Sequence record: PV730299.1
Direction: 5' to 3' (one strand)
Length of the DNA: 64,000 nt
Origin: a phage
Part shown: positions 1-64,000 of the stretch, one piece after another
Layout of the letters: the number at the start of each line of letters is the position of its first letter
How positions within the stretch are numbered: position 1 is the stretch's first letter
The notes under the pieces: generated by a model
What the model saw: the letters and a program-made list of their open reading frames with translations, nothing else
The model's database searches: none
What the model was told of the DNA's origin: nothing
Made by a program: the position numbers and the translations under genes

Positions 1-1821
1 AAGCTGCGCCTGCTCCAGCTGATGTTCGTCCTTGCTTACCGCACCAAGTCCAACTATGAGGACGGCCTGGGTACTGTGGCTCCGTGGCTGGCCATGTGCT
101 ACTATCGCCTGTACGAGAAGGGGATAGTACCTAAGATCCAGCGTGTATACGATGGTCCGACCGACTTTGAGGGTGCATACGTCATGGATGTGACACCAGG
201 AATCTACTTCTGGGTCTTCTCGGAAGATTTGAACTCCCTGTATCCTCACATCATTCAGCAGTACAACCTCGGTCCAGAGACTATCGTTGGCGACAAACAC
301 CAGCGCCGCGAGATTATTGAGGCTATGTGTGAAGAGCTGGCTGCTCAGATGAATAACATGGCAACGCCGATGCACAAACGTCGGTTGATGAAAGCCCTTC
401 ACGACAAGCTGTTGCGTGCGGTTGATGAACGCCTGCAGGTTGTTGATGAGTTGGTTGCCCTGGGTGAGTTCCACTTTGAAACCCTGCGCCGCTACAACGT
501 GTCGTTCACACCGAACGTTCAATTCTTCAGCAACGAGAAGATGTCGTTCCTGTCTGAAATCATGCGCGGTATCTACAGCGACCGTAAAGTAGAGAAGGCC
601 AAGGGGCTGAAGTACGAGCAGTGGGCTGGTTGGTGTAAAGAGATGTCGAAGGGCGACTTCCATCTTGAGTCTGCCATGAAGTCTCGCTACTATGACCCAG
701 AGTGGTATGAAGAGCACAAGAACATTGATCTTGATGCCCTGACCGAAGTGATGAAGAAGTGGGAAGACCTGGGCGTCGCTCAAGATACCCTTCAACAAGG
801 TCTGAAGATCTTGATGAACGCAGGTTATGGCGCGATCTCAAACGTCTGGTTCAAAGAGTACTTCAACCTCAACATTGCCGAAGCCATCACCACATCCGGT
901 CAGCTGATCAACAAGTGGAACAAGCGTTACACCGATGATTATCTGAACAAGCTGTGTGGTACAACAGGCCAGGACTTCGTCATCGCAGGGGATACCGACT
1001 CCAACTACATCTGCATTGAGCGTCTTGTCAAGCATTTGTGGCCTGATGTTACTGACCATCATGCTATGGTTGATAATATCGACCAATGGATCAAAGACAA
1101 CTACCAGCCGAAGACCAATGAGTGGGCACAGCTTCTGTGTAACACCATGAACGGATTTGAACAGCGCATGGTGTGGGAGCGTGAGGTCATTGCGTCAGCC
1201 GCTGTCTGGCGAGCCAAGAAGATGTATGCCATGGCCGTGTACGACAGTGAGGGTATCAAGTACGAGAAGCCGAAGATCAAGTTCAAAGGTCTGGAAGCCC
1301 GCAAGTCCACCACACCGGAATGGTGTCGTGAGCGTCTTGTCAAGTGCTATGAGAAGATCCTACTCGGCACCGAAGAGGAAGTGCAGACGCTCATCTCCCA
1401 GTACAAAGAGGAGTATATGAAACTCTCTGTAGACGATATCGCCAAGGCGTCAGGTGTGTCCGACATAGAGAAGTGTGTGGCTGCTGACGGATCGTTTATA
1501 TCTGGTGCTCATTTTGCTGCCAAGGCGTGTGTGGGCTACAACCGTCTGGTTGAGAAGAACGAAGATCTGGGTCTACCGATGATCGAGTCGGGTGATAAGG
1601 TACAGATGGTGTTGTTGAAGCCGGGCAACCCGTTTGGGCAGAACTACTTTGCATATCCTGAGTTCTTCCCCGAGGAGCTTGGTCTGGGCAAATGGGTGGA
1701 TTATCAGGCGGCCTTTGAGAAGTCCTTCATTGATCCGATTCAGTCTATCCTCGACGTGGTCGGCTGGTCACACAAGCGCCGTGTGAACCTTCTTGCCATG
1801 ATGCAAAAGAAGAAAGGTTGA
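1..1821 (+). CDS. 43: DNA polymerase, family B (T4 gp43-like), C-terminal part; 5' end lies upstream of the window
   Basis: Frame is open from base 1. Motif B-like KILMNAGYG and motif C VIAGDTDS seen in the translation; overall shape matches the palm/thumb region of T4-type polymerases. Confidence 0.88.
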   Translation, partial: KLRLLQLMFVLAYRTKSNYEDGLGTVAPWLAMCYYRLYEKGIVPKIQRVYDGPTDFEGAYVMDVTPGIYFWVFSEDLNSLYPHIIQQYNLGPETIVGDKHQRREIIEAMCEELAAQMNNMATPMHKRRLMKALHDKLLRAVDERLQVVDELVALGEFHFETLRRYNVSFTPNVQFFSNEKMSFLSEIMRGIYSDRKVEKAKGLKYEQWAGWCKEMSKGDFHLESAMKSRYYDPEWYEEHKNIDLDALTEVMKKWEDLGVAQDTLQQGLKILMNAGYGAISNVWFKEYFNLNIAEAITTSGQLINKWNKRYTDDYLNKLCGTTGQDFVIAGDTDSNYICIERLVKHLWPDVTDHHAMVDNIDQWIKDNYQPKTNEWAQLLCNTMNGFEQRMVWEREVIASAAVWRAKKMYAMAVYDSEGIKYEKPKIKFKGLEARKSTTPEWCRERLVKCYEKILLGTEEEVQTLISQYKEEYMKLSVDDIAKASGVSDIEKCVAADGSFISGAHFAAKACVGYNRLVEKNEDLGLPMIESGDKVQMVLLKPGNPFGQNYFAYPEFFPEELGLGKWVDYQAAFEKSFIDPIQSILDVVGWSHKRRVNLLAMMQKKKG

Positions 1822-1833
1822 TTCAATAAACCA

Positions 1834-1857
1834 AAGGGGGATATAATTCCCCCTGTT
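1834..1857 (+). terminator. stem-loop downstream of the polymerase gene (weak intrinsic terminator)
   Basis: AGGGGG / CCCCCT stem with AT-rich loop ATATAATT, preceded by TTCAATAAA; U-tract weak. Confidence 0.4.
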
Positions 1858-1883
1858 AACCCTTTGACAAACAGGTGATTGAA

Positions 1884-2225
1884 ATGAAACTCAATAAGAT
1901 TCTTCTGGTGTGCGCTCTGGCTTTCTCTACCACTGCGTGTTCCACCCTTCTGGACGTTGCTTCTACTGTAGACCTTGACGCGCCGACGTTCACCAATGAG
2001 CAGGCCGTGTCCAAGATGGAAGACACCATCAAGGCGCATGCAGCACTGGACAACACTACCCCAGGTCCGCTCCAAACTGTCTGCAACTATGACGATTCCA
2101 TCCAGGAAGACGAAACTTACCACTGCATCACCTACGTGAAGCAGGCCTCCGTCGTTCTGTATGCAGATTGTACCGAAGAACAGTGTGTTGCTACAGGCTA
2201 CGATAAAGTTGAGGAAGACAAATGA
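1884..2225 (+). CDS. putative lipoprotein / secreted small protein
   Basis: ATG at 1884 with AGGTGA 6 nt upstream (the track's 1875 start is GTG); N-terminal signal-like hydrophobic segment LLVCALAFSTTAC ending in Cys. Confidence 0.45.
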   Translation: MKLNKILLVCALAFSTTACSTLLDVASTVDLDAPTFTNEQAVSKMEDTIKAHAALDNTTPGPLQTVCNYDDSIQEDETYHCITYVKQASVVLYADCTEEQCVATGYDKVEEDK

Positions 2226-3001
2226 ACAACCTGGTTTGTATCTATGATATGAAATCAAAGGTCGGTGGCCTGTATCGCGTCCTCGTGGATGTTGACCTGA
2301 CGTTGGTCGACAGCCTCTCCCCTTGGGTGCAGTGGTTTAACGAAGAGAACATCGCCGCCGCTGCTATCGCTACGGGGGAACATAAGTCATACCAGTTCCA
2401 GCCGATTACCAAAGAGTGTTATATGTCCCATGCTGGCGACCTGGCTATTCTGATGCGTGAACGTGCGCATCCGGCGTGGCTATACCATGAAGTCCAATTG
2501 GGGATGCACAAACAACGTGTGCCAAGCGGTAACGATCCTATGGACTGGTGGCGTCGCCCTGACTTGTACGCCAAGATGAACCCACTTCCTGGTGCTTACG
2601 AGTTCCTGGTGAATCTGAAGAAGATTCTGCTCGAAGACTTTGACAATGTTGAATTCATCGCGGTGTCGAAGTGCGAGCCGGAACACGAGCGCAGCAAGCG
2701 TCAGTTTGTCTATGATAAGTTCCCTGGTATCTTCAACGGGTTTGTCAGCACCGACGAAAAGCATCTGCTGGCTGGCGATGTCCTGATTGATGACAATCCG
2801 AAGTATGTCGAGCCATGCGGTCTGAACAACATCTTTGTCATCTTTGTTCCTCAGGGCAATTATGAAAAACTGGATCTTTCGAATTCGGAAGACATGCTTT
2901 ATATTAAACCAGTAGAAGGCCAGAATCACTTCGACTTCCTGAACCGCAATATTGTTGAAGTGGTTAACCGCCTGATTAGTCATTATCAATACGTCCGATA
3001 G
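2222..3001 (+). CDS. HAD-superfamily phosphatase, 5'(3')-deoxyribonucleotidase-like
   Basis: HAD motif I-like VDVDLTLVD near the N-terminus and a C-terminal LIDDNP motif typical of the NT5C nucleotidase family; ATGA overlap with the upstream gene. Confidence 0.45.
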   Translation: MNNLVCIYDMKSKVGGLYRVLVDVDLTLVDSLSPWVQWFNEENIAAAAIATGEHKSYQFQPITKECYMSHAGDLAILMRERAHPAWLYHEVQLGMHKQRVPSGNDPMDWWRRPDLYAKMNPLPGAYEFLVNLKKILLEDFDNVEFIAVSKCEPEHERSKRQFVYDKFPGIFNGFVSTDEKHLLAGDVLIDDNPKYVEPCGLNNIFVIFVPQGNYEKLDLSNSEDMLYIKPVEGQNHFDFLNRNIVEVVNRLISHYQYVR

Positions 3002-3010
3002 GAGGACATC

Positions 3011-3316
3011 GTGCAAGAACAATCCAAGTTTGGGGAAACCCCAGACAAGCGTTCCGGTGATAGCGACATGGATAGCGTGATTAACCATGTGAACAACTTC
3101 ATTCGTCAGCAGGAGACTCCAACTCCTATCGGTGCAGCCAAGGCTCTTCATGATGTACTGGTGAAGATCGGCCAGCGCTCTGAAGCGGATGAAATCTTCT
3201 ATAACTTTGAAGACCAGTATAAAGTGAAGTTTGAAGAAAACGGTCGTCCGCAGGTTGCTGTGTTCTGGGCACCTTGGCTGGGCGGCGTGAGCTGGCGTAT
3301 TGAGGATGCTGTGTAA
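3011..3316 (+). CDS. hypothetical protein
   Basis: GTG start preceded by AGGAGG at 2999-3004; stop overlaps the next start (ATGCTG). Confidence 0.5.
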   Translation: MQEQSKFGETPDKRSGDSDMDSVINHVNNFIRQQETPTPIGAAKALHDVLVKIGQRSEADEIFYNFEDQYKVKFEENGRPQVAVFWAPWLGGVSWRIEDAV

Positions 3317-4002
3317 TGCTGTCGCTCTACCTGATCACGAATCTCGTCAATCATAAATTCTATATCGGTGTCACCTCAGAACCGGATAGGCGGTTGGCTG
3401 AGCATAAGTGTGGTCAGGGGAGCATTGCATTACAACGAGCGTTCAAGAAATACGGTGAAGACCAGTTCAAGTTTGAAGTTCTGTTCCGAGGGAAAGATTC
3501 GGTTATCCTTGAGATAGAGTCTGAACTGGTCTGCCAGGAGATCCTTGACTCTGGGTGGTGCTACAACATGGTCGTCGGGGGTGGGAAGCCTCCATTGGCC
3601 ACGCCAGAGTCATCCGCAAAGAGCGCCGCAACCCGCAAACGTTTGATCGCTGAAGGTAAGATTAAACCTCCACCAAGACTCACCCCTGAAGCACAAGCCA
3701 GAAAGGGTAAGATCATAAGCAAATTGATGTCAGAAGGGAAGATCCCCAAACCACCAAGACCTTCCTCTGAATCTCAAACGCGTGGAGGGGGAACTAGGAA
3801 GAGGCTGCATGCTCTTGGTCTGATAGACATTGGTCCTGGTCGCGATGAAAAGATTTACAAATGGCAGCACAAAGATGGTCGCATCGTTGAGTTAAGAAGA
3901 TGCGACATGGAACTTCAATATGGCCTCCCTTCCGGTAATATAACGAATCTCTTGAAAGGTAGGGCTAAAACATGTCTCGGTTGGAGAATATTAAATGGCT
4001 AA
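3316..4002 (+). CDS. GIY-YIG homing endonuclease
   Basis: N-terminal LYLITNLVNHKFYIGVT (GIY...YIG signature) followed by two basic repeats GKIKPPPRLTPEAQARKGK / GKIPKPPRPSSESQTRGGG resembling NUMOD-type DNA-binding repeats. Confidence 0.75.
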   Translation: MLSLYLITNLVNHKFYIGVTSEPDRRLAEHKCGQGSIALQRAFKKYGEDQFKFEVLFRGKDSVILEIESELVCQEILDSGWCYNMVVGGGKPPLATPESSAKSAATRKRLIAEGKIKPPPRLTPEAQARKGKIISKLMSEGKIPKPPRPSSESQTRGGGTRKRLHALGLIDIGPGRDEKIYKWQHKDGRIVELRRCDMELQYGLPSGNITNLLKGRAKTCLGWRILNG

Positions 4003-4912
4003 AATAATTGTAGTGAAAGGCACCTCGGCCACGGGCAAGGGTACGAGAGTGGTCCAGTTCATCGAATGGCTGCGCACTAAGCTGGAGCCTACCGAACTGA
4101 CCTACACCGTTGGTGACAAGACTCGCCCGTTTGGCCTGAAGTTCGGAGAGCTGAAGTTAATCTTCGTTGGGCAGTACACCGTGTCTAACAAATCCGGTCT
4201 GGCTTCCTGGACTTCAATGGATGCAATCCATGCTGCTACAGGCTCAGGCGATATTGCTCGTGATCTAATCAAGTGCTGGTTGGTTCAGGGATACACTCTG
4301 GTGTGTGAGGGCGAACCTCTCATGCTATCGGACAAATGGCGTCCTGAATGGATGTTCAAGAACTATCCGATTGAATCATTGGCGCTGCTGTACTTTGCGT
4401 ACCCCGACCGCTATCAGTACGATGCTCGTATCCGTGGTCGATCTGGTAAAGAAGCAGGGAACTCCGGCTGGTCGCGCAACGAATCTTACTACAAGGAGTT
4501 TGAGAAGTCGAAGGCCGAAATGCTGGCGCTGGGCTTCACTGTGGCTGTTGATGATTACAGCGGACAGGATATCCTGTATAAATCACCGGATGCCAACACC
4601 AAGGAGTTCACAACCAAACAGCAGTCTGAGTTGGCGGTACTACCGTTCGACGCCCCGCTGTGGGTTGTGGGTAATGCGATTTGTCATCAGATCCGCTCTG
4701 AACTGCGTGGTGTTGACATGCACACCAAAGACTTCTACGCCTACTGTGAAACCAATCCGATGACTCGTGAAATCGGCGGCCAGGATCCTTTGGCGCACAG
4801 AGTCCCTGAGAAGCCGCAGAAGGCATCCAAAACTAAAACCAAGGCGAGCGCCCAGCCAGAAGCACCGAAGGCAGCGTCGCGCTCTCTCCTTGACCTGATG
4901 AAGAAGGGGTGA
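3995..4912 (+). CDS. P-loop NTPase, kinase-like; function unassigned
   Basis: Walker A-like GTSATGKGT at residues 9-17 and a Walker B-like LVCEGE; 305 aa. No match recognised to T4 Pnk, Tk or gp1. Confidence 0.5.
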   Translation: MAKIIVVKGTSATGKGTRVVQFIEWLRTKLEPTELTYTVGDKTRPFGLKFGELKLIFVGQYTVSNKSGLASWTSMDAIHAATGSGDIARDLIKCWLVQGYTLVCEGEPLMLSDKWRPEWMFKNYPIESLALLYFAYPDRYQYDARIRGRSGKEAGNSGWSRNESYYKEFEKSKAEMLALGFTVAVDDYSGQDILYKSPDANTKEFTTKQQSELAVLPFDAPLWVVGNAICHQIRSELRGVDMHTKDFYAYCETNPMTREIGGQDPLAHRVPEKPQKASKTKTKASAQPEAPKAASRSLLDLMKKG

Positions 4913-5112
4913 TCATGAAACGGTTGTCTAATTATCTGTTGTTCATTGGTCTGGTTATGGCAGCCGTTTCAATGTGTACTGCCCTAGCCTATCATTTCAC
5001 CCCTCTGGACTTAACAACCTCAGAGAAGTTGAACGTGACTGTGATGTACTGTATTGGCGCGGTGATGTCTATCGGCGCTGCTGGTTACAAAATATTCAAG
5101 GAACCAAAATGA
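4909..5112 (+). CDS. small membrane protein
   Basis: Two hydrophobic helices (LLFIGLVMAAVSMC and MYCIGAVMSIGAAGY); ATGA overlaps with neighbours on both sides. Confidence 0.45.
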   Translation: MIMKRLSNYLLFIGLVMAAVSMCTALAYHFTPLDLTTSEKLNVTVMYCIGAVMSIGAAGYKIFKEPK

Positions 5113-5489
5113 AAATTCAAATCCCTCGCGATGCTGTGGCTGTTGCGATCGACTACACCGGAAACGCCAAGCACATTACTGCCGTGCGCCTGATTCCTGA
5201 AAAGAACTGCGTCATCCCTCAGTTCCAACTGAATGCCAATCCGTCGTCCAAAGACTTTGGCAAGTGGTTGCAGGCTGCTCCGTTCCGTACCCAGACGAAC
5301 GCTCAGATGTTCATCTCGAGTAAGACCCACACCGCAGCCCGTCTGTGGTTCGTGACCGCTGACCGTCGCTTTGTCGATATGTGGGAACGTCCGATGGGGT
5401 TCGTGAAGCCGGAAGATATTCAGCTGGCTCCTGAGCCTGAAGCTGTGGCTCCTGAAGAGGAAGCGAAAGATGAAAATCAAGCAGGTTGA
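5109..5489 (+). CDS. hypothetical protein
   Basis: In-frame ATG at 5109 overlapping the upstream stop (ATGA); the track's longer ORF from 4974 would overlap the upstream gene. Confidence 0.5.
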   Translation: MKIQIPRDAVAVAIDYTGNAKHITAVRLIPEKNCVIPQFQLNANPSSKDFGKWLQAAPFRTQTNAQMFISSKTHTAARLWFVTADRRFVDMWERPMGFVKPEDIQLAPEPEAVAPEEEAKDENQAG

Positions 5490-5655
5490 TTTTATCTTCA
5501 TGATGTTGATGTTCGTTATCTTTACGGTTTCGCTGGTCGGCGTCATGGTCACAGAAGGAGTGCAACAGCGCCCATTCTTGGTGATATGTCCTGTATCTAT
5601 CGCCACTTTCTTCTATCTGGCGTTCCGTGTTGAACTCGGGAGTAAAATCGGATGA
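5470..5655 (+). CDS. small membrane protein
   Basis: 61 aa with two predicted transmembrane segments; overlaps the downstream start by 4 nt. Confidence 0.4.
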   Translation: MKIKQVDFIFMMLMFVIFTVSLVGVMVTEGVQQRPFLVICPVSIATFFYLAFRVELGSKIG

Positions 5656-6887
5656 CACATCTGTCTAAAATGCCGCAGGGATATAAAGCCCCTGAAAAAT
5701 GGAAATACCCGATTGATCTGGCAATAGATTATCGTAAGCCAGAAAATCGCATGTACCTACTCAAGGCTTGGGTGGAGGCGCTGTCCTACACCGAAGAGCA
5801 CAACCAGCAGATGCGTCTGATGGACTATGCGATCGAAGTCACTGAAGGTATCAGCCTCGAACAGAAAGTCGAGCGCAAGATCTGGATGGCATTCCTGTGG
5901 GGTTGTTGCTATAACGCCGTCGGGCCGTGGACGATCTACAGTGAGTTCCCTGTACCACCCCAGTCCAAAGAAGGGATGCAGCGCTTCTCTGATTGGTATA
6001 ATCTGAACTTTGATCGCATGCGATTCGATACCGACTGTCGCTACCGCAAGTCCAAGATGATTCCGTGTGTTCAGTCCTATATTGACTGGCTGGCTGGCCG
6101 TACTCAATATGACGCTTTCCGTGGGATGTTGGTGTGCATCGATAAGACAGAACAATTCACCCAGCTGTGGGACACGGCGATGTCCTGGAAATACTTCGGT
6201 CGCCTGAGCGCCTGGAACTTCCTGGAAGCCCTGAACATGGTCTTCGGGAACGAATACACCATTGACGTCCCTGGCTTCATGCTGCGTGATCGTGATGGAA
6301 GCGAGTCCAACCGTAATGGCGCGGCGTTCTTGTCCAACCGTGACGATTGGGTGACTAAACACGGGAAGAAAAAGATCAACGGTTGTCCTATCACGGATGA
6401 AGAGTGTGACATCCTTGAGGCCGACCTTGAGCAGGCGTTCCAGGATTGTGTGGCTGAGTTCGGGCACCTGACGTTCATCAACCGCCTGAACTTTGAAACC
6501 TCCGGCGCTTGTTGGCTGAAGAAATTCTTCCGACTGAAGAATACCCGTTACATCGGGTGGGACGCAGAGCGTACCTGGGATGAGATAGACTACATGGAAC
6601 GCGTCTGGCCTGAATACTCCTGCGCAGAGCTCTGGGAAGCCCGTTCGCTCTGGCTGCCAGATACCCTGTTATGTGAAAAGGCTCCTGCAGGGCACGTTCC
6701 AGGCGTCCAGAAGTGGAAGATGCCTGTATTCTTTGAGACTGGTGTTCCTCTGCATATCTGGCACCTGCAAAAGGGTACGCGCTGGGAACCATCCGAGGTA
6801 TGTACGAACCTGAAGATGCCTGTGCGCAAGGTTGAGGACAAGTCGAAGTCCAGCAGCGTCAACCTCATGGCACTCTTGAAACGCTGA
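5652..6887 (+). CDS. hypothetical protein (411 aa), function unassigned
   Basis: Long uninterrupted ORF, translationally coupled to the upstream gene; no motif recognised. Confidence 0.65.
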   Translation: MTHLSKMPQGYKAPEKWKYPIDLAIDYRKPENRMYLLKAWVEALSYTEEHNQQMRLMDYAIEVTEGISLEQKVERKIWMAFLWGCCYNAVGPWTIYSEFPVPPQSKEGMQRFSDWYNLNFDRMRFDTDCRYRKSKMIPCVQSYIDWLAGRTQYDAFRGMLVCIDKTEQFTQLWDTAMSWKYFGRLSAWNFLEALNMVFGNEYTIDVPGFMLRDRDGSESNRNGAAFLSNRDDWVTKHGKKKINGCPITDEECDILEADLEQAFQDCVAEFGHLTFINRLNFETSGACWLKKFFRLKNTRYIGWDAERTWDEIDYMERVWPEYSCAELWEARSLWLPDTLLCEKAPAGHVPGVQKWKMPVFFETGVPLHIWHLQKGTRWEPSEVCTNLKMPVRKVEDKSKSSSVNLMALLKR

Positions 6888-6894
6888 TATAAAT

Positions 6895-6917
6895 ATCCTC
6901 GCCTATAAAGCGAGGAT
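6895..6917 (+). terminator. stem-loop after the 411-aa ORF
   Basis: ATCCTCGC / GCGAGGAT 8-bp stem with loop CTATAAA, followed by ATTATC; overlaps a TATAAATA motif at 6888-6895. Confidence 0.3.
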
Positions 6918-6923
6918 ATTATC

Positions 6924-7091
6924 ATGTTACAAGATCTGCTGGTTTATGCGCTTCCTGGCGCGGTTGTCGGCTTCATTGCTGGTGCTCTGGTCTTCCGTAA
7001 ACACGCGCAAGATGGTGAAGTGATTGTTCAGAAAGGCAAAGAGATTCTGGACCAGATCGAAGCCAAACTGGAAGAGCTGAAGAAAAAGTAA
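6924..7091 (+). CDS. small membrane protein (55 aa)
   Basis: Below the ORF-track size cut-off; ATG at 6924, single hydrophobic helix LVYALPGAVVGFIAGALVF, followed directly by a strong intrinsic terminator. Confidence 0.4.
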   Translation: MLQDLLVYALPGAVVGFIAGALVFRKHAQDGEVIVQKGKEILDQIEAKLEELKKK

Positions 7092-7117
7092 TCTGACTGG
7101 GGTTGCTTCCTTCAATA

Positions 7118-7158
7118 AAGGGGAATGGGTTATTATTAGCCCATTCCCCTTTCTTTTT
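7118..7158 (+). terminator. rho-independent terminator
   Basis: AAGGGGAATGGG / CCCATTCCCCTT stem, loop TTATTATTAG, then TCTTTTT; preceded by TTCAATAAA. Confidence 0.7.
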
Positions 7159-7259
7159 GCAAGAATATACATCATGGCAATGCAACGAATTGAAGATATG
7201 TCTCTACTCAACATGGAAGCGACTTTTGGCGCTTCCGTTATCGTCATGGGAGAATCCAA

Positions 7260-7478
7260 ATGATCAAGAACACCCGAACAATGAAGCGCGCAATCGCTCA
7301 CTGTGTCCATTCAGTGGCAACTATTATGTTCCGCCACCACATCACATTTGATGAAGCACTGGACCCACAGTACCATGAAGAGCGTTGGGATTTGTTGTTA
7401 AAGAACGGCGCCAATCCTGAGCATAAAGATCAACTCCTTGGTATGACCAAGGCGCAGCTCGTCGGTGAATCCAAATGA
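7260..7478 (+). CDS. hypothetical protein
   Basis: 72-aa ORF coupled by ATGA to the downstream membrane protein gene. Confidence 0.4.
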   Translation: MIKNTRTMKRAIAHCVHSVATIMFRHHITFDEALDPQYHEERWDLLLKNGANPEHKDQLLGMTKAQLVGESK

Positions 7479-8590
7479 TCTACCTCCTGTTTGGTGTGCC
7501 ATTGGTACTGGCTATCCTGTTTGTGACCTACCACCGCAAGACCCATGAGCCGAAAGAGACTCTGATAGCGACCGCGATTGTAGTGGTGCTATCCTGTCTG
7601 ATTCAGGCGGGGACTTATGCTGCGTTCTCCCTTGGTAGTTCAGGGGATGTTGAGATCCTGAACGGGTACGTCACTGCAAAGGAGCGGAATGAGGTGAGCT
7701 GTGAGCATTCATATGAATGCAACTGTTACTACACCACATCTTGTACAGGTTCAGGAAATAACCGATCTTGTACACAAACGCGTCATTGCAGCACATGCTA
7801 TGAGCATTCATATGACGTGGACTGGGATGTGTTGACGACTGTCGGTAATCTGACGATTGACCGCATTGATCGTCGCGGCCTTGGTCAGCCCCCGCGCTGG
7901 GCGCAGGTTCAGATCGGCGAACCCGCAGCCCGTGAGCATTCCTACATGAACTATGTGCTGGGTAACAAGGACTCTCTGTTCTCTCGCTCGGACCAGCAGT
8001 TTGCTGAGCGCTTCAAAGACAAGATTCCGAAGTATCCCGAAGTCTATGACTACTATCGCGTCACTCGTGTACTGAATGTGTCTGGTCTGGCGTTACCGAC
8101 CACATACTGGAACGACTATCTGAACAATACTCTGAAAACATTAGGCGCTTCACGTCAGGTCAATATCGTCTGGGTTGTGACTTCCGGTCAGCCAGTTGAA
8201 TACTTCCAGGGCTTGGTCTATGCTTGGGATGGTGGTAAAAAGAACGACGTTATCGTCGTGACCGACATCAACAAAGACCTGAAGATCAACTGGGGTAAGA
8301 GCACTTCGTTCGCTGATGGTATGCATAACCGTGAACTCCACTCTCGCAATGGCATGGCTCTCACAGGCCACGACATGGGTGTCGGTGTCATGGCTGATGT
8401 TGTCGCTAACATCACCAAAGGCTACAACCGCGTTGAGATGAAGGAAATGGAGTACCTGAAGTGGCGGGAACTCAAGACCTGGGAAGTTGTGATTGTTGTT
8501 CTGCTAGGCTGTCTACCGTTCACCGCAATTTTCATATTACAGCGAATGGAGTACAATGGTGGCCGTCGTCGTTATCCGTTTAATTTTTAA
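7475..8590 (+). CDS. Cys-rich membrane protein
   Basis: Two N-terminal and one C-terminal hydrophobic helices; Cys-rich segment CEHSYECNCYYTTSCTGSGNNRSCTQTRHCSTCYEHSY in the predicted external domain. Confidence 0.55.
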   Translation: MIYLLFGVPLVLAILFVTYHRKTHEPKETLIATAIVVVLSCLIQAGTYAAFSLGSSGDVEILNGYVTAKERNEVSCEHSYECNCYYTTSCTGSGNNRSCTQTRHCSTCYEHSYDVDWDVLTTVGNLTIDRIDRRGLGQPPRWAQVQIGEPAAREHSYMNYVLGNKDSLFSRSDQQFAERFKDKIPKYPEVYDYYRVTRVLNVSGLALPTTYWNDYLNNTLKTLGASRQVNIVWVVTSGQPVEYFQGLVYAWDGGKKNDVIVVTDINKDLKINWGKSTSFADGMHNRELHSRNGMALTGHDMGVGVMADVVANITKGYNRVEMKEMEYLKWRELKTWEVVIVVLLGCLPFTAIFILQRMEYNGGRRRYPFNF

Positions 8591-8608
8591 TCAAAAGAGG
8601 AAGTAAGA

Positions 8609-9178
8609 ATGTCTCAATCTAAGGGTATCGCAACAGGTTGGATAGTTGGTTTGGCTTTGCTGGGTATAATGATTCTCGGCATCGGTACAGTCATCAGCTA
8701 CTTCAACGACTTCAACCGCACTGAGCAGCAGGTCAAGAAGTTCAACAAAGACTCCGAGAACTACCTGAGCAACTACACGCTCAAAGTTCAGGAGACGGCG
8801 CAGATTCCTGACATGTATAAAGACGGCCTGAAGGAAGTGATCAAAGGCACGTTCGAAGGGCGTTATGGCGCTGATGGTTCCAAGGCCGTCATGCAGTGGA
8901 TCCAGGAGCAGAATATTCAGTTCGATTCCAGCCTGTACAAAGAGATCCAGGTGGTGATCAGTTCTGGGCGTGATGAATTCCGCATCAGCCAGACCAAGAA
9001 GCTGGATATCTGCACAATATACGAAACTAAGCTGGCTCAGTTCCCTGGTTCGTTGATTGCTGGCATGTTCGGCTACCCGCGTATCGACCTTGACAAGACC
9101 TGTCAGGTGGTGAGTGATACCCGTACCCAGGCCGCGTTCGACGCTGGTATTCAGAAACCGATTAACTTCAAAGGCTGA
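8609..9178 (+). CDS. LemA-family protein
   Basis: N-terminal transmembrane helix and the C-terminal signature FPGSLIAGMFGYPRI ... QKPINF characteristic of LemA proteins. Confidence 0.65.
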   Translation: MSQSKGIATGWIVGLALLGIMILGIGTVISYFNDFNRTEQQVKKFNKDSENYLSNYTLKVQETAQIPDMYKDGLKEVIKGTFEGRYGADGSKAVMQWIQEQNIQFDSSLYKEIQVVISSGRDEFRISQTKKLDICTIYETKLAQFPGSLIAGMFGYPRIDLDKTCQVVSDTRTQAAFDAGIQKPINFKG

Positions 9179-9182
9179 TGTC

Positions 9183-9596
9183 ATGAGCGTGAAACTCACT
9201 GAATCCCTGACACTGGACCAACAGCAGGCTTTGTTGGATGAGGTAGTGATCTCTGCTATCAAGCAAGGGATTATCAAAGACGACTTGTTGATTGACCGTC
9301 CCGAGATGATCCATCATCTGGTGGTGTGCCTGGGTGAGGCCAGCAACCCTCGCAAGAAGATCGTGCTGTTTACTGATGGTGTGATCCTTCCGAGCGGGAA
9401 ATGTGCGTTCTTGGATGTGGTTGAACATCCGAACACGAAAGGCAAAGAGGTCAAGACTTCTGTTCCGGTGACTCCATACACCGAGGGTGTTGACCATCTG
9501 TCTTGGTTTGAGACAATCAACACCATTTATGTGATGACACCGGACGGTAAACCAGTTCGGGATCTACGAGGCGGCAAAGTAGAATCTGAAGACTAA
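9183..9596 (+). CDS. hypothetical protein
   Basis: ATG at 9183 just after the LemA stop (the track's longer ORF from 9114 overlaps LemA); followed by an intrinsic terminator. Confidence 0.5.
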   Translation: MSVKLTESLTLDQQQALLDEVVISAIKQGIIKDDLLIDRPEMIHHLVVCLGEASNPRKKIVLFTDGVILPSGKCAFLDVVEHPNTKGKEVKTSVPVTPYTEGVDHLSWFETINTIYVMTPDGKPVRDLRGGKVESED

Positions 9597-9610
9597 TCGT
9601 TCTTCAATAA

Positions 9611-9646
9611 AAGGGGATAGGGTATTATTGCTCTATCCCTTTTTCG
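9611..9646 (+). terminator. rho-independent terminator
   Basis: GGGGATAGGG / CTCTATCCCT stem (two G-U pairs), loop TATTATTG, then TTTTT; preceded by TTCAATAAA. Confidence 0.65.
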
Positions 9647-9707
9647 TGGACAGGAACATGACAGACAAGCCAAGAAAGATGAAGAACAAACACCGGAGCA
9701 AACGCTG

Positions 9708-10163
9708 ATGACTACCAAACCAACTTATGAAGAACTGGCGCAGACCGTTCTGACCTTTGACAGCACCCTGAAGAATCTTTACAAGGTGCTGGGAAATAAC
9801 CCGACTTCAGAGTCAGGAGAAACAGTTAATCTTCTGTTACTGATGAACCCTCTGTGGGATATTGATGCCACTATTGCTGCCCTGAAAGATCCTGGGGCAC
9901 AGGAGCCGGAGCCAACCCCTGTATCCACTGGGATTCAGAAATACCTGGAGAACTTTGACGAGTACTCCTTCACAGATCTGCTCCTGCGTGATATGATCAA
10001 CACAGAACGCCGTCGCCAGGGGAAGAACTGTCCTGTGGTCCAGTCTGATGAAGAAATAGAGCAGAGTGTTCGGGAAGATCTGAACAGCACCTACTCGCCT
10101 ATCGATCTGGCTGTAATGATTGTTCAGGCGCTGTCCTACGCCGCCAAAGGAGAAACGAAATGA
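9708..10163 (+). CDS. hypothetical protein
   Basis: 151-aa ORF, acidic, ATGA-coupled to the downstream ORF. Confidence 0.5.
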   Translation: MTTKPTYEELAQTVLTFDSTLKNLYKVLGNNPTSESGETVNLLLLMNPLWDIDATIAALKDPGAQEPEPTPVSTGIQKYLENFDEYSFTDLLLRDMINTERRRQGKNCPVVQSDEEIEQSVREDLNSTYSPIDLAVMIVQALSYAAKGETK

Positions 10164-10363
10164 AGCCGAAGATGTCTTCAGTTGTTGTGGCTGCGGCTCT
10201 GGCGTTGTCAGAGAGCGTTCAGGTTGCCCAACACCGTGGTGATTTCTGGGATGAAAGTCGCTACGTCAACAGTGGTCCTGGAACCGCCGGACATGGTCGC
10301 CCGTCTGTAACCCGCAAGAAGAAGGCGAAGACCAATGGAAAGAACAAGCGCAAACGTAAGTGA
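10160..10363 (+). CDS. small secreted/basic protein
   Basis: Signal-like N-terminus SSVVVAAALALS and a Lys/Arg-rich C-terminal tail. Confidence 0.4.
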   Translation: MKPKMSSVVVAAALALSESVQVAQHRGDFWDESRYVNSGPGTAGHGRPSVTRKKKAKTNGKNKRKRK

Positions 10364-10504
10364 GGAGTGCCTGAAGGATCTTTCTACAGGCAATCCAAAG
10401 TTGGCCAGATCATGGGTGATGTTTGATGACCGACGAGATAATCTTCCTTCGAGCAGAGGTCGCTCGATTAAGTAAAACCGAACCCAAAAAGTAGAGGATA
10501 TGTT

Positions 10505-10852
10505 ATGAGTTCTATTGAACAGCTGATCACCCCACAGTATGTGTACTCCAACATTGTTGAGCACCTGCGCTCACAGTTGAACGTGGGAACCCTGAGCAGC
10601 ACTGACCTGAAAGATCTACAAATCGTTGAAGTCGAAGTGGCGGCCTTTGGTTCTCGCTATCACTTCAATGTGGAATACACGCGTGTAGAAGAGCAGCAGT
10701 CCTCTATCATCGCGCTGGCTACTCCAGTCAACCCACGCAAAGAGCCTGTGTCGGTCACTCGCACCATCATCGGCTATCTGGAAGAGAAGTTGGAACCTGG
10801 TGCCCAGCGCCCAACATTCGACTTCCAGGCGCGATTTGCCACCGAAGATTGA
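10505..10852 (+). CDS. hypothetical protein
   Basis: 115-aa ORF with GAGGA upstream; followed by the terminator at 10867-10891. Confidence 0.5.
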   Translation: MSSIEQLITPQYVYSNIVEHLRSQLNVGTLSSTDLKDLQIVEVEVAAFGSRYHFNVEYTRVEEQQSSIIALATPVNPRKEPVSVTRTIIGYLEEKLEPGAQRPTFDFQARFATED

Positions 10853-10866
10853 TCTGAACAAAGCCC

Positions 10867-10891
10867 TCAGTCGAGGGCTTTTTCAATTGAA
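10867..10891 (+). terminator. rho-independent terminator upstream of rIIA
   Basis: GCCCTC / GAGGGC stem, loop AGTC, then TTTTT. Confidence 0.7.
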
Positions 10892-10958
10892 GACACCCAC
10901 CGTATTATACCCACTCAACCAATATGTTCCCCTTTGACATTGATAGGATTTCTATACT

Positions 10959-13715
10959 ATGAAAATGCGCAAGTCCGAGCACTTTATCCGCTCGTCGTCT
11001 TCCATTCAGGGGCAGGCGTTCAACGTTAAAATGAACGATAAGATGTTTGAGACTCTGTTCTCATCATTGTATCGTTACAAAGAGGCTGCAGCCCTGCGCG
11101 AAACCGTCTGTAACGCCATCGACTCCCATGGCATGCGTGATCGTATGCACCGTGTGATGGCATCCCACTACGCGCCTCTCACTCCCCCTCCTGCCCGCCA
11201 CAGCAAATACCTTGCACCGAAGGGTAAGCAGGTTGTTGTGCATCTACCTGATGACTTTGAGCCATGGCTGGAAATCCGTGATTACGGCATCGGTCTGCCA
11301 CTTGAGAAGATCATTGGTGAGCCTATCCCAGCACAGGAAGATGAGGTGCTGCTGGAAGGCAACATGGTGGTCAAGGAAGATGAGATCCCTGACTCAGCTG
11401 AGGTCATCGGCGTGCCTGCGTTCTATAATGGTGGTCTAGTGTTCCGTCGCGAAGATGGTGAAATCATTCGTACGCCTGGGTTGTATACCACTCTCTTCCA
11501 CAGTACGAAGGAAGAAGATGATGATCAGATTGGGGCATTCGGTCTTGGCTCCAAATCACCATTTGCGGTATCGGATTCGTTCACTGTGGAAAGCCGCATG
11601 GACGGTAAACTCCATCGCTTCCTGATGTACCTGAATGCCAAGCGCATCCCGACTGTTGATCTGATCACCAAAGATCTTGAAACCCGTGATCCTAAGCCGG
11701 AAGACACCGATGAGTTCAACGGCATGACGGTGAAGATCCCGGTGAAGAACGCTCGCTTCTCCGCATTCTCCGATGAGCTGGTTCGCCTTGGTCGTGTTAT
11801 ACGCCCTGAACAACGTCCAATTGTTGAGAACGCTTCATACCGCTTCGGCTGGGAAGATATCAGTTATGAATTCAAGGTCAATAACACATACATCCAGCCG
11901 AAAGGCCAGGGGAACATCCATTATGCTGTAATGGGTGGCGTGTCGTACCCGATTGACCTGGACCAGCTGGACCCGGACACTGCTTCCATCATGAGCAAGT
12001 TTCCATCGTCCTATACGTTCTTCGAACTCGGCTCGCTGAACGTACCACCGTCGCGTGAAGACCTTTCATATGACGAATTCACGCGTGAGACGCTCTCTGA
12101 GGAGTTTAAGGGCACCGCCAATGCAATCTTGACAGAAAAGATGCGTGACCTGGAGCTGGCGTGTAAGCGTGGTCCTCTTGCCCTGTATATGGAGAAGGTA
12201 AAACTGAGTGAAATGTTCGGCAGTGGGTTCCGCAAGATGGTTGAAAAGGAATACCCGGCAGACAAGCGCTTTCATGATTCATATTACCGTTACCCGCTGC
12301 CTGTTGAGATCGACCGTGACTATGACCACACCGCGCCGTTCAATGAATTGTCATCGCCGTTCTCTATGGAGATCTTCTATGACTGGGGTGAGTCCAGTAA
12401 TTTGACCATTTCAGAAATCCAGAAGTGGATTGATCGCGGCCAGCATGTTACTGTGGTGATCGAAGATAGTGTTCGTGCTCGTAACCTGAAGATCAAGCAG
12501 CTGAAAGATACAGGGACGATAGTCATCGTGGCCAAGCCGAACACATCCTATGTCACCAAGCGCAACCAATCTAAGGACAACCCTGCGTTCAAGAATTCTC
12601 AGGCTCTCTATGATTTCTTTGAAACTTGGATTGGTAAAGAAGAAACGACGGTTGATTATCTGTGCTTCGCCGACAAGTTCGTCGATTGGCTGAGTGCGGT
12701 GTTGGAGCCTGCTGAAGTCAAGTTCATGAACGAACTGTCGTATGTCACGCCCCCGGTCACCAAAGACCCTGGCCTGTTTCCGTTCACGCGCAGCAACTTC
12801 GACATATACCAGTATGAAGAACTAACGGGCGACCAGATCTCAGATATCATCAACAAGGGCGAGCGCATCGTCTATATTGAGGTGTCTGGCCATGCGTGTA
12901 TCCATCAGGTGATGGACAGAACGTTGACGACTGCGGCGGCGCGGGGTATTCGTAAATCTCTGTATGAGCACGCAGTCAGTGTCGACGATGAAGGCAAGCC
13001 AGTGTACATCAGCGATATGTTGAACGTTCACAACCGAATCTTCTTGGCTCGTCGTAAATCCGTGCCAATGATGAAGAAGTTCCCAGAGGTCTTCATACCG
13101 ATCGATGAAATCCTGAAGATCATGTTGGAAAACGTGAAGCCTATGATGGAGCGCGATAGCGCCAGGCGCATACTGGAATCATACCGCCGCATGCGCCTTG
13201 GGGCGGATCGATTAAAATACGGGAGCCATCTGGTTCATCAGGCGTTTGGTGATGTTGAAGACGATCGTTATGGCAAATTGGTCAGCCGTTACAACAAGTT
13301 AATGAAAGTTGTGGACGATATCTTGGATGAGCAGACTGTACGTCATTACCAAAGCCTGGCGAAAGCCCCGGTTTCAATCAATGACAAGCGTCGATTTAGC
13401 CATTTCCAGGACACAATACATTCTCTTAACGTGAATTTGTACGCCAACGAGCGTGACGAAAAGATCTTCCGTTCAGAACATCAGATGCTACAGATCTTTG
13501 AATGCGCTTCGGATGTGTTGCGGTTTCATGGATTTACACCGTTTGATATATCGAGGACTCCGTCATTGAAAGCAAGGCGGGAAAACCGATTGACCATCGA
13601 GCGTCATCGTGTTGTCCGGTTCTTGAAAGAGAATTACAAACCAAGCGCCCTGAACCCGATTGAAAAATCTTCGGATTACTTGGACGTTATTTCAAATTCC
13701 ATTATCAGGGCATAA
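10959..13715 (+). CDS. rIIA: rIIA-like protein (GHKL-type ATPase fold, membrane-associated lysis-inhibition/exclusion protein)
   Basis: N-terminal FETLFSSLYRYKEAAALRETVCNAIDSHG and AFGLGSKSPFAVSDSFTV align from memory to T4 rIIA (FKILSSDLYTNK...MIDAH and GGFGLGSKSPFSYTDTF). Confidence 0.85.
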   Translation: MKMRKSEHFIRSSSSIQGQAFNVKMNDKMFETLFSSLYRYKEAAALRETVCNAIDSHGMRDRMHRVMASHYAPLTPPPARHSKYLAPKGKQVVVHLPDDFEPWLEIRDYGIGLPLEKIIGEPIPAQEDEVLLEGNMVVKEDEIPDSAEVIGVPAFYNGGLVFRREDGEIIRTPGLYTTLFHSTKEEDDDQIGAFGLGSKSPFAVSDSFTVESRMDGKLHRFLMYLNAKRIPTVDLITKDLETRDPKPEDTDEFNGMTVKIPVKNARFSAFSDELVRLGRVIRPEQRPIVENASYRFGWEDISYEFKVNNTYIQPKGQGNIHYAVMGGVSYPIDLDQLDPDTASIMSKFPSSYTFFELGSLNVPPSREDLSYDEFTRETLSEEFKGTANAILTEKMRDLELACKRGPLALYMEKVKLSEMFGSGFRKMVEKEYPADKRFHDSYYRYPLPVEIDRDYDHTAPFNELSSPFSMEIFYDWGESSNLTISEIQKWIDRGQHVTVVIEDSVRARNLKIKQLKDTGTIVIVAKPNTSYVTKRNQSKDNPAFKNSQALYDFFETWIGKEETTVDYLCFADKFVDWLSAVLEPAEVKFMNELSYVTPPVTKDPGLFPFTRSNFDIYQYEELTGDQISDIINKGERIVYIEVSGHACIHQVMDRTLTTAAARGIRKSLYEHAVSVDDEGKPVYISDMLNVHNRIFLARRKSVPMMKKFPEVFIPIDEILKIMLENVKPMMERDSARRILESYRRMRLGADRLKYGSHLVHQAFGDVEDDRYGKLVSRYNKLMKVVDDILDEQTVRHYQSLAKAPVSINDKRRFSHFQDTIHSLNVNLYANERDEKIFRSEHQMLQIFECASDVLRFHGFTPFDISRTPSLKARRENRLTIERHRVVRFLKENYKPSALNPIEKSSDYLDVISNSIIRA

Positions 13716-13746
13716 TAGTCCTGTTAACCAACGTGGGAACTACAAG

Positions 13747-15309
13747 ATGAACAAGATTGACGAAAAGATCCTGAAGTATTTGAAGGAAGGCAAAAGCCAG
13801 AGTGCAATTGCTACTCTGTTGGGCATACCCCGCTCGACTGTACAACGTGTTGCAGACACGGAACTCGGTGTCAACCCGTTATCGCTGAAATCTCTTACCA
13901 CTGAAGAGATTCAGCAGATTCAGATGAAGAGCAAGGCTGGTGAAAGCAACCGTGCCCTGGCTGAGTTCTTTGCTGTAAGCGCCAAGACGATCGCCCGTGC
14001 CCTGTTGGTCCGCATTACCGAGGAGGAAAACAAGGTAACTGTGATCTCTCCTATCAAGCCGGAAGAGCAGGAAGTATTCGAGGTCCAACCGGGCGGCACG
14101 GCCAAAGACAAAGATGGCACAGAATGGTATGTTGGGGCATATCTGCCGAACCACAACAAGTATCTGTGTCTCACTAACAACGGCAATTTCAAAGGGGCTT
14201 TCTTTGAAAAGTCTGAATTGACTCCTGTGGAAGGTGATAGTTGCGCTTTCGATGTTGAAGCTATCGGCGAGATGGCAGAAATTTCTGTGGCACTGTCAGA
14301 AGGTGCGGACAAAGTTCCGAGCAACGTTGAAATCAGCGTTGTGGTTGACGGGGAAACCTATCCTATCCGTGGATCCTTGGATGCCCGTCGCCGTGTTGGT
14401 TACTTTGATGGCATCCTCGGTCGCACCCTGCGTCTGGCTCTGTCTTCTGTAGAATTCGCCGTCGCTGTCAAAGACGTTGAAGAAGTGGCTGATGATAAGA
14501 AGACCAAGCAGGACTTCGGCGCGAAAGACCTGGACGTGTTCCTGAACGAACACCAGATCCTGATTCTTCCTGACAGCGTTGTTATCGCGATTGACGGCAA
14601 GCCGGAAACGATCACCACTTCACACCCGGCCTATGACCGCATCGTACAGGCGATCAAAGACAAAGACGTGAAGCTGGCATACTCGCTGATGCGCCCCCGT
14701 GAAGCCATCGCGAAGTACGCTGCTGGTCTGGTAGACGTGTCTGACAACCGTGTCCGCTGGTCTGGCCATGACATCACAGGCACATCCATCGCCAAGCGTG
14801 TACTGGCGCTGATGCTGAAGGGTGACTTCCACAACCTGGACCGCATGGCGAAGTTTATGGACAAAATGTTCCAGAACCCGTCAGCTTCTCTGGTTCAGTC
14901 TGGGCGCATCTATGAGTTCATGGCGTACTCTGACATCGAAATTGACGACGATGGTGACATCATCCTCTACAAATCGGTGCGCGGCAACTACATGGACAAG
15001 CACAGCAACACGATCAGCAACGCCCCAGGCACTATCGTGCGGATGGCTCGCTCATTCGTGAACGACAACAACTCTGAACTGTGTTCATACGGTTTGCACG
15101 TTTGCTCCCTGGCCTACCTGAAGGAGTGTTTCGGTTCTGTTGGCCAGCGCGTCGTTCGCTGTAAGCTGAACCCGCGTGATATCGTGTCGGTCACCGATGA
15201 TTTTGGTTCAAGCAAAATCCGCTGCTGTGAATACCTGGTGTTGGATGACTACACCGCTGAGTACAACCGCCAGCACAAGTCTATTGACGTGACAGGCCTG
15301 TACAAGTAA
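13747..15309 (+). CDS. rIIB: rIIB-like protein with N-terminal HTH extension
   Basis: C-terminal YKSVRGNYMDKHSNTISNAPGTIVRMARSFVNDNNSELCSYGLHVCSLAYLKECFGS..RVVRCKLNPRDIVSV matches T4 rIIB; the N-terminus has an HTH-like GIPRSTVQRV. Start set at ATG 13747 (track ORF from 13660 overlaps rIIA). Confidence 0.85.
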   Translation: MNKIDEKILKYLKEGKSQSAIATLLGIPRSTVQRVADTELGVNPLSLKSLTTEEIQQIQMKSKAGESNRALAEFFAVSAKTIARALLVRITEEENKVTVISPIKPEEQEVFEVQPGGTAKDKDGTEWYVGAYLPNHNKYLCLTNNGNFKGAFFEKSELTPVEGDSCAFDVEAIGEMAEISVALSEGADKVPSNVEISVVVDGETYPIRGSLDARRRVGYFDGILGRTLRLALSSVEFAVAVKDVEEVADDKKTKQDFGAKDLDVFLNEHQILILPDSVVIAIDGKPETITTSHPAYDRIVQAIKDKDVKLAYSLMRPREAIAKYAAGLVDVSDNRVRWSGHDITGTSIAKRVLALMLKGDFHNLDRMAKFMDKMFQNPSASLVQSGRIYEFMAYSDIEIDDDGDIILYKSVRGNYMDKHSNTISNAPGTIVRMARSFVNDNNSELCSYGLHVCSLAYLKECFGSVGQRVVRCKLNPRDIVSVTDDFGSSKIRCCEYLVLDDYTAEYNRQHKSIDVTGLYK

Positions 15310-15325
15310 CCAAACCCCATCCACC

Positions 15326-15348
15326 AAGGAGGCTCCGGCCTCCTTTTC
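15326..15348 (+). terminator. rho-independent terminator after rIIB
   Basis: AGGAGGC / GCCTCCT stem, tetraloop TCCG, then TTTT. Confidence 0.7.
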
Positions 15349-15534
15349 AGTTCGAAGGCGAGACCAGGGAATACTCCCACAAGAACTTTCCTCCCCGTGA
15401 AGTTCATGAACAACAGTTCGTGAAATTGTTCTGTCGCTGTGGTGGGTGTGATTTCACGGATGATGGTTACGCGATGCACGTATACTGCTGCAATTGCTGT
15501 GGTAAATACGTAACAGTCTATAGGAGAACCGAAC

Positions 15535-15960
15535 ATGGCGAAGAAACCTGAAGTCAAGAAAGTTGAAATTAAAACCGAAGCCCCAGTCGATGACATCCAG
15601 GCGAAGGAGGAAGGTGTGTTGCCTACCTACCTACAACGCGCCATCGATAACATCCCTCCAGGGGGAGACGGAGGCGTCGTCTACGCTGGCGGGTACGGTT
15701 GGGTGTGCGAATACCAAGACGGCACGAAGGAACTCCTCCAGGAGCTTCCAGGGCTGGCTGCGACCCTCAAGCGTTATGGTCGCGACAAGTTCGGCAAGCC
15801 GTTTGAAACCGGGGCTGTGATTGAAACTAACATCACAGTCGAGACTCTGAACCTGCTGGGTGAAGATGATCTCAAGTTGTTGGCTGCGCCGCTGGGTATC
15901 ACAGAAGAAGATCGCATTCAGCTGATTGCGAAGCTGATCGAAAAATTGCAGATTAAATAA
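15535..15960 (+). CDS. hypothetical protein
   Basis: 141-aa ORF with AGGAGA 7 nt upstream. Confidence 0.5.
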   Translation: MAKKPEVKKVEIKTEAPVDDIQAKEEGVLPTYLQRAIDNIPPGGDGGVVYAGGYGWVCEYQDGTKELLQELPGLAATLKRYGRDKFGKPFETGAVIETNITVETLNLLGEDDLKLLAAPLGITEEDRIQLIAKLIEKLQIK

Positions 15961-15990
15961 GCCGACGTACAACAGCTGAACTTATTCAAT

Positions 15991-16383
15991 ATGCCTATCG
16001 TTGACGAAAGCAACTTGATGGATTATGCACTGAGGCATTATATTGTAGATTCTGTCTCGTGGGATGAACTGCTGGTAGACATTCAGCGGATTTCGCTAAT
16101 TAATCAATCATTGAAGAGATTTGTCCCTGGTAAGAGTCCTCGGTTGATTCTCAATCAATTGATTACTGTCTTCAATACGTTCGAAACAGAGGCCGCTTGC
16201 CGTATGCTCGTTTTGAAGGTGGATAAGCCCCAGTTGCCACGCCTCAAGGCTGCTTTGTTGACATTAGGCGTATGGCGCGATGATTTATGTTCCGGTTCAT
16301 ACGAACCAGATAATGAGCTGATGATGGCTCTGAACAACGATTTGGATGAGTGGAGGAAACCATGCCAACGATCACTGTATTAG
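15991..16383 (+). CDS. hypothetical protein
   Basis: 130-aa ORF in the plus-strand gene train. Confidence 0.45.
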   Translation: MPIVDESNLMDYALRHYIVDSVSWDELLVDIQRISLINQSLKRFVPGKSPRLILNQLITVFNTFETEAACRMLVLKVDKPQLPRLKAALLTLGVWRDDLCSGSYEPDNELMMALNNDLDEWRKPCQRSLY

Positions 16384-17171
16384 TAGCACCGGAAGTTGTT
16401 CGCAACAAACCGGAAACTGAGCGTCTTCACACTGTAACAGGTACTGCTCGGGGTTGGGAAAAGACCAGTCTTAACCAAGACCCAGACGAGATCCTGACTG
16501 AGTGTAAAGGTCTGGATGCACTGCTGACCAAGAGCAATTTGCAGGCCGATGGCGTCACCAAAGTGGATCCAACCAAGCCCGTTGGCTTCCAGCTGTCTTA
16601 TGAAATCCACGACCCAAGCGCTGTGCTGACCACTGGCCTGACCATCACCCCTGAAACTGCTAATGGTGAAGTCGGTCAGGTTGTTGAACTGAAGGCGGTC
16701 GTCGCTCCGGAGAACGCGACCTACCAGGGTGTCAACTGGTACTCTGGCGATCTGACCAAAGCTGTGCACATCGGTGGTGGTAAATTCAAGCTGCTGGCGC
16801 CGGGTTCAGTGACTGTTTACGGTGTAACCATCGAAGGTGACCACACTGACTCTACCGTCATCACAGTGGCTGGCGCTCTGTCTCTGTCTACCGATCTGGC
16901 TGCTTCTCAGGATGTAACAACAGGTGAATCCGCAACCTTCACCATCGCTGCTACAGGCGGCACTACCCCATACACACATACTTGGTACTTCTCTGATGTC
17001 CCTGGTGGTGAAGGTGAGGTGATCGATGCTGGCACTAACCCCACTGCTGCAACTGCGAGCCTGGTTATCACTACAGTTGCTGCCGAAAACGAGGGTGAGT
17101 ACTGGTGTGTTGTTGAAGACGCTGACGGCCACTCTGTGACCTCTACTCGTTGCGAAATGGCTGCGGTCTAA
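16362..17171 (+). CDS. Ig-like domain-containing protein (possible virion surface/decoration protein)
   Basis: GGAGG 5 nt before ATG 16362; Big_2-like segment YQGVNWYSGD...FKLLAPGSVTVYG and an Ig-like segment ending EGEYWCVVEDADGHSVTS. Confidence 0.55.
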   Translation: MPTITVLVAPEVVRNKPETERLHTVTGTARGWEKTSLNQDPDEILTECKGLDALLTKSNLQADGVTKVDPTKPVGFQLSYEIHDPSAVLTTGLTITPETANGEVGQVVELKAVVAPENATYQGVNWYSGDLTKAVHIGGGKFKLLAPGSVTVYGVTIEGDHTDSTVITVAGALSLSTDLAASQDVTTGESATFTIAATGGTTPYTHTWYFSDVPGGEGEVIDAGTNPTAATASLVITTVAAENEGEYWCVVEDADGHSVTSTRCEMAAV

Positions 17172-17173
17172 TC

Positions 17174-17407
17174 ATGAAAGGCTTCCAGGACTTCCTTGAA
17201 GACTCAGTAGCCCCTGGAACCACGACCGCCGATGTGGGGAAACCCGAAGGCGGTATGGTGAAAGAGCCTGTCAAGAAGCCCAAGGATCTTGAGGAAGAAC
17301 AAGAGCAGACCTCCTTCCAAAAGATCTTTGGAAACATCTTCAAAGACCTCGACCTGAAGAATGCGCGAAAGTGGAACTTCAGGACAGGCAAATATGAAGA
17401 GGAATGA
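17174..17407 (+). CDS. hypothetical protein
   Basis: ATG 3 nt after the upstream stop; charged 77-aa product; terminator follows at 17436-17458. Confidence 0.4.
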   Translation: MKGFQDFLEDSVAPGTTTADVGKPEGGMVKEPVKKPKDLEEEQEQTSFQKIFGNIFKDLDLKNARKWNFRTGKYEEE

Positions 17408-17435
17408 GCCATGAACGCGATGATCATGGGTTAAC

Positions 17436-17458
17436 AAAAGAGGCTCCGGCCTCTTTTT
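17436..17458 (+). terminator. rho-independent terminator
   Basis: AGAGGC / GCCTCT stem with the same TCCG tetraloop as the rIIB terminator, then TTTTT. Confidence 0.7.
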
Positions 17459-17525
17459 CATTTCCAGCATTTGGTGTATAATGGACCCGTTCCCCATGAG
17501 CGGAACCTAACTGAGGATACACCAA

Positions 17526-18026
17526 ATGAAATCCATGGTCAAACGTAAAGTCGAAATCTCCCTGACTGCCCATATTGAAATGGTCCAACAACTTATCCTG
17601 GATGCGTATGAAATCCAGAAAGATCGCCAATCGAGGGGAGGTGTGACGGACCCCACCTGTCCTGGAAACATACTGTACTATCGCATGCTGCGCCAGACTG
17701 GGCACACCGCCGCGCTGAAGAAGATTCTGTCCTATGATTTCCAGACAGAGAACAACCTCAACATCATGGGTGTCTTCCATAGCGTTAGTGAACGCGATTC
17801 TTTCTTCCGCTCCCGAGCAGGCGCGGATGTATCATTACCCGATGTAGACAAGAAACAGCACACGACAACCATCTCCCATTACATGGGCACGGGCATCGAT
17901 AAAGCAAACATCATCGTGTTCTCTGATACGTTGCATGACCCCAAGCGCCTTGCATCTGCGCATGAAATGCTGCGGGAAGGCCGCAGCGCCCTCACTAATT
18001 TGACTTTAGTAGTGTTTCTGGGCTAG
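17526..18026 (+). CDS. hypothetical protein
   Basis: 166-aa ORF starting after a terminator/promoter-like region; GAGGA upstream. Confidence 0.5.
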   Translation: MKSMVKRKVEISLTAHIEMVQQLILDAYEIQKDRQSRGGVTDPTCPGNILYYRMLRQTGHTAALKKILSYDFQTENNLNIMGVFHSVSERDSFFRSRAGADVSLPDVDKKQHTTTISHYMGTGIDKANIIVFSDTLHDPKRLASAHEMLREGRSALTNLTLVVFLG

Positions 18027-18033
18027 ATAGTTA

Positions 18034-18056
18034 CAGGGGAGTTTCCTCCCCTATTT
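18034..18056 (+). terminator. stem-loop (weak terminator)
   Basis: GGGGAG / CTCCCC stem with loop TTTC; weak U-tract. Confidence 0.4.
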
Positions 18057-18075
18057 CCCTAACAGGAGGTGCGCA

Positions 18076-18273
18076 ATGTACAAGTTCAGAATTAACAGAG
18101 AACGTAATTCGTTCAAATTCGGTGTAATCGCTGGGGTGTGTTTGTTCCTGGCGCTCGAAAGCGTTATCGGCCTGCTTACAACACCACAAATGCAGGTGAC
18201 TCGTTACCTTCTTGCCATTATATTTTCTGTTGTCGGTTTACTCTGCTCCTATTTGGGGTGTGTGAAGAAATAA
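18076..18273 (+). CDS. small membrane protein
   Basis: 65 aa with two hydrophobic helices; AGGAGG 7 nt upstream. Confidence 0.45.
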   Translation: MYKFRINRERNSFKFGVIAGVCLFLALESVIGLLTTPQMQVTRYLLAIIFSVVGLLCSYLGCVKK

Positions 18274-18300
18274 ACTGGCTGCACACAGCAATACTTTGAT

Positions 18301-18804
18301 TTGAGAAACTACATCATGATGCTGTTAATGAGCGTTCCACAGAACAAGATGACCCCTGCAACAGAGGGTAAGAATCACTTCAACATCTACAGCCGGAGCC
18401 AGACGGAACTCGGGCGCTTCCTCTCGCATTTTACCCATCATCCAATGACTACCCATGAACATGGTGTGTTTAACTCCATGGAGGGGTACTGGTATTGGCT
18501 GAAGTATAGGGATGACAACCTGCGCCTGCTCGACGGTTATGAGGCCAAGCAATATGGACAGGGATTGGCGGCTTCCCGCGTCATTGTCCTGGATCCGTCT
18601 ACCGAAGAATTCAAGCGCGATATCCTATTTGCAACTAGCATGAAACTCCAGACAATGCCTGAACGTCTGAAGATCAGATTGGCTTACAGTCGCCTACCCC
18701 TGATCCATGCATATGTTCAGAACGGGAAATACAGTTTTCAAAACTCTATGGACTATATCATTGCCCACATTAATCGTCTCCGCATACAAGGAACTTTGAA
18801 ATGA
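18301..18804 (+). CDS. NADAR-domain protein (YbiA-like)
   Basis: FNIYSRS ... GRFLSHF ... SMEGYWYWLKY follows the NADAR/YbiA pattern (FYS .. G.FSNF .. SxEHYFQAxKF); size 167 aa fits the domain. Confidence 0.55.
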   Translation: MRNYIMMLLMSVPQNKMTPATEGKNHFNIYSRSQTELGRFLSHFTHHPMTTHEHGVFNSMEGYWYWLKYRDDNLRLLDGYEAKQYGQGLAASRVIVLDPSTEEFKRDILFATSMKLQTMPERLKIRLAYSRLPLIHAYVQNGKYSFQNSMDYIIAHINRLRIQGTLK

Positions 18805-19382
18805 AATTTCTACACACTATCGTCGACACTTCTTATGACTGCACTGCTCATACCCCAGACCGTTCGCCTGTGTTTGTTCTGAACAAACTAGGTGAAGAGA
18901 TCTGTGAACTGTCTGATGTGTTTCATGGCATAGTATCTTCCGAGCCGTTGAATGGCGAAGTTGCTGATGTCATTATCTCTGCTATTGACCTTCTGTACGT
19001 CATGGATTATGACGACGTCCAAATGCGCGGCTCTATGAACAAGGCCGAAATGATCGACTCTGTCATCAACCACATGGCGACAGTGAACGATATTTCTTCT
19101 AATCTGTTGGAAGAAGACTGGTTCCGTCTGATTGATCGTGATCCTCAAAAGCATCTGAATCTTATTCATCACTATCATGGCCGGATTATCCGATTGTGCA
19201 ACCAGCCTTATCGCAGTCAAGACAGATTGGATCATCTTGTCAATGACCTAATCAAGCATGTTGCGCGCATGGGGTGTGGGGAAGGGGCGATCCGTGGATC
19301 CTCTTTGATGGCCACTCGCATTAAAGTGGAGCACGCTATTGAACACAAGGTTGAAAAGTGGCGTAGCAAATTTGGTCTATAA
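18801..19382 (+). CDS. MazG-like nucleotide pyrophosphohydrolase (putative)
   Basis: Acidic helix motifs LGEEICELSDV and EVADVIISAIDL spaced as in the all-alpha NTP pyrophosphatase EExxE...ExxD signature. Confidence 0.4.
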   Translation: MKFLHTIVDTSYDCTAHTPDRSPVFVLNKLGEEICELSDVFHGIVSSEPLNGEVADVIISAIDLLYVMDYDDVQMRGSMNKAEMIDSVINHMATVNDISSNLLEEDWFRLIDRDPQKHLNLIHHYHGRIIRLCNQPYRSQDRLDHLVNDLIKHVARMGCGEGAIRGSSLMATRIKVEHAIEHKVEKWRSKFGL

Positions 19383-19431
19383 GCCGACCCCATACATAAT
19401 CTTGTGTGTTTACCATTGACGGGATAGGCCG

Positions 19432-21342
19432 ATGTCCAACAAAATTGATATTGAACGCAAGTACAAGAAGCTCACTCACGTTGAGCATATCCTACTCCGC
19501 CCAGAGCGTCATCTGGGCAGTATTCGTTCGTCTGTGGGGACGGTGTGGGTGTATGACCCAACTAAGGATAAAGTCATCTTCCGTGACAACTTTGAGTACT
19601 CCCCCGCGCTGATCAAACAGTTTGATGAAATTATCACCAACTGTGTTGACCACAGCAAGACCCCTGAGGGCAAATCCCTGACGGAAATCACCGTCACAGT
19701 TTCCCCGATGAACGGTCAAATCATCGTTGCTGACAACGGGGGTATCCCTGTGGTCAAGCATGGCGTCACCAACGAGTGGCTTCCTGAAATGTTGTTCGGC
19801 TCTCTATATGCGGGATCGAACTTCAACGACGAAGACGAAGAGTACAACAACCAGAAGTCCGGTGGTCAGAATGGCGAAGGGGCGTCCCTCGTCAACGTGT
19901 TCTCCAAATGGTTCCGCGTCACGACTAATGACGGCAAGAAGTCTTATACTCAGACGTTTGAAGACAACATGAGCAAGAAATCTAACCCAGTCATCAGCAA
20001 CGTGAACAGTCCTGGCACATCCATCGCCTGGATCCCTGACTATGCTCGTCTAGGCGTCAAAGGACTTGACCAGAACAACCTGCTGATGATCTATCGCCGC
20101 GCGTTTGAAGTGGCTGCGTGTAACCCGCGCCTGAAGATTGTTCTCAACGGGAAGCAAATCCGGATTGACCGCTTTGGCCACTTCGTTGATTACTTCCATG
20201 CTGGCTCGGCTGTTGACGAAACCGGGGATTGGTCTGTTGCTGTAGCCCCTTCATCCGGTACGTTCATGCACGCATCATACGTGAACTCTATTGCCACCCA
20301 CATCGGTGGTCCTCACGTTGATTATGTTGCCGACCAGATCGTGGCAGCGATTCGTCCCCAGCTGGTGAAGAAGTTCAAGACCGAACTGAAGCCAGCAATG
20401 ATCAAGAACCACATGTCCTTGTTCATCGCTGCCGACATCAACAACCCGCGCTTTGACAGCCAGACCAAGGAGCGCATGACCACTCCTGTCAGCCAGTTCG
20501 GTACGTCGTACAAGCCCAGTGATAAACTCATCCGCAAGGCGCTTGAGTTCGTTATGGCTGGTCTGAGCAAAGAACTGGCTTCCCTGCGCAATGAGCAGGA
20601 TGATGCTGAGTTTGAAAAGGCCAAGAAGGACATCAGCAAGCGGGATTATCGTGAGATTGAGAAGTATTACCCGGCGACCGCCCGTGGTGACCGCAGCGGA
20701 TGCTCCCTGTTGCTGACAGAGGGTGATAGTGCCTCCAATCCTATCCTGAACGCCCGCGACACCAAGAAGATCGGGTTGTTCCCGCTTCGTGGTAAGTTCA
20801 TCAACTGCCTGAACGCCCCGCGCTCAAAGGTGATGAACAATGAAGAGTTCAAGAACCTGTGTACGATCCATGGCGGCGCAGTGCCAGGCCAGCCCCTTGA
20901 TATCACCCGTTACCCACAGACTGTTGTGGCTACCGATGCGGACGATGACGGCATCCACATCCGTGGGTTGTTGATCACCCTGTATTGCACCTACTGGCCG
21001 GAGTACGTCCGTCAGGGCAGGCTGAAGCTCCTGCGCACCCCTTACATGCGTGTGTGGTGTGGTAAGGTGATGCATGAGTTCATGAACAACGCAGAGTATG
21101 AGGAGTTCCTGAAGACGCCTGATGCCAAGAAGATCACGAAGAAGAAATATCTGAAAGGTCTGGGTGGTAACAGCACTGAAGACTTCAAACGTATTCTAAA
21201 CAACCTGGATGCGTATACTACGACGGTCACGCTGGACGATGGTTATCAACAGTCACTGAAGAATGGCTTCGGTGATGAGGCCGCCGATTACCGCAAAACC
21301 TGGTTTAGCGATGTTTGCCTGTTTGAAACTGAGGATGAATAA
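19432..21342 (+). CDS. 39: DNA topoisomerase II large subunit (GyrB-like ATPase plus Toprim; T4 gp39/gp60 equivalent, unsplit)
   Basis: GHKL ATP-binding region (VADNGGIPV) and Toprim motif LLLTEGDSASNPI; 636 aa. Confidence 0.88.
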   Translation: MSNKIDIERKYKKLTHVEHILLRPERHLGSIRSSVGTVWVYDPTKDKVIFRDNFEYSPALIKQFDEIITNCVDHSKTPEGKSLTEITVTVSPMNGQIIVADNGGIPVVKHGVTNEWLPEMLFGSLYAGSNFNDEDEEYNNQKSGGQNGEGASLVNVFSKWFRVTTNDGKKSYTQTFEDNMSKKSNPVISNVNSPGTSIAWIPDYARLGVKGLDQNNLLMIYRRAFEVAACNPRLKIVLNGKQIRIDRFGHFVDYFHAGSAVDETGDWSVAVAPSSGTFMHASYVNSIATHIGGPHVDYVADQIVAAIRPQLVKKFKTELKPAMIKNHMSLFIAADINNPRFDSQTKERMTTPVSQFGTSYKPSDKLIRKALEFVMAGLSKELASLRNEQDDAEFEKAKKDISKRDYREIEKYYPATARGDRSGCSLLLTEGDSASNPILNARDTKKIGLFPLRGKFINCLNAPRSKVMNNEEFKNLCTIHGGAVPGQPLDITRYPQTVVATDADDDGIHIRGLLITLYCTYWPEYVRQGRLKLLRTPYMRVWCGKVMHEFMNNAEYEEFLKTPDAKKITKKKYLKGLGGNSTEDFKRILNNLDAYTTTVTLDDGYQQSLKNGFGDEAADYRKTWFSDVCLFETEDE

Positions 21343-21343
21343 G

Positions 21344-22675
21344 ATGGTTGCTAAGAGCATTACTGTAACGGACTTTGTCAACACTGACCATAAGCAGTTT
21401 TCTGTGGTCAACAGCATCCGTCAAATCCCTCAGCTGATTGACAGCCTCAAGCCAAGCCAGCGCAAGATCCTTTTCGCTGCTCTTGAGTACAACAAGGAGG
21501 AGATTGTTGACCGCCTTGGTATGTTCGCCGCCGCTCGCACCAACTACAAGTCTGGTGGGGAGAATATGAGCGGCACTATCGTGAACATGGCTCAGGGGTT
21601 CCCAGGCACGAACAACATCCCGTACTTTGACCGCGATGGCCAGTTTGGTTCTATCATGGGGCGTGATGCTTCATCTGCCCGATACATATCCGTCGCTGTA
21701 TCTGACGTTATCCGTAAGATCTTCCGCAAGGAGGATGAGGGTATCTTGGAATACAACTACCTTGGTGAAGAAAGGCTGGAGCCGAAGTTCTTTCTGCCCA
21801 TCCTACCCATGTTCCTGGTGAATGGGATCAATGGTATCGGCACCGGATATTCCACCGACACCCCGTGTCATTGCGTTAAGTCCGTGCTCAGTGCCCTGAG
21901 AGCGCTTCTCCGTGGCGAAGACCCGAAAGACTTAAAACCGTACTGGAACGGCTTCAAAGGAGAGACAGGCTATACTGAGGAAGGAAGAGCATACAGTCGC
22001 GGCATCTTCCGTCGCGTCAATGCCACGACCCTGCATATCACCGAAGTCCCAGTGGGTTGGTTCGCCAAAACCTATGAGACCAAGGTGTTGCTGCCTCTGT
22101 ACAAGGCAGGTATCCTCACCGAGTACGCCAACGACACGACGGAAGATGGCTGGGATATCACGGTTGTGTTTAAGCGCGGCGAACTCTCTAAGCTGAGTGA
22201 CGAGCAGGTTGAGCAGATGTTCAAGCTGTATTCAGCCACCAAGCCTGTTTGGACGGCATGGGATGAAGACGGTGTTATTCATCGTTATTCTGGTTGGCGG
22301 GACATGTTGCTGCCGTTCTTCAATTATCGCCTGTCACGGTACGAAGACCGTCGCCAGTATCTGTTGAAGGACATGGCAGACAGGATCCGCAAGCTGGGTG
22401 ACCGGGCGGTGTTCATTGAATGGGCGACGCGTGTTGATCTCCGCCAAAAGATTGACGTGCTGAAGTCTCTGTTCATGCAGGATTACCCGGACTTTGGTGG
22501 TGATCTTGACGAGTTGTTCAAGATGCCTCTGTCGTCTATTACTCTGGACGCCCGTGAGCGCCTACTGAAGCAGATTGAGAACCTTGAAGCACAGCACAAG
22601 GAATTAAGTAAGAAAGAGGATATCGATCTTTACACTGAAGACCTTGATGACCTTGAAAAGGCTCTTGGCCTATAA
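21344..22675 (+). CDS. 52: DNA topoisomerase II medium subunit (GyrA-like cleavage/religation subunit; T4 gp52 equivalent)
   Basis: ATG 21344 one nt after the upstream stop; 443 aa, same size class as T4 gp52; directly follows the ATPase subunit. Confidence 0.8.
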   Translation: MVAKSITVTDFVNTDHKQFSVVNSIRQIPQLIDSLKPSQRKILFAALEYNKEEIVDRLGMFAAARTNYKSGGENMSGTIVNMAQGFPGTNNIPYFDRDGQFGSIMGRDASSARYISVAVSDVIRKIFRKEDEGILEYNYLGEERLEPKFFLPILPMFLVNGINGIGTGYSTDTPCHCVKSVLSALRALLRGEDPKDLKPYWNGFKGETGYTEEGRAYSRGIFRRVNATTLHITEVPVGWFAKTYETKVLLPLYKAGILTEYANDTTEDGWDITVVFKRGELSKLSDEQVEQMFKLYSATKPVWTAWDEDGVIHRYSGWRDMLLPFFNYRLSRYEDRRQYLLKDMADRIRKLGDRAVFIEWATRVDLRQKIDVLKSLFMQDYPDFGGDLDELFKMPLSSITLDARERLLKQIENLEAQHKELSKKEDIDLYTEDLDDLEKALGL

Positions 22676-22680
22676 CATCG

Positions 22681-22698
22681 GAGGGGTTCGCCCCTCCT
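22681..22698 (+). other. GC-rich stem-loop after the topoisomerase gene, no U-tract
   Basis: GGAGGGG / CCCCTCC perfect 7-bp stem, loop TTCG; immediately precedes the RBS of the next gene. Confidence 0.3.
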
Positions 22699-22716
22699 CA
22701 CCTGGAGGGTTGCGCT

Positions 22717-23004
22717 ATGTTCTATCTCCGTTCTGCAGCACCTGTGGTATTCATCATTATCCTATTTGATTTCCTGGTTCCTCGCTTTATCAAAGAGGAG
22801 GTAGCGTTTGGTCTCTATGGTGAGACGGAAGACCCAGAGGTCGATGAATATTACCCAATGTGCGCCCTGAAAGATATCGAGGAAGGGGAAGATGTTTCAA
22901 TGGTCGGCACCATGCGTTCTTTCAACCTGTTCGGGATTGCACTCTTTCCGAAACTAGTTGGTGAACTGCGCCCCTACGTTCCTGAAGCCACTGTAGACGG
23001 TTGA
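22717..23004 (+). CDS. hypothetical membrane protein
   Basis: N-terminal hydrophobic helix AAPVVFIIILFDFLV; GGAGGG 6 nt upstream. Confidence 0.45.
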   Translation: MFYLRSAAPVVFIIILFDFLVPRFIKEEVAFGLYGETEDPEVDEYYPMCALKDIEEGEDVSMVGTMRSFNLFGIALFPKLVGELRPYVPEATVDG

Positions 23005-23039
23005 TCGTAACATAGCTTCTGAGTCCTAAACTTCTGCCT

Positions 23040-23318
23040 ATGGATGATTCCTTGTATTTTCATTGTCCTGGGTGTGGTATACTTCATCTATATCGCATTA
23101 AGGGCGAAGCCCAAGGTCCGATGTGGATGTGGAACAACAATGTTATTGAGCCTACGTTCACACCGAGCCTGCTGGTGAATGCAACCGATCCAGCATTATT
23201 TTGCCATCTGTTCCTGACCGACGGCAAAATACAATTCCTCGGCGACTGTTTCCATGATCTGAAGAACCAGACAGTGGATATGGTCGACATCTCTGAACCT
23301 GAAATTTGGATTGAATAG
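23040..23318 (+). CDS. hypothetical Cys/His-containing protein
   Basis: 92 aa with HCPGCG and CHLF...DCFHD motifs suggestive of metal binding. Confidence 0.45.
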   Translation: MDDSLYFHCPGCGILHLYRIKGEAQGPMWMWNNNVIEPTFTPSLLVNATDPALFCHLFLTDGKIQFLGDCFHDLKNQTVDMVDISEPEIWIE

Positions 23319-23321
23319 ATT

Positions 23322-23732
23322 ATGAAATTACTGGGATATTTTCGTGAACTCCCAACGGGCACTGAAGGCAAGTTGTTCTCACAGGTGAAGGGGGATGACA
23401 TCGGTGATACGATGATTCCATTGTACACTCGTGAACTTCCTGCCGAAGGTGCCTGGGAGCGCCGTGTGGTCGCTGCCGCCAACAAATATGGTGACGTGAT
23501 CGTCGTTGCTGACCGTCACCACAGCCGATTCATGAACAGCCAGCTCAAGATCCTGAAAGAAGCAGGCGTCATTAAATCCATCCATACCCGCGAACAGGGC
23601 TTCATCGACAACCAGGGCAACTTCCTCACTCGTGAAGAGGCGTGCATCGTAGCCCGTGAAGCTGGACAGATTAATCAGGTGCGCCTGAAGACAACCCCTT
23701 TCCGAGAACTCTTTTCCGAAGACCTCTATTGA
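23322..23732 (+). CDS. hypothetical protein
   Basis: 136-aa ORF; stop followed by the hairpin at 23739-23758. Confidence 0.5.
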   Translation: MKLLGYFRELPTGTEGKLFSQVKGDDIGDTMIPLYTRELPAEGAWERRVVAAANKYGDVIVVADRHHSRFMNSQLKILKEAGVIKSIHTREQGFIDNQGNFLTREEACIVAREAGQINQVRLKTTPFRELFSEDLY

Positions 23733-23738
23733 AGAAAA

Positions 23739-23758
23739 AGGCGGTATTATTACCGCCT
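23739..23758. terminator. hairpin with flanking A-run and weak T-run (possible bidirectional terminator)
   Basis: AGGCGGTA / TACCGCCT stem, loop TTAT; A-run upstream on the plus strand gives a T-run in the reverse orientation. Confidence 0.35.
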
Positions 23759-23782
23759 CGACCCCTTGTTTGGTAACATCAA

Positions 23783-24025
23783 ATGAGCCCAGAATTTGAA
23801 AATCTGTTCGAGCGATGCTTCGAACCAGGTTCTGTGTCCGGTTACATGGACCGCCTTTGCACTGCCATTGTAATACGCCTTGCTGCCAAGGGTATCGTTG
23901 TCAACACCATTATCCGCAATGGGAACAACTTTATCATGCAGATGACTGATTATCACCGCCGCACAGGCATCATCCAGGTGTCATGTGTTGACAACAGCAT
24001 TATTGAATGGAGACAGTACGCATGA
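23783..24025 (+). CDS. hypothetical protein
   Basis: 80-aa ORF whose stop overlaps the macrodomain start (ATGA), supporting expression; competes with an antisense ORF that I rejected. Confidence 0.4.
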   Translation: MSPEFENLFERCFEPGSVSGYMDRLCTAIVIRLAAKGIVVNTIIRNGNNFIMQMTDYHRRTGIIQVSCVDNSIIEWRQYA

Positions 24026-24621
24026 CAACCTATGTAATCAATGGCGGCGATTTACTGAAAGCCGCCTGTAGTTTCAATCTGATCGACATCTTTGCCCACG
24101 GTGCCAACTGTTGGTCTACCATGGGCGCGGGCATTGCTCTGCACATCGGTAACAACTTCCCAGCCCTGCGTGAAGTCGATGCGAACGACCCTCGTGGTCC
24201 AGAGCAACGCCTGGGTGGTATGTCCTATGCATTTGACCACAGCAAGGGCGTTTGGGGCGCGAACCTCTACACTCAGTTTTATCCAGGTCCGAACGCTCGA
24301 ATGCCGTCAGTCATCAGTTCTGTTCAGACCCTGTTTGAGCAGGTGCATGAAATTGTGGAAGCAACTAAAGACGAAACTGTCTATGTCGGCCTGCCTGCTG
24401 TCGGCTGTGGCATTGGTGGCCTGAACCTCTACAGTGTAGTGCGCCATATCAATCGAATCTCTGAAAGCGTGTATGAAGAGACCCGCCGTCGTGTCGTCCC
24501 AGTCTTCTATATCAGGGAAGGAGACGGGTTCGATGATGATCTGATGGAACTTTCTCATCTGGACACAGAAAGTATCATGATTGTCGAAGATGAGCAAGAA
24601 ATCATCGACGAGGAGGCGTAA
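24022..24621 (+). CDS. macrodomain-like protein (ADP-ribose binding/hydrolysing fold)
   Basis: AHGANCWSTMGAGIALHI resembles the macrodomain NAAN..L.GGGGV.GAIH block; GLPAVGCGIGGL resembles the second Gly-rich block. GGAG 10 nt before ATG 24022. Confidence 0.55.
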   Translation: MTTYVINGGDLLKAACSFNLIDIFAHGANCWSTMGAGIALHIGNNFPALREVDANDPRGPEQRLGGMSYAFDHSKGVWGANLYTQFYPGPNARMPSVISSVQTLFEQVHEIVEATKDETVYVGLPAVGCGIGGLNLYSVVRHINRISESVYEETRRRVVPVFYIREGDGFDDDLMELSHLDTESIMIVEDEQEIIDEEA

Positions 24622-25254
24622 ATGTACAAGTCTAATTTCCTTGCAGTTGCCGACAGCGAAACCCTGGGTCGCTGGGATGATGCAGTCATGTTGTCCTGGG
24701 CGCACACCATCGCTGACCTGACCAAGCGTTATACTCTTCAGCAGCTGGTTGAGGAGCGCACGACGTTCATTAAGCTGAATGTCAAAGAGCAGCTCGAACT
24801 TGGTCGCGTGAAGGACGCTGGGACAGTTGAATGGTGGCTGGGGGCGGGTAAACGTAACCCGTGTGATGCGGCTCGCGCCGTCAGTCTGTACCCGACTGAG
24901 CAGGACATCTCTATCTTCCAATTGGCCGATGAAATCCGCAAGGGTTGTCATCGTCTTGGGGTAGACCCGCGCTCGGTTGACTGGTGTGACCGTAACTTGT
25001 TCGATCTGCGCAAGGCTCAGCACATCATTGAGGTGACGTGTAAGCAGGACTCCAACGAGCCTTGGGATTACCACCACACCTTCGACATCGTGAGTTGGCT
25101 GAAGGGTGTTGGACAGCAGGATCGGTATGCTGGCATCAAGGCGTGGGAACTGGAAGGTATGGTCTATCACGACCCTCGTTATGACGCTGCGCTTGACTGG
25201 CTGCGTATTCAGAAGACCATGGAAGATCTGATGGGGCTGGAGGTTGTGGGATGA
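24622..25254 (+). CDS. DEDDh 3'-5' exonuclease (DnaQ-like; T4 DexA-like)
   Basis: Exo I-like LAVADSETLG near the N-terminus and Exo III-like YHDPRYDAALD (H-x4-D) near the C-terminus. Confidence 0.55.
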   Translation: MYKSNFLAVADSETLGRWDDAVMLSWAHTIADLTKRYTLQQLVEERTTFIKLNVKEQLELGRVKDAGTVEWWLGAGKRNPCDAARAVSLYPTEQDISIFQLADEIRKGCHRLGVDPRSVDWCDRNLFDLRKAQHIIEVTCKQDSNEPWDYHHTFDIVSWLKGVGQQDRYAGIKAWELEGMVYHDPRYDAALDWLRIQKTMEDLMGLEVVG

Positions 25255-25553
25255 TTGTATTCACTGTCATCGGTGTGATCGTAACAGCTGGGGTGTTCGC
25301 AGCCATATTGGGCTACCTGTACTTCATGTTCCTTCATCCGTTATTTCAGGCGTTCAGTCTCACGAATTGGTGCTTGGCCTGCCTAAAGGCCGACGGCGGC
25401 GTGAACACGGCCTCTCTTCCTTACTGGCGGCTGGTGGCGCATTACTACTCGGTCGGTGGCTGGCCTGGGGAAAGGACATGGAACTCTATCGGTGAGTGGT
25501 ATGGAATAGGTCGATGGCGTATATTCCCTGATGAAGACGATCAAGCCCCGTGA
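25251..25553 (+). CDS. membrane protein
   Basis: Two hydrophobic helices; the stop codon lies in the loop of the terminator hairpin at 25543-25565. Confidence 0.45.
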   Translation: MIVFTVIGVIVTAGVFAAILGYLYFMFLHPLFQAFSLTNWCLACLKADGGVNTASLPYWRLVAHYYSVGGWPGERTWNSIGEWYGIGRWRIFPDEDDQAP

Positions 25554-25565
25554 GGGGCTTTTCTA
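25543..25565 (+). terminator. rho-independent terminator
   Basis: AAGCCCC / GGGGCTT stem, loop GTGA, then TTTTC; overlaps the stop codon of the 25251-25553 gene. Confidence 0.65.
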
Positions 25566-25617
25566 TATCCGGGATAGAGTATCATTGGTTTCACCAACGA
25601 ATCCTCGGGAAACTGTT

Positions 25618-25830
25618 ATGACTACAGAAAGAAGTTACAGAAAGAACTTCAATATCGAAGGGATTGAGTTCTACCACCATTACGCCCAGGACACCCATGG
25701 CACTGTATGCAACACATATATGCTTGACGGTCACCCTGTAAGTTCCGATGAGTTCTATCGTGTTTTGCGCGAGTCTACAGAAGAATCCCTGTCTTACATT
25801 ATCAATGCCAACGGATTGATTAAACCATGA
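25618..25830 (+). CDS. hypothetical protein
   Basis: ATG 25618 downstream of the terminator; the track's longer ORF from 25531 would span the terminator hairpin. Confidence 0.4.
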   Translation: MTTERSYRKNFNIEGIEFYHHYAQDTHGTVCNTYMLDGHPVSSDEFYRVLRESTEESLSYIINANGLIKP

Positions 25831-26516
25831 TCAACGTATCAATAAACGACCGTGATTTCGTTCGCGATGTTATGACAAACAACAAAGACCCTCTTGCGTA
25901 CAACGGGGAGAAGGTTACTCTGTTCTGGTCAGGCGGCGTGGACAGCACGTACATGCTATTCTGGCTGTTGGCTCACGGGTACGAAGTTCACACGATCTAC
26001 TGCGAACTGGAGAACAACTCCTTCAAGGTGAAGCGTGAGAACTGGGCGCGCAAGAAGATCAGGGAGTGGGTGACCACCAATTCACCGAGGTTGAACACTC
26101 ATTGGCATCACAGGGAAACCCCGATCAGCAAAATGAGCATCCAGTCTGGTGGGTTCCGGCCTTGTCTGGCTCAAGCCCCTGTATGGTTAGTGAACACTCA
26201 ATTCGTGGGCGGCCATTTTGATCGAGGACTGCCAAGAACTTATGTGATGGCATACGTCAACGGAGACGACGCTCTCCACTGGATTCCAGCCTTCAACAAG
26301 ATCGTGGAGGGTTATAACATGTTGGCCAAAGACGGACATGAGATCACCGTTCTCTTCCCTCTCGCCAGCATGAAGAAGACATGGTTCTACGAAGCCCTGA
26401 AACCGATCTATGGCCTGATGACCTGGTGTGAATATCCCGTTCTGAAAAAGAACTGTGATTGCCCCGCTTGTGTCCGCCACCGTCATGAACTTTCCGTGTT
26501 TGAGGGGAAACAATGA
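25827..26516 (+). CDS. queC: QueC-like PP-loop ATPase (7-cyano-7-deazaguanine synthase family)
   Basis: PP-loop LFWSGGVDSTYML followed by GYEVH as in QueC; QueC-like PL..K.TW block; C-terminal tetra-Cys cluster TWCEY...CDCPACVRH. Confidence 0.7.
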   Translation: MINVSINDRDFVRDVMTNNKDPLAYNGEKVTLFWSGGVDSTYMLFWLLAHGYEVHTIYCELENNSFKVKRENWARKKIREWVTTNSPRLNTHWHHRETPISKMSIQSGGFRPCLAQAPVWLVNTQFVGGHFDRGLPRTYVMAYVNGDDALHWIPAFNKIVEGYNMLAKDGHEITVLFPLASMKKTWFYEALKPIYGLMTWCEYPVLKKNCDCPACVRHRHELSVFEGKQ

Positions 26517-26854
26517 AACCGTCTGTTGTGGTGAACGACATCACGAGATTGATAAACCTTGTCAAAGATGTGTTTCCACAACAGGTGGATGTCGAGTACG
26601 TGGGGAAGAACGGGAAGTGTTACCAGGTCGCTCTGTTGTTGAAGCACGTGTACCCTCAAGCAGAGATCCATTACAGTCAGATTGAAGGTCATGTGTATAC
26701 TCTGATTGATGGGCATTACTACGACATCGAAGGTATCCACTTCAGTGTCCCACCGGATACGTGTTTGCTCGAACACAACAGAGGCCATAAACCACATCGC
26801 TGGCATAAAGGGTTTGTGAACGTACCGATTTTAGAATGGTTGAGGAGACCATAA
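26513..26854 (+). CDS. hypothetical protein
   Basis: 113-aa ORF coupled on both sides (ATGA, TAATG) between the QueC-like gene and the phosphoesterase gene; His-rich. Confidence 0.5.
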
Positions 26855-27414
26855 TGGCGGGAATTGTGAAGTATCTGGGAGACACCCACCTCGGACACAA
26901 GAAGGTCTTCAAGCCCCGTGGGTTCGATACCCAAGAAGCGCATGATGCTGCAGTTATCGACAGTATCTTTCAGGGGCTGAAGTCCCGAGATGTCCTTGAA
27001 CTGGCTGGGGACATCTGCTTCATCGGGGCTGAGGGGGTCATTCGCCTGATGCGCGAGGGTGCCAAGCGGAATATTGATGAGTTCAAGCGCCGCCCGGTTC
27101 CCGATGACTGGCGACCGAACTTTATCATCAGGGTGGCGCAAGGCAACCATGACAGCTTCAAGATGTTGATGAAGCTGTATCAAGAGGGATGGATTAGCTC
27201 CTTTGGTGCGATGTATGAGCGTGATACTCCGGTTGGTCGTGTGCTGACCACTCACGTTCCTTATCAATTAGACCGCTGGGCGTATAATATCCATGGTCAT
27301 CTTCACAGTGAAATGCGTGAAGAGCGCGAATACCTGAACTGTAGTTGGGAACAATTCAAGCGCCCTGTAACCCTGTCTGAGTTGTTATACACCAATCTGG
27401 GGATTGAAATATGA
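26854..27414 (+). CDS. metallophosphoesterase (calcineurin-like)
   Basis: Motifs GDTHLGH, GDICFIG, GNHDS and IHGHLH in the canonical order for calcineurin-like phosphoesterases. Confidence 0.6.
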
Positions 27415-27611
27415 AAATTTATTTTTCTGGACAAAAAGTGCCTTATAAAGTGCAGAAGGTCACAATCACAGGCTACCGGAAAGGGGATCCATATCTGCGC
27501 TTCTCCTCTCCATGTATCTTGAAGCAAACTAAAACGGGTTATTATATCAGGCCGATTGTGTTGATTATTGGTGTGCTTTCCGTTTTAGCTCTGAAAGGAG
27601 TATTGTCATGA
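27411..27611 (+). CDS. small membrane protein
   Basis: 66 aa with a C-terminal hydrophobic helix; overlaps both neighbours. Confidence 0.4.
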
Positions 27612-27946
27612 AAAAGCCGCGTATTACAGGACACCAACTCTTGGTTCTCTACGGGATAGAGAACTTTGAGAAAGGTCATTACCGTTATGGTGAATGGTAC
27701 TTGCATCCCAAATCCTGGACCAATGACAAGGGCAACACCGTCTGGACGTTCCAGGTATGCCCGAACACTGGTGGTTTCACCTCCGTCAAAGGCGACCCAT
27801 GGGACACCCGCACAGGGGCTTCCCTGCTCGCCAAGGGGTTGATCGAACCAGCTGGCTCAATGGTTCATGACGGTTCTTACGTGAACTGGCCGAACACTGA
27901 GGTGACGTTCTATCGCCTGACCGAACTCGGTAAATCTTATCTCTGA
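27608..27946 (+). CDS. hypothetical protein
   Basis: 112-aa ORF followed by tandem hairpins/terminator at 27943-27998. Confidence 0.5.
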   Translation: MKKPRITGHQLLVLYGIENFEKGHYRYGEWYLHPKSWTNDKGNTVWTFQVCPNTGGFTSVKGDPWDTRTGASLLAKGLIEPAGSMVHDGSYVNWPNTEVTFYRLTELGKSYL

Positions 27947-27972
27947 ATAAAGATTCAGCGGTTATTGAAGAA

Positions 27973-27998
27973 GGGGGAGTATATACTTCCCTTCGTTT
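27973..27998 (+). terminator. rho-independent terminator (second of two tandem hairpins)
   Basis: GGGAGTA / TACTTCC stem then TTCGTTT; preceded by the short hairpin CTGAAT-AAAG-ATTCAG at 27943-27958. Confidence 0.55.
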
Positions 27999-28015
27999 AT
28001 TAAGAGGAACCGGAA

Positions 28016-28330
28016 ATGACCCCATTAAAAGAAATGTATGAGCGTCTGGCTGAACTACAGGCGAAGGAAAAGCGCTTCTCAGAAGAAGAGTCTGAAATTG
28101 CCGAGCTGAACAACCTGATCGCCACTCGTGAGAAGTACCTGCAGCGCTACATTAATCACCCGCCGCGCATGGTAGACCGCGTCAGCACTATCATGGACCT
28201 GGATGAAGTTACTCCTGGCAAAGAAATCATTGTCAGGGAAGTCCACCAGATGGTCGCCATGGGTCAGATCTTTGGTCGTGCAGACCAAGACGACATGATC
28301 TTCCTCCTTGAAAAGAAACTGGTGATGTGA
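28016..28330 (+). CDS. hypothetical protein
   Basis: AGAGGA upstream; coiled-coil-like N-terminus. Confidence 0.5.
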   Translation: MTPLKEMYERLAELQAKEKRFSEEESEIAELNNLIATREKYLQRYINHPPRMVDRVSTIMDLDEVTPGKEIIVREVHQMVAMGQIFGRADQDDMIFLLEKKLVM

Positions 28331-28836
28331 TGGCTATCAAACCCCGTATGTTATTTGCGCATATGCGCTCGGCTCATGCATACGCTCTGTCCAGCTATGC
28401 CCAGCGCCTGAAGGTCGGCTGTGTTATCGTTGACCCGCGTGTTGACCAGCCCCTGTCTATCGGTTGGAACGGGACTGCTCCTGGCGCTCCTAATGTCTGT
28501 GAGAAGGAAGTAGACGGTCAACTGGTATCGGTGGGTGTTATCCACGCCGAGGAGAATGCTCTGAGCAAACTCCCCCAGCACACCGAAGACTGTTGTGGTC
28601 TGGTGATGTTTGTCACTCATAGTCCATGCCCAGAGTGCACCCGTCGTATTATCGACAGTGGCAAGATCGCTAAAGTGTTCTATGACCGACCATATCGTAT
28701 CATAGACGGCATTATTGAAATGCTGGCTGCTGGGATTGAAGTATATCGCATGGTCGATCAGATTGTTGTAGTCCAGCATTCTGTGAAGAACGGCGAACTG
28801 GTATCCACCCCTGTTTTAGTGAACCCTGACAAATAA
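28330..28836 (+). CDS. cd: dCMP deaminase (CMP/dCMP deaminase zinc-binding family)
   Basis: Zinc-binding motifs HAEENAL (H-A-E) and SPCPECTRRI (PC..C); ATG 28330 overlaps the upstream stop. Confidence 0.8.
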   Translation: MAIKPRMLFAHMRSAHAYALSSYAQRLKVGCVIVDPRVDQPLSIGWNGTAPGAPNVCEKEVDGQLVSVGVIHAEENALSKLPQHTEDCCGLVMFVTHSPCPECTRRIIDSGKIAKVFYDRPYRIIDGIIEMLAAGIEVYRMVDQIVVVQHSVKNGELVSTPVLVNPDK

Positions 28837-28846
28837 GGAATTTATC

Positions 28847-29254
28847 ATGCGTTATGTAGATCGTATGCTCGGCAAAGACGAGCACGTTATTGCCTTCACC
28901 CGCCCGACTTGGTGGAGCGGTTTTTGGATTTACGTTCTGGTTATTTTAACGTTTATCCCAACATTTGGATTCAGCTTGTTATTTCTGATACCAACAATTT
29001 TAAATGTATTGACAACTGAATTCGCTGTGACTAACAAGCGTGTCATCGTCAAACGTGGTTTCATCCGTCGTGATGCTGATGAGTTGCGCATCGGTAAGGT
29101 GGAAACAGTGAAGGTTGATCAGTCCATCACAGGCCGCATCTTGGGCTTCTCAACAATCAGCGTGATCGGTACGGGCGGCACCCGCCTGCTGGCCAAGGGT
29201 TGTGCTGGTGGTAATGCGTTCCGTCAGAAGATCTACGATCACCTAGAAGACTGA
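28847..29254 (+). CDS. membrane protein with bacterial PH-like domain (YdbS/YdbT-like)
   Basis: Two N-terminal transmembrane helices followed by a soluble domain resembling bPH_2 proteins. Confidence 0.45.
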   Translation: MRYVDRMLGKDEHVIAFTRPTWWSGFWIYVLVILTFIPTFGFSLLFLIPTILNVLTTEFAVTNKRVIVKRGFIRRDADELRIGKVETVKVDQSITGRILGFSTISVIGTGGTRLLAKGCAGGNAFRQKIYDHLED

Positions 29255-29256
29255 TC

Positions 29257-29469
29257 ATGATCATTTCAGGTTACACCATCGATCTTTATTGTGAATGCTC
29301 AGATTGCAAGGCATGCAGTTGGGCTTGGGAAGAGCATCACCCCAAGTGCGGGTTCAAACAATACACTGGTGAGACTTGGGGTGAGTGTGTCAAACAGGCG
29401 CGAGCAGACGGCTGGCAAATTGGGCGCGACAGGCATACCTGTTACGCCCCTGGCCACAAGAGAAGTTAA
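29257..29469 (+). CDS. small Cys-rich protein
   Basis: 70 aa with CECSDCKAC ... HHPKCG ... HTCYAPGH; possible zinc-binding. Confidence 0.4.
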   Translation: MIISGYTIDLYCECSDCKACSWAWEEHHPKCGFKQYTGETWGECVKQARADGWQIGRDRHTCYAPGHKRS

Positions 29470-30080
29470 GGTAAGAGCAGTCCATCATCCCGCTCCGTTG
29501 GGGCGGGTTTAATCTCCTTCCGCATCTGTTCCTTCAGCACCCTGACACGCTCAGCATGGCGACGGTCTTGCATCTCCATATCCCGTTTCTTTTTCGACTT
29601 CAACTCAAACTGTTTACGAACATCCGGATCTTCACCCGGAACAAGATGCTCTTCGGTCCATATAATGAACTTCCAGTTCTTCTTGGCACACAGTTCGCGG
29701 GTGGCCTCCCACTTGGCAGAGTTGACCAACCAGGTTCGCATCGCATTGTTGAATGTCGACTCCTTCATGTTCGGAGTCTTCTTCGGCTGCTTGATCTGGT
29801 CTTTGGGCTTGATCTCAATGAGGGTGACCTGTAGTTCCTCTTGCCCTTCACGGCGCGTCCAGACCTTGAGGTCCATGAAGTAACGATGGGTGCGCCCGTC
29901 GACTGGGGAAATGTAAGGGATTACGGTCTCCTCACTAGACCACTTCACTATCGCGGAGTTCATATCACAGAACTTGAAAGCCACCAACTCCAACGAAGAG
30001 CGGAAGATGATGTTATTCACATTCCCCTGATACTTCTTGGGATTAACTGGGGTGTACTTCCCCTGAAGATAGTTGCTCAT
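29466..30080 (-). CDS. head completion protein (T4 gp4-like), putative
   Basis: Isolated minus-strand gene divergent from the structural block, as for T4 gene 4 versus 53; the N-terminus resembles gp4-family proteins as I remember them. Confidence 0.4.
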   Translation of the reverse strand: MSNYLQGKYTPVNPKKYQGNVNNIIFRSSLELVAFKFCDMNSAIVKWSSEETVIPYISPVDGRTHRYFMDLKVWTRREGQEELQVTLIEIKPKDQIKQPKKTPNMKESTFNNAMRTWLVNSAKWEATRELCAKKNWKFIIWTEEHLVPGEDPDVRKQFELKSKKKRDMEMQDRRHAERVRVLKEQMRKEIKPAPTERDDGLLLP

Positions 30081-30130
30081 AATCTAGTCCTAAATAGCCA
30101 TAACACTCTATCTATTTAAGGGCTGAGACC

Positions 30131-31099
30131 ATGGCCGACTTCAAGAAGACAATCGATAAGATCAAGGTTCTGAACACGAAGGGATTGTCCCAGGCTCAGA
30201 AGCAATTGTCTTATCCCCTGGACGTCACTGGGGGTAAGACATTAGGACACTATGTCCTATTCAACATCAACCGTATCTCCGGTTCATCTTATGGCAACAC
30301 GGCTACTCAGACTATCGAGAACCCAATACAGAACCCTCTGGGGAATACTCCTGTGGTCTATGGGTCCAAGTCTGGTTCCATCACCAAATATGCATGGGCG
30401 CGTCACGTTCGTTCAAACGAGTCTATCGTACTTTGTATGCCCGAGTCCATTACAACCAACTATGGCGTTGGCTGGAATGGTAGTGAGCTGGGGTTGGCTG
30501 GTATGGGGGCACAGTTCCTTTCCCGCGCCGCCCAAGACATGACTCAATTTAAACTGGGTGATGCGCTCAACGTCGGGAAGGAGATGGGGCGATTCGCTGC
30601 CACCAAGGCTATCCAATCTGCGTCGGAGGCTATTCCATTCCTGCCGAGCATTAACGCCCATGACACCCTTGAGTTGTTCACAGGCACCATGACCAACCCA
30701 TATGTGGAGATGATCTTCCAGGGTGTTCGCAACCGTGAGATTCCATTTACATTCAAATTCACGCCGCGATCTCAGAAGGAAGCCAAGATGGTCCGTGAGA
30801 TCATCCGCATGTTCAAGATGCACATGTACCCAGAGTACAAGTACAACAAGAATTCCAGCGCGTTTTACTTGCATCCTTCAACATTCGACATTACGTTCAT
30901 GGTCAATGGGGAGCGTAACCAGTGGCTGCACCGCATCTCCACTTGTGTACTTTCCAACATGTTCGTCAACGAGACGCCGGACAGTTCATACGCGGTTCAC
31001 AAAGATGATGGTATCGTGTCCACGCAGGTTGACATGACCTTCATCGAACTGGAGCCTCTACACAAAGGGCGCTTTGAAACCGAAGGCGATAGCTTCTAA
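30131..31099 (+). CDS. virion structural protein (baseplate/tail), putative
   Basis: First gene of the plus-strand block that ends with the tape-measure-like gene; no diagnostic motif. Confidence 0.45.
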   Translation: MADFKKTIDKIKVLNTKGLSQAQKQLSYPLDVTGGKTLGHYVLFNINRISGSSYGNTATQTIENPIQNPLGNTPVVYGSKSGSITKYAWARHVRSNESIVLCMPESITTNYGVGWNGSELGLAGMGAQFLSRAAQDMTQFKLGDALNVGKEMGRFAATKAIQSASEAIPFLPSINAHDTLELFTGTMTNPYVEMIFQGVRNREIPFTFKFTPRSQKEAKMVREIIRMFKMHMYPEYKYNKNSSAFYLHPSTFDITFMVNGERNQWLHRISTCVLSNMFVNETPDSSYAVHKDDGIVSTQVDMTFIELEPLHKGRFETEGDSF

Positions 31100-31110
31100 G
31101 AGAGGATGCC

Positions 31111-31665
31111 ATGAAATATTTTGAGAAGTTTCCACTTGTTTGGCATCAATTGCAAGATGTCCAAGAGAATGATCAGGTGCTGTTACAGAATTTAACGCGC
31201 CGGGTGATGATCTTACAGAAAATTAAGGACATCGAAGGGCTTCTCCTGCCGTATACGATCCAAGATGGGGAAACCCCAAGGTCTTTCGCAGAACGCGTTT
31301 ACGGATCCTTCGAGTTGTTTTGGATACCTTGTCTGATAAACGGCATCATGGACATCAATAAGGACTGGCCGAAACCGGAACGCCGTATTGTTGAAGAACT
31401 GACTGCAGATTACGGCATCGATGGTATGTGGGATACAGCCTATTATGTCGACCAGTTCAACAATGTGACCGACGCCCGTGCTATCAAATTTGCATATAAC
31501 CTAGACCTAGATGAGCCGTCCATAATTGCTAACTATGGTCTGACGGCAGTTTCATACCATGATGATGCAATCAGTAAGAATGAAGCCAAACGGAACATCC
31601 AAGTACTCGACCCAGATTATGTGTCTTCGTTTGTCAATCAGCTGGAGCAGGAGTTGGCGAAATGA
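31111..31665 (+). CDS. virion structural protein, putative
   Basis: 184 aa, coupled into the structural block; GAGAGGA upstream. Confidence 0.45.
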   Translation: MKYFEKFPLVWHQLQDVQENDQVLLQNLTRRVMILQKIKDIEGLLLPYTIQDGETPRSFAERVYGSFELFWIPCLINGIMDINKDWPKPERRIVEELTADYGIDGMWDTAYYVDQFNNVTDARAIKFAYNLDLDEPSIIANYGLTAVSYHDDAISKNEAKRNIQVLDPDYVSSFVNQLEQELAK

Positions 31666-33050
31666 TCGAAAACAGAGAGACCCAAGACGGTATTGTAACA
31701 CCGTCAACAACATTTGACCTGAAGTATATGGCGATACTCCCTCATACACCCCAGGGCGGATCACCAACGCCATATGACCTGACGGCGTTGTTTGAGGAGT
31801 TCAACGTCTTCCAGGATCTGGGTCTTGAAGGGAAGTCATCTCCATCACTTACAGCCAATGTCTTGATAAAAGAAGGGTGGGACATTCTTGACACAATGCC
31901 TATCTTGGGTGGTGAAGAAGTTGTGGTGTCATTCAAGAGTCCGGCGGCCTCGGAATATACCACTCTCTCCCTGCGCGTAGCGCGTGTTGGGCGCGTAGCT
32001 GATGAGTCCAACAGCTCGTCCAAGAAAGCATTCTGGTTGCACATGGTGACCACCGATGCCTATAAGGACAGCATGATCCGATGCTCCCTCGGTCTTGACG
32101 GTTCGTACTCTGACATGGCAAAGACAATCTTCAATCAGTTGGAGTCGCGCACCAAGTTCGAAGACATCGACCCGTCGTATGGAATTCAAGAGCGGTTCGC
32201 CACCCCGCTCTGGCCTGTGCTGCGATCTATTGATTATATGGCGAGCCGTTCTTATGACGAATTGTTCATGCCATTCGTGTTCTATGAAGACTTCAATGGC
32301 TATCACTTCAAGAGCCTGACGACGTTGTTCAACCAGGGTAGCCAGTCATTGACAGCAGAAGAGAAGCAGGAACTAGCTCAGCAGAACAAGTTGTTCCGTG
32401 ATCCTCAGGACGCGCCGCTCATGCAGGATAACAACTTCAATTCTGAGCGCTTTATGCGCACGATCATCAAGGCAGAGAAGAAGCTGGCGCGTGACCAGTT
32501 CATGGCAAACTACCGCGATGTCCTGGCGGTGAACGAGCGCGTCTACGACTTTGAGACCAAGACAGTCACCCCAACACAGCGCATCTATACTGAGTGGTTT
32601 GCAGAGACGGCTCACCTTGATCCGTTCCCGATGTTCTCAGATGAATTCAATCGTCAGAACGTCCGTTACATTGAAGCCCAGCCGGATGGAGCGGAGCAGA
32701 TTGATTATGCTCGTCGTGTTATCAACTTCAGTCTTGCCAGCACTGTGATGCGCGTGTTGCTCGTTGGTGATAACCGCCTGAACGTCGGTCAGGTGTTCTA
32801 CGTCGAAGACCAGTCCAACCGTCCTAAGAAGAACGAAAACCTGGCAGAGTTAAGTAAGCTATCGACAGGCCACTATATCGTGACCAAAGTGCGTCACAAG
32901 ATTTCCCGCCTGACCAAAGATTATCAGTGCATCGCTGAGATTGCCAAGGACAGTTTGCTGGAGCAGGTGCTTCCACCTCAGACCAATCAGACAACTGCTT
33001 CCACCACTACTCCTCAGGCGATTGAGAAAGGCCAAGCACAGAAGGTTTAA
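31662..33050 (+). CDS. virion structural protein (baseplate hub candidate), putative
   Basis: 462 aa, ATGA-coupled, immediately upstream of the tape-measure-like gene. Confidence 0.45.
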   Translation: MIENRETQDGIVTPSTTFDLKYMAILPHTPQGGSPTPYDLTALFEEFNVFQDLGLEGKSSPSLTANVLIKEGWDILDTMPILGGEEVVVSFKSPAASEYTTLSLRVARVGRVADESNSSSKKAFWLHMVTTDAYKDSMIRCSLGLDGSYSDMAKTIFNQLESRTKFEDIDPSYGIQERFATPLWPVLRSIDYMASRSYDELFMPFVFYEDFNGYHFKSLTTLFNQGSQSLTAEEKQELAQQNKLFRDPQDAPLMQDNNFNSERFMRTIIKAEKKLARDQFMANYRDVLAVNERVYDFETKTVTPTQRIYTEWFAETAHLDPFPMFSDEFNRQNVRYIEAQPDGAEQIDYARRVINFSLASTVMRVLLVGDNRLNVGQVFYVEDQSNRPKKNENLAELSKLSTGHYIVTKVRHKISRLTKDYQCIAEIAKDSLLEQVLPPQTNQTTASTTTPQAIEKGQAQKV

Positions 33051-33061
33051 CGAGGTGACCC

Positions 33062-35008
33062 ATGGCACAGGAAGCAACGAACAATGATGTTGTCAAAGTT
33101 CTAGACAAGATCAAGGCGGAGATGATGCAGCGCAAACAACTCCGCGCTCAGAATGAAACCAACAGACAGCTTGACCGGATGAACAAGAATCTGGCCAAGC
33201 TGGAATCTGCCACTAAACAGGGCACCAAGGCCGAGTCCAAGCCATTTGAAATCCGTATCCCGACAGTCAATGAGATCGTCATGGGATTCGCTCGCATGTC
33301 TCCGATCTTCACCCGCGACTTCAGCGTATGGATGAAGGATACTGTCGATGTGGGTAACGAAGGCAATCGGGAACTGGAGAATATCGCAGGCAAGATTGAC
33401 CGCCTCGGTGAGATCACCCGCATGCCAACAGATGACACGTCCCTGGAGTATCTTAACCTGATCTCAGACCAGCTGAAGTCTGCCAATGATGACACCCTCA
33501 AGCGCATGGACGAGCAGAGTGTGTCTCTGGTCCGCGTGGGATCATTCTTGAACATGATCGACGGAGTGATGATCGAGGTTCGTGACGATGTTGCTGAACT
33601 GAAAAAGAACTCCGATGACACCCTTACTCGCTTGTCTAGCATTGAAAACAAGATTGGACGCACGGGCGGTCATATCGTTGGAGTGTTGACACGCATCTTT
33701 GATGAAGACCAGAAGTGGCGTGAGAAGGACGAGATGCGCCGTGGGGAAACCGACAAAGAAACGGGTGGTCATCCTCAGGCGGGTTCTGTTATACCCAAAG
33801 ACGATGACCAGAAAGACGATTCCTCCGGTATCGGGGCTGCTGTGGCGGCCATGCTTGGCCTGAATGCACTGAAGGGCTTCTTGCTCAAGCCGTTCAAGAT
33901 CATCGGTGGTGTTGTCGGGACTTTCCTCGGCATGTTTTCCAAGCTGGGAGAAGGTATCACCAAACTTCTGGGTCCATTTGGGAAGGTGTTTAAGTTCCTG
34001 AAAGTCGGCCCACTGGCTCTCCTGTCTATGATCTGGGACTTCGGTAAAGGCTTCATTGATGCGAAGGAGATCCTGGGTAAAGGTGCTGTCACGATAGTTG
34101 ACCGAGTACGGGCGGGGATATCAGAACTGGTTGGTGGATTTGGTGATCTATTTGACTGGGTGTCCAAGATCTTTGGCTTTGATACCGAGGCGGGTGAAAC
34201 CCTGCGCAAATACACCCTCATGATCACTGAGGCTCCCTCTCGTTGGCTGAATGGTATTATCGACTGGATTAGCAACGACTTGTTTGCAGGGATCGGGAGA
34301 GACACGTCTCTTACGGATATCCCTGGCAAGTTAGCAGACAACCTACAGTCCGAGTTGATAAAGCTGGTAGACTGGATCACAGGGGGTATCAGTAGTGTGA
34401 TCGACGAGGGCATGGGTGTGGCCAACAAGGTCATTGACGATATCAAGAAGGGATTTGCCGAAAATGTGAAGAAACCTTTCTTCAACATGCTGAACACAAT
34501 CACCAATGCGATGTTCGATATCGTTGACAAGTTCGTCAGCATCATCCCTGACGCTCTGGGTGGACAGGCTGCGAAGCAGAAGATGGATGAGGCTCGCCAG
34601 TCTATGCTGATTGACACTGATGAGAATCCATCTCCTAATGTGACAGAGACCCAGCAGCCACAGACGCCAGCACAACCGAACATCGATCCACAAACGCTGA
34701 CTCCAATACCTTCTGGTGCGTCTTCGGATGACAAGAATATGACTAATGACCGCACCTCTCAGCTGAAAGCTGCGTATGGTTCTATCGGGGGTGGTACTCT
34801 GGGCGGGGCGATGCCATCACAAGGGAGGGCGCTGTCTAATATTGAACAAGTACAAGGCGGCTATTCACCGCCTCCAGCCAGCGTCGTGATGCCAGTACAG
34901 CAGAATGTGGATGCTTCTAAGAGGATCAACACGACCAATAACTTCAACAGCTCATATCTTGAGCCTGAGAACAAAACAGATAATTCCCGCATCCTGTGGG
35001 AATGGTAA
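33062..35008 (+). CDS. tail tape-measure / tail-length determinator-like protein (T4 gp29-like)
   Basis: Coiled-coil-rich N-terminal half, central Gly-rich hydrophobic segment (GIGAAVAAMLGLNALKGFLL ... GGVVGTFLGMF) and a low-complexity C-terminus. Confidence 0.5.
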   Translation: MAQEATNNDVVKVLDKIKAEMMQRKQLRAQNETNRQLDRMNKNLAKLESATKQGTKAESKPFEIRIPTVNEIVMGFARMSPIFTRDFSVWMKDTVDVGNEGNRELENIAGKIDRLGEITRMPTDDTSLEYLNLISDQLKSANDDTLKRMDEQSVSLVRVGSFLNMIDGVMIEVRDDVAELKKNSDDTLTRLSSIENKIGRTGGHIVGVLTRIFDEDQKWREKDEMRRGETDKETGGHPQAGSVIPKDDDQKDDSSGIGAAVAAMLGLNALKGFLLKPFKIIGGVVGTFLGMFSKLGEGITKLLGPFGKVFKFLKVGPLALLSMIWDFGKGFIDAKEILGKGAVTIVDRVRAGISELVGGFGDLFDWVSKIFGFDTEAGETLRKYTLMITEAPSRWLNGIIDWISNDLFAGIGRDTSLTDIPGKLADNLQSELIKLVDWITGGISSVIDEGMGVANKVIDDIKKGFAENVKKPFFNMLNTITNAMFDIVDKFVSIIPDALGGQAAKQKMDEARQSMLIDTDENPSPNVTETQQPQTPAQPNIDPQTLTPIPSGASSDDKNMTNDRTSQLKAAYGSIGGGTLGGAMPSQGRALSNIEQVQGGYSPPPASVVMPVQQNVDASKRINTTNNFNSSYLEPENKTDNSRILWEW

Positions 35009-35668
35009 TCAGATTCCGTGGGCTTGTATTAGCTCACGGAGTCTCTGTTTTGAATATGTGGTATCCTCATCCGGAACCACAGCATTCGTCTTCCTGAGCA
35101 AGAACGCCTCTGAGTTCCAGTAGATGTCATCACGCAGAATCGTATCGTATAGATGAATGAACCCAACGATCTTGTTCAGACCGACAAGGAACCAAATCGG
35201 GAACTTCTTGATGATGATGTCTGTCAGCAACGGTGGATGGCCTGTACCCGTCCCCTTGATGTACTCAATGAAGGTGCAGTTGCGCTCCCTTATGGCAGGG
35301 ATCATCTCCCGCTCGAACTCCTCAAGGAAGTTATATGTGAAGTTCTCGTACAGCTTACGGTATTCATCATAATTGGCCTGAGCCTGGCGTGTAAGCAATG
35401 TCGTCACCCAGGTCTTGGGTGATTTGATGAAGTTGGCAATGATGTAGTTCTCTACCACTTCACCCTGTGTTGACTCGAACCGACGGGCAAGGCGAGCAAA
35501 CTGTTTGCACACGGCCTCCTTCGCCAAGAACGTCTCGAACTTGTAATTCATAGGTCCATACAAGCTGTAATCGAAGTCCTTAGTGGTGAAGTGCAGCTTG
35601 ATCGCCATGAAGACACAGTAAACGTTGAACGCCCGCTCGAACTCCATCTTCTGCCACTCTGTTAGCAT
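35009..35668 (-). CDS. hypothetical protein (219 aa)
   Basis: Convergent with the tape-measure gene; a weak resemblance to T4 gp59 helicase loader was considered but is not secure. Confidence 0.5.
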   Translation of the reverse strand: MLTEWQKMEFERAFNVYCVFMAIKLHFTTKDFDYSLYGPMNYKFETFLAKEAVCKQFARLARRFESTQGEVVENYIIANFIKSPKTWVTTLLTRQAQANYDEYRKLYENFTYNFLEEFEREMIPAIRERNCTFIEYIKGTGTGHPPLLTDIIIKKFPIWFLVGLNKIVGFIHLYDTILRDDIYWNSEAFLLRKTNAVVPDEDTTYSKQRLRELIQAHGI

Positions 35669-35916
35669 TTGCGTTCCTCTTCTTTAATAAATTGCAATAA
35701 CTCTTCCATCAGCCCTTTCTTCTTGATGAACTGTAACACTAGGATGAAGCGACGGAAGGAGCGGGGGACAACACGATAACCCTTCGCCCAGTAGTTCACA
35801 ACATTAGAACAATCCAATAAACGAGCCAGCCCAGATTGTGACACCCCGAGGCTCAGTAGAACCTTGTACATGTACTTCTTGTCATTTACCGGAAGTTCTT
35901 TCATTCTTAAACTCAT
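35662..35916 (-). CDS. HTH DNA-binding protein (XRE-like)
   Basis: LGVSQSGLARLLDCSNVVNYWAKG matches the helix-turn-helix pattern of XRE/Cro-type regulators. Confidence 0.5.
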   Translation of the reverse strand: MSLRMKELPVNDKKYMYKVLLSLGVSQSGLARLLDCSNVVNYWAKGYRVVPRSFRRFILVLQFIKKKGLMEELLQFIKEEERKC

Positions 35917-36139
35917 GATACTTGTCCGCTAATGTCTTGTAATATTTGTTAGGATTATACTCCTGTTTGGAATAGTGAAGAGTAAGGGAAGCACTCAGAC
36001 CTAGGATAATCACGACAACGAGCGCCTTGTGGTTATTGATCTCGGGAATAGCTATCCACACCAGCAACAACACAAGCGAGCTGATAATCAAGGACAGTAA
36101 GAACGTTAATGCAATCACCAATGCGAATAGCTCGTCCAT
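35882..36139 (-). CDS. small membrane protein
   Basis: 85 aa with two hydrophobic helices. Confidence 0.4.
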   Translation of the reverse strand: MDELFALVIALTFLLSLIISSLVLLLVWIAIPEINNHKALVVVIILGLSASLTLHYSKQEYNPNKYYKTLADKYHEFKNERTSGK

Positions 36140-36143
36140 CAGA

Positions 36144-36365
36144 TCACACCTCTTTGTGTTTCTTCATCTTGCGGACAGTGCCCACAAACCCAAGATCCTT
36201 CCCGCAATGGGTGCAGATAGCATGGCAAGCATGGTTCTCACGATAGGTGCTGTGTTTGCAGCGCCATTGCTTGAACGCCGAACGGGCAACTAGGATCACG
36301 GCGATCAAGAAGACGATACCGGATATCTGAAGTTCAACCAAGAACTTCGCCCACCAGAAACTCAT
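36144..36365 (-). CDS. small membrane protein with C-terminal Cys/His cluster
   Basis: Start set at the second ATG to avoid overlap with the ligase; one transmembrane helix then CKHSTYRENHACHAICTHCGKD. Confidence 0.4.
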   Translation of the reverse strand: MSFWWAKFLVELQISGIVFLIAVILVARSAFKQWRCKHSTYRENHACHAICTHCGKDLGFVGTVRKMKKHKEV

Positions 36366-36369
36366 ATAC

Positions 36370-37800
36370 TCACCCATTACTCTTCTCCAACAGGAATGCG
36401 ATGTTTTCGATGTACGCTTTCTGTATCGCATAGACTTCATCCAGTGTGTTGGCCACTTTCTTGTCAATGCGGACTTCTACAAGGCGAGGCAGGAACAAAG
36501 ACTTCATCGCATCATCTGTCTTATCCTGTACGCCATTGGAGAGCACTGCGGCGATCTTGCCAATGTAGTCGCCCTGGTTCTCCCACATATGGCGTCTCAG
36601 CTCATCTGAGATCCCTGATACGCCAACAACAAGCAGGCTGTCGGAAGTTTTACAAATCAGTGAGCCAAAAGTCTTGGCGTGTTTACCCTTCTTGTCAGCC
36701 TCGTTGAAGCCCACGATTTCAAGGTCACACTCAACCTCCATCTTCAGCTTCAGACCTTCAGAAGAAGTCCCATCTTCCCAAGGCATGTCGGCGGCCTTAC
36801 ATATCGTGCCTTCTTCTTTGCGAGCCAGCGCGTCTTTGAAGTGGTCGACGGCTTCGGCAAATGAGTGAACAACGCGGGTTTCTTGAACCTGAACCAGACC
36901 GTCGTCTTCATCAAACAGTTGCTGGATAATATCGAAGCGGCGCTCATACGGGATATCCACGCGCTGGGCGTTGAACCAGTTGTCGTACGGGATAACATCC
37001 CACACCCGGTAGATCACCCGATAACGATCTTCCAGGGGTTCTCCTGTCTGAATCACGCTGTTGAGTTTACCGTTACCGACAGCACGAGGCAGGATGGTAT
37101 TCGACTTGAGGTCAACAACGAGAAGTTCACCATGGAACACACTCTCACCAATCCCCGCATCGTAGATCAGGTCTTTGAACACCAGTGAAAGGTTATCAAC
37201 CGAACCACCTGCGATAAGGGAACCGGAGCGAGAGCGAATCTCAGGCTCTTTATTGTACCGACATATGATGTTGGCGAACATACCGTCTGACTTCAGCTGG
37301 CTGTAGACGCCGCGCTTGAAGTCCATCTTCTTCAGCAGGTCAATCGTCATGTTGTCGTAACGATGATACGGAAGAATGTTGATCAGGCGTCCAGTGCCTC
37401 CGGCGGCGTTGAATGCAGCGTTGATGCCCTTCTCAGCGATACCCGCCTTGATATCACGGTCTAGGATCATCTGAATGAGTTCGTGGTATTGGGGATCCAT
37501 CTTCAGGGCGACAGAGGCCAACAGGGCATCAGCCTTTTGGCCACCGACAAGACGCTGCGCCATCTGGTCGAGGACGTCATAGACTTCGCTGATGTCATCA
37601 GTCTTCTCACGGACGAGCATGCGAGGATACGCGCTGAGCTTCAACTCAGTCCGATAGAACGACGTCATTGGGTCATAGACATACTGCAGGAAGTCTGCCA
37701 AGTCTGGGTTGTTCTTGAATGCTTCGGTCAGCACGGCTTTCTTCGCATTGCTGCCTTTGGTTTCGCGAAGTCGGTGGACTATTTCAAGGATAGGGATCAT
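36370..37800 (-). CDS. 30: ATP-dependent DNA ligase (T4 gp30-like)
   Basis: Adenylation-site KxDG motif in QLKSDGMF; 476 aa, similar length and N-terminal organisation to T4 DNA ligase. Confidence 0.8.
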   Translation of the reverse strand: MIPILEIVHRLRETKGSNAKKAVLTEAFKNNPDLADFLQYVYDPMTSFYRTELKLSAYPRMLVREKTDDISEVYDVLDQMAQRLVGGQKADALLASVALKMDPQYHELIQMILDRDIKAGIAEKGINAAFNAAGGTGRLINILPYHRYDNMTIDLLKKMDFKRGVYSQLKSDGMFANIICRYNKEPEIRSRSGSLIAGGSVDNLSLVFKDLIYDAGIGESVFHGELLVVDLKSNTILPRAVGNGKLNSVIQTGEPLEDRYRVIYRVWDVIPYDNWFNAQRVDIPYERRFDIIQQLFDEDDGLVQVQETRVVHSFAEAVDHFKDALARKEEGTICKAADMPWEDGTSSEGLKLKMEVECDLEIVGFNEADKKGKHAKTFGSLICKTSDSLLVVGVSGISDELRRHMWENQGDYIGKIAAVLSNGVQDKTDDAMKSLFLPRLVEVRIDKKVANTLDEVYAIQKAYIENIAFLLEKSNG

Positions 37801-37807
37801 GTGGTGC

Positions 37808-37844
37808 CTCCAGGGTTATATGTGCTGCTATTATAACCCTGGAG
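37808..37844 (-). promoter_or_regulatory. 13-bp perfect stem-loop sequestering the DNA ligase Shine-Dalgarno
   Basis: CTCCAGGGTTATA / TATAACCCTGGAG with an 11-nt loop; the minus-strand GGAG 8 nt before the ligase ATG lies inside the stem. Confidence 0.4.
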
Positions 37845-37923
37845 ACTTCAATATATTATCAGGGAACGAATCTCAGCACTCAGCGACGGTATACAGAACA
37901 ACCAGTTGATAAACTTTATCATG

Positions 37924-38139
37924 TCACTTCCTCATCAGTGAGAGCAGATTGACCGTAGCCGGGCGCGCATCAGGGGCGTAGAAGACGTCCTGAGAGTGCC
38001 TCTTACAGCACGGGCAATCCTTCGTGGCGATTACACAGGGAGCCTTGTCCACGGCAAATCCAGCGGCTTCGGCTTCCTTCACAGTGGTGAATGGCATGTA
38101 GGCACTTGTGCCCTGCCCTCCGCATGAACATTCCATCAA
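37924..38139 (-). CDS. small Cys-rich protein
   Basis: 71 aa with CSCGG ... CPCC. Confidence 0.4.
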   Translation of the reverse strand: MMECSCGGQGTSAYMPFTTVKEAEAAGFAVDKAPCVIATKDCPCCKRHSQDVFYAPDARPATVNLLSLMRK

Positions 38140-38248
38140 CGTTTCCTCTTAAAGGGGATGACCAGGGCTATGATGAGAAGCATAGCTGTAATCATCCCAC
38201 ATGCTATCAGACCAAAGGCGAACGACTTCAGAACAAACTCAATCAAAT

Positions 38249-39475
38249 TCATAATTTCCTCAATTTGGCTCTAGTGACCTGAGTTTGTTTAACGCCGTTG
38301 TACTCAGTCAGTTCTTTGACACGACCACGGATGATCATATCGCCCTGCAAGAACTCTGTATCCATATAAGAGGTCTTCCAGGTAATTGTATTGCCTTCTG
38401 CTGTTTTGAAAGTAAACAGGTAACTATCACCATATTCATTGGAGAAGAGAAAGGTGCGCTTGTCGAACCTGACTTGCACTTCCAGCATTTCACCGACTTC
38501 ACCCACCCATTTGTTCTCCACCTTGCGGTCAGTACGAGGACGATGGATGTAATCGTAATACTTCTTGGCACCCCAGCGGACTGTGTTGTTATCCTTGATG
38601 AGGTGATAGCCGGGTTCACACATGCGTTTCAGGCGAACATTGAACTCATTAGATTCAGACAGCGCACTGATGAAAAGCTTCATATGGTACATTTCCGACT
38701 CGGCATCTTCACGGTATTCGTGTGCCTTGTTTACGAAATACTCTTCATCGGAACCTGCTTTTGGTTTCTGGTGAGACCGGACATAGCCCAGTACTTTGTC
38801 AAACAGTTCAGACTTGATATCCACGCCTGCCAGCATCACCTGGAAGCATGCGCGCAGGTAACTGTGGGTGTCGACGAAGTGCTCATTTTGGACGCGATAT
38901 ATACCCTCTGGGTCGTCCTCGTCTGGCATGAAGAACTCTTGGATTTCCAGATAGTAAGACATAATCGCGTCAAGGGACTTCTGATGAGGCACATAATGAT
39001 GCATACAGGTGCTACCAATCAGCATCTGGGTATGCGTTTCCTCATTTTCAATCACATACGTGTTCTTGCGACGGATGGCTAGATTGCAATGCTGACACCA
39101 AGAGACGTTCTCTGTCTCGAAGCGACGGATGAAGTCAGGATTGATGTTGTCGGACAGGCGGTTAAGAATAACCTTTGGATATTCGTGATTGAACTGACCG
39201 ATGATCTTCCAGCCACCATAAGAGATGGGGCGGTCAATGCCTTCGCCTTCGAGAGTAACAGGTTTCCACCAGTGAGTAAGGATCCCACCAGTGAAGTCGC
39301 GGGTGTGGGTTTTGAAGGGTTCACCATAAGTCACAGTCGGAAACGGAACACCCAACCTTTCGGCAGTGCGCTCGAGCTTCTTCAGTCGCTCAACTACCAA
39401 CCCTTCATTGTCGATCGGAATATTGAATGTTTTGACGTTCATTTCCAGCCTCATGATGTAGTTGTAACTCTTCAA
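38249..39475 (-). CDS. hypothetical protein (408 aa) with C-terminal OB-fold-like segment
   Basis: Long ORF in the replication cluster; no Toprim or N-terminal zinc-ribbon primase signature recognised. Confidence 0.55.
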   Translation of the reverse strand: MKSYNYIMRLEMNVKTFNIPIDNEGLVVERLKKLERTAERLGVPFPTVTYGEPFKTHTRDFTGGILTHWWKPVTLEGEGIDRPISYGGWKIIGQFNHEYPKVILNRLSDNINPDFIRRFETENVSWCQHCNLAIRRKNTYVIENEETHTQMLIGSTCMHHYVPHQKSLDAIMSYYLEIQEFFMPDEDDPEGIYRVQNEHFVDTHSYLRACFQVMLAGVDIKSELFDKVLGYVRSHQKPKAGSDEEYFVNKAHEYREDAESEMYHMKLFISALSESNEFNVRLKRMCEPGYHLIKDNNTVRWGAKKYYDYIHRPRTDRKVENKWVGEVGEMLEVQVRFDKRTFLFSNEYGDSYLFTFKTAEGNTITWKTSYMDTEFLQGDMIIRGRVKELTEYNGVKQTQVTRAKLRKL

Positions 39476-39568
39476 TACAGATTAAATATTAGGCGATTAT
39501 TTCTTGAAAGTAAAGTTATTGAAGTAAAAAGCCCAGTACTTGACTGGGCTTCTTGGTGTTCGATTGAC

Positions 39569-39883
39569 TTATTCGCCACTGACATTCGGGTCTCGATCGG
39601 GCTTGGCGTTCGGGAATAAAGACTCGTATAAGTCTTGATATTTCTCGCTCGTTTCGATCGTCTTATGGTAAGTTCCATTGGCGCGGTCGGATACAACCTT
39701 GCGCAAGTCGCTGGCCTTGATACCCGTGTCTTTCGCCAGCTCGGCCAGAGTCTCAGTAATGAAAGTCTGTTCCGACTTGATGCGGACCTGGGCGGCACGA
39801 CAGTTTTCAATTGCACCTATCAGCTTGCGACGGGATTCAGGATCAGATGGTAGTACATAAAAACCGATTTGTTCTACAGACAT
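39569..39883 (-). CDS. hypothetical protein
   Basis: 104-aa ORF in the minus-strand train. Confidence 0.45.
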   Translation of the reverse strand: MSVEQIGFYVLPSDPESRRKLIGAIENCRAAQVRIKSEQTFITETLAELAKDTGIKASDLRKVVSDRANGTYHKTIETSEKYQDLYESLFPNAKPDRDPNVSGE

Positions 39884-39898
39884 TTGGTGTTCCTCTTG

Positions 39899-40234
39899 TT
39901 AAGATCTCATACCTCGTGGGATCAGATTAGTCCCGCAACGGCGTAAAAAGAAGTTTACGATTGAGTGATACTGGAACTTCGGGATGATCTCTACACCATC
40001 TTCCGTCGTATACCATTCCACTGTGTTGGTGCGCACTGGAAGGGGAAATGACGGCAGATCCAGCTGTACGAGTTCACCCTCTTGGCATATCATACCAATT
40101 CCATATTCCTCCCAGATTTTACGATTGTTGAAGAACTCCAGAGTCTGCTCCGGACTCAGCTCAATCGCTTGTTTGGTGTGGCACACCTGTTTGGCGGCCT
40201 GCACCAGGCCAGCCATAAAATCATTGTGTGACAT
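39899..40234 (-). CDS. hypothetical protein
   Basis: 111-aa ORF in the minus-strand train. Confidence 0.45.
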   Translation of the reverse strand: MSHNDFMAGLVQAAKQVCHTKQAIELSPEQTLEFFNNRKIWEEYGIGMICQEGELVQLDLPSFPLPVRTNTVEWYTTEDGVEIIPKFQYHSIVNFFLRRCGTNLIPRGMRS

Positions 40235-40298
40235 GATGTGCTCCTAGTTTACATTCAGATCATAGAATTATACCCTATGACCCGCTTTATTGAATTGC

Positions 40299-41723
40299 CT
40301 AGAATTTCCAATTATTGACTGTTTGGGCTTTCTGCTCATCGCTGGCAGTAGCCCCGGACTTGTTGAGGTCATGTTTGATGTGTACGTTTTCGACATATTT
40401 GGCCTCAGCCTCAGTCAGGTCCTTCTTAACTTCATTCCAGTCCAGGTCAAACAGGATCTGTTTGTCTTGGTCCATACCAAACAGGAATGATTTCAGCTTC
40501 TGCTTGTTGGCATAACGGTTCTTGAGTATTGAGGCTCGGGCTTTCTTGACCGCCGCCAGTTCGTCAGGAGCATAGAATGCCATGATGAAGTCGGCCACCT
40601 TCGGAATACCGATAGCATCTGCCAAATCACTGATTCCACCATCAGTGCTATTCTGATTCTCACGATTGAACTGCATACCAGTCCATACAGGGACATCAAA
40701 CTCAAATCCCAGCGCACGAAACTCACGAGCCACAGACGTGTAATAGACGTTCGTGTTCTGCATCAGGTGGGCAGGCAGGCGCGAGGAAGCAGCTTCGCCA
40801 AGATAGTCAATAACGATAACATCAGGAGCACGACCAGTTGCCTGGATGTACTCAAGGATATCGCGGCGGAATAAACCTGTGTGTCCAGTACCGGAAGGAT
40901 ATTCCTTGATGACGATATCACCCTTGGGCGCACCATCTTGGCGACTGCGGAGCTTCTCTATCGTTGCAATATACTCGTGCCTTGTGAGTTTCTCTAAAGA
41001 CTCAAAGTCGCGTCGCATGATACGGGCATCAAGACGGTGTCGCCAGACGTTCTCGGCCACTTCGAGGGTGAAGACAAAGACGTTCAGCCCCTGCTCCGAG
41101 TACCCTGCGGTCAGGTCAATCAGCGTTGTGGTCTTACCTGCGTTGATCGCACCTGTTACGATGTTCAGTGTCTTCTTACCAACGCCACCACGTGTCGCCT
41201 TATTGAAGATCTCAACTGCGAACGGGATCTTGGCCTCGTTGGAGTTCATGTGGTCATACTGCTCTGCCGCCATCTCCCAATAGATGTGACCGAGGTATGA
41301 ATCAAACCGGATCGCCAGGGCTTCCTGCAACATGGTCGGGATGTTGTTCATCTCGTCCTTGCGCTTCTCGTCACCGTAGATGTTAACGGCGGTCTTGATT
41401 GCGTTGTGTACGGCCTTTTGCCGTGCCCAAGCCTCGGTTTCCTTCGCCAGCCACTCTTCATTGAAGGTGTTGTCGTTGATGTTCTCCAGGGCAGATACCG
41501 CCTGGTCAAACACATATTCGTTCAGCTTTGTCCGTTCAAGAATTATAGATAGTGCTTCGACAGACGGGCGGGCATTGTACTCTGAGGTATAACTGTCAAT
41601 CAGACCAAAGATGACCTTTTCGCCTTCGTTGTCAAAATAATCGGCTTTCAGGTACGGCAGGATCTTTCTTTGGTAATCTTCATTGTAAATCAACTGTGAA
41701 AGCACGACAGATTCGAGTAACAT
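40299..41723 (-). CDS. 41: replicative DNA helicase, DnaB family (T4 gp41-like)
   Basis: Walker A TGAINAGKTT in the C-terminal RecA-like domain; 474 aa as for T4 gp41; sits downstream of uvsX as in T4. Confidence 0.85.
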   Translation of the reverse strand: MLLESVVLSQLIYNEDYQRKILPYLKADYFDNEGEKVIFGLIDSYTSEYNARPSVEALSIILERTKLNEYVFDQAVSALENINDNTFNEEWLAKETEAWARQKAVHNAIKTAVNIYGDEKRKDEMNNIPTMLQEALAIRFDSYLGHIYWEMAAEQYDHMNSNEAKIPFAVEIFNKATRGGVGKKTLNIVTGAINAGKTTTLIDLTAGYSEQGLNVFVFTLEVAENVWRHRLDARIMRRDFESLEKLTRHEYIATIEKLRSRQDGAPKGDIVIKEYPSGTGHTGLFRRDILEYIQATGRAPDVIVIDYLGEAASSRLPAHLMQNTNVYYTSVAREFRALGFEFDVPVWTGMQFNRENQNSTDGGISDLADAIGIPKVADFIMAFYAPDELAAVKKARASILKNRYANKQKLKSFLFGMDQDKQILFDLDWNEVKKDLTEAEAKYVENVHIKHDLNKSGATASDEQKAQTVNNWKF

Positions 41724-41729
41724 TGGCCA

Positions 41730-42059
41730 CTACCCCACCAAAAATTTATTATATTCCTGAGCATTACGCTGCATGATGTCTACAAGGATATCCCCTGACA
41801 CCTCAGTGAACAAGTCATTTTCTTTCAAATTCACAAACATCAGACGCAATGGTTTCTTCAATATATCAGTCACGAAAGACAGGCGGGGTTCGCCGTCCAC
41901 TTCGTTGATGGCCACCTTGCCGAACCGGAATTGAACACCACGGAATTTGCCAGAAGTGATCTTGATGATCGCCAGCTGATCAGCACCAGGGTCGATGATT
42001 GTGTAGTTATTGGGGGAGTCTCCTCCCCCTCCACTGTTATTCGCTTGTGTTGATAACAT
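41730..42059 (-). CDS. hypothetical protein (occupies the T4 gene-40 position)
   Basis: Start set at the internal ATG with GGAG about 8 nt upstream to limit overlap with uvsX; contains a Gly run SGGGGDSP. Confidence 0.4.
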   Translation of the reverse strand: MLSTQANNSGGGGDSPNNYTIIDPGADQLAIIKITSGKFRGVQFRFGKVAINEVDGEPRLSFVTDILKKPLRLMFVNLKENDLFTEVSGDILVDIMQRNAQEYNKFLVG

Positions 42060-43122
42060 GGTCCATTTGCTCCAGCATGTTAGCAGGCATAACAGTACCG
42101 TTAGAAACACCGAACATTTTCTTCACGTCATCGGCGAAGTTGACATTCTCCAGCAGCGGATACCAGAAATCATCACCCATCTGACGCTTCTGATATTTCT
42201 TTTCCTTCTCAGGATCGAAACCACCCTTGGCTGTACGCACATACCAGCCGGAAGACGGCATATCAACATAACCCAGAGCACGAGCGATCTCAAGCAGGCC
42301 GCTCCAGCGATCAATACCACCGTTGTACAGTACCGTCACAGGGAGCTTGGCTTTCTCTTTGACATGGCGACCTTTCATGATGCTTATGTTGAAGTTCCAG
42401 CCCAGCAGATCTTTGTCTTCCTTCACCTGAGAACGGGTGATAAACCAGATCAAGTTGGAGGATAAGAAGCCCTGTTTGCCACCTTTGATGTTAGGCTCGG
42501 CATATTGGTTGCCGATCTCATCGTAATAAGAGTTGATCCAAACACACACGAGATTTTTGCTGTTGATTTCGGGAGTCATGACACGCCAGAAGCTGTTAAG
42601 GGCACGGGCGCGGGTCATGTCCTGAGTGTCGTTCCCTTTGATCGCATCTTCAACTTCCTTGGTGGAGGGAAGTTGGCTGATAGAGTCGATGAAGATTATA
42701 ACATGGTCGCCTTTCTTGACTTCCTGTAGGATCTGCAGCAAGCGGATCTTGGTCTGTTCAACGTTGTCGATCGGTACGTACAGGACGCGGTCCATGTCAA
42801 TGCCCATAGAGGTCCAGTAATCGGCGTTGGCACCCTTTTCTGAGTCCGCAAAGACGCAGATAGCATCAGGGAACTTGTCCATGTACGCCTTGACGTCTAC
42901 CAGACCGAACATCGTTTTGAAGGTACGGGAATCACCCACCATCATCTTGATACCGGAGATCAGACCGCCGTCAATACGCCCAGACCATGCGATATCGATC
43001 AGGGGAATACCAGTAGAACAGATGATAGACGGTTCCAGAGCGTCGGATTTGGACAGCACTGAAGCCTGGTCATCGTGTTTCTTAGCAACCTTCAGCATGC
43101 GGTCCATTAATGAACTGGCCAT
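42037..43122 (-). CDS. uvsX: UvsX recombinase (RecA/Rad51 family)
   Basis: IPLIDIAWSGRIDGGLISGIKMMVGDSRTFKTMFGLVDVKAYMDKFPDAICVFADSE aligns from memory to T4 UvsX (IPMMNIALSGEITGG...GPSKSFKSNFGL...YPDAVCLFYDSE). Confidence 0.85.
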   Translation of the reverse strand: MASSLMDRMLKVAKKHDDQASVLSKSDALEPSIICSTGIPLIDIAWSGRIDGGLISGIKMMVGDSRTFKTMFGLVDVKAYMDKFPDAICVFADSEKGANADYWTSMGIDMDRVLYVPIDNVEQTKIRLLQILQEVKKGDHVIIFIDSISQLPSTKEVEDAIKGNDTQDMTRARALNSFWRVMTPEINSKNLVCVWINSYYDEIGNQYAEPNIKGGKQGFLSSNLIWFITRSQVKEDKDLLGWNFNISIMKGRHVKEKAKLPVTVLYNGGIDRWSGLLEIARALGYVDMPSSGWYVRTAKGGFDPEKEKKYQKRQMGDDFWYPLLENVNFADDVKKMFGVSNGTVMPANMLEQMDHVINTSE

Positions 43123-43649
43123 TTCACTTCCTCTTTATTGTTGATCGTCGTTAATAATTCTACACCCATAACCTTCTGGGACAAAATGTTAACCGCCTCT
43201 TGGATGCTCTTCAGGGACATTGTCTCAACAAGCGACGATGCGTCATTATGCCGGTCGGTTAGGTACATATTGCGCAGATTGTTGTAGTTCGTGCGGTTGA
43301 TGCACGCAGTGTTCAGTGCTATATTCAGGATATACATCATCTGTTCAATGGTTACATCCTTTGGCATAGCGTGGATGTAATAGATCGAGCCTTCAAAATA
43401 GACGTCTACCAGTTCATCTGGTATCTTGATGCCACCACCGGCATACTCTTCGATCATCCTGAACAGAGACTCTGGTTGCTCGCTGGCGATTTTATGCGTA
43501 ACAGTCGCCGAAAGACCGTCGCCCGGTTTAACAGGCCTGTTGTATTCAGTAAGGAATACATTATGTCCGCCGCCGATGATGTGCTCGGCGAATTTGGAAG
43601 ATGCCTGAGCAGCGTTCTCCGCATGGTATGAAACGACGACTGTAAACAT
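43107..43649 (-). CDS. hypothetical protein
   Basis: 180-aa ORF coupled to uvsX and the upstream gene. Confidence 0.45.
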   Translation of the reverse strand: MFTVVVSYHAENAAQASSKFAEHIIGGGHNVFLTEYNRPVKPGDGLSATVTHKIASEQPESLFRMIEEYAGGGIKIPDELVDVYFEGSIYYIHAMPKDVTIEQMMYILNIALNTACINRTNYNNLRNMYLTDRHNDASSLVETMSLKSIQEAVNILSQKVMGVELLTTINNKEEVKWPVH

Positions 43650-44203
43650 TAGAACTCCAGGGTCAGAGGGGTTTCTGCGGACTTATCGTAATCCGCGCCA
43701 CCAGCAGCACGCAGGCGATTGCGATCGTTCTTGCGTTTGTGTGCCAGTATGTAAGTCTCGATGTCGATCTCCATATAAGAACACGCAGACGACAGGAAGA
43801 ACATGAGAGTCTCAACGCAAGGATCGTTCATGAATTGCCCAAGGCGGTACGTAACATTGCGATGCCCTACAACACCCAAAGCAGATGGGGTGAATTCGCG
43901 ATTACTAAGGACTTCAAATTCTTCTTCGATCTCACCTTTGGTGCGGTCCACAAGGATGAAGCACAACATGAAGTGTACCACGTCCACCAGTTCATAAACT
44001 GCGTTCGTATGGTCAAACCCGATGTCGTTGCCATAGACCTTCCAGTCACGGGTGGTTTCATCAAGGAACTCTGCCCACTCACGATAGATAGAGTTGATGA
44101 CTGCGTTCTGACTCCATACATTCTTCCACTCTTCCCCAAAGTAGGCCACGTTAGTGGCCTTTTGGAGTTCGAGCAGGCTTTTGATATGCCCTGCTGTGAT
44201 CAT
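43649..44203 (-). CDS. all-alpha NTP pyrophosphatase (dUTPase/dCTPase-like), putative
   Basis: Acidic helical motifs WAEFLDETTRDW and YELVDVVHF; sits within the nucleotide-metabolism cluster. Confidence 0.35.
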   Translation of the reverse strand: MITAGHIKSLLELQKATNVAYFGEEWKNVWSQNAVINSIYREWAEFLDETTRDWKVYGNDIGFDHTNAVYELVDVVHFMLCFILVDRTKGEIEEEFEVLSNREFTPSALGVVGHRNVTYRLGQFMNDPCVETLMFFLSSACSYMEIDIETYILAHKRKNDRNRLRAAGGADYDKSAETPLTLEF

Positions 44204-44769
44204 TTACGTTCTCCGTAGAATTTAACGAACGGCTCCCAACCATCAAATGGATTGAGGAATTCGTAGTCCACTTTCATTTGGTCAATGAAAGCCTCTATAT
44301 CGTCCTCTATGATACCAGCACGGTCGGCCTTTGAAATACGGGTGATAGGACATTTCGTACTCAGCGCCCATTCATATTCCTGAGGGGTACGCAGATCGCT
44401 CACGATATAATGGACGTGGGGGTTCTGCTCTACCAGAGGAAGCTGGAAGCGCTTGAAGAATGCCAGGAACAGATCGGGTTGTACGTAACGCAAGCCCGTA
44501 TCGCTGCCTAGATGAAGCCAGATCTGCCGTGGAGTTAAGCCCTTGGGGTTATCAGGGTGCACGTAAGGAACGTCCTTCACGGCATCCTCTACCTCCGCTG
44601 GGAGCCATGGGTAGATGTAGTTGGCTACACGGCGCAGTTCATCCGAGAACGAAAGGCGCTGGATGTCCATATCACCCTGTAAGTGGTGATAACTGATCAG
44701 GGACTCCAAACAGAAGTCCTTACCGGAGCGCTTGCGCCCCGTAAAGAATTCAAGATTTGGATACATCAT
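44200..44769 (-). CDS. 1: deoxynucleoside monophosphate kinase (T4 gp1-like)
   Basis: N-terminal P-loop FTGRKRSGKDF resembling the T4 gp1 GVKRSGKDT loop; 189 aa. Confidence 0.6.
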   Translation of the reverse strand: MMYPNLEFFTGRKRSGKDFCLESLISYHHLQGDMDIQRLSFSDELRRVANYIYPWLPAEVEDAVKDVPYVHPDNPKGLTPRQIWLHLGSDTGLRYVQPDLFLAFFKRFQLPLVEQNPHVHYIVSDLRTPQEYEWALSTKCPITRISKADRAGIIEDDIEAFIDQMKVDYEFLNPFDGWEPFVKFYGERK

Positions 44770-45812
44770 ACTACACCTTCCAGGAACTTAGGATCAATGA
44801 TCTTGCGGTCAACCGGGGAATGGGTGAGCGCGGTGTTCAAGCCATGATCCTGAATCAGGTCCAGGTTAATGAGCTTTTCGTTCAGTTTGCAGTGCAGACA
44901 GTACGCCATCTGTACAATCAGGCCGCGATCCGCATCGTATTCCTTCAGGTGAGCAACCACAGTTTCCCACGGGCTACCGATATCACAGTGATGAAGCACA
45001 CCAGTGAACAGATTGCGGATATGGTTCTGGTTGGTCACGTTCGTGAAGTGAATCATGGAGTTGATGAACCCAGCTTCTACTTTGGTGTCCTTCGTGATCT
45101 TGCCCAGCTGCTTCTGGCTGACTTCATTGTTGTAGTAATGAAGATTGTTAGAGAATAGCTTGTACTGACCGACATCAACACCCAGCACCCGAGCAATCAC
45201 TTCCTGAAGAATAGAGAACTCAATGAAGTTAATTGAACTCATCCCCCACAGAACATCCTGTGAGCGATTGATGACCGTCAGGTTCAGACGACCTTCAACG
45301 ATGGCGAATAACAGAGCCAGGTTACACACCATGTCCTTGGTCTTCGCTTCGCCGCTCTCGCTGAACTTCGCCAGACCAGCATCCGAATCTAGAGCCGGGT
45401 CATAGATGGTGAGGTACGCCTGGCGAGTGTTTGGGTTCTTACGCAGGCGGTTGATAACGCTATCCAGCTGGTCATGGGCGTACAGACGCGGACCATAAGC
45501 AGCTCGCCATGTTACCCCATCATCCGAAAAGTTAGCAGCGCGAGGCAATACGCGTGACAGGAACTTTATGTCGTTGCGGCCTGACAACACCCAGAAGGTC
45601 TCGCCGATGGCAGCGATAGCCGATGAGTTGCGACCTTCAACGGAGAGCCAGCGGTCACGGATGTCGGCGACGGTTATGGTCACGCCATCAAGGAAGCGGG
45701 TGCTATCAGTATTGATTTCAGCATTACCAGGATCAGATTCGATCCCGAATTCACGGATAGCCAAGACAGCCTGCTTCAGCATGTCATTGTTGTTAATTGC
45801 TTTGATTTCCAT
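44766..45812 (-). CDS. thymidylate synthase family enzyme (ThyA or dUMP hydroxymethylase-type; not a dCMP hydroxymethylase)
   Basis: Catalytic block VCNLALLFAIVEGRLNLTVINRSQDVLWGMSSINFIEF aligns to the ThyA C...QFYV...YQRSxDVFLGLPFN region, with Asn (not Asp) at the pyrimidine-specificity position; HYYNN as in ThyA H.Y.N; 348 aa with a C-terminal extension. Confidence 0.75.
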   Translation of the reverse strand: MEIKAINNNDMLKQAVLAIREFGIESDPGNAEINTDSTRFLDGVTITVADIRDRWLSVEGRNSSAIAAIGETFWVLSGRNDIKFLSRVLPRAANFSDDGVTWRAAYGPRLYAHDQLDSVINRLRKNPNTRQAYLTIYDPALDSDAGLAKFSESGEAKTKDMVCNLALLFAIVEGRLNLTVINRSQDVLWGMSSINFIEFSILQEVIARVLGVDVGQYKLFSNNLHYYNNEVSQKQLGKITKDTKVEAGFINSMIHFTNVTNQNHIRNLFTGVLHHCDIGSPWETVVAHLKEYDADRGLIVQMAYCLHCKLNEKLINLDLIQDHGLNTALTHSPVDRKIIDPKFLEGVV

Positions 45813-46471
45813 CAGATACTCCCAAAATCACGACAGAGGAATGCCATCACAGCCTGGTCTACTGTTAGGCCGTGAGACTTCATCATACCCGCAGCCACCG
45901 TAGGGAACAAGCCTTTATGTCGTTGACGATGGTCATGAACTCTCTCCCACTTCTCGACCACCAGACTTTCATTGAAGTCCACACCACCGTTACGTGATTT
46001 AACGCGGGAGATACACGTTTCAAGGGGAGTGTCCATAAAGAGCACAACCAATTCACGTGGTGGGCGTGTCAGACGGGGGATCCAAGAACTCAATAATGTG
46101 GATGGAATGATACCTTCGAAAATCACATCATATTTCAAGTATTCTGGTTGGTCAGCAATAGACAACGCGAACAACATCTGCTCAGTGTCCTTCAGGGAAT
46201 CAACCCCCTTGGACTTCGACTTGTCATATTTACCGATACAGACCACGTTGAACGAAGGACAGACAGTCAGCATGACCTTGCCGTTATGGGTCACGACATA
46301 CGCCTGAGGATCCCTCTCCGCCAGCTGAGACGGCACAGTGGATTTACCGCTACCATTGGAGCCTTTGACGTAGTAGATTTGCCCTCGTGCTGGGTAGATC
46401 CCCTTTACGACGGGTGGTTTAAAGAATGTGTGGACGGGGCGCTTCATCAGCCCCTTCAGGGAGTAGGACAT
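45812..46471 (-). CDS. P-loop kinase, function unassigned
   Basis: Walker A GSNGSGKST; 219 aa; translationally coupled (shared base) to the thymidylate-synthase-family gene. Confidence 0.55.
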   Translation of the reverse strand: MSYSLKGLMKRPVHTFFKPPVVKGIYPARGQIYYVKGSNGSGKSTVPSQLAERDPQAYVVTHNGKVMLTVCPSFNVVCIGKYDKSKSKGVDSLKDTEQMLFALSIADQPEYLKYDVIFEGIIPSTLLSSWIPRLTRPPRELVVLFMDTPLETCISRVKSRNGGVDFNESLVVEKWERVHDHRQRHKGLFPTVAAGMMKSHGLTVDQAVMAFLCRDFGSI

Positions 46472-46546
46472 AAACTGCTCCGATAAACAAAAGGAGCTGC
46501 TATTATAGCAGCCCCTTCATCTATTGAACAGTTTCTGAACTTAAAT

Positions 46547-47383
46547 TTACACAGCTTTCGCTTCAGCCAGAGCCTGTGGAAGCCATTCATTGATCGCCTT
46601 AACCAGAGACTCAGCATCAGACTCTTTGATCTTCTGACGTTTGGTGAAGGACTTGCCGTTCACGTACAGACTGAAGCCCCAGCCACCGGAAACGATAGGC
46701 GCAACGTCGACATACGTATTGGTGCGGGCGTGAAGGTTTTCAGGGTTAGCCAGTTCGGTGACCGGGAACTGGAACCAACGCATGTCTGGGTTCACGTAGC
46801 TCAGGAACACGCCGGGGACAACACCAGATTCAATCGCCGCCAAGACCGGACCGTGATTAGAAGCGCGAGCCAAGTCAACCATTTCCTCACGTTTGGTGTG
46901 ACGGCGTTTACGCTCTACCAGCGCTGCCTGCGGGGTCAGGGTCTTACCCTTCGATGCTTCTTTCAGCATAGAAGACGCCAAGGAACCGATTTTCGCGTCG
47001 GACGGCTGATTGCCTTCTTCCAGCGCCGCGTTGACTGCATCTTCAACCGCGTCTACCGGGGCGTCGGACACTGGGGCTTCACATGCATCGGCAGAGATCA
47101 GTGCTTCAACATCAACGGTTTCAGCGACTTTCAGGGATACTTCAGCTTGGGCTTGCTCTTGGGCTTGCGCCAGAGCCTGCTGAGTTTCTTCCTTCTCTTC
47201 GGCGCTCAGACCTTCAATCAGTTCGAAGCCGTTGGCAGCCTGAAGAACACCTTCAACCATACGGCGTAGGGTAACGTTTCCGATGATCAGACCTGCTTCT
47301 TTGATTTCAGCCTGGATAGCCGCAACGTCTTTGCCTTCAATTTCAATTTTGGTTCCAGAATCCACATGAAGAATATATGACAT
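46547..47383 (-). CDS. hypothetical protein with acidic low-complexity linker
   Basis: 278 aa; central Glu/Ala/Gln-rich segment; candidate sigma70-type promoter upstream. Confidence 0.55.
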   Translation of the reverse strand: MSYILHVDSGTKIEIEGKDVAAIQAEIKEAGLIIGNVTLRRMVEGVLQAANGFELIEGLSAEEKEETQQALAQAQEQAQAEVSLKVAETVDVEALISADACEAPVSDAPVDAVEDAVNAALEEGNQPSDAKIGSLASSMLKEASKGKTLTPQAALVERKRRHTKREEMVDLARASNHGPVLAAIESGVVPGVFLSYVNPDMRWFQFPVTELANPENLHARTNTYVDVAPIVSGGWGFSLYVNGKSFTKRQKIKESDAESLVKAINEWLPQALAEAKAV

Positions 47384-47450
47384 AATAAAAACCCTTTCGT
47401 TATTAAGACCGTATCCGCGGCATATTGTTGTTCTGACTGTGTAGTGAGAA

Positions 47451-47480
47451 CATAATATACTGCATTTTCATAGATGTAAA
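47451..47480 (-). promoter_or_regulatory. sigma70-like promoter candidate for the 46547-47383 gene
   Basis: On the minus strand: TTTACA, 18-nt spacer, TATTAT (or TATATT with 16 nt), about 68 nt upstream of the start codon. Confidence 0.3.
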
Positions 47481-47572
47481 CTACTTTTTATTGAAAAGAA
47501 AGTTAACACCTTAGTGTTATAAGGTGCGCGACCAAGCGGAGCGCGAACTTGCGTGAATATTAACTTTCTACG

Positions 47573-47854
47573 TCAATATAGAAAAACCATTTCCGGCGGC
47601 CAACAATTTGTTAGCTCGACTTTTGCGAACCGTGGTTGGCAGTACGCATCAACCGACTCATCAAACAGACAGTGTTCTACATTTGCAATCATCAGATCAT
47701 CATCCACCACTTCAACAGAATGGACAATGATCTTGTGGTCATACGTCAGGCAACCGTCTAAATGCATGTTGTCGGCGCGGAGGTGTTGCATGATGAAATA
47801 CTCTATGATCGACTCAAGGACAGTCGTCAGCTTCAGATAACGTTTCATACACAC
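47573..47854 (-). CDS. hypothetical protein
   Basis: 93-aa ORF between two larger minus-strand genes. Confidence 0.4.
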   Translation of the reverse strand: MCMKRYLKLTTVLESIIEYFIMQHLRADNMHLDGCLTYDHKIIVHSVEVVDDDLMIANVEHCLFDESVDAYCQPRFAKVELTNCWPPEMVFLY

Positions 47855-47868
47855 CTCTCACAGTGGAG

Positions 47869-48618
47869 TTATTTGGACAAGTAGAAGTTTGGAACTTCAG
47901 GGAAATACTCTGGTGGATATTCCCCTAGAACATCCTGTTTCACCTTCCCTTCGATATCTTCGCGGATACGACGAATCACTTCTTCCTGTTGTTCTGCTGC
48001 CATCACTTCTTCCATGGCTGAGTACAAGTTTTCTAGAATGACACCTACGTAGTTGTGGATGGCACGACAGGAGTTCTGATCATACTCCATATCCGGATGA
48101 ATCGCCAGGTCGACCTGATCACGCCCTACCAGCAGATGCCCAGACACCAGATTTATCGGGTATTTGAATACTTCACTAGATTTGACAGCAACTCCGTCGG
48201 CTTGCTTCAGCAGGAATTCGGTTTCAGAGAAGCGTTCAAGCAGTTCCGATGGGAATACCATATCGAGATTCTGACGCTTGCGACCAAAGAAGTACAGACA
48301 ATGCGCCAGTTTCAGGCATGCATCGGTGGCCATCTTCATGTGTGCTTTAGCGTGTTCATAACCAGCGATCACATCACGGACATAATCGTACAGGTCGGAA
48401 TGACCAAAACGGATGTCCTCTTCGAAGCGGATTGCTGTTTCACTGTCCGGTTTCACACCCAGAACATCGAAAATATTTTGTTCACGAACTGATCTTCCGT
48501 TTCGATCGAAACCCAGAACGCAACCGACTTCGAATCCACTCTTTTCAAAATTTGGGAGTTTCATATCAAGGCGAGCTGGGGTAAACTCTAACCCGAACAT
48601 ACGATAAATTTGTGACAT
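47869..48618 (-). CDS. hypothetical protein
   Basis: 249-aa ORF in the minus-strand train. Confidence 0.55.
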   Translation of the reverse strand: MSQIYRMFGLEFTPARLDMKLPNFEKSGFEVGCVLGFDRNGRSVREQNIFDVLGVKPDSETAIRFEEDIRFGHSDLYDYVRDVIAGYEHAKAHMKMATDACLKLAHCLYFFGRKRQNLDMVFPSELLERFSETEFLLKQADGVAVKSSEVFKYPINLVSGHLLVGRDQVDLAIHPDMEYDQNSCRAIHNYVGVILENLYSAMEEVMAAEQQEEVIRRIREDIEGKVKQDVLGEYPPEYFPEVPNFYLSK

Positions 48619-48680
48619 GTTATAGCCTCATCATTTAGGATTACCTGTTCACGAATTATCCCTCGGAACGGGTTATAGAA

Positions 48681-49385
48681 CTATTTCTTCTTATGCATAC
48701 GACGTGCATCTTTCCACACAGACATCTGGCTCTGTTTCTGGAAGCGGGCAGTGCGCATGAAGAGAACGATCTCCCAGTACTGTGGCTCAATCTCGTAAAG
48801 CTGTGAACGGAACTGATCGGCGCGGTACAGCTTCACACAGTGATTGTACAGCGGATGGTTGGCGAAGCGCTTCAGGGCTTCCCAGGTGAGCTTCAGACGC
48901 GTCTTTGAGCGGTATGCCCGTTCGTTACGCAACTTGATCAGATCCTCAAACACCAACAGCCTGAGCTTCGGTGGCAGGTAGTGCATGTTGAGCCCCCAGA
49001 GGTATGTCACACCCTTCTCTCCAAAGGTGATACCATCACCCTTGACAAAGTTGAAGAAGAACACCAGAGGGTACATATCCCAGTAGGGTAGTTCATTCTT
49101 CGTCAGAGCATCATATTTGAAATAGAACATACGCCCGACTATATACCGCACACCTTGTACCGGACGTTTGTGATCAGCAAACGCCTGTTTCATATGGTTG
49201 GGGCTCAGGTTGGCGTCCTTAGACACACGCTCCATGAACCACACATGCGAACGGCGGATGTTACGCTTCGCCTCTGGACCGAAGTGTTGACGGTACTTGC
49301 GGATGTAACGCTTGACCAGCTCGGGGGCGTCCATCTCGGCCGGAAACAGCAACGGATCTTCTTCGCCAGCTGCATTCTTTGCCAT
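48681..49385 (-). CDS. hypothetical protein (basic, 234 aa)
   Basis: Divergent from the plus-strand gene at 49439; basic termini. Confidence 0.55.
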   Translation of the reverse strand: MAKNAAGEEDPLLFPAEMDAPELVKRYIRKYRQHFGPEAKRNIRRSHVWFMERVSKDANLSPNHMKQAFADHKRPVQGVRYIVGRMFYFKYDALTKNELPYWDMYPLVFFFNFVKGDGITFGEKGVTYLWGLNMHYLPPKLRLLVFEDLIKLRNERAYRSKTRLKLTWEALKRFANHPLYNHCVKLYRADQFRSQLYEIEPQYWEIVLFMRTARFQKQSQMSVWKDARRMHKKK

Positions 49386-49396
49386 TTGTCAACTCC

Positions 49397-49404
49397 TATA
49401 AATA
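49397..49404 (+). promoter_or_regulatory. T4-type late promoter-like motif TATAAATA
   Basis: Exact TATAAATA 35 nt upstream of the GTG start of the structural gene at 49439, in a divergent intergenic region. Confidence 0.35.
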
Positions 49405-49438
49405 ATAACAGTTATTTTATTTAAGTGGAGTCCTCACC

Positions 49439-50383
49439 GTGGAAGACTATCGCAATTTTATCACACAGATATTACAGCGGGGCTTGTCGCGCAAGAACCG
49501 CTTCAGAGTGACCATCCCTCTACCACCAGGGATCTTTGACTCCAATGCCACTCTGGCTAATGACGGAAAGGCGTACAGAACCAATTCATCTTTTGGTGAC
49601 TTGTTTAAGCAGTCAGCCCGTATTGTAAACGCTTTCTTTGGAGGGACAAACCAGACGTCCCGTTCCCTTCAGATGATGTGTATGGTTGCCTCATTGCCAG
49701 GGGTTGGTATCGACACCACTCCAATGACAAACAACGGTAATCACATCAAGATGCCGAACAACAAGTCCAACGTCGACCTCGACTTGTCATTCTTATTAGC
49801 CAATGACTATTATGAGAAGTCTGTGATGGACAAGTGGAAGAGTCTGATCTTTGATCCACACACCACCAAAATGGGATATTACGAAGACTTCGTGACTGAC
49901 ATATGCATTGAACAGCTTGACACCGAAGATCAAGTGGTCCACCGCGTCTACATCGTCGAGGCTCACCCAATAAATTTCAGTTCTATTGAGCTGGATAAAG
50001 GCGCCACAGACCAGTTCAACCAATACAACATTTCTTTCTCTTACAATAAAGTGCTTTCGGAGACAGAATATGAAACACGCAGCCTTTCCAGCGATTTTCT
50101 TCCTCTCGGCATTGCTGACGCTCTTACCAGTGGTGACTGGGAAACTGCGGCCTCAAAAGCTGGACAGCTTTATCGCAAGGTGAAAGAAGGGAACTTCACA
50201 GGAGAGGCTCTCCTGGCTTACAAACAGCTTGACCAACTTGTAAACAACCTGGCTGGGATAAGCATACAGGACTTCGAGCGCATCTCGGTAGGTATCTCTC
50301 GTGACATCATGGGTAACGATAACCTGACGGCGGCGGAGAAGACAAGCCTGTTGGGAATATTACAAGACGTGATGGGGAAATAA
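49439..50383 (+). CDS. virion structural protein, putative (late gene)
   Basis: GTG start with GGAG 9 nt upstream; TATAAATA motif 35 nt upstream; followed by a bidirectional terminator. Confidence 0.5.
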   Translation: MEDYRNFITQILQRGLSRKNRFRVTIPLPPGIFDSNATLANDGKAYRTNSSFGDLFKQSARIVNAFFGGTNQTSRSLQMMCMVASLPGVGIDTTPMTNNGNHIKMPNNKSNVDLDLSFLLANDYYEKSVMDKWKSLIFDPHTTKMGYYEDFVTDICIEQLDTEDQVVHRVYIVEAHPINFSSIELDKGATDQFNQYNISFSYNKVLSETEYETRSLSSDFLPLGIADALTSGDWETAASKAGQLYRKVKEGNFTGEALLAYKQLDQLVNNLAGISIQDFERISVGISRDIMGNDNLTAAEKTSLLGILQDVMGK

Positions 50384-50386
50384 AAA

Positions 50387-50404
50387 AGCCATCCGAAGAT
50401 GGCT
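50387..50404. terminator. bidirectional terminator between convergent genes (structural gene and gp32)
   Basis: AGCCATC / GATGGCT stem, loop CGAA; A-run upstream and T-rich sequence downstream serve both strands. Confidence 0.6.
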
Positions 50405-50410
50405 TGTTGA

Positions 50411-51421
50411 TCAGTTAGACTTGAGATACCGCTCGAATTCGTCAATGGAAGCCGTGTTTCTGGCATTCGGTTGAGCCTGAGCCTGCGACGGCGCGGCCTG
50501 TTGCTGTTTCAGGCTGTCTTGAGCAGTTGGCTGATGTGTAGTCTGGGTGCTAGGAGCATGAGCCATCGTGGCTGCACCACCTTCAACCAGAGGCTGGTCA
50601 TCAGGGATTGCCAAAACTTTGCGCAGGCGCTTTTCCAGGGAGTCGTAGTCTTTGAAGTTAGCCGGATTGAAGAATTCAAACAGGCTGTGCTCGCGAGACC
50701 AGACGTCTTCCATATACGCTTCGTCATCACTCAGCGGGGCAGGGTTCTCCCACACCACCTTACTGAAGTTTGCCACCAGACCTTCCCAGTTCCCAAACTT
50801 CTTCTGCTCGCCAAAGAGCTTCAGGTTCAGGTTGGCACCTTCCCACAGATCGAACGGATCGAATTTAGGGTCGGTTGGGAACTTAGGATTCTGCGCCTGA
50901 TCCAGGATTTTCTTGATGGCGTTACCAAATTCCAGCAGGAAGACCTTGCCGTTGTTTTCCGGTACGTTGACATCTTTGATCACCAGGATGTTAGCGTAGT
51001 ATTTGGTGTCGGGTAGACGTTTCTTCAGGATGTCCTTCAGCTTTTCGTCGTTCGTTTCTTTCTGCTGCGCCCACAGCGGACGGTCATGGTCGCGCACCGG
51101 ATCGTCGTTGCCGAACGTCTGAGGTGAGTTCTCAATGTACCAACCACCAGGTCCCTGGAACTGATGCTTCATGATCATGGCACAAGGGGTGAGGATCTGA
51201 TCTTTATCGATCGTTCCTTCTTCCTGTGCCTTGAGGTCTACCAGCGGGACTGGCAGGAAGCGGATGATGTTCTCGGAGATACCATCTTTGTTCCAAGTCC
51301 ATTTCCAGATGCGAGGATCCTTCTGGAAACCGGACTTCTGGCCTTGCTGTGCAAGACGCGCCTGCATTGCTTCAGTTTGCTGACCACGGGACGCTTTCAG
51401 ACGATCGAATAAATTACCCAT
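50411..51421 (-). CDS. 32: single-stranded DNA-binding protein (T4 gp32-like)
   Basis: IRFLPVP, GWYIENSPQTFGNDDPV, KYYANILVIKDVNVPENNGKVF and FDLWEGANLNLKL align to T4 gp32 core blocks; Gln/Ala-rich C-terminal tail. Confidence 0.85.
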   Translation of the reverse strand: MGNLFDRLKASRGQQTEAMQARLAQQGQKSGFQKDPRIWKWTWNKDGISENIIRFLPVPLVDLKAQEEGTIDKDQILTPCAMIMKHQFQGPGGWYIENSPQTFGNDDPVRDHDRPLWAQQKETNDEKLKDILKKRLPDTKYYANILVIKDVNVPENNGKVFLLEFGNAIKKILDQAQNPKFPTDPKFDPFDLWEGANLNLKLFGEQKKFGNWEGLVANFSKVVWENPAPLSDDEAYMEDVWSREHSLFEFFNPANFKDYDSLEKRLRKVLAIPDDQPLVEGGAATMAHAPSTQTTHQPTAQDSLKQQQAAPSQAQAQPNARNTASIDEFERYLKSN

Positions 51422-51520
51422 TTCTTAATTTCCTCTGTTTCCGCCCCTCAGGGCTATTCTGTTACATGTATTTTCAGTTTGCTACAAAGCGGGGTAATTA
51501 TACCCCGATCTTACATTGAA

Positions 51521-51760
51521 TTAACCTTTAAGCACTTGATTTGCTGGGTCAATTTCAATAATGTCGAACACGTCCGAAAACGTCTTCTTACCTTCGTCGT
51601 GCGTGTGATACTCAACGACATATGAGCGACCATCAGGGGTAACGTAACGAATACGATCCGTCTGGTCAGCATTCTCGTTCAGGCTACCCACACGCCAGCG
51701 CATTGCGCCAGGAAGAAACTCGGCAGCTTTCATTGCGCTGTAAATTGATTCTTTGCTCAT
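51521..51760 (-). CDS. hypothetical protein
   Basis: 79-aa ORF. Confidence 0.4.
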   Translation of the reverse strand: MSKESIYSAMKAAEFLPGAMRWRVGSLNENADQTDRIRYVTPDGRSYVVEYHTHDEGKKTFSDVFDIIEIDPANQVLKG

Positions 51761-51767
51761 AATAGAC

Positions 51768-52013
51768 CTACACTAATTTCTTGGACTTTAGCGCGTCTTT
51801 GATCAGGCGCGCATCGGAGCACTCAGCTGTCAGTCGTGACAACAATGGTGCTGTAATCATCTTTTTGACTTTGGTCTCGTCTATGTCGTTCTCTTCACAG
51901 ACAGCTGCCAGAGTCTCAAGGATACTATCCTTGGTTTGGGCGGCGCGTAGTAGGACGATTTCAGAAAATAATTCTGGTGTCATCACAAGCGCTGGCTGTT
52001 TTTCGTCAGACAT
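51768..52013 (-). CDS. hypothetical protein
   Basis: 81-aa ORF. Confidence 0.4.
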   Translation of the reverse strand: MSDEKQPALVMTPELFSEIVLLRAAQTKDSILETLAAVCEENDIDETKVKKMITAPLLSRLTAECSDARLIKDALKSKKLV

Positions 52014-52251
52014 CGATTGTGTTCCCCTTACCCGAACCCTTCTTTATCGTACGCAAGACGTCCTTGAAGCCGTCTGGAGCTGATTGTGGTCCCTTCACCC
52101 CAGAGACAATCTTGGGAGCACCCACGACCATTTTAATCTCCCCTCCGCACTCAGTGCAGGGGTTGGATTCAGGCTCATGGCGATCTGCAATAGATTTACG
52201 CAGTATCATCGCGTTACCACAGCCCTTGCATTGATAATCATACAGCGGCAT
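52006..52251 (-). CDS. FmdB-family zinc-ribbon protein
   Basis: N-terminal MPLYDYQCKGCG ... CTECGG matches the FmdB MPxYxYxCxxCG...CxxCG pattern. Confidence 0.5.
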   Translation of the reverse strand: MPLYDYQCKGCGNAMILRKSIADRHEPESNPCTECGGEIKMVVGAPKIVSGVKGPQSAPDGFKDVLRTIKKGSGKGNTIDV

Positions 52252-52552
52252 GGAACACCCCCACGGTTGTCAGTACGAAACGTACCATAATGATAACCAG
52301 CAACATCACTGTAGAAAACACTACACGCTTGATCATTTTATCGCGCATGTGGATGAACTGATATGAGAGGATAGCCTCGGCCTGTTGATCGGCACGAACG
52401 TTCGTGTCACGATGTGGGGATAGTGTGTAGAAGTTGATCTGGTACACATACGCATGAACCAGAGTGAAGAACGACTTCACCCAGACCAAGACAACCACTA
52501 ACAACAAAGCGAACGTCAGGAAGTTCGCCAACAACCAATAATCGACCATCAT
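52238..52552 (-). CDS. membrane protein
   Basis: 104 aa with three hydrophobic helices. Confidence 0.45.
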   Translation of the reverse strand: MMVDYWLLANFLTFALLLVVVLVWVKSFFTLVHAYVYQINFYTLSPHRDTNVRADQQAEAILSYQFIHMRDKMIKRVVFSTVMLLVIIMVRFVLTTVGVFHAAV

Positions 52553-53139
52553 ATACCTCTGTTGAAGTCTGGATTATTCTCAATGAAGTAAGAGCCACAA
52601 GCCATTATCGCAAACGAATCCACGAGGTCATCGATTGGCTTAGGATCCTTAACTTCCAACATATCCATTATACCGCGCATGCTAACATTGAACAGTGACT
52701 CGAAGTGAGCGATCATGGCGTGTTTATCCGCGTTGCCCTTGTCGGTGAACATCTTCTTCACATGGGATGGCGTCACGATCTGGAAGTCAAAATTGTTACG
52801 GCGCAGGGCTTGCTTCAACAGTGAGGTATTCTCTGCGGTCTGGCATATGTTGTTGGAGTTCTTAGAGTTGCCCATAGCATACCCTTCAAGAGTGATCACA
52901 TCCGGCTTCTCAGTCAACAGGACAGCCTCAGCCCATTTACAAATGTTATAGAAGCGTTCTTCTGGGGTCTCCCACTTCGGTTGCTTCATGATAAGGATAT
53001 TCTGACGAATCTGAGTGCAGTACTTCTCCACAGTATAATATGCGTAGAAGCGCAGATGATCAAAATCAAGAGGGTCTTTGTCATCCCAGAAGCACAGGGA
53101 TGGACAGCCATAGGAGTAGTCGATTCCGCAATATTTCAT
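52549..53139 (-). CDS. RuvC-like Holliday junction resolvase (RNase H fold), putative
   Basis: N-terminal CGIDYSYG and C-terminal DDLVDSFAIMACG resemble the RuvC first and last catalytic motifs. Confidence 0.45.
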   Translation of the reverse strand: MKYCGIDYSYGCPSLCFWDDKDPLDFDHLRFYAYYTVEKYCTQIRQNILIMKQPKWETPEERFYNICKWAEAVLLTEKPDVITLEGYAMGNSKNSNNICQTAENTSLLKQALRRNNFDFQIVTPSHVKKMFTDKGNADKHAMIAHFESLFNVSMRGIMDMLEVKDPKPIDDLVDSFAIMACGSYFIENNPDFNRGI

Positions 53140-53140
53140 G

Positions 53141-53183
53141 TAAATAGCCCATAACGAAGTTTCATTGGTGTATGGGCTATTTA
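53141..53183 (-). promoter_or_regulatory. 13-bp perfect inverted repeat filling an intergenic gap
   Basis: TAAATAGCCCATA and TATGGGCTATTTA separated by 17 nt, between the stop at 53191 and the start at 53139 of two minus-strand genes. Confidence 0.35.
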
Positions 53184-53190
53184 CGCCGGG

Positions 53191-53682
53191 TTAACGGGTG
53201 ATGATTTTGCTATCAGGCAGGATCAGACCAGGGTGGTCCAGGTTCTTCTGCATCTGTTGGATACTCTGCAGGATCACGGTAGTGTCGATGTGGCGTTTCA
53301 CTTTGCGCGCTTCATCACCGTAGGAGATCTGCCCCTGAGGATCGATGTAGTGGGCTGTCACAACCTGCAGATCATAACCACACTTGATCAGGTACTTGGC
53401 AATGTTGCTAACTTCGAGAGACAGGGACTCACCGTCCACACCGATGTTGGCTGAGTAGACGATTACGCCATTTTCTACTGCTTTTGGTTCAAACAAAACC
53501 ATACCAGCGATCGTCTGGATCAAAGGAACTCCCTCGGTATCGAAAGCCACCTGATCGAACGCACCGATGAACTCATCCGGCACTTTACCTTCGGCATCAG
53601 AAACTGTGTGTTTCATAAGGTCCAGGACGTGTTGTTGTACTTCCTCAATCGGAGCACGTTCAACGGGTTTTTCGTTTTGCAT
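53191..53682 (-). CDS. hypothetical protein
   Basis: Start set at ATG 53682 with GGAG 7 nt upstream; the track's 53793 start would overlap the upstream gene by 134 nt. Confidence 0.45.
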   Translation of the reverse strand: MQNEKPVERAPIEEVQQHVLDLMKHTVSDAEGKVPDEFIGAFDQVAFDTEGVPLIQTIAGMVLFEPKAVENGVIVYSANIGVDGESLSLEVSNIAKYLIKCGYDLQVVTAHYIDPQGQISYGDEARKVKRHIDTTVILQSIQQMQKNLDHPGLILPDSKIITR

Positions 53683-54190
53683 TACTTTTCTCCAGTTCAT
53701 AATCGCGCTCCACAACGTATTGGTAGACACGCATCTTAATATAGTCAGCACTGCCTGCTGAAGACAGTACCATCCATCCACTACTAAGGGCATTCATCTT
53801 ATATTGACCAACACCCTCTTGAAAATAACTTTTAATCTGTTCCAGCTTTCGCCCACGATGATAATACGAGATGAGTTCGCCGATGACAATACAATCTGGA
53901 TAATGCTTTTCCAATGTATTGATGTTGCGGTGAACATATACGGGTAGAACTTCTTCATCGTCGATAGGGCTGTAGTATGGGTCTACGATGACCACTTGTA
54001 GACCATAACGCAGCAGGTCTTTGACACCCAGCCGACAGAACTTATAATCTTCGTGTTTCATTGCCACATGGAGGATATTCTCTTTCTTGGCATAATCGGT
54101 CAGGAAGATAAAGAAGTCTGTGTTGGGATCGGGATATTGTATAGACAGTTCTTTGCCTATTTCACTAAAACAAAATCCGCGCATTTTCAT
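53660..54190 (-). CDS. hypothetical protein
   Basis: 176-aa ORF, first gene of the minus-strand group. Confidence 0.5.
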   Translation of the reverse strand: MKMRGFCFSEIGKELSIQYPDPNTDFFIFLTDYAKKENILHVAMKHEDYKFCRLGVKDLLRYGLQVVIVDPYYSPIDDEEVLPVYVHRNINTLEKHYPDCIVIGELISYYHRGRKLEQIKSYFQEGVGQYKMNALSSGWMVLSSAGSADYIKMRVYQYVVERDYELEKSNAKRKTR

Positions 54191-54233
54191 TCCTCGTTAT
54201 AATTACTCTTACAATATACCGTGGAGATACATT

Positions 54234-55040
54234 ATGAATTTACCATCATTGCCCAGAACAGAAAAGACATATAAAAGCGACTTTTGGCCTACTGTGATCA
54301 AATATCGCGCCTTTACTGCGGGGCAACAAACTTTATTACTTCAGGTGTCAGATCCGCAAACGCCGATTGAAGAACGCGCGGCCATGATGGAGAGTCTCTT
54401 TAGCGAGTGTGTAAATGCAGGCGCACCTTTCAGTAAACTGCCAATCGGCGTTGTTGAGGAAGTGTTCATCCGCATGCGCATGATCTCCATCGGTGAATTG
54501 ATGAAGATTCGTTATAAGTGCAATAATCAGATTGAAGAAACGATCGATCTGGGAGATGGTCAAGAAAAGCACCAGATGGTTCCCTGTGAGCAGGAACTGA
54601 CTCTACCTATCCCGTTGAACAATGTCAAATGCATTGCTCAGGACGGCTTCCGGGAAACATTTGACCTGCCAGGTGGATATCACCTCAAGATGCGCCAACC
54701 TTCCTTCTCGGACGCTACGGCACTGTCTGATGCTGCAAGTGTTGAGATGATGCTGGCCACCTTTATCGACTGTCTGTACGATGATGACGGTCAGGTGTGG
54801 AAGGTTGAGAATCCTGAAGAAATCGGAATCACTCCAGAAGAGGCTACTGAGCGCCGCCGTGTGAAAGAAGCGTTTGTTGAGTGGGTGAAGGATAACATCG
54901 AATCAGATGTTATTGACAGCATTACGAAGAACTTCTTCCACAAAATACCGCGCATCCACTACAAGAGTTCGATCAAGTGTCCGAAATGTGGTAAGGAGCA
55001 CAAAATCGAATTCAATAGTATTAATGAAATTTTCATTTAA
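54234..55040 (+). CDS. hypothetical protein with C-terminal zinc ribbon (possible baseplate-associated)
   Basis: GGAG 7 nt before ATG 54234; C-terminal CPKCGKEH; lies upstream of the gp5-like gene. Confidence 0.5.
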   Translation: MNLPSLPRTEKTYKSDFWPTVIKYRAFTAGQQTLLLQVSDPQTPIEERAAMMESLFSECVNAGAPFSKLPIGVVEEVFIRMRMISIGELMKIRYKCNNQIEETIDLGDGQEKHQMVPCEQELTLPIPLNNVKCIAQDGFRETFDLPGGYHLKMRQPSFSDATALSDAASVEMMLATFIDCLYDDDGQVWKVENPEEIGITPEEATERRRVKEAFVEWVKDNIESDVIDSITKNFFHKIPRIHYKSSIKCPKCGKEHKIEFNSINEIFI

Positions 55041-55189
55041 TGTTTGAAACTGATTTATTATCCTACTTCGTGATGTGTGATGAATTGAAGTTACACGGCT
55101 ATAGCATATTTGAAATCAACGAGTCGATGCCATGGCATCTTGACTTGTTAACCGAAGCCCTCAAGGTCAGGTTGTCTAAGAAACAGTAA
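55040..55189 (+). CDS. small ORF (49 aa), putative
   Basis: TAATG overlap with the upstream gene; the stop is followed immediately by the strong terminator at 55189-55212. Confidence 0.3.
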   Translation: MFETDLLSYFVMCDELKLHGYSIFEINESMPWHLDLLTEALKVRLSKKQ

Positions 55190-55212
55190 TCCCGCTTCGG
55201 CGGGATTTTTAT
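55189..55212 (+). terminator. rho-independent terminator
   Basis: ATCCCGC / GCGGGAT stem, tetraloop TTCG, then TTTTATT. Confidence 0.75.
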
Positions 55213-55256
55213 TGGCTTAACTGCAAAATAGGTTAACACGCGTTCTCTTTACCTAA

Positions 55257-55268
55257 AATTGTTATAAT
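55257..55268 (+). promoter_or_regulatory. extended -10 promoter-like element (TGtTATAAT)
   Basis: ATTGTTATAATG in the 340-nt non-coding region upstream of the gp5-like gene; no convincing -35. Confidence 0.25.
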
Positions 55269-55510
55269 GGGCTTGTTCCCGAGTCATTTGTTGGTGTTTG
55301 TCTGTTTTGAATCAGATTGTCAGTAAAATACCATTTTTCAAGGAGTGTTCTGGGGTGTACAGTTATTGCCTCGCCCTTATGCCTCCATGGCATTGGAATG
55401 GTGCTGCCCGCATAGGGCGGTTTGATGAGCGAAGCGAATAGGATCGAATAAAACAAATAAAATGAACGGAAGCAGAGCTTCCTATAGTATATAAGGCAAA
55501 ATCAGCTGCG

Positions 55511-55518
55511 CATAAATA
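55511..55518 (+). promoter_or_regulatory. late promoter-like motif CATAAATA (one mismatch)
   Basis: 35 nt upstream of the gp5-like start at 55553, the same spacing as the motif at 49397. Confidence 0.25.
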
Positions 55519-55552
55519 CCTTCAAATCCTTGTTTGACAACCGGAACTCAAT

Positions 55553-57163
55553 ATGTTAGACAATATGAGATGGTTTTACGGCACCGTTGAAGATGTCAAC
55601 GATCCAGACCAAAACGGGCGCGTCGCCGTCCGCATATATGGCGTACACACCGACGATCCCGTCCTCCTGCCTACAGACAAACTCCCATGGGCGAAGGTAC
55701 TGATGCCTGCTTCTAACGCCTCCTCTGCTGGTTTAGGTTGGTCTCCAACGGGTATCATTCCTGGTACTGAGGTTATGGGGTTCGCCCTTGACGAAGCATA
55801 CCAGAATTTACGCATCACCTGGACTTGGACTGGTTCAAGCCCTACTGATGGCGCCGACACAAACCCGCTGGCTCTCGGGCAGGTCGTTCAATCTGTAGAA
55901 CGTCAGGCGTACAACGCTGTCACTGACGTTCCTGTGAAACAAGAAGACGAACCACAACCAGATCCACAACCACCTGTTGGTGGGTATGATCCAGAGAAGT
56001 GGATGACAATCGCTCGTGGCGAATTGGGTATCAAGGAGTACGCCGGAAAGTTCAATAACAACCCGCGCATTATAGAATATCACAAGACAACCTCCCTTGG
56101 TGCTTCTGAAGATGAAGTGTCGTGGTGTGCGGCGTTCGTGGGTTGGGTTATGATACAGGCTGGATACACGTCTACACGCTCCGCTCTTGCCCGATCTTAC
56201 CTTACATGGGGCACTGCACTGTCAGCACCACAATATGGCGCTATCGTAGTCTTCCGGCGTGGTAACAACCCTACATTTGGACACGTAGCGTTTGTGCAGA
56301 AGTTCGATGCAAACTATGTCTGGTGTATTGGTGGCAACCAATCCGATTCAGTGAAGGTCAGTCGTTTCAGACGTTCTTCGGTCTTGGGATATCGTTGGCC
56401 TGGTCCTGCTAACACAGCCACAGCCGCGCCTGCGCAGCAGAATGGTAAATGGTCAGAACCTATCCCAGATCGTACTCCAAAGGAACAACCGACTCCGGCT
56501 CCTACTGGGCGAGTACAGGATATTGACAACACTGGAGAAACCATGGTTCCGGCTGCGGGTGGCTCTAAATACCCGTACAATAACGTCATGGTGTCCCGAG
56601 CTGGGCATATTATGGAAGTGGATGACACCCCTGGTGGTGAACGTCTTCATTGGATGCATAAGTCTGGGTCTTACAAGCAAATGTTGCCGGATGGTGATGT
56701 GGTCAACAAGTCCGTCAAAGACCACTATGACCTGACGATGTTCAACAAGCGTTATTATGTCGGCGGGGACCACAACCTGACGGTCAAAGGAACTGAAGTT
56801 CAGCGCAAGACAGGTGAGGTCTATCATTTGCATTCCAACAATTACTCCAACGTGGTTGCGGGCACAGCGCTGATGAAATTCAGTGACCTAGCCGAGTTTC
56901 AAGCGCAGAATATTCTGCGCATTATCTGCGAGACTCTGGAGGTCGGTGGGACATTGAAGGTTCCTAAGATTCTAACGACTGAGATCATCGCTGACAAACT
57001 GACTGTCGCTCAGACGATCAATGGTAACATCATATATGCCGAAGGTGCTGGTCGCGCTTCTTCTCTGTCAGGTGCAACCCCTGCATCCCCTACGGGTCCG
57101 GGTGAGATTGACATCAAGGCAGAATTAAAAGACAATGGTGGTAATTTCGGCACCAAAGAGTAA
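55553..57163 (+). CDS. 5: baseplate hub / cell-puncturing protein (gp5-like) with central CHAP peptidase domain
   Basis: N-terminal OB-like segment WFYGTVEDVNDPDQNGRVAVRIYGVHTDD ... LPWA; central Cys/His pair (SWCAAFVGW ... GHVAFV) typical of CHAP amidase/peptidase; C-terminal repeat-like region. Confidence 0.65.
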   Translation: MLDNMRWFYGTVEDVNDPDQNGRVAVRIYGVHTDDPVLLPTDKLPWAKVLMPASNASSAGLGWSPTGIIPGTEVMGFALDEAYQNLRITWTWTGSSPTDGADTNPLALGQVVQSVERQAYNAVTDVPVKQEDEPQPDPQPPVGGYDPEKWMTIARGELGIKEYAGKFNNNPRIIEYHKTTSLGASEDEVSWCAAFVGWVMIQAGYTSTRSALARSYLTWGTALSAPQYGAIVVFRRGNNPTFGHVAFVQKFDANYVWCIGGNQSDSVKVSRFRRSSVLGYRWPGPANTATAAPAQQNGKWSEPIPDRTPKEQPTPAPTGRVQDIDNTGETMVPAAGGSKYPYNNVMVSRAGHIMEVDDTPGGERLHWMHKSGSYKQMLPDGDVVNKSVKDHYDLTMFNKRYYVGGDHNLTVKGTEVQRKTGEVYHLHSNNYSNVVAGTALMKFSDLAEFQAQNILRIICETLEVGGTLKVPKILTTEIIADKLTVAQTINGNIIYAEGAGRASSLSGATPASPTGPGEIDIKAELKDNGGNFGTKE

Positions 57164-57236
57164 GTTGGTATAAGTTTAGTGGCAGAGGGACAGCACGTCT
57201 CTCTGCTCCTTATAGGCATCCTGAGAGGATCGCGAA

Positions 57237-57617
57237 ATGAAAGAGTATAAAGATGTCGATCTGAAGTTCGGCATGCATCCGGTGACCAAAGACGTCACTA
57301 TGAAATCAGGTGTGTATGCTGTCTTACAATCCGTGCGGAATATCGTCATGTCTTCAGTCGGGGACTGGCCCACTTATCCTGGGATCGGCGCGGGGCTTTA
57401 TGGGCTGTTGGGTGAAAACACGACACCGACTATCCAGGTAGATGTGAAGAACAAAGTAGAGGACGCTATCGCCCTGTATGAACCCAGAGCAGAGGTAGAA
57501 GAAGTCACGGTGAGTCTGTCAGAGGATTACCATTCTCTGGGCGTGACCATCACATTCTATGTGGTCAACAATCCAGATCCAATAACAGACACCGTGTGGT
57601 TGAAAAGGACGAATTAG
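57237..57617 (+). CDS. 25: baseplate wedge protein (gp25/GPW family)
   Basis: 126 aa; blocks DAIALYEPRAEVEEV and ITFYVVNNPDPITDTV align to T4 gp25 (RNYEPRIDKL ... SVIDNPDDIE). Confidence 0.8.
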   Translation: MKEYKDVDLKFGMHPVTKDVTMKSGVYAVLQSVRNIVMSSVGDWPTYPGIGAGLYGLLGENTTPTIQVDVKNKVEDAIALYEPRAEVEEVTVSLSEDYHSLGVTITFYVVNNPDPITDTVWLKRTN

Positions 57618-57964
57618 AATTTCGTCCTGAATGCCGGAGCCACGACTAACATGAAGTGGCTCAATAACCTGAACATCTCTTTACCGTTGAATTGGTAGAG
57701 GATAATCATCGGCCTGACGTCAACCACTGATCCCTCCAGCTTCTTGTTCAACACAAATCTGGAACCCACACTGACCTGTCCGCGCTCTTCGTCTCCTGGT
57801 TTGTCGTAGACCACGCAACTGGTGGCATAACCGATTTGAGATCCATCCTCAGACCGCAAGGGCAGCATATGCCCTTCAGACATCAGATGATGCAGGTTCT
57901 GGTATAAACCTTTGTCTGGTATGGGGACTGCCAGCTGCATTCTCAACTCTTTGTAATCTTGCAT
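57614..57964 (-). CDS. hypothetical protein
   Basis: 116-aa ORF convergent with gp25. Confidence 0.45.
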   Translation of the reverse strand: MQDYKELRMQLAVPIPDKGLYQNLHHLMSEGHMLPLRSEDGSQIGYATSCVVYDKPGDEERGQVSVGSRFVLNKKLEGSVVDVRPMIILYQFNGKEMFRLLSHFMLVVAPAFRTKF

Positions 57965-57969
57965 GAGGA

Positions 57970-58431
57970 CTACTCCGCCAGGGTGATCACAACCATATTT
58001 AAGACTGTGTCGATAGCTCGGCCTGTTTCCTCTTCATGGAGGGTTTCGGCTCGGAGGTGCACGTCGGTGATGAAATTGTCGATGTGCATTGAAGTCAGAT
58101 ACGGGCGGTGTTGACTGACCGGGCGGTTGACCAGAACATAATTGCGCAATGTGTTGAAGTCCTGATGAGAGCACCCCGTTGTATCGATACGAAGGAAGCG
58201 TTCGTTGTGACTTGTCTTCAACTCAGTCACCTTGCCAAGGTAGACCAGAGGTCCATTGCGACCGATACGGAACATGACATCAACAACAGACTTGAAGATT
58301 TCGCGTTCAATCAGTGCGGTGGGTGACCAGCAGATCTCTTCTTTGTCGTCGGCGTACAGGGTGTCGATCACCAGAGGGAGTTGAATGTAACCGAAGTTGT
58401 GCAGTGGGTTGGTGAGTACTTTGTTTGTCAT
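57970..58431 (-). CDS. hypothetical protein
   Basis: 153-aa ORF downstream of the nrd operon terminator. Confidence 0.45.
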   Translation of the reverse strand: MTNKVLTNPLHNFGYIQLPLVIDTLYADDKEEICWSPTALIEREIFKSVVDVMFRIGRNGPLVYLGKVTELKTSHNERFLRIDTTGCSHQDFNTLRNYVLVNRPVSQHRPYLTSMHIDNFITDVHLRAETLHEEETGRAIDTVLNMVVITLAE

Positions 58432-58510
58432 GATATAGTTCCTGCTTTTAATTTGTGGCGAATGCCAATGAATTACTGGGAAGTATAAGCGCAGGGATTA
58501 TAGAAGTAAA

Positions 58511-58527
58511 GCCCCTCAATGAGGGGC
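58511..58527 (-). terminator. terminator after the nrdA-nrdB-nrdH operon
   Basis: GCCCCTC / GAGGGGC stem; on the minus strand it is followed by TTTACTTCT. Confidence 0.55.
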
Positions 58528-58536
58528 TTCGGCTTG

Positions 58537-58761
58537 TCAGCGTTTAAGGCTGGCGGCGAGTCCATTAACGTCGGTCACGGTCTGGTCAGCGAGGACGATT
58601 ACAGGCATCGACACGCGCGGCTTACCCGTCAACTGCTGAAGTTCTTCCAGCCGGTAATCTTTGTCCAGCTTGAGGATCTTGTGTTCCAGCCCTTTCATTT
58701 TGCACAGATTTTCGGCTGTTACACACTGAGCGCAACCTTGTTTGGAATAGATCGTAATCAT
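58537..58761 (-). CDS. glutaredoxin/NrdH-like redoxin
   Basis: 74 aa with CxxC active site GCAQC near the N-terminus; directly downstream of nrdB. Confidence 0.7.
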   Translation of the reverse strand: MITIYSKQGCAQCVTAENLCKMKGLEHKILKLDKDYRLEELQQLTGKPRVSMPVIVLADQTVTDVNGLAASLKR

Positions 58762-58770
58762 TTCTCACCT

Positions 58771-59874
58771 TTAAGCGAATTTGAGGCCATCGGATACCGA
58801 ACCAGTCAGTACACCCATCAGATAATCAGGAGCTTCCGCTTCCTGCAACGCGTACTGCATTGCCTTATTATCTAGCCAGTCATTAATCCATGGGACTGGG
58901 TTCTCCTTGCGAGGTTCACCGGGATATGGATGCCCGATAGCGCCCATCCGGTGGGTTGCCAGCCAGTCTACCATCTGATGAAGGATCTTGGCGTTCAGCC
59001 CCAGGATGGAACCGTCTTTGAATAGGTAGTTCGCCCACTCCTTCTCCTGATGGACCACGTCCAAGAACATCTGGGTCATCTCACCACGCAGTTCCTCACG
59101 GATGATTGCAAAGTCGGGGTCCATACCAGGCAGGCGGTTTAGCAGCGTCTGGGTCAGGATCAGGTGATCCTGCTCATCACGGGCGATCTGTCGAATGATT
59201 TTGGCATTGCCTTCCATCTTCTTCTGAAACTGTGTGAATGCCCAAGAGCATGCAAAGGACACGTAGAAGCGGATGCCTTCCAGTGTGTTGGCAGCAAACA
59301 GAGCACGCCAGAATGCGCGTTTGGCATTCATCAGATCTTCTCGGGTGAAGATGCGTCCGGCCATACGCATGCCACTGTACTGTACCATGTCATCGTAGTA
59401 CACACTGATCTGGTGAGCACAGTCCACGATCTCCACAACATCCAGTACGTGGTCAAACACGATACCTGGATCGTTCACAGTATTGCGCAAAATGTGGGTG
59501 TACGATAAAGAGTGAATGGCTTCCTGGCGCGTCCATTCAAGGACAGCAAACTGCATTTCAGGGGTAGACGCCCATGGACCAAACGCCTCGAACGGAGCCG
59601 CACCCTGGATAGAGTCCAGCATGGTCTGGCGCTTCAGGTTGCTGAAGTAGACATGTTTCTCTGCTTCGTTCAGAGTAGCGAAGTCTGCCTTGTCCTTGGT
59701 GATGTCCACCTCTTCAGGACGCCAGAACTGACTGAGACCTTTCTCATACCACTTCTGTACGAATGGCCAGGCCACGACATCGTAACGCTGGATGCTCACT
59801 GGGTCACCGAAGAACGGTAGACCAGTGTTGTCCGAGCTTGGGTCGAATACGGAGAATTGTTTCTGTTCGCTCAT
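58771..59874 (-). CDS. nrdB: ribonucleotide reductase class Ia beta subunit
   Basis: Di-iron ligand motifs EAIHS, EGIRFYVSF and DEQDHL in the expected order; 367 aa. Confidence 0.85.
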   Translation of the reverse strand: MSEQKQFSVFDPSSDNTGLPFFGDPVSIQRYDVVAWPFVQKWYEKGLSQFWRPEEVDITKDKADFATLNEAEKHVYFSNLKRQTMLDSIQGAAPFEAFGPWASTPEMQFAVLEWTRQEAIHSLSYTHILRNTVNDPGIVFDHVLDVVEIVDCAHQISVYYDDMVQYSGMRMAGRIFTREDLMNAKRAFWRALFAANTLEGIRFYVSFACSWAFTQFQKKMEGNAKIIRQIARDEQDHLILTQTLLNRLPGMDPDFAIIREELRGEMTQMFLDVVHQEKEWANYLFKDGSILGLNAKILHQMVDWLATHRMGAIGHPYPGEPRKENPVPWINDWLDNKAMQYALQEAEAPDYLMGVLTGSVSDGLKFA

Positions 59875-59944
59875 GTTTCTTTCCTGATTAATAAGGGGTG
59901 ATCTCTCACCCCTGATGATATAACGGTAGTAGGTTTAGACCAAT

Positions 59945-62227
59945 TTATACAACACAGCTATCGCACTGAGTTTCCTCGGCCTGCTTCAGCTCTTCGTCTT
60001 CCTTGGCGTCCTTGTTTGTGTTGTAATACAGAGTCTTGCCACCCCACATATAGAACGACAGGATATCCTGCATCATCTTGGCGCGAGGGATCTTGCTGTC
60101 AGGGTACTTCTCTGGGTCATACCACGTGTTGGTACTGATGGACTGGTCAACCCAGCGCTGGATGACAGCAGCGGTCTTCAGGTACTCAATACAGTCCAGA
60201 TCCCACTTGAGGTCATACATCGGTCCAAGGGTCTCAACGTCCGGGACGACCTGCTTATAAGTGCCGTCCTTGCTACCCTTGATGCTCACCAAGCCCTTCG
60301 GTGGCTCAATGCCGTTCGTTGCGTTGAGGACCTGTGAGGAGCTTTCGGTAGGGGCTACTGCCAGCAGGGTGGCGTTGCGGATACCATAGGTCTTCAGATT
60401 ATCCTTCAACCCATCCCAATCCAGCCCGTATGCCATCCCTTCTGGCTTCTTGCCATTTGGTAGGATATCAAGTGGAAGCGGCTGAAGGTCGGCGGTGACC
60501 TGCCCATTATTGTGGATGGTTCCGCGTTTACACGCCCCGAACTTCATAGCCAGACGGTTGGACGCCTTGACCAGATAGAAGTGCAGGTGTGCCATCCACG
60601 CATCCAGCATTTCAAGACCAGCTGGTGAGCCATAGCCCGTGAAGTTCTTGGCCAGGAAGTGAGCCACGTTCACGATACCAACACCCAGAGGACGATAGTC
60701 TTCAACAGCCTTGCGAGCCTGAATCGCTGGATAGTCCTGATATTCCAACAGCATGTCCAGCGCAGACACCAACACGAACGCCACGTCTTCCATTTCGGTC
60801 GGGTCTTCGAATGCTGTCAGGTTGAAGGAAGCCAGGGTGCACAGAGCCACGCGCCCGTTTTCATCGTTGTACTGCTCAAACTCACGGGTCGGCAGGGCGA
60901 TTTCTAAACAAAGATTTGAAGAATAAATCGTGTCTAGGTTGAATGGACTGTATTCATTCATGTGATCGACAAACGCGATGTAGATGCGGCCTGTGTCTGA
61001 ACGCTGGTCTAACAGCATCTGGAACACCTCTTCTGCCTGCAACTTTTTAGCACGAACCAAACCAGCATCAGCGGCCTTGATCATGTTCTCATACAGAGTA
61101 CGGAACTTGTCAACGTCAGCGAAGTATGCTTCATACATTTCGCGGTTGTCTTTCGGGTCGAACAGATACAGAGGCTGCTTGGCAACCAGGCGCTCAAACA
61201 TCACGCGGTTGATCTGAATGCCATAGTCGATACGGCGTTCGCGGTTTTCTTCAGTACCACGGTTGTTCTTCAGAACAACGACGTCATCGAACTGGTAATG
61301 CCACAGAGGGATGTACGCTGTTGCTGCACCACCACGAATGCCGCCCTGAGAGCACGATTTGAGTGCCCCAGTGAGATACTTGATGAACGGGATCAGGCCT
61401 GTGTGAACCATCTCTCCGCCGCGAATAGGACTACCAATCCCACGGATTGCCCCGACGTCGAAGCCGATACCCGCACGTTTGGACACATAGTCAACGATGG
61501 TCTTGGCTGTTGCGTTGATAGAGTTCAGGGTGTCATCAGTCTTGATTAACACGCAGGAACTAAACTGACGAGTAGGAGTACGAACACCTGCCATAATCGG
61601 GGTGGGAAGACTGAACTTGCCTGTGCTGGCATATTCATAGAACTTTTTCACCATCTCCAGGCGGCTGTCTTTGTCCCAGTTAGAGAACAACGCCATGGCG
61701 ATGCCCATGTACATGACCTGAGGGGTTTCGTAGAAGATCTTGCTGTCTTTCTTGGAACGGTCGCGCAACAGGTACTTCTCAGTCAGCTGACCCATGGCCG
61801 CCCACGTGAAGTTCTTATCGCGTTTGTGATTGATGACATCGTTCAGCTCGTTGAACTCTTCGGTCGTGTAGAGATCAAGGAACTCACGATCATACACGCG
61901 CTGTTTGATGTTCTTGACGAAGATGTCCAGCAGGTGAGGCGGCTTGTACTGACCGTAGACAGCCTTGCGCAGATCATACGACTTCAGACGAGCAGCCACA
62001 TACTGGTAATTGGGTTTGTCTACAGAGATCAGTGAAGCCGCAGCCTGGATGAGGATATCCTGAATGCGATCTGTTCTCATGTTGTCGGTGAACTGAATCT
62101 TCGATGCAGCGATCACCTCTGACATTGACACACCAGACAGGCCATCACAGGCGCGGTCTACGACTGCGTGTAGTTTCTCAATATCAAATGGGACAGAAGA
62201 TCCGTCACGTTTTATAACGTTAATCAT
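59945..62227 (-). CDS. nrdA: ribonucleotide reductase class Ia alpha subunit
   Basis: N-terminal ATP-cone (VIKRDGSSVPFDIEKL), 760 aa, C-terminal CDSCVV Cys pair; RBS and candidate -10 upstream. Confidence 0.9.
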   Translation of the reverse strand: MINVIKRDGSSVPFDIEKLHAVVDRACDGLSGVSMSEVIAASKIQFTDNMRTDRIQDILIQAAASLISVDKPNYQYVAARLKSYDLRKAVYGQYKPPHLLDIFVKNIKQRVYDREFLDLYTTEEFNELNDVINHKRDKNFTWAAMGQLTEKYLLRDRSKKDSKIFYETPQVMYMGIAMALFSNWDKDSRLEMVKKFYEYASTGKFSLPTPIMAGVRTPTRQFSSCVLIKTDDTLNSINATAKTIVDYVSKRAGIGFDVGAIRGIGSPIRGGEMVHTGLIPFIKYLTGALKSCSQGGIRGGAATAYIPLWHYQFDDVVVLKNNRGTEENRERRIDYGIQINRVMFERLVAKQPLYLFDPKDNREMYEAYFADVDKFRTLYENMIKAADAGLVRAKKLQAEEVFQMLLDQRSDTGRIYIAFVDHMNEYSPFNLDTIYSSNLCLEIALPTREFEQYNDENGRVALCTLASFNLTAFEDPTEMEDVAFVLVSALDMLLEYQDYPAIQARKAVEDYRPLGVGIVNVAHFLAKNFTGYGSPAGLEMLDAWMAHLHFYLVKASNRLAMKFGACKRGTIHNNGQVTADLQPLPLDILPNGKKPEGMAYGLDWDGLKDNLKTYGIRNATLLAVAPTESSSQVLNATNGIEPPKGLVSIKGSKDGTYKQVVPDVETLGPMYDLKWDLDCIEYLKTAAVIQRWVDQSISTNTWYDPEKYPDSKIPRAKMMQDILSFYMWGGKTLYYNTNKDAKEDEELKQAEETQCDSCVV

Positions 62228-62258
62228 GGTGTTCCTCGGGTTTGTTTACGCAGGTTTT

Positions 62259-62264
62259 ATTATA
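62259..62264 (-). promoter_or_regulatory. candidate -10 element (TATAAT) upstream of nrdA
   Basis: TATAAT on the minus strand about 32 nt upstream of the nrdA ATG with an intervening CGAGGAA RBS; -35 is poor. Confidence 0.25.
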
Positions 62265-62310
62265 CGCCACCCTCGTAGATTGAAGGCGGCGGGGAGGGTT
62301 GGCGAGTTAC

Positions 62311-63153
62311 TTAAATGTCGTACAGATCGTTGACTTCCAGCATCAGGCGGGTGAAGTCGCCGCGCCCGTTGCGGTCAGACTTGTCGAACTCGATGATACT
62401 GAACGGCTGAACCCATTCAGGGTACTCATCACCGACGCCAACACCATCGATCTTCAGGGTTCCGGCCTCCAGCTTGGCGTTGAAGTCGCGGAAGGAACTG
62501 ACGTACTTTTCAAGGGCGCTGTCGCGCAGGCGCTTGTTGGACTGTTTGATGTCACCGTTGACAAAGATGTAAGTCGAGTCAGATGCGCGGGTCAGTAGGT
62601 TCTTCAGCTGCTCCATATCACATTCCTGCGCTTCTTCAATGATCAGGAAGGTGTCGTCAAAGGTCATCCCCTTGATGGTCTCCAGATCCTGGATCTCAAT
62701 GATCCGCTTCTCCCACAGATAGTTGAAGAAACCGTCGCTACCTGTGTCAGTCTTCAGCACCTTCTTCAGCGTCTGAATCAGGGGCATCAGATATGGCATC
62801 AGCTTTTCGTATGTGTCGCCAGGGCGGAAGCCTGCAGTCTGGCCTGTTGGCAGCGGAGAGCGCGTGATGACGATCTTACTGACCACTTTATCGATCAGGA
62901 GCTTGGCGGCGGCTGAGGCACCGCAGTACGATTTACCTGTACCGGCAGGACCGATTGCGATAGTGAGGTTTTCTTCAAGAGCAGATTGATATGCGAGGTT
63001 CTGATTCTCTGAGAGGCCATTGAACGGAGCGATTCTGAAGTCACCTTTAGAGAACTTCATCCAGTCATCTTCTTTCTGAATTGTCTCTTTCTTACGTGCT
63101 GACTTGGTCTTGCCCGCTGGCTTCTTACTTACAACTTTGGTGGCAGATTGCAT
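62311..63153 (-). CDS. phoH: PhoH-like ATPase
   Basis: Walker A IAIGPAGTGKSY and overall PhoH-family layout; 280 aa. Confidence 0.85.
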   Translation of the reverse strand: MQSATKVVSKKPAGKTKSARKKETIQKEDDWMKFSKGDFRIAPFNGLSENQNLAYQSALEENLTIAIGPAGTGKSYCGASAAAKLLIDKVVSKIVITRSPLPTGQTAGFRPGDTYEKLMPYLMPLIQTLKKVLKTDTGSDGFFNYLWEKRIIEIQDLETIKGMTFDDTFLIIEEAQECDMEQLKNLLTRASDSTYIFVNGDIKQSNKRLRDSALEKYVSSFRDFNAKLEAGTLKIDGVGVGDEYPEWVQPFSIIEFDKSDRNGRGDFTRLMLEVNDLYDI

Positions 63154-63255
63154 GGGAACCTTCCTATATCTCAGGGTGTCATCACCTCTAATTAAGGTGA
63201 CAACCCCAGCATACCTGAGGATTGGATAAAGAAAAGGCCGTTTCCGGCCTTTGAG

Positions 63256-64000
63256 TTAACTGAAACTCTTGTATGCTGCTGCGAGCTTCTTGTCGTACTG
63301 GTTCTTGGCATACGCCGGACCATTATAGCGCCGTGCAAATTCAGACCAGTTCTTGTCCTTCAGAGCCTGCCAGAGCTTGGCGTCAGCCTTGATGAACTTC
63401 ACGAATGCCATCAAATGAGCACGTTCTCCTGTCAGGAAGTCGTTGAACATCTCCTTGGCGTTGGCATATCCACAGACCTGGCAGTTGAATCCCATGATCT
63501 GGAAGAGACCGTAAGAGGCGCTCTCGTACGCACAATCCTCATCGATGTTGATGGCCGCATGAAGTCGATCCAACTCCGCGTCGCCTCCCGTGTACCCGCC
63601 TGCAGAAGGGTTGACCAACGTCGGGTACATATGTCCCATGGCATTCGCCCGAGCCTGTCCGAACTTCGCCATCAACTTCTTATACATGATGTGGCGCTCA
63701 AATAATGTCTTGATCTTACCTGACTTGGTGAAGCCCGTGCCGCGCGACTCAACCTGATTCACCGCCTTGACAGAGGCAAGGTCAACACCCAGATCGTTAG
63801 CAGCATCAATCAGGTCTGACTCAGTTAGATGATCCTGATGGGCGTCTCCAGCGTTGCGAATAGCATAGGAGGTCTTTGGACCCACGATACCATCAATGAC
63901 AAGCCCCGCACCCGCCTGAACAGTCTTGACGGCGTTCTCTGTTGCCTTGCCAAAGATACCATCAGCGACGAGGGTGAAGCCGATTTTGTTGAGGCTATCC
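63256..64000 (-). CDS. endolysin: N-terminal peptidoglycan-binding domain plus muramidase/lytic-transglycosylase-like catalytic domain; 5' end beyond window
   Basis: The frame stays open to the window edge; upstream of the GTG reported by the track it encodes DGIFGKATENAVKTVQAGAGLVIDGIVGP (PG_binding_1 signature). Catalytic-domain motifs ESRG, YGLFQIMG and YNGPAY. Confidence 0.7.
   Translation of the reverse strand, partial: DSLNKIGFTLVADGIFGKATENAVKTVQAGAGLVIDGIVGPKTSYAIRNAGDAHQDHLTESDLIDAANDLGVDLASVKAVNQVESRGTGFTKSGKIKTLFERHIMYKKLMAKFGQARANAMGHMYPTLVNPSAGGYTGGDAELDRLHAAINIDEDCAYESASYGLFQIMGFNCQVCGYANAKEMFNDFLTGERAHLMAFVKFIKADAKLWQALKDKNWSEFARRYNGPAYAKNQYDKKLAAAYKSFS

Follow-up and report, generated by a model that had tools for sequence, protein, structure and literature searches.

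A family of intergenic modules in an Agtrevirus-like Ackermannviridae (ViI-like) phage probably consists of intrinsic terminators overlapping promoters that have a -30 box and a -10 hexamer and lack a -35 element. The window, the 64,000-nucleotide stretch of record PV730299.1 analysed here, comes from a phage with 96.5% identity to phage AV101. The box, TTCAATAAA, lies 11 nt (range 10-13) 5' of a TAnnnT hexamer. The three sites with a shared leader described in the initial annotation (A, B and C) do exist, and two further family members (D and F) lie beyond the range it covered, on the minus strand, which is the gene direction there:

Module A, 1822..1854, plus strand: box TTCAATAAA at 1822-1830, 11-nt spacer, TATAAT at 1842-1847 at the hairpin apex.
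Module B, 7111..7158, plus strand: box at 7111-7119, spacer GGGGAATGGGT, -10-like TATTAT at 7131-7136.
Module C, 9603..9644, plus strand: box at 9603-9611, spacer AGGGGATAGGG, -10-like TATTAT at 9623-9628.
Module D, 40256..40294, minus strand: box TTCAATAAA at 40294-40286, 13-nt spacer, TATAAT at 40272-40267 at the hairpin apex.
Module F, 46483..46528, minus strand: box TTCAATAGA at 46528-46520, 12-nt spacer, TATAAT at 46507-46502 at the apex.

Module A begins directly behind the stop codon of the DNA polymerase gene (1819-1821); an ATG follows 42 nt downstream, at 1884. Its leader, aTTCAATAAA (1821-1830), has a mismatch at the first base (A instead of C) and is followed after 4 nt by the hairpin AGGGGGA/TCCCCCT (1835-1854, loop TATAAT), with no T-run behind it; orthologues occur in 21 loci, with a variant in L023/L024. 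Modules B and C carry the leader as CTTCAATAAA (7110-7119 and 9602-9611) and are the only ones of the three with a proper T-run. The RNA hairpin of B (7117-7152, 16 bp, -26.9 kcal/mol, apex TTATTATTAG) is directly followed by CTTTTT (7153-7158) and an ATG at 7175, and that of C (9609-9644, -23.5 kcal/mol, apex TATTATT) ends in TTTTT, with the downstream ATG at 9658 opening a short ORF remnant. The z-scores of the sense-RNA folds are -1.9 for A, -5.8 for B and -6.5 for C. Module D has a hairpin of -14.2 kcal/mol (40284-40256) without a T-run, 38 nt 5' of the ATG at 40234, and has ATAGGGTAT(T/A)AT...CTAT in common with C; in module F, a hairpin at about 46518-46490 is followed by TTTTGTTTAT, 36 nt 5' of the ATG at 46471. 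The terminator part is strong at B, C and F, whereas A and D possess a hairpin only, whose capacity for termination is doubtful because a U-run is missing.

The leader is enriched beyond its first three instances. In the window, TTCAATAA occurs exactly 12 times (1.7 expected), CTTCAATAAA with at most one mismatch 16 times (3.7 expected, a count attained by 0 of 100 shuffles), and TTCAATAAA-N11-TATAAT with at most two mismatches 5 times (0.05 expected). Box and -10-like hexamer are most often 10-13 nt apart (13 sites against about 0.2 expected). In AV101, 22 of 32 TTCAATAA copies are intergenic, although intergenic sequence makes up 8.1% of the genome, and 18 of these 22 share the direction of the genes. 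The complete AV101 genome contains 14 box-plus-hexamer sites when up to one box mismatch is allowed and 22 when up to two are, all of them on the gene strand 15-85 nt (typically 34-46 nt) 5' of an annotated start. They include tRNA-Asn, rIIA, nrdA and one divergent junction, with 21 of them situated outside the structural-gene block.

Additional sites in the window combine the box, or its inverse, with a -10-like hexamer in other arrangements:

rIIA promoter region, 10860..10908, plus strand: box TTCAATTGA at 10882-10890, 12-nt spacer, TATTAT at 10903-10908.
nrdA promoter region, 62259..62291, minus strand: box TTCAATCTA at 62284-62276, 11-nt spacer, TATAAT at 62264-62259.
Relative G, 23727..23758, plus strand: inverted box TATTGAAG at 23727-23734, 10 nt, TATTAT at 23745-23750.
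Relative H, 27963..28001, plus strand: inverted box TATTGAAG at 27963-27970, TATACT at 27982-27987 at the hairpin apex.
Relative I, 5' of DNA ligase, 37808..37853, minus strand: inverted box TATTGAAG at 37853-37846, 10 nt, TATAAT at 37835-37830.
Weaker relative, 5' of the ssDNA-binding protein gene, 51485..51520, minus strand: TTCAATGTA, 9 nt, TATAAT.
Weaker class I candidate, 48655..48680, minus strand: TTCTATAAC, N11, GATAAT.

At rIIA, the T-run of a plain terminator hairpin (10860-10881) continues directly into the box, no hairpin covers the -10, and the ATG is at 10959; this layout is kept in 20 related loci with differing terminator stems. At nrdA (ATG 62227), the hairpin CGCCGCC/GGTGGCG surrounds the box and not the -10. 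The TATTAT of relative G is the apex of a hairpin at 23739-23758 (ATG 23783), and the TATAAT of relative I falls within a 13-bp hairpin at 37844-37808 (ATG 37800). Relative H bears out the proposal that 27943-27998 holds a partial relative, as the inverted box precedes a hairpin (about 27970-27994) with a TATATACT apex, followed by GTTTATT and an ATG at 28016. In the weaker relative, TATAAT forms the apex of CGGGGTA/TACCCCG (51507-51490), followed by CTTTG, and the class I candidate precedes the ATG start codon of the 47869-48618 gene by 42 nt, with an AV101 counterpart at 56600.

The proposed mechanism assigns each module two jobs. As RNA, it would fold into an intrinsic terminator, built from the terminal A-run of the box, a G-rich 5' and a C-rich 3' arm around the AT-rich apex, and the U-run, and would stop transcripts coming in from the gene upstream. 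As DNA, TTCAATAAA would be the upstream element of a promoter, with its centre close to -28, paired with a sigma-70-type -10 (TAnnnT) at the hairpin apex 11 bp (10-13) away. Transcription would start 6-8 nt past the hexamer, inside the 3' arm (at module B, a conserved purine at 7143 is the likely start), and the new transcript, lacking the 5' arm, would form no hairpin and hence escape termination. Since the literature searched contains no transcript 5' or 3' ends for any Ackermannviridae phage, initiation and termination at the modules are inferred from sequence alone. The sequence evidence favours the suggestion of a -10 role for the AT-rich loops. The inverted box in relatives G, H and I is a counter-observation to the overlapping terminator-promoter model.

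Since a -35 is absent from these promoters and a TGn from most of them, the box could quite conceivably be read by a phage-encoded activator or a modified RNA polymerase, much as at T4 middle promoters. No homologue of T4 MotA or AsiA is detectable in AV101, and no candidate box-binding protein was found, the 20 small window proteins matching only domains of unknown function. An unlikely alternative dispenses with a phage factor and regards the sites as ordinary early promoters recognised by host-type sigma-70 alone, overlapping terminators, with the AT-rich box weakly standing in for a -35 or UP-like element. The Ag3 paper indeed interpreted A (TTGATT-N18-TATAAT) and F (TTCAAT-N15-TATAAT) as early promoters, the -10 hexamers come close to the consensus, G stands at -14 in 14 of 22 AV101 sites, and one site (AV101 463) has a TGn. 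On the other hand, the closest match to TTGACA at a distance of 16-18 bp scores 2.7/6 on average, at the level of background hexamers (2.5), and the conserved block, if counted as TTCAAT, is separated from the -10 by 14 bp, outside the spacer range that sigma-70 is known to accept. Moreover, a strict 9-mer at N11 across genera exceeds what a generic AT-rich tract would need, and the phage has a separate canonical-looking promoter class of its own, TTTACT-N16/17-TATACT.

The box is not exclusive to the -30 position, as TTCAATAA also occurs at TTTACT-N17-TATACT promoters and before a tetraloop terminator (AV101 79377). Its presence in the spacer or 5' of the -35 at 7 of 9 TTTACT-type promoters, its inversion at G, H and I, and the existence of near-palindromic TTATTGAATAA copies would suit an operator for a phage or host repressor, or for a nucleoid-type protein, acting from several positions. 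The box may also resemble TCGATAAATT, the reported high-affinity motif of H-NS. Such an operator is nevertheless rather improbable, as the sharp N11 peak and its conservation point to a constant spatial relation to RNA polymerase in the main class. The operator is partly compatible with the overlapping terminator-promoter model, in that a single factor might be an activator at -30 and a repressor within a spacer.

The description of these elements as a family of terminators proves to be a misnomer, as the leader follows the -10-like hexamer at N11, including where no hairpin is present. The box co-occurs with hairpins having a -10-like apex, not with hairpins generally (12/11/4/99, odds ratio 27, p = 9e-8); it pairs with a -10-like hexamer at N10-13 without any hairpin at AV101 463, 103767 and 154069; and it is absent from about 100 other intergenic hairpins, tetraloop terminators included. 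Once, at AV101 79377, TTCAATAA stands directly 5' of a plain tetraloop terminator. None of the 20-23 related phage loci compared for A, B and C has lost the box, its N11 distance to the hexamer, or A2/T6 of that hexamer; as the collection filter demanded A2 and T6, their invariance is meaningful only in that no locus dropped out. The orthologous hexamers are TATTAT, TAATAT, AATAAT, TATATT, GATAAT, TATGAT and TATACT, and the stems and flanks vary (e.g., GGGGAATGGG, GGGAATGGGC, GGGGTGCAGGC and TGGGGTTACAG). The hairpins act as sense RNA: mean fold energy is -21.2 kcal/mol for sense versus -14.8 kcal/mol for antisense, the sense strand gives the stabler fold in 31 of 35 sequences, and the stems contain G·U pairs usable only in sense RNA (68 pairs in sense versus 7 in antisense).

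That the modules are purely terminators related by duplication, the leader being an inherited flank and the AT-rich loops having no promoter function, would agree with the strong hairpin and U-run at B, C and F, the pairing of the box AAA with the U-run and the likeness of stems in B/C and C/D, yet it is highly unlikely given the hairpin-free sites, the many hairpins without a box, the position of the rIIA hairpin upstream of the box, the missing U-run at A and D, and the persistence of A2/T6 and N11 while stems are replaced. Duplication as such is a possible origin of the modules. Equally remote is an RNA-level 3' UTR signal, UUCAAUAAA, for a processing nuclease or binding protein before the hairpin, akin to the processing-factor site initially considered: the box is largely co-directional with transcription and forms a single-stranded AU-rich stretch beside a stable stem, a typical RNase E context, but it also occurs at a divergent junction without a co-directional gene upstream (AV101 154049) and before a tRNA, its distance to the stem varies from a 3-nt overlap to a 5-nt gap while that to the hexamer is fixed, and Rfam yields no matching family.

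The composite terminator-promoter organization partly resembles several known systems. T4 middle promoters likewise have a 9-bp box in place of the -35, 12±1 bp from the -10, and the genes served here are similar (rIIA, nrdA, replication neighbours and a tRNA). The T4 box, (a/t)(a/t)(a/t)TGCTTtA, differs from TTCAATAAA; no MotA or AsiA homologue has been reported for ViI-like phages, and the need for a factor is putative here. The anticipated likeness to T4-type promoter/stem-loop cassettes fits: PeSLs and PmSLs of T4-like phages (Arbiol 2010; Comeau 2014, PMC4122927) are repeated intergenic composites of stem-loop and promoter in early and middle gene blocks, the PmSLs of phage nt-1 combine a -30 box with TATTAT (Comeau 2014, PMC4122927), and indels adjoin some modules, as in those cassettes. 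This phage also possesses genuine PeSL-like copies, in which TTTACT-N17-TATACT follows a hairpin. In a PeSL the stem-loop lies just 5' of the promoter, whereas the stem-loops of modules A, B, C, D and F span the -10, placing terminator and promoter within the same 40-50 bp; the box sequence also differs, and a role in recombination is only putative here. Intrinsic terminators with an upstream A-tract share the GC-rich hairpin and U-run seen at B, C and F, the pairing of A-run with U-run and sense-optimised stems with G·U pairs, but here a conserved -10-like hexamer takes the place of a stable tetraloop at the apex, a conserved 9-mer precedes it, and the U-run is missing from A and D.

Previous genome annotation recorded many of these sites, taken singly against a TTGACA-N15-18-TATAAT rule. 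Ag3 Table S2 lists them as early promoters (Porf237 for A, Porf067 for F) or terminators (Torf248 for B, Torf069 for F, Torf021 for G, Torf031 for H, Torf075 for the weaker relative), site F thus appearing twice, and the nrdA-region site is Torf095. Module B is annotated only as a terminator in Ag3 and LIMEstone1, and the LIMEstone1 record marks the site orthologous to C with a terminator as well as a -10 signal. According to Kutter et al., early and middle promoters could not be identified. The TTCAATAAA box family, its N11 spacing and the family-wide overlap of the two signals are undescribed in the earlier genome papers. Under the overlapping terminator-promoter model, the modules would provide stop-and-restart punctuation between genes expressed before DNA replication starts.

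The three related hairpins that the initial annotation had read as terminators with a shared leader are present in the window as it described them, and the leader is enriched, with 16 occurrences of the 10-mer (at most one mismatch) against 3.7 expected and 12 copies of TTCAATAA against 1.7. In every copy, a TATAAT or TATTAT hexamer follows the end of this leader after 11-13 nt, hereafter the box, and the composite TTCAATAAA-N11-TATAAT (N11 being the spacer; at most two mismatches) occurs five times in the window against 0.05 expected. The minus-strand copies lie where the genes also run on the minus strand.

Modules, inverted-box relatives and related sites in the window
1822-1854 (+): module A; aTTCAATAAA, ccaa, then AGGGGGA-tataat-TCCCCCT
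7111-7158 (+): module B; CTTCAATAAA (its AAA already within the stem), then GGGGAATGGG-ttattattag-CCCATTCCCC-TTT and CTTTTT
9603-9644 (+): module C; CTTCAATAAA, then AGGGGATAG-ggtattattgct-CTATCCC-TTTTT
40294-40256 (-): module D
46528-46483 (-): module F
10860-10908 (+): rIIA region
23727-23758 (+): relative G, inverted box
27963-28001 (+): relative H, inverted box
37808-37853 (-): relative I, inverted box
58510, 47480 and 39514 (all -): TTTACT-type promoter sites

The first 12 kb of the window are 96.5% identical to Escherichia phage AV101 (Ackermannviridae, Aglimvirinae), whose position ~7271 corresponds to window position 1, and are also matched by Ag3, SKML-39, P46FS4 and other ViI-like phages. 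Genome-wide counts were made on the complete annotated AV101 genome (156,759 bp), and gene positions were taken from its annotation, our own greedy ORF calls being set aside owing to spurious antisense ORFs. In AV101, distances of 10-13 nt from the box (at most one mismatch) to a -10-like hexamer stand out sharply, occurring 3, 7, 1 and 2 times against an expectation of roughly 0.05 per spacing. Although intergenic DNA makes up only 8.1% of this genome, 22 of the 32 copies of TTCAATAA are intergenic, and 18 of these 22 are oriented with the local genes. Every composite site, whether among the 14 with at most one box mismatch or the 22 with at most two, precedes an annotated start on its own strand, with the start codon usually 34-46 nt from the -10, and 21 of the 22 fall outside the structural-gene block. 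Downstream of these sites lie, among others, tRNA-Asn, rIIA and nrdA, genes adjacent to those for DNA polymerase and primase-helicase, and the first gene of a divergent junction (AV101 154069).

The box tracks the loop hexamer, not the hairpin. Among ~126 gene-strand intergenic hairpins of AV101, 12 carry both box and -10-like apex hexamer, 11 have the hexamer without the box, four have the box without the hexamer and 99 lack both (odds ratio 27, p = 9e-8), and the box is absent from common tetraloop terminators (TTCG, GAAA and the like) within this set. Box sites at AV101 463, 103767 and 154069 have no hairpin at all, and at rIIA the terminator hairpin lies 5' of the box, its T-run running into it. 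The observation behind the initial annotation is thus confirmed and its interpretation is partly right: the terminator hairpins and their likeness to known phage stem-loop cassettes stand, while the leader marks a predicted promoter class and not a family of terminators.

In the 22 AV101 sites, A2 and T6 are invariant (22/22, both having been demanded by the search filter) and T1 is found in 20; these TAnnnT hexamers are close to TATAAT and are retained in all orthologues. Box-class sites have no -35: at 16-18 bp upstream, the best TTGACA match averages 2.7/6, against 2.5/6 for 681 random -10-like background hexamers of AV101. TGn is rare and G at -14 common among the AV101 sites. When the conserved block is read as TTCAAT, it lies 14 bp from the -10, a distance too short for contact by sigma-70 region 4. 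A promoter that has a -10 but neither -35 nor TGn ought to perform poorly when host polymerase acts by itself; we therefore favour recognition of the box by a phage factor or modified polymerase, a reading to which we would give somewhat less than even weight.

Conservation was assessed in 23 IMG/VR loci of related phages (~20 kb each, with the window gene 5652-6887 at the centre), with 20-23 loci available per site and a neighbouring protein 72-97% identical. At A, B and C, the box TTCAATAA(A/C), the 11-nt spacer and the A2/T6 hexamer are kept in every locus that contains the region, the extraction filter, which demanded A2 and T6, having removed no locus. Exceptions in spacing are N12 at site B of one locus (L007) and N13 at site A of two (L023, L024), and the hexamer varies among TATTAT, TAATAT, AATAAT, TATATT, GATAAT, TATGAT and TATACT. 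The stems and the sequence immediately 5' of the box have diverged between loci, as in the 5' arm of site B (GGGGAATGGG, GGGAATGGGC, GGGGTGCAGGC, TGGGGTTACAG) and the stem of site A (AGGGGGA, ACAGGGGGA, AAGTGGGG, GGGGGC); site B has a purine (A or G) at its predicted start throughout.

The hairpins fold with energies of -26.9 (B), -23.5 (C), -21.9 (F), -14.2 (D) and -14.1 kcal/mol (A), and the z-scores of the sense RNA are -6.5 for C, -5.8 for B and -1.9 for A, the weakest. A U-run directly follows the stem at B (CTTTTT), C (TTTTT) and F (TTTTGTTTAT), and none follows it at A (GTTAACC) or D (AATGTAA). Each sequence was folded separately for the comparison of hairpins, RNAalifold having found only three compensatory pairs at module B, where MAFFT misaligned the most divergent sequence; a count of covarying pairs at this module was left out, owing to a one-column shift of stem register between lineages in the ungapped alignment. 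Across 35 distinct orthologous sequences, the mean fold is -21.2 kcal/mol in the sense and -14.8 in the antisense strand, the sense strand being the more stable in 31, and G·U pairs number 68 in sense folds against 7 in antisense folds. Because G·U pairs are mismatches in DNA or antisense RNA, the stems are selected in the transcript arriving from upstream, and sense stems combined with U-runs at B, C and F form the signature of intrinsic terminators. The same asymmetry speaks against a DNA cruciform, a reading that was rejected, and against a DNA-hairpin promoter of the N4 virion RNA polymerase type, in which these pairs would become G·T or A·C mismatches.

Judged from their anatomy, the modules most likely act as both terminator and promoter. 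Polymerase coming from the upstream gene would terminate after copying the A-run, the two arms and the U-run. The same 45 bp would serve as a promoter, with the box at about -32 to -24, the -10 at the hairpin apex and the start within the 3' arm. Transcripts starting there would be unable to form the terminator, since the 5' arm is missing from them, and would read through into the next gene.

Two further structures were noted beside these sites. Directly 3' of module A, a small hairpin at 1852-1875 (CCTGTT-aaccctttgaca-AACAGG) carries a perfect TTGACA in its loop and is kept in related loci (CCCTTTGACAA); this TTGACA is too near the ATG at 1884 to be fit as its -35. Just 5' of relative H, an inverted repeat at 27942-27957 (CTGAAT-AAAG-ATTCAG) overlaps the stop codon that ends the 27608-27946 gene.

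Among known systems, the repeated stem-loop and promoter cassettes of T4-like phages (PeSL and PmSL; PMC4122927) offer one parallel. Both sets consist of repeated, intergenic composites of stem-loop and promoter in non-structural gene blocks, and the modules match the layout of the PmSL of phage nt-1. However, the stem straddles the -10 at A, B, C, D and F, whereas the PeSL/PmSL arrangement, with the stem-loop just 5' of the promoter, is found here only at rIIA and at a second promoter type, TTTACT-N15-17-TA(T/A)A(C/T)T. Promoters of this type (also at AV101 5166, 66448, 79360, 116754 and others) usually follow a terminator hairpin directly, the T-run of the hairpin supplying TTTAC, and agree in layout and consensus with the published PeSL consensus, TTTACW-N17-TAYWAT. 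In seven of nine with the form TTTACT-N16/17-TATACT, TTCAATAA lies in the spacer or just 5' of the -35, and most copies of the type have TTCAATA(A) at such a position. In addition, TTCAATAA occurs once ahead of a plain terminator, and G, H and I carry it inverted (TATTGAAG) at a distance of 10-11 nt from the -10. Considering these TTTACT-type, plain-terminator and inverted placements, the box marks predicted pre-replicative promoter regions in general, and it is an attractive idea that a single factor might act according to position, activating at -30 and repressing from within the spacer.

The middle promoters of T4, whose 9-bp MotA box is spaced 12±1 bp from a stringent -10 ahead of replication, nucleotide-metabolism and tRNA genes, share this layout. 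Here too a 9-bp box takes the place of the -35, 11 bp (range 10-13) from the -10, but its consensus, TTCAATAA(A/C), differs from the T4 box, (a/t)(a/t)(a/t)TGCTTtA. Homologues of T4 MotA and AsiA were not detectable in any AV101 reading frame by phmmer --max (best E ~0.4) or tblastn (a single match, E 0.014, inside a topoisomerase gene), which agrees with Kutter et al. on ViI-like phages and leaves room for structural analogues. Membership of the T4 class fails on these two grounds, the different box and the lack of detectable homologues. The gene at window 23322-23732 is annotated in AV101 as a homologue of Arn.3, whose T4 gene sits between asiA and motA; the small proteins near it contain only DUF6527 and DUF7234, so shared gene order did not point to any analogue of MotA or AsiA. 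Pfam likewise returned only domains of unknown function for 20 small window proteins, with no lead to a factor, and no Rfam family matched the window. A sigma-32-like spacing for the box was rejected for lack of agreement in sequence.

Reading the box as a T4 late promoter was discarded as well, its sequence being different and a separate CTAAATA-type late motif being present. Late-promoter-like copies of (C/A)TAAATA(C/G)C occur at window 30090, 55512 and 6889 (+) and at AV101 3517, 143817, 146301 and 149885; in the window, the motif lies 41 nt 5' of the baseplate genes at 30131 (gp48-like) and 55553 (gp5-like). At several of the AV101 copies, the motif supplies the 5' arm of a long hairpin, with the 3' arm (GGGGTATTTA) extending exactly to the start codon, so that the late-like sequence recurs inverted at the ribosome-binding site.

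Insertions and deletions also adjoin some of the modules. In ten loci (L027 11516-11720 and nine others), a ~200-bp ORF (MTPQYKILVTSRCYAYGQGE...) stands right after module B; it is missing from the window (7159-7175), with the junction within the ribosome-binding-site region. One locus (L020 6716-7022) carries a ~300-bp insertion that follows the DNA polymerase gene and precedes module A, its end coinciding exactly with the 5' edge of the TTCAATAAC box. Just 3' of module C, at window 9658-9708 and also in AV101, a gene is cut to a 16-codon remnant by a ~290-bp deletion between the short direct repeats GCCAAGAAAGAT and GCCAAGAAGAT, where relatives (L027 14210-14520, L015, L019) retain an ORF of ~115 codons; this deletion is inside the gene and unrelated to the module. 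Intergenic position could by itself be a sufficient explanation of indels at the modules.

Single sites of this family have been annotated before. The Ag3 genome paper gives site A as the early promoter Porf237, site F as Porf067 and Torf069, with terminators at B, G, H and the ssb site, and the LIMEstone1 record places a terminator at B and a terminator with a -10 signal at C; neither source describes a box, its spacing or a family of sites. For CBA120, Kutter et al. stated that informatics could not reveal early or middle promoters, and a 2024 review of Ackermannviridae leaves transcription unmentioned. In the literature searched, the coverage of which was incomplete, we found no description of the box motif and no transcript-start, term-seq or RNA-seq report on this phage family. 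Exact-pattern matches to TTCAATAAA-N11-TATAAT in IMG/VR were, among those listed, single ones on unrelated contigs and are uninformative on taxonomic spread.

ViI-like (Ackermannviridae) phages are widely used in typing and biocontrol. The TTCAATAAA-N11-TAnnnT class, with ~22 sites per genome kept across the diverged lineages sampled, offers concrete targets, and its sites matter for annotation because terminator and promoter features are both due there. Placing a -10 inside the terminator apex of the upstream gene would separate neighbouring transcription units very compactly, a design that might be reused as a synthetic 'stop-restart' part, and the box sequence could serve as bait for the factor reading this predicted promoter class. 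It is conceivable, though rather doubtful, that TTCAATAAA is the site of a factor encoded by Ackermannviridae, without sequence kinship to MotA or AsiA, that replaces -35 recognition and might silence those TTTACT-type early promoters whose spacer contains the box. If so, it would represent a second, independently evolved switch resembling sigma appropriation for a 'middle' promoter class, and would bear on a question raised by Kutter et al. (2011), namely the timing of pre-replicative transcription in ViI-like phages.

What the first reader, a model, noticed from the sequence alone, without database searches (positions are those of the whole stretch)
2222..3001. HAD-family 5'-nucleotidase-like gene next to the DNA polymerase
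DxDxT motif I and a C-terminal LIDDNP motif point to the 5'(3')-deoxyribonucleotidase family. Phages that replace a canonical base often encode a dNMP phosphatase to deplete the competing canonical nucleotide, so this gene may belong with the thymidylate-synthase-homologue module.
Basis: partly seen in the sequence, partly recalled or inferred. Interest (0 to 1): 0.4.

Follow-up and report, generated by a model that had tools for sequence, protein, structure and literature searches.

The report
Phage NT5C-type nucleotidase, probable dTMPase
This conserved gene of ViI-like (Ackermannviridae) phages encodes a small-molecule phosphatase of the 5'(3')-deoxyribonucleotidase family; it lies in the same gene string as enzymes that hypermodify thymine in the phage DNA and probably removes dTMP from the nucleotide pool, but its substrate has never been tested.

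Summary

The window is an Agtrevirus-like Ackermannviridae phage. The gene is core to that family (ViI Vi01_194) and is already annotated "5'(3')-deoxyribonucleotidase" in many GenBank records.

The gene lies 1 kb upstream of 5-hmdU DNA kinase 2 and 2.6 kb upstream of the amino-acid:DNA transferase. In distant viral contigs, homologues (25-33% identity) recur beside the transferase, the thymidylate-synthase homologue, a dUTPase_2-type pyrophosphohydrolase and a dNMP kinase, in varying gene orders. PhiW-14 has a homologue. A PF06941 enzyme of the uracil-DNA phage PBS1 was shown in 2025 to be a dTMP phosphatase.

Caveats:
- The same phage family (phrog_420) also sits beside ThyX in rV5-like phages.
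- About 60% of ViI thymidine stays unmodified.
- The in vitro reconstitution of the ViI base did not include this gene.
- Substrate preference is untested.

Verdict: an ordinary, new member of a known kind.

The parts
2222..3001 (+). NT5C-like HAD phosphatase gene (259 aa; orthologue of ViI Vi01_194 / orf00239; phrog_420)
2288..2302 (+). HAD motif I, D23-V-D25-L-T27 (nucleophile Asp and general acid/base Asp); followed by the conserved V29-D30
   Evidence: read from the sequence; invariant in 36 homologues; D23 and D25 invariant in 54 distant relatives
2309..2584 (+). Enlarged cap domain (about residues 30-121). Helices 32-87, a variable beta-hairpin insert at 88-101, and helix 106-111 carrying W110 and Y116 (= mdN W96 and F102)
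   Evidence: secondary structure of the model; variable or deleted segment in homologues; residue mapping from HMMER alignments
2666..2698 (+). Motif II Ser149 and the clade signature S-K-C-E-P-E-H-E-R-S-K, ending in motif III Lys159 (= mdN K143)
2759..2761 (+). Lys180 (= mdN K165), invariant
2783..2800 (+). Motif IV, L-I-D190-D191-N-P (Mg2+-binding aspartates; = mdN D175 and D176)
22..1821 (+). C-terminal part of the family-B DNA polymerase gene, upstream
1818..1847 (+). Sigma-70-like promoter match (TTGATT-18-TATAAT, 10 of 12) just after the polymerase stop. Possible start of the transcription unit; weak evidence
   Evidence: promoter-like sites in the region are not above the shuffled expectation
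1875..2225 (+). 116-aa ORF with a signal-peptide or lipoprotein-like N-terminus (phrog_3748). Its stop overlaps the target's start codon
3011..3316 (+). 101-aa ORF of unknown function (phrog_3911), AGGAGG 6 nt upstream; orthologue of ViI orf00240
3316..4002 (+). SegD-like GIY-YIG homing endonuclease inserted in the gene string (absent in ViI)
3995..4912 (+). 5-hmdU DNA kinase 2 (Pfam HMUD2, E 8.5e-158; orthologue of ViI gp243)
5652..6887 (+). Amino-acid:DNA transferase / aGPT-Pplase clade 2 (Pfam ADDT, E 6.5e-60; orthologue of ViI gp247, the serine:DNA transferase)
7117..7152 (+). Strong intrinsic-terminator-like hairpin (16-bp stem plus T run) that closes the gene string
28327..28836 (+). dCMP deaminase (HAEE...PCxxC), the dUMP supply for the hydroxymethylase
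43649..44203 (-). dUTPase_2-type NTP pyrophosphohydrolase (phrog_173); candidate dUTPase/dTTPase partner
44200..44769 (-). dNMP kinase (phrog_139)
44766..45812 (-). Thymidylate-synthase homologue (Pfam Thymidylat_synt, E 5.3e-17); presumed dUMP hydroxymethylase
45812..46471 (-). 5-hmdU DNA kinase 1 (Pfam HMUDK_HMUD1, E 4e-109; orthologue of ViI gp67)

Best explanation
The gene encodes a soluble, Mg2+-dependent HAD-superfamily phosphomonoesterase of the 5'(3')-deoxyribonucleotidase (NT5C, PF06941) type. Asp23 would attack the phosphate to form an aspartyl-phosphate. Asp25 would act as general acid/base. Ser149, Lys159 and Lys180 would hold the phosphate, and Asp190 and Asp191 the metal. An enlarged helical cap (residues about 30-121) would close over a small substrate. 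The most likely substrate is a pyrimidine deoxynucleoside monophosphate, with dTMP preferred. In this ViI-like phage the enzyme would form the 'dTMPase' arm of the pre-replicative pathway. Together with the dUTPase_2-type pyrophosphohydrolase it would drain dT nucleotides. Meanwhile dCMP deaminase, the thymidylate-synthase homologue and the dNMP kinase would build 5-hmdUTP. The 5-hmdU in DNA is then phosphorylated (HMUD1/HMUD2) and converted to 5-NeOmdU (ADDT plus a PLP decarboxylase). Shown here: the fold, the catalytic residues, family membership, purifying selection and gene linkage. Inferred: the substrate, the preference for dTMP over dUMP and 5-hmdUMP, and the physiological role. My estimates: about 0.95 for an NT5C-type phosphatase, about 0.65 for a pyrimidine dNMP substrate, about 0.45 for a dT-depletion role.
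For: Catalytic motifs:
- All four HAD motifs are present and invariant in 36 Ackermannviridae homologues.
- D23, D25, K159, K180 and D191 are invariant in 54 relatives at 22-44% identity.

Family and fold:
- Pfam NT5C scores above threshold. 46 of 54 sampled relatives match NT5C at E <= 0.001.
- A profile of the family hits human mdN at E 1e-5. The alignment puts K143, K165, D175/D176, W96 and F102 of mdN opposite K159, K180, D190/D191, W110 and Y116.
- dN/dS is 0.05-0.14.

Local context:
- The gene shares a same-strand, tightly packed string with HMUD2 and ADDT. A promoter-like site lies at 1818 and a strong terminator at 7117.
- The same gene order is found in ViI.

Distant contigs:
- L010, L032, L033, L036, L039, L043, L044 and L046 carry homologues of 28-33% identity. 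Their DNA polymerases are only 29-40% identical to the window's where one was detected (none within 10 kb in L044).
- In these contigs the homologue lies within 10 kb of ADDT, the TS homologue, dUTPase_2 and (in all but L032) the dNMP kinase, in differing gene orders.
- In L032, L033, L037, L039 and L043 the dUTPase_2 match starts 0.7-1.3 kb upstream of the homologue.
- 10 of 25 lineages (clustered at 60% identity) have a TS homologue or ThyX within 10 kb. 14 of 25 have some T-pathway gene.

Other phages and precedent:
- PhiW-14, the classic 5-hmdU-derived hypermodifier, encodes a structural relative, gp018 (Foldseek E 5.5e-12, TMt 0.77).
- PBS1 Dtm (PF06941) is a Mg2+-dependent phosphatase that prefers dTMP over dUMP (PMC12697855).
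- Outside its own PHROG, Dtm's best match is phrog_420, the target's family (E 1.6e-9).
- The Dtm gene also lies directly downstream of a DNA polymerase gene.
- Classic biochemistry of 5-hmdU phages describes a phage dTTPase plus a dTMPase (PMC8989533).
Against: - No enzyme assay exists for any phrog_420 member that I could find.
- Only the C-terminal half aligns to the NT5C HMM.
- The mdN base-stacking residue F49 is Ser31 here.
- Homology to Dtm_PBS1 is weak (hhalign E 0.0024, probability 12%).
- phrog_420 is widespread: 659 phage records with PhiW-14 gp018 as query.
- In rV5-like phages it sits 0.6-1.1 kb upstream of a ThyX-like gene. In other phages it sits next to gp32, a dNMP kinase or a thymidine kinase. 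A dedicated dTMP-depleting role therefore cannot hold for the whole family.
- In ViI-like phages only about 40% of T is replaced, and the rest is dT.
- Five ViI genes without this one sufficed to make 5-NeOmdU on 5-hmdU DNA in lysates. This fits a pre-replicative role but shows the gene is dispensable for the chemistry.
- The gene is not in the published list of genes shared by T-hypermodifying phages. None of my tblastn searches listed M6-like or Bacillus 5-hmdU phages.
Confidence: 0.5

Rival explanations
1. It is a general (deoxy)nucleoside monophosphate nucleotidase of the phage nucleotide-metabolism set. It would balance pools through a kinase/nucleotidase substrate cycle, as mdN and cdN do in animals, or dispose of dNMPs released from host DNA, as the T5 Dmp activity does. 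It would have no special relation to thymine replacement, and its position beside HMUD2 and ADDT would be inherited synteny with the replication module.
For: phrog_420 members occur in at least 659 phage genomes, including many rV5-like phages. Some lie beside ThyX plus RNR, some beside gp32 in T4-like contigs, and some beside a dNMP, adenylate or thymidine kinase. 12 of 25 lineages have the DNA polymerase within 10 kb. The gene is not needed for in vitro hypermodification. ViI DNA keeps about 60% dT.
Against: The homologue stays linked to ADDT, the TS homologue and dUTPase_2 in at least two deeply separated clades despite rearranged gene order. This is hard to explain by inherited synteny alone. 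The only characterised phage relative is dTMP-selective.
Confidence: 0.33
2. It dephosphorylates a non-nucleotide metabolite that feeds the hypermodification. Examples are O-phosphoserine to serine, the donor used by the ViI-type amino-acid:DNA transferase, or phosphoethanolamine.
Against: Sequence and structure point specifically to NT5C, not to SerB-like or sugar-phosphatase HADs. Relatives sit beside ThyX, kinases and RNR, which are nucleotide genes. E. coli lysate supplied all cofactors without this protein.
Confidence: 0.07
3. It acts on DNA rather than on free nucleotides. It might remove the phosphate from 5-phosphomethyl-dU, which would limit modification to about 40% of sites, or it might act as a 3'-phosphatase like the HAD domain of T4 polynucleotide kinase.
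Against: The protein has a large cap of about 90 residues inserted after motif I. From established knowledge of HAD cap types, such caps enclose small substrates, whereas DNA- and protein-directed HADs are capless. The nearest structures are nucleotide enzymes by a clear margin.
Confidence: 0.05

Closest known systems
Dtm_PBS1 (UniProt A0A223LEB8; PBI_PBS1_39), the dTMP phosphatase of uracil-DNA Bacillus phage PBS1 (PMC12697855)
   Same: Both are phage-encoded PF06941-type HAD enzymes with an enlarged cap (241 aa against 259 aa) and a motif I followed by a D-(S/I)-x-SP-x-W segment. Both genes lie just downstream of a DNA polymerase gene in a phage that replaces thymine. Outside its own PHROG, Dtm's best match is the target's family, phrog_420 (E 1.6e-9).
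   Different: Similarity is very weak (hhalign E 0.0024, 17% identity). Motif IV is E-D in Dtm and D-D here. Dtm homologues are confined to 21 dU-DNA jumbo phage records. Dtm has been assayed and the target has not. The competing nucleotide that must be spared is dUMP in PBS1, whereas here it would be dUMP and 5-hmdUMP.
Human mitochondrial and cytosolic 5'(3')-deoxyribonucleotidases (mdN/NT5M, cdN/NT5C; e.g. 1mh9, 1z4i, 6g2n)
   Different: Identity is 16-19%. The target's cap carries about 40 extra residues, including a beta-hairpin at 88-101. mdN F49 is Ser31 here. The target has the clade-specific S-x-C-x-P-E-H-x-x-S-K segment. The N-terminal half does not align to the Pfam HMM.
Staphylococcus epidermidis deoxyribonucleotidase-like protein 3bwv (structural genomics)
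   Different: Its function is uncharacterised, so it gives no information on substrate. It is 180 aa long and lacks the cap insert.
Delftia phage PhiW-14 gp018 ('Nucleotidase', UniProt C9DFZ0) and the wider phrog_420 family
   Same: It belongs to the same phage family, shares the motif pattern D-V-D-L-T-x-V-D ... IDD, and comes from a phage whose thymine is made from 5-hmdU.
   Different: It is 201 aa long with no cap insert. It lies next to the gp32-like SSB, about 16 kb from the phage's 5-hmdU DNA kinase, and is untested. PHROGs labels the family 'unknown function'.
Functional analogues from other folds: DSS3_VP1 Dtm (HD/YfbR family), PhiR1-37 Dtt (HAM1), and the classic SP5C dTMPase and phi-e dTTPase activities
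   Same: They have the same proposed physiological role, which is removal of dT nucleotides so that a replacement base is incorporated.
   Different: Their folds are unrelated, or the gene behind the activity has never been identified.

Membership tests
HAD superfamily phosphatases | Motif I DxDx(T/V) at the end of strand 1 | tested here: met
   D23-V-D25-L-T27 follows predicted strand 15-22. It is invariant in homologues.
HAD superfamily phosphatases | Motif II (S/T), motif III (K) and motif IV (DD or equivalent acidic pair) | tested here: met
   S149 ends strand 140-149. K159 and K180 are present. D190-D191 end strand 187-190.
HAD superfamily phosphatases | Rossmann-like alpha/beta core fold | tested here: met
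HAD superfamily phosphatases | Mg2+-dependent phosphoryl transfer through an aspartyl-phosphate | not testable with these tools
   This needs an enzyme assay with a D23N control.
NT5C / 5'(3')-deoxyribonucleotidase family (Pfam PF06941) | Score above the curated Pfam threshold | tested here: met
   35 bits against 24.8, E 1.6e-8. 46 of 54 relatives match NT5C at E <= 0.001.
NT5C / 5'(3')-deoxyribonucleotidase family (Pfam PF06941) | Full-length match to the family model, including the N-terminal DMDGVLAD region | tested here: inconclusive
   Only profile positions 56-142 of 180 align. The motif I region aligns by eye and as a sub-threshold HMMER domain (RVLVDVDLTLVD against RVLVDMDGVLAD).
NT5C / 5'(3')-deoxyribonucleotidase family (Pfam PF06941) | Helical C1 cap inserted after motif I, and nearest structural neighbours that are deoxyribonucleotidases | tested here: met
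NT5C / 5'(3')-deoxyribonucleotidase family (Pfam PF06941) | Aromatic residues that stack on the base and sugar (mdN F49, W96, F102) and the cap residues that read the pyrimidine | tested here: inconclusive
   W110 and Y116 are conserved at the W96 and F102 positions, but F49 corresponds to Ser31. The cap residues could not be mapped without model coordinates.
NT5C / 5'(3')-deoxyribonucleotidase family (Pfam PF06941) | Dephosphorylation of 5'- or 3'-deoxyribonucleotides | not testable with these tools
   This needs an assay on dNMPs.
Phage dTMP phosphatases (Dtm) that exclude thymine | Preference for dTMP over dUMP and other (d)NMPs | not testable with these tools
   Shown only for Dtm_PBS1 and Dtm_DSS3_VP1.
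Phage dTMP phosphatases (Dtm) that exclude thymine | Detectable homology to the characterised NT5C-type Dtm_PBS1 | tested here: inconclusive
   Dtm_PBS1 matches phrog_420 at E 1.6e-9. hhalign against the family alignment gives only E 0.0024 and probability 12%, with the motifs in register.
Phage dTMP phosphatases (Dtm) that exclude thymine | Encoded by a phage that replaces thymine in its DNA | tested here: met
   The window carries the TS homologue, HMUD1, HMUD2 and ADDT. It is 76-99% identical in this protein to ViI-like phages. ViI, CBA6, CBA120 and 1.255.O contain 5-NeOmdU.
Thymidine-hypermodification gene set (5-HMUDK / aGPT-Pplase systems) | Recurrent physical linkage with 5-hmdU DNA kinase, amino-acid:DNA transferase and the dUMP hydroxymethylase across unrelated phages | tested here: met
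   Shown by loci L010, L032, L033, L036, L039, L043, L044, L046 and L047 and by the window itself.
Thymidine-hypermodification gene set (5-HMUDK / aGPT-Pplase systems) | Present in all, and only in, thymidine-hypermodifying phages | tested here: not met
   It is not in the published shared set. No M6-like or Bacillus phage is listed. It is common in rV5-like phages that carry ThyX.
Thymidine-hypermodification gene set (5-HMUDK / aGPT-Pplase systems) | Required for formation of the modified base on DNA | tested here: not met
   From the literature only: ViI gp67, gp160, gp226, gp243 and gp247 sufficed in lysates (PMC5889632).

The most novel reading that the evidence does not exclude
The phrog_420 branch of NT5C-like enzymes would be an unrecognised, recurrent accessory of 5-hmdU-based thymidine hypermodification systems. 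It would be a dTMP-selective phosphatase that spares dUMP and 5-hmdUMP. Paired with the dUTPase_2-type pyrophosphohydrolase, it would be the gene behind the 'dTMPase' activity described in 5-hmdU phages in 1965. It would set how much canonical T enters ViI-like DNA, and so the roughly 40% modification level.
Probability: 0.35. Interest if true: 0.5.

Novelty: new member of a known kind. Interest (0 to 1): 0.32.

Why it matters
ViI-like (Ackermannviridae) phages are widely used as biocontrol and therapy candidates. Their 5-NeOmdU DNA resists many restriction enzymes. The post-replicative steps of that pathway have been reconstituted. The pre-replicative control of the dTTP versus 5-hmdUTP pools has no assigned genes beyond the thymidylate-synthase homologue. 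The origin of the remaining 60% dT is also open. If this enzyme is a dTMP-selective phosphatase, it fills one of those gaps. It would also offer a handle (knockout or overexpression) for tuning the modified fraction, and it would extend the recently shown PBS1 Dtm principle from uracil-DNA phages to hypermodified-thymine phages. If it is only a general nucleotidase, the finding is routine annotation.

Tried and rejected
- NCBIfam gave no match for the target or its neighbours, apart from the homing endonuclease.
- A literature search for Ackermannviridae plus deoxyribonucleotidase found nothing relevant. Lee 2018 has no occurrence of nucleotidase or phosphatase, and Lee 2021 mentions only a phosphatase-free DNA hydrolysis, not a ViI gene. 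The 2021 supplements are not held.
- I tried to derive substrate specificity from the model.
- I considered a Cys/His metal site (C66, C151, H155, H181). It cannot be tested without coordinates. C151 and the PEH signature occur in only about a quarter to a third of wider relatives. I dropped the idea.
- hhalign to Dtm_PBS1 gave only a weak match, so I do not claim orthology.
- dS against the ViI, Klebsiella-phage and Erwinia-phage orthologues was saturated. I used closer orthologues instead.
- Promoter-like sites are no more frequent than in shuffled sequence, so the operon boundaries remain an inference.
- Four region fetches failed on the 50,000-base limit.
- Pseudogene or chance ORF is rejected by the dN/dS values and by conservation in 278 phage genomes.
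Full report
**What is there.**
The window is an Agtrevirus-like member of the Ackermannviridae. Its first 6 kb are 96% identical to Escherichia phage AV101 and 92% identical to Shigella phage Ag3.

ORF 2222..3001 (+) encodes 259 aa. It begins with an ATG that overlaps the stop of a 116-aa upstream ORF (ATGA). An AGGAGG-led ORF follows 10 nt after its stop.

DVDLT is at residues 23-27 (nt 2288-2302). LIDDNP is at residues 188-193 (nt 2783-2800).

**Is it an NT5C-type HAD enzyme?**
- Pfam NT5C (PF06941) matches at E 1.6e-8, 35 bits against a gathering score of 24.8. The match covers only residues 109-198.
- PHROGs places the protein in phrog_420, labelled 'unknown function' (E 6e-60). It gives a weak second match to phrog_2643, '5'-3' deoxyribonucleotidase'. 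NCBIfam has nothing.
- Sixty-three homologue clusters were found, almost all from contigs of about 155-160 kb.
- In 36 aligned homologues the invariant residues include D23, D25, T27, D30, W35, W110, Y116, C151, P153, E154, H155, S158, K159, K180, D190 and D191.
- HMMER alignments to solved deoxyribonucleotidases put D23/D25, K159, K180 and D190/D191 opposite mdN D41/D43, K143, K165 and D175/D176. W110 and Y116 fall opposite W96 and F102. mdN F49 corresponds to Ser31.
- An AlphaFold2 model built on that alignment is confident (pLDDT 88.4, pTM 0.85).
- Its best solved neighbours are 3bwv, human mdN and human cdN by Foldseek.
- Compared with those 170-200-aa enzymes, the cap between motif I and the core is about 40 residues longer. 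It contains a variable beta-hairpin at 88-101 that some relatives lack.
- dN/dS against close orthologues is 0.05-0.14.

The observation and the family assignment therefore stand.

**Is it already known?**
The gene is a core gene of the family. tblastn finds it in 369 phage records, 278 of them at full length. Annotation is split between 'hypothetical protein' and '(putative) 5'(3')-deoxyribonucleotidase'. For example, RPN242 gp180 carries the name, while AV101 and ViI Vi01_194/orf00239 do not.

Neither of the two papers that worked out ViI hypermodification mentions a phage nucleotidase or phosphatase gene. A 2023 Agtrevirus genome paper lists five thymidine-modification genes and not this one.

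**Context in the window.**
The gene string on the + strand runs as follows:
- DNA polymerase (ends 1821)
- phrog_3748 ORF
- the target
- phrog_3911 ORF
- a SegD-like homing endonuclease
- HMUD2 5-hmdU DNA kinase 2 (3995..4912, E 8.5e-158)
- three small ORFs
- ADDT amino-acid:DNA transferase (5652..6887, E 6.5e-60)
- one small ORF
- a 16-bp-stem terminator at 7117..7152

A 10/12 promoter match lies at 1818..1847. ViI has the same order without the endonuclease: orf236 pol, 237, 239, 240, gp243, 244, 245, gp247.

The pre-replicative genes lie elsewhere in the window:
- dCMP deaminase at 28327..28836
- on the minus strand, a dUTPase_2-type NTP pyrophosphohydrolase (43649..44203)
- a dNMP kinase (44200..44769)
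- the thymidylate-synthase homologue (44766..45812)
- HMUD1 (45812..46471)

So the gene is 42 kb from the TS homologue but inside the string that holds two post-replicative enzymes.

**Context elsewhere.**
A profile search of 1.84 billion representative proteins found 845 relatives. Most are 175-230 aa. Most share D-V-D-L-T-x-V-D and IDD, and about a quarter to a third also carry S-x-C-x-P-E-H-x-x-S-K. All 54 relatives sampled fall in phrog_420, and 46 of 54 match Pfam NT5C at E <= 0.001.

I fetched 63 IMG/VR loci with 10 kb flanks. I then searched them locally with the window's own pathway proteins. Three kinds of neighbourhood appear, and they track a neighbour-joining tree of the proteins.

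(a) Thymine-modification neighbourhoods. These include the Ackermannviridae and L010, L030 and L046. They also include a separate clade of short (173-192 aa) homologues in contigs whose polymerases are only 26-30% identical to the window's where one was detected (L032, L033, L036, L037, L039, L043, L044). Most of these lie within 10 kb of ADDT, the TS homologue (35-42% identical), dUTPase_2 and the dNMP kinase. Gene orders differ, and in that clade the dUTPase_2 gene is often directly upstream. L010 reads polB, orf, NT5C, HMUD2, orf, HMUDK_hel, ADDT, orf, Thymidylat_synt, orf, dUTPase_2.

(b) ThyX neighbourhoods. rV5-like and Aeromonas phages carry the homologue 0.6-1.1 kb upstream of a ThyX-like gene and near RNR.

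(c) T4-like neighbourhoods. Here the homologue sits next to gp32 with no thymidylate gene nearby.

After clustering at 60% identity, 10 of 25 lineages have a TS homologue or ThyX within 10 kb, and 14 of 25 have some T-pathway gene. A naive 13% expectation gives P about 7e-4, but the lineages are not independent.

PhiW-14, the classic putrescinyl-thymine phage, has a relative. This is gp018 (C9DFZ0, 'Nucleotidase'; Foldseek E 5.5e-12, TMt 0.77). It lies next to the phage's SSB gene rather than its kinase. With gp018 as query, 659 phage records match, many of them rV5-like. Some of those hits lie beside dNMP, adenylate or thymidine kinase genes.

**Experimental precedent.**
A 2025 study identified the long-sought PBS1 dTMP phosphatase as a PF06941 protein (A0A223LEB8). 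It is Mg2+-dependent, with Km 42 uM for dTMP. Activity on dUMP is lower and activity on other (d)NMPs is small. The authors found it through AlphaFold similarity to human mdN (PMC12697855).

I recovered its sequence from the PBS1 genome using the published primers. It is 241 aa, PBI_PBS1_39, and lies directly downstream of a DNA polymerase gene. Outside its own PHROG, its best match is phrog_420 (E 1.6e-9). hhalign to the target's family is weak, though the motifs are in register (E 0.0024). Its close homologues occur only in uracil-DNA jumbo phages.

**Interpretation.**
The protein is almost certainly an active, capped HAD phosphatase of the deoxyribonucleotidase type. It acts on a small substrate, most likely a pyrimidine dNMP.

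The best-supported role here is a dTMPase that works with the dUTPase_2-type enzyme to lower dT nucleotides. Meanwhile dCMP deaminase, the TS homologue and the dNMP kinase would make 5-hmdUTP. This is the classic scheme for 5-hmdU phages (PMC8989533).

That last step is inference. Several points count against a strict role:
- The family is also present in ThyX-encoding phages.
- About 60% of T in ViI-like DNA remains dT.
- The gene is dispensable for in vitro hypermodification, and it is absent from the published shared gene set.

The main rival is a general pool-balancing nucleotidase. Action on phosphoserine-type metabolites or on DNA is less likely, given the fold neighbours and the large cap.

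**Verdict.**
This is a new member of a known kind. The family-level annotation already exists in GenBank, and an NT5C-type phage dTMPase already has a precedent. What appears undescribed is the recurrent linkage of this phrog_420 branch with thymidine-hypermodification genes. That linkage makes a simple enzyme assay and a knockout worthwhile. Interest is modest.

Noticed in passing
L008 7809..8411 and 8918..9946 (Escherichia phage AV124); also L050, L053-L055, L057, L060, L062, L064, L066, L069, L070: In rV5-like (Vequintavirinae) and some Aeromonas phages, the phrog_420 nucleotidase-like gene lies 0.6-1.1 kb upstream of an unusually long (343 aa) ThyX-like gene. Its Pfam Thy1 match is only partial (residues 22-185, E 8.5e-9). 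A nucleotidase next to a dTMP-making enzyme is unexplained.
   Followed up: partly
L075 34536..35261 (-) and 35341..37266 (-) (Bacillus phage PBS1): The experimentally characterised dTMP phosphatase Dtm_PBS1 (PBI_PBS1_39, annotated hypothetical) lies directly downstream of a DNA polymerase I gene. This mirrors the polymerase-proximal position of the target.
   Followed up: partly
L032, L033, L037, L039, L043 (IMG/VR contigs), about 0.7-1.3 kb upstream of the match at 10001 (7543 in L039): In a clade of short (175-181 aa) homologues, a dUTPase_2-type NTP pyrophosphohydrolase match starts 0.7-1.3 kb upstream of the nucleotidase-like gene. This could be a dTTPase/dUTPase plus dTMPase pair.
   Followed up: partly
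window 3316..4002 (+): A SegD-like GIY-YIG homing endonuclease is inserted between the phrog_3911 ORF and HMUD2 and overlaps the HMUD2 start by 8 nt. ViI lacks it at this position.
   Followed up: partly
L001 4822..9004 (phage RPN242), compared with window 22..1821: The DNA polymerase is annotated as two CDSs separated by an inserted ORF in RPN242, and is interrupted by homing endonucleases in Dickeya phages. It is continuous in AV101.
   Followed up: no
L077 14894..15499 (-) (Delftia phage PhiW-14 gp018): PhiW-14 encodes a 201-aa phrog_420 'nucleotidase' next to its gp32-like SSB, about 16 kb from its 5-hmdU DNA kinase. It is annotated only as similar to rV5 gp100.
   Followed up: partly
window 7117..7152: A very strong hairpin (16-bp stem, 7 GC pairs) with a T run lies after the ADDT gene and a small membrane ORF. 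It probably ends the transcription unit.
   Followed up: no
window 43107..43649 (-): A 180-aa 'Phage ACT-like domain' protein (PF24021, E 1.2e-78) lies immediately downstream of the dUTPase_2-type gene in the pre-replicative cluster. ACT domains usually bind small-molecule regulators, so it may control this nucleotide module.
   Followed up: no
L010 11943..13181: A distant contig carries an HMUDK_hel (PF18723) gene between HMUD2 and ADDT. All pre- and post-replicative thymine-modification genes sit in one block of about 9 kb that starts with polB and the NT5C-like gene.
   Followed up: no
window 2222..3001 and public records: Annotation is inconsistent. PHROGs calls phrog_420 'unknown function' although 46 of 54 sampled members match Pfam NT5C at E <= 0.001. 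GenBank records of near-identical phages alternate between 'hypothetical protein' and '5'(3')-deoxyribonucleotidase'.
   Followed up: yes

Follow-up and report, generated by a model that had tools for sequence, protein, structure and literature searches.

A DNA kinase and an amino acid:DNA transferase of an Agtrevirus-like phage probably catalyze consecutive steps of thymidine hypermodification and share a C-terminal peptide with the DNA polymerase

What is the function of two phage proteins of 305 and 411 amino acids (aa) when one has been described as an unassigned P-loop kinase-like protein and the other as an orphan? This question was raised by a first-pass annotation of a 64,000-nucleotide (nt) stretch of phage DNA (record PV730299.1; the whole stretch is here referred to as the window), which speculated that the pair might constitute a DNA kinase and a pyrophosphorylase-type transferase that modify thymidine. 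The analysis presented here agrees with this speculation: very probably, the two genes specify successive reactions, both carried out on DNA, in the thymidine hypermodification of Ackermannviridae, to which we add docking on the sliding clamp as an inference of our own. The pair belongs to the conserved Ackermannviridae 5-NeOmdU machinery and is, as such, an already known system. The detail that has not been reported is that the C-terminal peptide of the phage DNA polymerase recurs on both the kinase and the transferase.

Phage and gene order of the locus

The window was 96 to 97% identical to the Agtrevirus genomes of the Escherichia phages AV101 and LHE287, and its sequence identifies it as part of an Agtrevirus-like phage of the Ackermannviridae. 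Ag3 and SKML-39, which are relatives of this phage, were listed among the ViI-like hypermodifying phages in 2018. The genes around the pair form a rightward block:

22..1821, + strand: 3′ part of the family-B DNA polymerase gene (Pfam DNA_pol_B; synteny with ViI and Ag3)
2222..3001, + strand: NT5C/HAD-like 5′-deoxynucleotidase homologue, equivalent of ViI orf239 (Pfam NT5C, E value of 1.6e-8)
3011..3316, + strand: DUF7254 protein, equivalent of ViI orf240 (Pfam PF23912, E value of 1.4e-51)
3316..4002, + strand: free-standing GIY-YIG (SegD-like) homing endonuclease (Pfam GIY-YIG, phrog_19446)
3995..4912, + strand: 305-aa 5-hmdU DNA kinase 2 (HMUD2), orthologue of ViI gp243 (Pfam PF18747)
4909..5112, + strand: 67-aa small protein containing two hydrophobic stretches, equivalent of Ag3 orf244 (phrog_4514, E value of 1.5e-34)
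5109..5489, + strand: 126-aa conserved protein, equivalent of ViI orf245 (phrog_4163, E value of 7.3e-68; syntenic in ViI and Ag3)
5470..5655, + strand: 61-aa small membrane protein, equivalent of Ag3 orf246 (phrog_7943, E value of 5.5e-44)
5652..6887, + strand: 411-aa amino acid:DNA transferase (AADT, formerly aGPT-Pplase clade 2), orthologue of ViI gp247
7117..7152, + strand: terminator-like hairpin with a 16-bp stem, which closes the block

The 5′ end of the polymerase gene lies upstream of the window, and the C-terminal end of the polymerase reads RRVNLLAMMQKKKG. The order polB, orf237, NT5C, DUF7254, kinase, small ORFs, and transferase is common to the window, ViI, and Ag3. The homing endonuclease gene constitutes an insertion between the equivalents of orf240 and gp243; it is found at the same site in Ag3, directly 5′ of the window kinase gene, whereas none precedes gp243 in ViI. 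Both ORFs of the pair, as well as the homing endonuclease and the HAD nucleotidase just upstream of them, had been described correctly. The intervening 740 bp had been credited with two small ORFs but actually hold three, each with its own PHROG family. The first of these is annotated with two transmembrane domains in Ag3. The third has no equivalent in the ViI annotation and lies just 5′ of the transferase gene, as in Ag3. The start of the 411-aa ORF overlaps this third ORF by 4 nt (5652 versus 5655), in agreement with the tight coupling that had been noted.

The 305-aa protein is a 5-hmdU DNA kinase

A search against Pfam matched the 305-aa protein to HMUD2 (PF18747) with an E value of 8.5e-158 and a score of 524.6 bits (cutoff of 25), and the match was full length, spanning residues 1 to 304 on model positions 1 to 298 of 298. 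The protein was also 84% identical to ViI gp243 (YP_004327565) over its full length, with synteny kept. On these sequence grounds, the protein is 5-hmdU DNA kinase 2, the orthologue of gp243. The two nucleotide-binding motifs that had been read from the sequence are indeed present:

4019..4045, + strand: Walker A/P-loop GTSATGKGT, kinase residues 9 to 17 (conservation in 30 homologues)
4295..4315, + strand: Walker B-like strand TLVCEGE, kinase residues 101 to 107 (30 homologues and model)

Within the P-loop, G9, S11, G14, K15, and G16 were invariant among the 30 homologues and T17 nearly so. In the hhhhE-like strand YTLVCEGE (residues 100 to 107), E105, G106, and E107 were invariant, and the predicted structure places a beta strand at residues 101 to 105. 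The kinase resembles gp243 in its P-loop, acidic motif, genomic position, and type of C-terminal tail. It differs at Walker A position 12, which is Ala in the window kinase and Gly in gp243; this site varies within the family, being G, A, or S across the 30 homologues. The AF2 model (pLDDT of 84) adopted a P-loop NMP-kinase-like fold.

The 411-aa protein is an amino acid:DNA transferase

The 411-aa protein matched ADDT (PF18724) over residues 49 to 292 with an E value of 6.5e-60 and a score of 203.2 bits (cutoff of 26.2) and was 88% identical to the ViI serine:DNA transferase gp247 over its full length, in a syntenic position. As judged from this orthology, it is an AADT, the counterpart of gp247, which it resembles in length (411 aa), catalytic Glu/Cys motif, C-terminal tail, and synteny. 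Profile searches against the 5-hmdU DNA kinase and thymine pyrophosphorylase-type families, which had been proposed as a check, placed both proteins far above threshold in curated Pfam families, and the terms "unassigned" and "orphan" do not apply. Nor does the 411-aa protein lack a recognizable motif, as had been stated, since it has the catalytic motif of its family:

6495..6512, + strand: E282-T283-S-G-A-C287 (E-T-x3-C) of the transferase (31 homologues)

E282, T283, and C287 were invariant in the 31 homologues and were aligned by hhalign to E243, T244, and C247 of PaMx11 gp46, which are active-site residues in the crystal structure (PMC11472151). Purified ViI gp247 transfers serine to yield O-SerT, and replacement of its Cys or Glu by Ala inactivates the enzyme (PMC8989533).

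Structure prediction and fold search, also proposed earlier, returned a P-loop kinase fold for the kinase and, for the 411-aa protein, the all-helical, HhH-glycosylase-derived fold of PUGT. The latter is PaMx11 gp46, a 5-PmdU glycinyltransferase (PDB 8Z2M and 8Z2N) that matches the same Pfam ADDT model and yet is only ~11% identical to the window transferase; 8Z2M was not found by sequence or profile search of PDB chains, and the two are linked only via fold search and Pfam. The window transferase is longer by ~50 N-terminal and ~120 C-terminal residues, the tail included, and its invariant L185 and N189 align with the glycine-binding W146 and K150 of gp46. Whereas gp46 uses glycine and forms an N-linkage, the window transferase would use serine and form an O-linkage (the gp247 subtype), as we infer from the 88% identity only.

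Both assignments compete with other readings. In public annotation, the 305-aa protein would be an ordinary nucleotide kinase, of the guanylate or thymidylate type, with free nucleotides as its substrates: its PHROG (phrog_4409) is labeled "guanylate kinase," as are the ViI and Ag3 orthologues in RefSeq, and in a Foldseek search of the kinase model, guanylate kinases headed the best PDB matches, together with adenylate and NRK kinases (probability of at most 0.9, E value of 3e-3, i.e., weak). We consider this scarcely credible. The labels are automatic, and the guanylate kinase matches, with TM of 0.3 to 0.4 and ~11% identity, show only a common P-loop kinase fold. Moreover, the protein had no NCBIfam kinase match, its HMUD2 match is full length, the kinase gene adjoins the transferase gene in several lineages, and ViI gp243 phosphorylates 5-hmdU in DNA (PMC8989533). 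For the 411-aa protein, the competing reading is an AADT that uses a nucleophile other than serine and thus produces a thymidine modification unlike that of ViI. The nucleophiles of the family do vary, being glycine for M6 gp51 and PaMx11 gp46, putrescine for PhiW-14 gp109, and serine for ViI gp247 (PMC8989533). Nevertheless, such a donor is quite unlikely given the close identity to gp247, with all invariant positions of the serine clade kept, the conservation of the gp226 orthologue, a PLP protein, in the related Agtrevirus Ag3, and the stated conservation of the pathway genes across Ackermannviridae (PMC11721090).

The hypermodification pathway

Two further candidate pathway genes were found in the window:

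44766..45812, − strand: thymidylate synthase homologue, candidate dUMP hydroxymethyltransferase supplying 5-hmdUMP (Pfam Thymidylat_synt, E value of 5e-17)
45812..46471, − strand: 5-hmdU DNA kinase 1 (HMUD1), orthologue of ViI gp67 (Pfam PF18748, E value of 4e-109)

HMUD1 was 89% identical to ViI gp67. The thymidylate synthase homologue scored far under the NCBIfam thymidylate synthase equivalog cutoffs; such a homologue has been associated with 5-HMUDK (PMC5889632). A dUTPase gene, likewise assigned to the pathway, also lies within the window. The HMUD2 and ADDT genes are adjacent in phages as distant as those of Vibrio, Pseudomonas, and Erwinia. Synteny places the gp226 locus before the first position of the window, and the gp160 orthologue is likewise outside the window. 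In Ag3, the gp226 orthologue, a PLP decarboxylase, is located at 10577-11833, and its PALP match is subthreshold, as is that of ViI gp226. Judging by its relatives, this phage would possess the complete pathway.

In ViI, five proteins reconstitute 5-NeOmdU (PMC5889632), gp243 makes 5-PmdU in DNA (PMC8989533), and biochemical characterization of gp243 and gp247 placed both on the route to 5-(2-aminoethoxy)methyluridine (Lee et al. 2018, 2021). Transferred to this phage, the thymidylate synthase homologue would make 5-hmdUMP, and 5-hmdU would enter DNA at replication. With ATP, HMUD2 would then phosphorylate 5-hmdU in DNA at its 5-hydroxymethyl group, giving 5-phosphomethyl-dU, the base of which would be flipped out by AADT. 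Attack of Cys287 on C6, with loss of the phosphate, would generate an exocyclic C5 methylene, to which the side-chain hydroxyl of free L-serine would add, yielding O-serinyl-thymidine. Finally, the gp226 orthologue would convert this product into 5-(2-aminoethoxy)methyl-dU, which would shield the DNA from restriction enzymes. For this phage, the scheme is supported by homology, orthology, conserved catalytic residues, fold, and synteny, and its chemistry is taken from the experiments on the ViI orthologues. Resistance of the phage DNA to many restriction enzymes is expected. Public annotations, namely, "guanylate kinase" and "hypothetical protein" for the pair and "terminase small subunit" for the gp67-type kinase, are wrong and need correction.

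A C-terminal peptide shared with the DNA polymerase

The tails of both enzymes resemble that of the polymerase, and a third protein carries the same peptide:

4877..4909, + strand: kinase C-terminal peptide SRSLLDLMKKG, putative sliding-clamp-binding motif, following a disordered basic linker
6855..6884, + strand: transferase C-terminal peptide SVNLMALLKR, putative sliding-clamp-binding motif, following a disordered linker
37924..38139, − strand: 71-aa Cys-rich protein beside the DNA ligase gene, ending in ATVNLLSLMRK (phrog_4789)

In the kinase model, residues 277 to 297 had pLDDT below 50 and a short helix was predicted at residues 298 to 303; in the transferase model, pLDDT fell below 50 at residues 388 to 411 and a helix was predicted at residues 405 to 409. 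Among 479 six-frame ORFs, the motif, which was defined post hoc, occurred at the C terminus of only the polymerase, HMUD2, ADDT, and the 71-aa protein; it was absent from HMUD1.

The peptide differs among four lineages (enteric, Vibrio, Pseudomonas Cygsa01, and Delftia PhiW-14), and within each of them it is common to the polymerase and the modification enzymes. Lineage-specific tails were found on the orthologous set and on HMUDK_hel (gp160) in ViI, Vibrio phage 207E48.1, Cygsa01, and PhiW-14. Each lineage motif, again post hoc, picked only the polymerase and modification enzymes and, in two genomes, the small Cys-rich protein encoded next to the ligase; cross-lineage motif searches gave 0 matches. 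The lineage tail is also borne by gp33 of PhiW-14 and the gp33-like protein of Cygsa01. This covariation of polymerase and enzyme tails, together with the gp33 tails in two lineages, suggested sliding-clamp tethering of the modification enzymes.

As far as the sequences can tell, the balance tips slightly toward HMUD2, AADT, and gp160/HMUDK_hel of phages with a T4-type replisome being sliding-clamp clients, with a C-terminal peptide that coevolves with the cognate polymerase tail. The extreme C terminus of the family-B polymerase is where the clamp-binding tail of T4 and RB69 lies, and the T4 gp43 tail EKASLDFLFG, which binds gp45 (PMC6212786), is resembled by the Cygsa01 polymerase tail RKASVMDFFS. 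In T4, gp33 and the late sigma factor gp55 are known clamp binders (PMC7892883), and the late sigma factor-like protein of Cygsa01 has a similar peptide near its end. Among DNA-modifying enzymes, the T4 alpha-glucosyltransferase sets a precedent, as it binds gp45 (PMC13216743), the binding of the window enzymes being putative; like the gp43 tail, the gp33/gp55 motifs, and the ligase loop, it shares with these enzymes a short hydrophobic peptide, a flexible linker, and the tail type of the cognate polymerase. Furthermore, the modification enzyme genes cluster with those of the clamp and its loader in both Cygsa01 and L010, and the tail is missing from the homologues in PaMx11, where no clamp gene is annotated in the part of the genome examined. 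Two observations fit better with a peptide that binds another common partner (SSB, helicase, or a compartment/scaffold protein) or serves as a degradation or localization tag: the enteric motif VNLLxLMKK differs from T4 LDFLF, and gp33 of the ViI/window lineage, whose T4 counterpart is a clamp client, ends in ..ARLIKDALKSKKLV with no clear match to the polymerase-type tail. On the evidence above, we view such a partner or tag as possible but doubtful.

No mention of clamp tethering of these enzymes was found in the two primary papers or in full-text searches of a limited collection of articles. The shared, coevolving peptide offers a cheaply testable hypothesis, namely, that the postreplicative hypermodification of bases takes place in physical connection with the replisome, in line with a suggestion made for the T4 alpha-glucosyltransferase. 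Docking of the HMUD2 and AADT tails, probably on a gp45-type clamp, would direct modification to freshly replicated DNA, with the enzymes sitting on clamps left behind on it, and would perhaps explain how modification is coupled to replication in time and space. It could also explain why a second, tail-less kinase (gp67/HMUD1) is retained.

Identity of the kinase and the transferase

The first-pass annotation had singled out an unassigned 305-aa protein with P-loop motifs and a 411-aa orphan protein, next to a homing endonuclease and a HAD-like nucleotidase, and had speculated that the pair could supply a DNA-level 5-hmdU kinase and a pyrophosphorylase-type transferase for thymidine modification. 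Both ORFs are real and both neighbors are present, upstream of the pair; however, three small ORFs, not the two claimed, separate the kinase and transferase genes.

Features of the window discussed in the text
2222-3001, upstream of the kinase: NT5C/HAD-like nucleotidase
3011-3316, upstream of the kinase: DUF7254 protein
3316-4002, upstream of the kinase: SegD-like GIY-YIG homing endonuclease
3995-4912, + strand: kinase ORF, 305 aa
4909-5112: small ORF between kinase and transferase, 67 aa, own PHROG family match
5109-5489: second small ORF in this interval, 126 aa, own PHROG family match
5470-5655: third small ORF in this interval, 61 aa, two hydrophobic segments, phrog_7943
5652-6887, + strand: transferase ORF, 411 aa
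7117-7152: terminator-like hairpin, 16-bp stem followed by a T run
37924-38139, − strand: 71-aa Cys-rich protein beside the ligase gene, ending ...TVNLLSLMRK
44766-45812, − strand: thymidylate-synthase homologue, adjoining the gp67 orthologue
45812-46471, − strand: gp67 orthologue (HMUD1, 5-hmdU DNA kinase), 89% identity

The end of the 61-aa ORF and the start of the 411-aa gene overlap by 4 nt. The hairpin is the sole strong terminator-like site within 1800-7600; it comes after a 55-aa ORF (6924-7091) and probably closes the rightward block beginning downstream of the polymerase gene. Promoter-like sites in the scan were no more frequent than in shuffled sequences.

Neither protein proved to be an orphan. 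The 305-aa protein matched Pfam PF18747, "5-hmdU DNA kinase 2" (HMUD2), along its entire length (E value of 8.5e-158), and the 411-aa protein matched PF18724, "Amino acid:DNA transferase" (ADDT; E value of 6.5e-60). They are 84% identical to gp243 (YP_004327565) and 88% identical to gp247 (YP_004327568) of phage ViI, respectively, and the speculative reading of the pair proved correct. The kinase-transferase system is already known, and these close orthologues have been characterized by experiment. NCBIfam holds a model for neither protein.

The Walker A motif GTSATGKGT and the hhhhE-like strand YTLVCEGE were located at residues 9 to 17 and 100 to 107 of the kinase. Across 30 aligned homologues, no variation occurs at G9, S11, G14, K15, G16, E105, G106, or E107; position 12, an Ala in the window, is variable, and the AlphaFold model (pLDDT of 84) shows a P-loop kinase fold. 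A reading of this protein as a guanylate kinase was considered and rejected. Given the biochemistry published in 2018 and 2021, three RefSeq names are outdated: "terminase small subunit" for the gp67-type kinases, "guanylate kinase" for the gp243 type, and "hypothetical protein" for the transferase. The loci concerned are 45812-46471 (−) in the window, ViI Vi01_061c, PaMx11 gp49, and PhiW-14 gp37.

Two alignments of transferase homologues (30 and 31 sequences, down to 39 to 41% identity) show no variation at E282, T283, and C287, and a profile-sequence alignment equates these residues with E243, T244, and C247 of PaMx11 gp46, which its crystal structure places in the active site (PMC11472151). 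The AlphaFold model (pLDDT of 90.3) matches the PaMx11 gp46 structure, and Foldseek ranked 8Z2M and 8Z2N at the top with a probability of 1.00. Searches of PDB chains by phmmer with either protein as the query gave no match, and a profile built from 30 sequences of the transferase clade missed 8Z2M and returned only a chance Rab match; establishing the relationship to PaMx11 gp46 took Pfam, hhalign, and the fold search. In a weak hhalign alignment (E value of 0.047), L185 and N189 of the transferase occupy the positions at which PaMx11 gp46 has W146 and K150, its glycine-binding residues. The named residues of the segment G183-R184-L185-x-x-W188-N189 (residues 183 to 189) are invariant across the serine-transferase clade, and the L185 and N189 positions may determine donor specificity, that is, serine O-linkage versus glycine N-linkage.

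The pathway known from ViI

In ViI-like phages, approximately 40% of dT is replaced by 5-(2-aminoethoxy)methyl-dU (5-NeOmdU) (Lee et al. 2018, PMC5889632), and this base was reconstituted on 5-hmdU DNA by lysates with gp67, gp160, gp226, gp243, and gp247 (PMC5889632). The enzyme activities of the ViI orthologues are taken from the literature: gp67 and gp243 each phosphorylate 5-hmdU in DNA (Lee et al. 2021, PMC8989533), L-serine becomes attached to the phosphorylated base with purified gp247, yielding O-serinyl-thymidine, and decarboxylation of the adduct by the PLP enzyme gp226 follows (PMC8989533). The gp247 reaction proceeds via an exocyclic C5 methylene and requires a conserved Cys and a neighboring Glu (PMC8989533). 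Table 1 of the 2018 paper includes phages Ag3 and SKML-39 (PMC5889632), and a 2024 review describes the pathway genes as conserved across the family (PMC11721090).

Of the other pathway genes, the window contains the gp67 orthologue, the thymidylate-synthase homologue next to it, and a dUTPase gene, while the gp226 and gp160 orthologues fall outside it; a gp226 orthologue is present in Ag3. A recent duplication of the two kinases was rejected, as their mutual comparison yielded only a weak, P-loop-centered alignment (E value of 0.004); judged by this alignment, they are distant paralogues.

A shared C-terminal peptide

What our analysis adds to the known pathway is a short C-terminal peptide shared by several of these proteins and its possible link to the sliding clamp. 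In both the kinase and the transferase, a linker modeled at low confidence leads into a short hydrophobic terminal peptide, ...SRSLLDLMKKG and ...SVNLMALLKR, respectively, and the DNA polymerase, whose gene reaches into the window (22-1821), ends in ...RRVNLLAMMQKKKG. A search of all 479 six-frame ORFs of ≥40 aa with the pattern [NS]L[LM][ADS][LM][LM] gave 4 matches, at the extreme C termini of the polymerase, the kinase, the transferase, and the 71-aa protein, compared with 0.02 matches in composition shuffles, a figure that alone proves little because the pattern was set after the peptides had been seen. The 71-aa protein is zinc-ribbon-like (CSCGG...CPCCKRH; phrog_4789). It is the comparative data across lineages that carry the weight.

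C-terminal tails by lineage
ViI, VNLL-type: polymerase, gp243, gp247, 70-aa protein; gp160 in variant form (..GSVNLLDRLKKPE)
Vibrio phage 207E48.1, ..K(R/K)LW: polymerase, HMUD2, ADDT, HMUDK_hel (gp160 type)
Pseudomonas phage Cygsa01, ..S(V/L)xDFF or ..VxDLF: polymerase (RKASVMDFFS), HMUD2, ADDT, HMUDK_hel, Cys-rich ORF beside the ligase gene
Delftia phage PhiW-14, ..LGxFF-type: polymerase gp34 (..AKLGAFFV), kinase gp37 (..GLGGFFKG), putrescine transferase gp109 (..GLGSFFR); further carriers gp72 (..TTLAQFAP) and gp33 (..SLGGFAAT)

Each lineage's motif gave zero matches when searched in the other lineages. The tail is absent from gp67 and gp226 of ViI, and PaMx11 gp46, gp49, and polymerase share no tail of this type; the examined part of the PaMx11 genome has no annotated clamp gene. 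The Cys-rich ORF of Cygsa01 (PP179332 109399-109710, − strand), which carries the Cygsa01 version of the tail, is absent from the GenBank annotation.

The T4 polymerase gp43 binds the gp45 sliding clamp through its C-terminal tail (EKASLDFLFG) (PMC6212786), the tails of T4 gp33 and gp55 serve as clamp-binding motifs (PMC7892883), and the DNA-modifying alpha-glucosyltransferase of T4 copurifies with gp45 (PMC13216743). The simplest reading, on balance slightly more probable than not, is that HMUD2, ADDT, and HMUDK_hel would be sliding-clamp clients. The gene neighborhoods fit this reading: the three genes adjoin clamp and clamp-loader genes in Cygsa01 (PP179332 28636-35918) and in a metagenomic relative (L010 8385-17020), and ViI gp160 lies approximately 3 kb from the ViI clamp gene (region ViI 87432-92264). 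In Cygsa01, a gp33-like protein ends in ..ASLTTLFG and a late-sigma-like protein carries ..SIFDAFF close to its end. Weighing against the clamp reading, the motifs are post hoc, and the gp33 tail of the ViI/window lineage has no clear match to the polymerase-type tail. A clamp came up neither in PMC5889632 and PMC8989533 nor in a full-text literature search of partial coverage that combined clamp and hypermodification terms, so that earlier notice elsewhere is possible.

Relatives and gene order

The window DNA is 96 to 97% identical to Escherichia phages AV101 and LHE287 and 91 to 92% identical to Shigella phage Ag3, the type species of the genus Agtrevirus, and Salmonella phage SKML-39, all of them Ackermannviridae. 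ViI shares the gene order of the window (polB, orf237, orf239, orf240, orf243, orf244, orf245, orf247) but lacks an endonuclease upstream of the kinase, whereas the arrangement in Ag3 is exactly that of the window, with both the endonuclease and the third small ORF in place. In these two genomes, this 61-aa ORF (5470-5655 in the window) separates the orf245 equivalent from the transferase gene; the ViI annotation shows no counterpart, and orf245 directly overlaps gp247 there.

In Vibrio phage 207E48.1, Cygsa01, and the metagenomic relative, the kinase gene directly adjoins the transferase gene; in Erwinia phage Bue1, both belong to one block. In small marine phage contigs (approximately 30 to 35 kb), an ADDT homologue is encoded after a Tet/JBP dioxygenase and a P-loop protein of 180 aa (L005 5860-9077, L006 256-2746; a ParB_N protein precedes them in L005). 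The marine stretches examined contain no thymidylate-synthase homologue and no C-terminal tail, and the arrangement matches the ParB-dependent T-dioxygenase pathway class (PMC13229309).

A SegD-like GIY-YIG endonuclease lies immediately 5′ of the HMUD2 gene in the window, Ag3 (19322-20008), and Vibrio phage 207E48.1 (6486-7223); the window and Vibrio endonucleases are 50% identical overall and near-identical in the last ~25 residues. In the metagenomic relative (L010 8385-9998), endonuclease and kinase form a single in-frame fusion of 537 aa, and several homologues of 495 to 532 aa, together with phrog_15209, suggest further endonuclease-kinase fusions.
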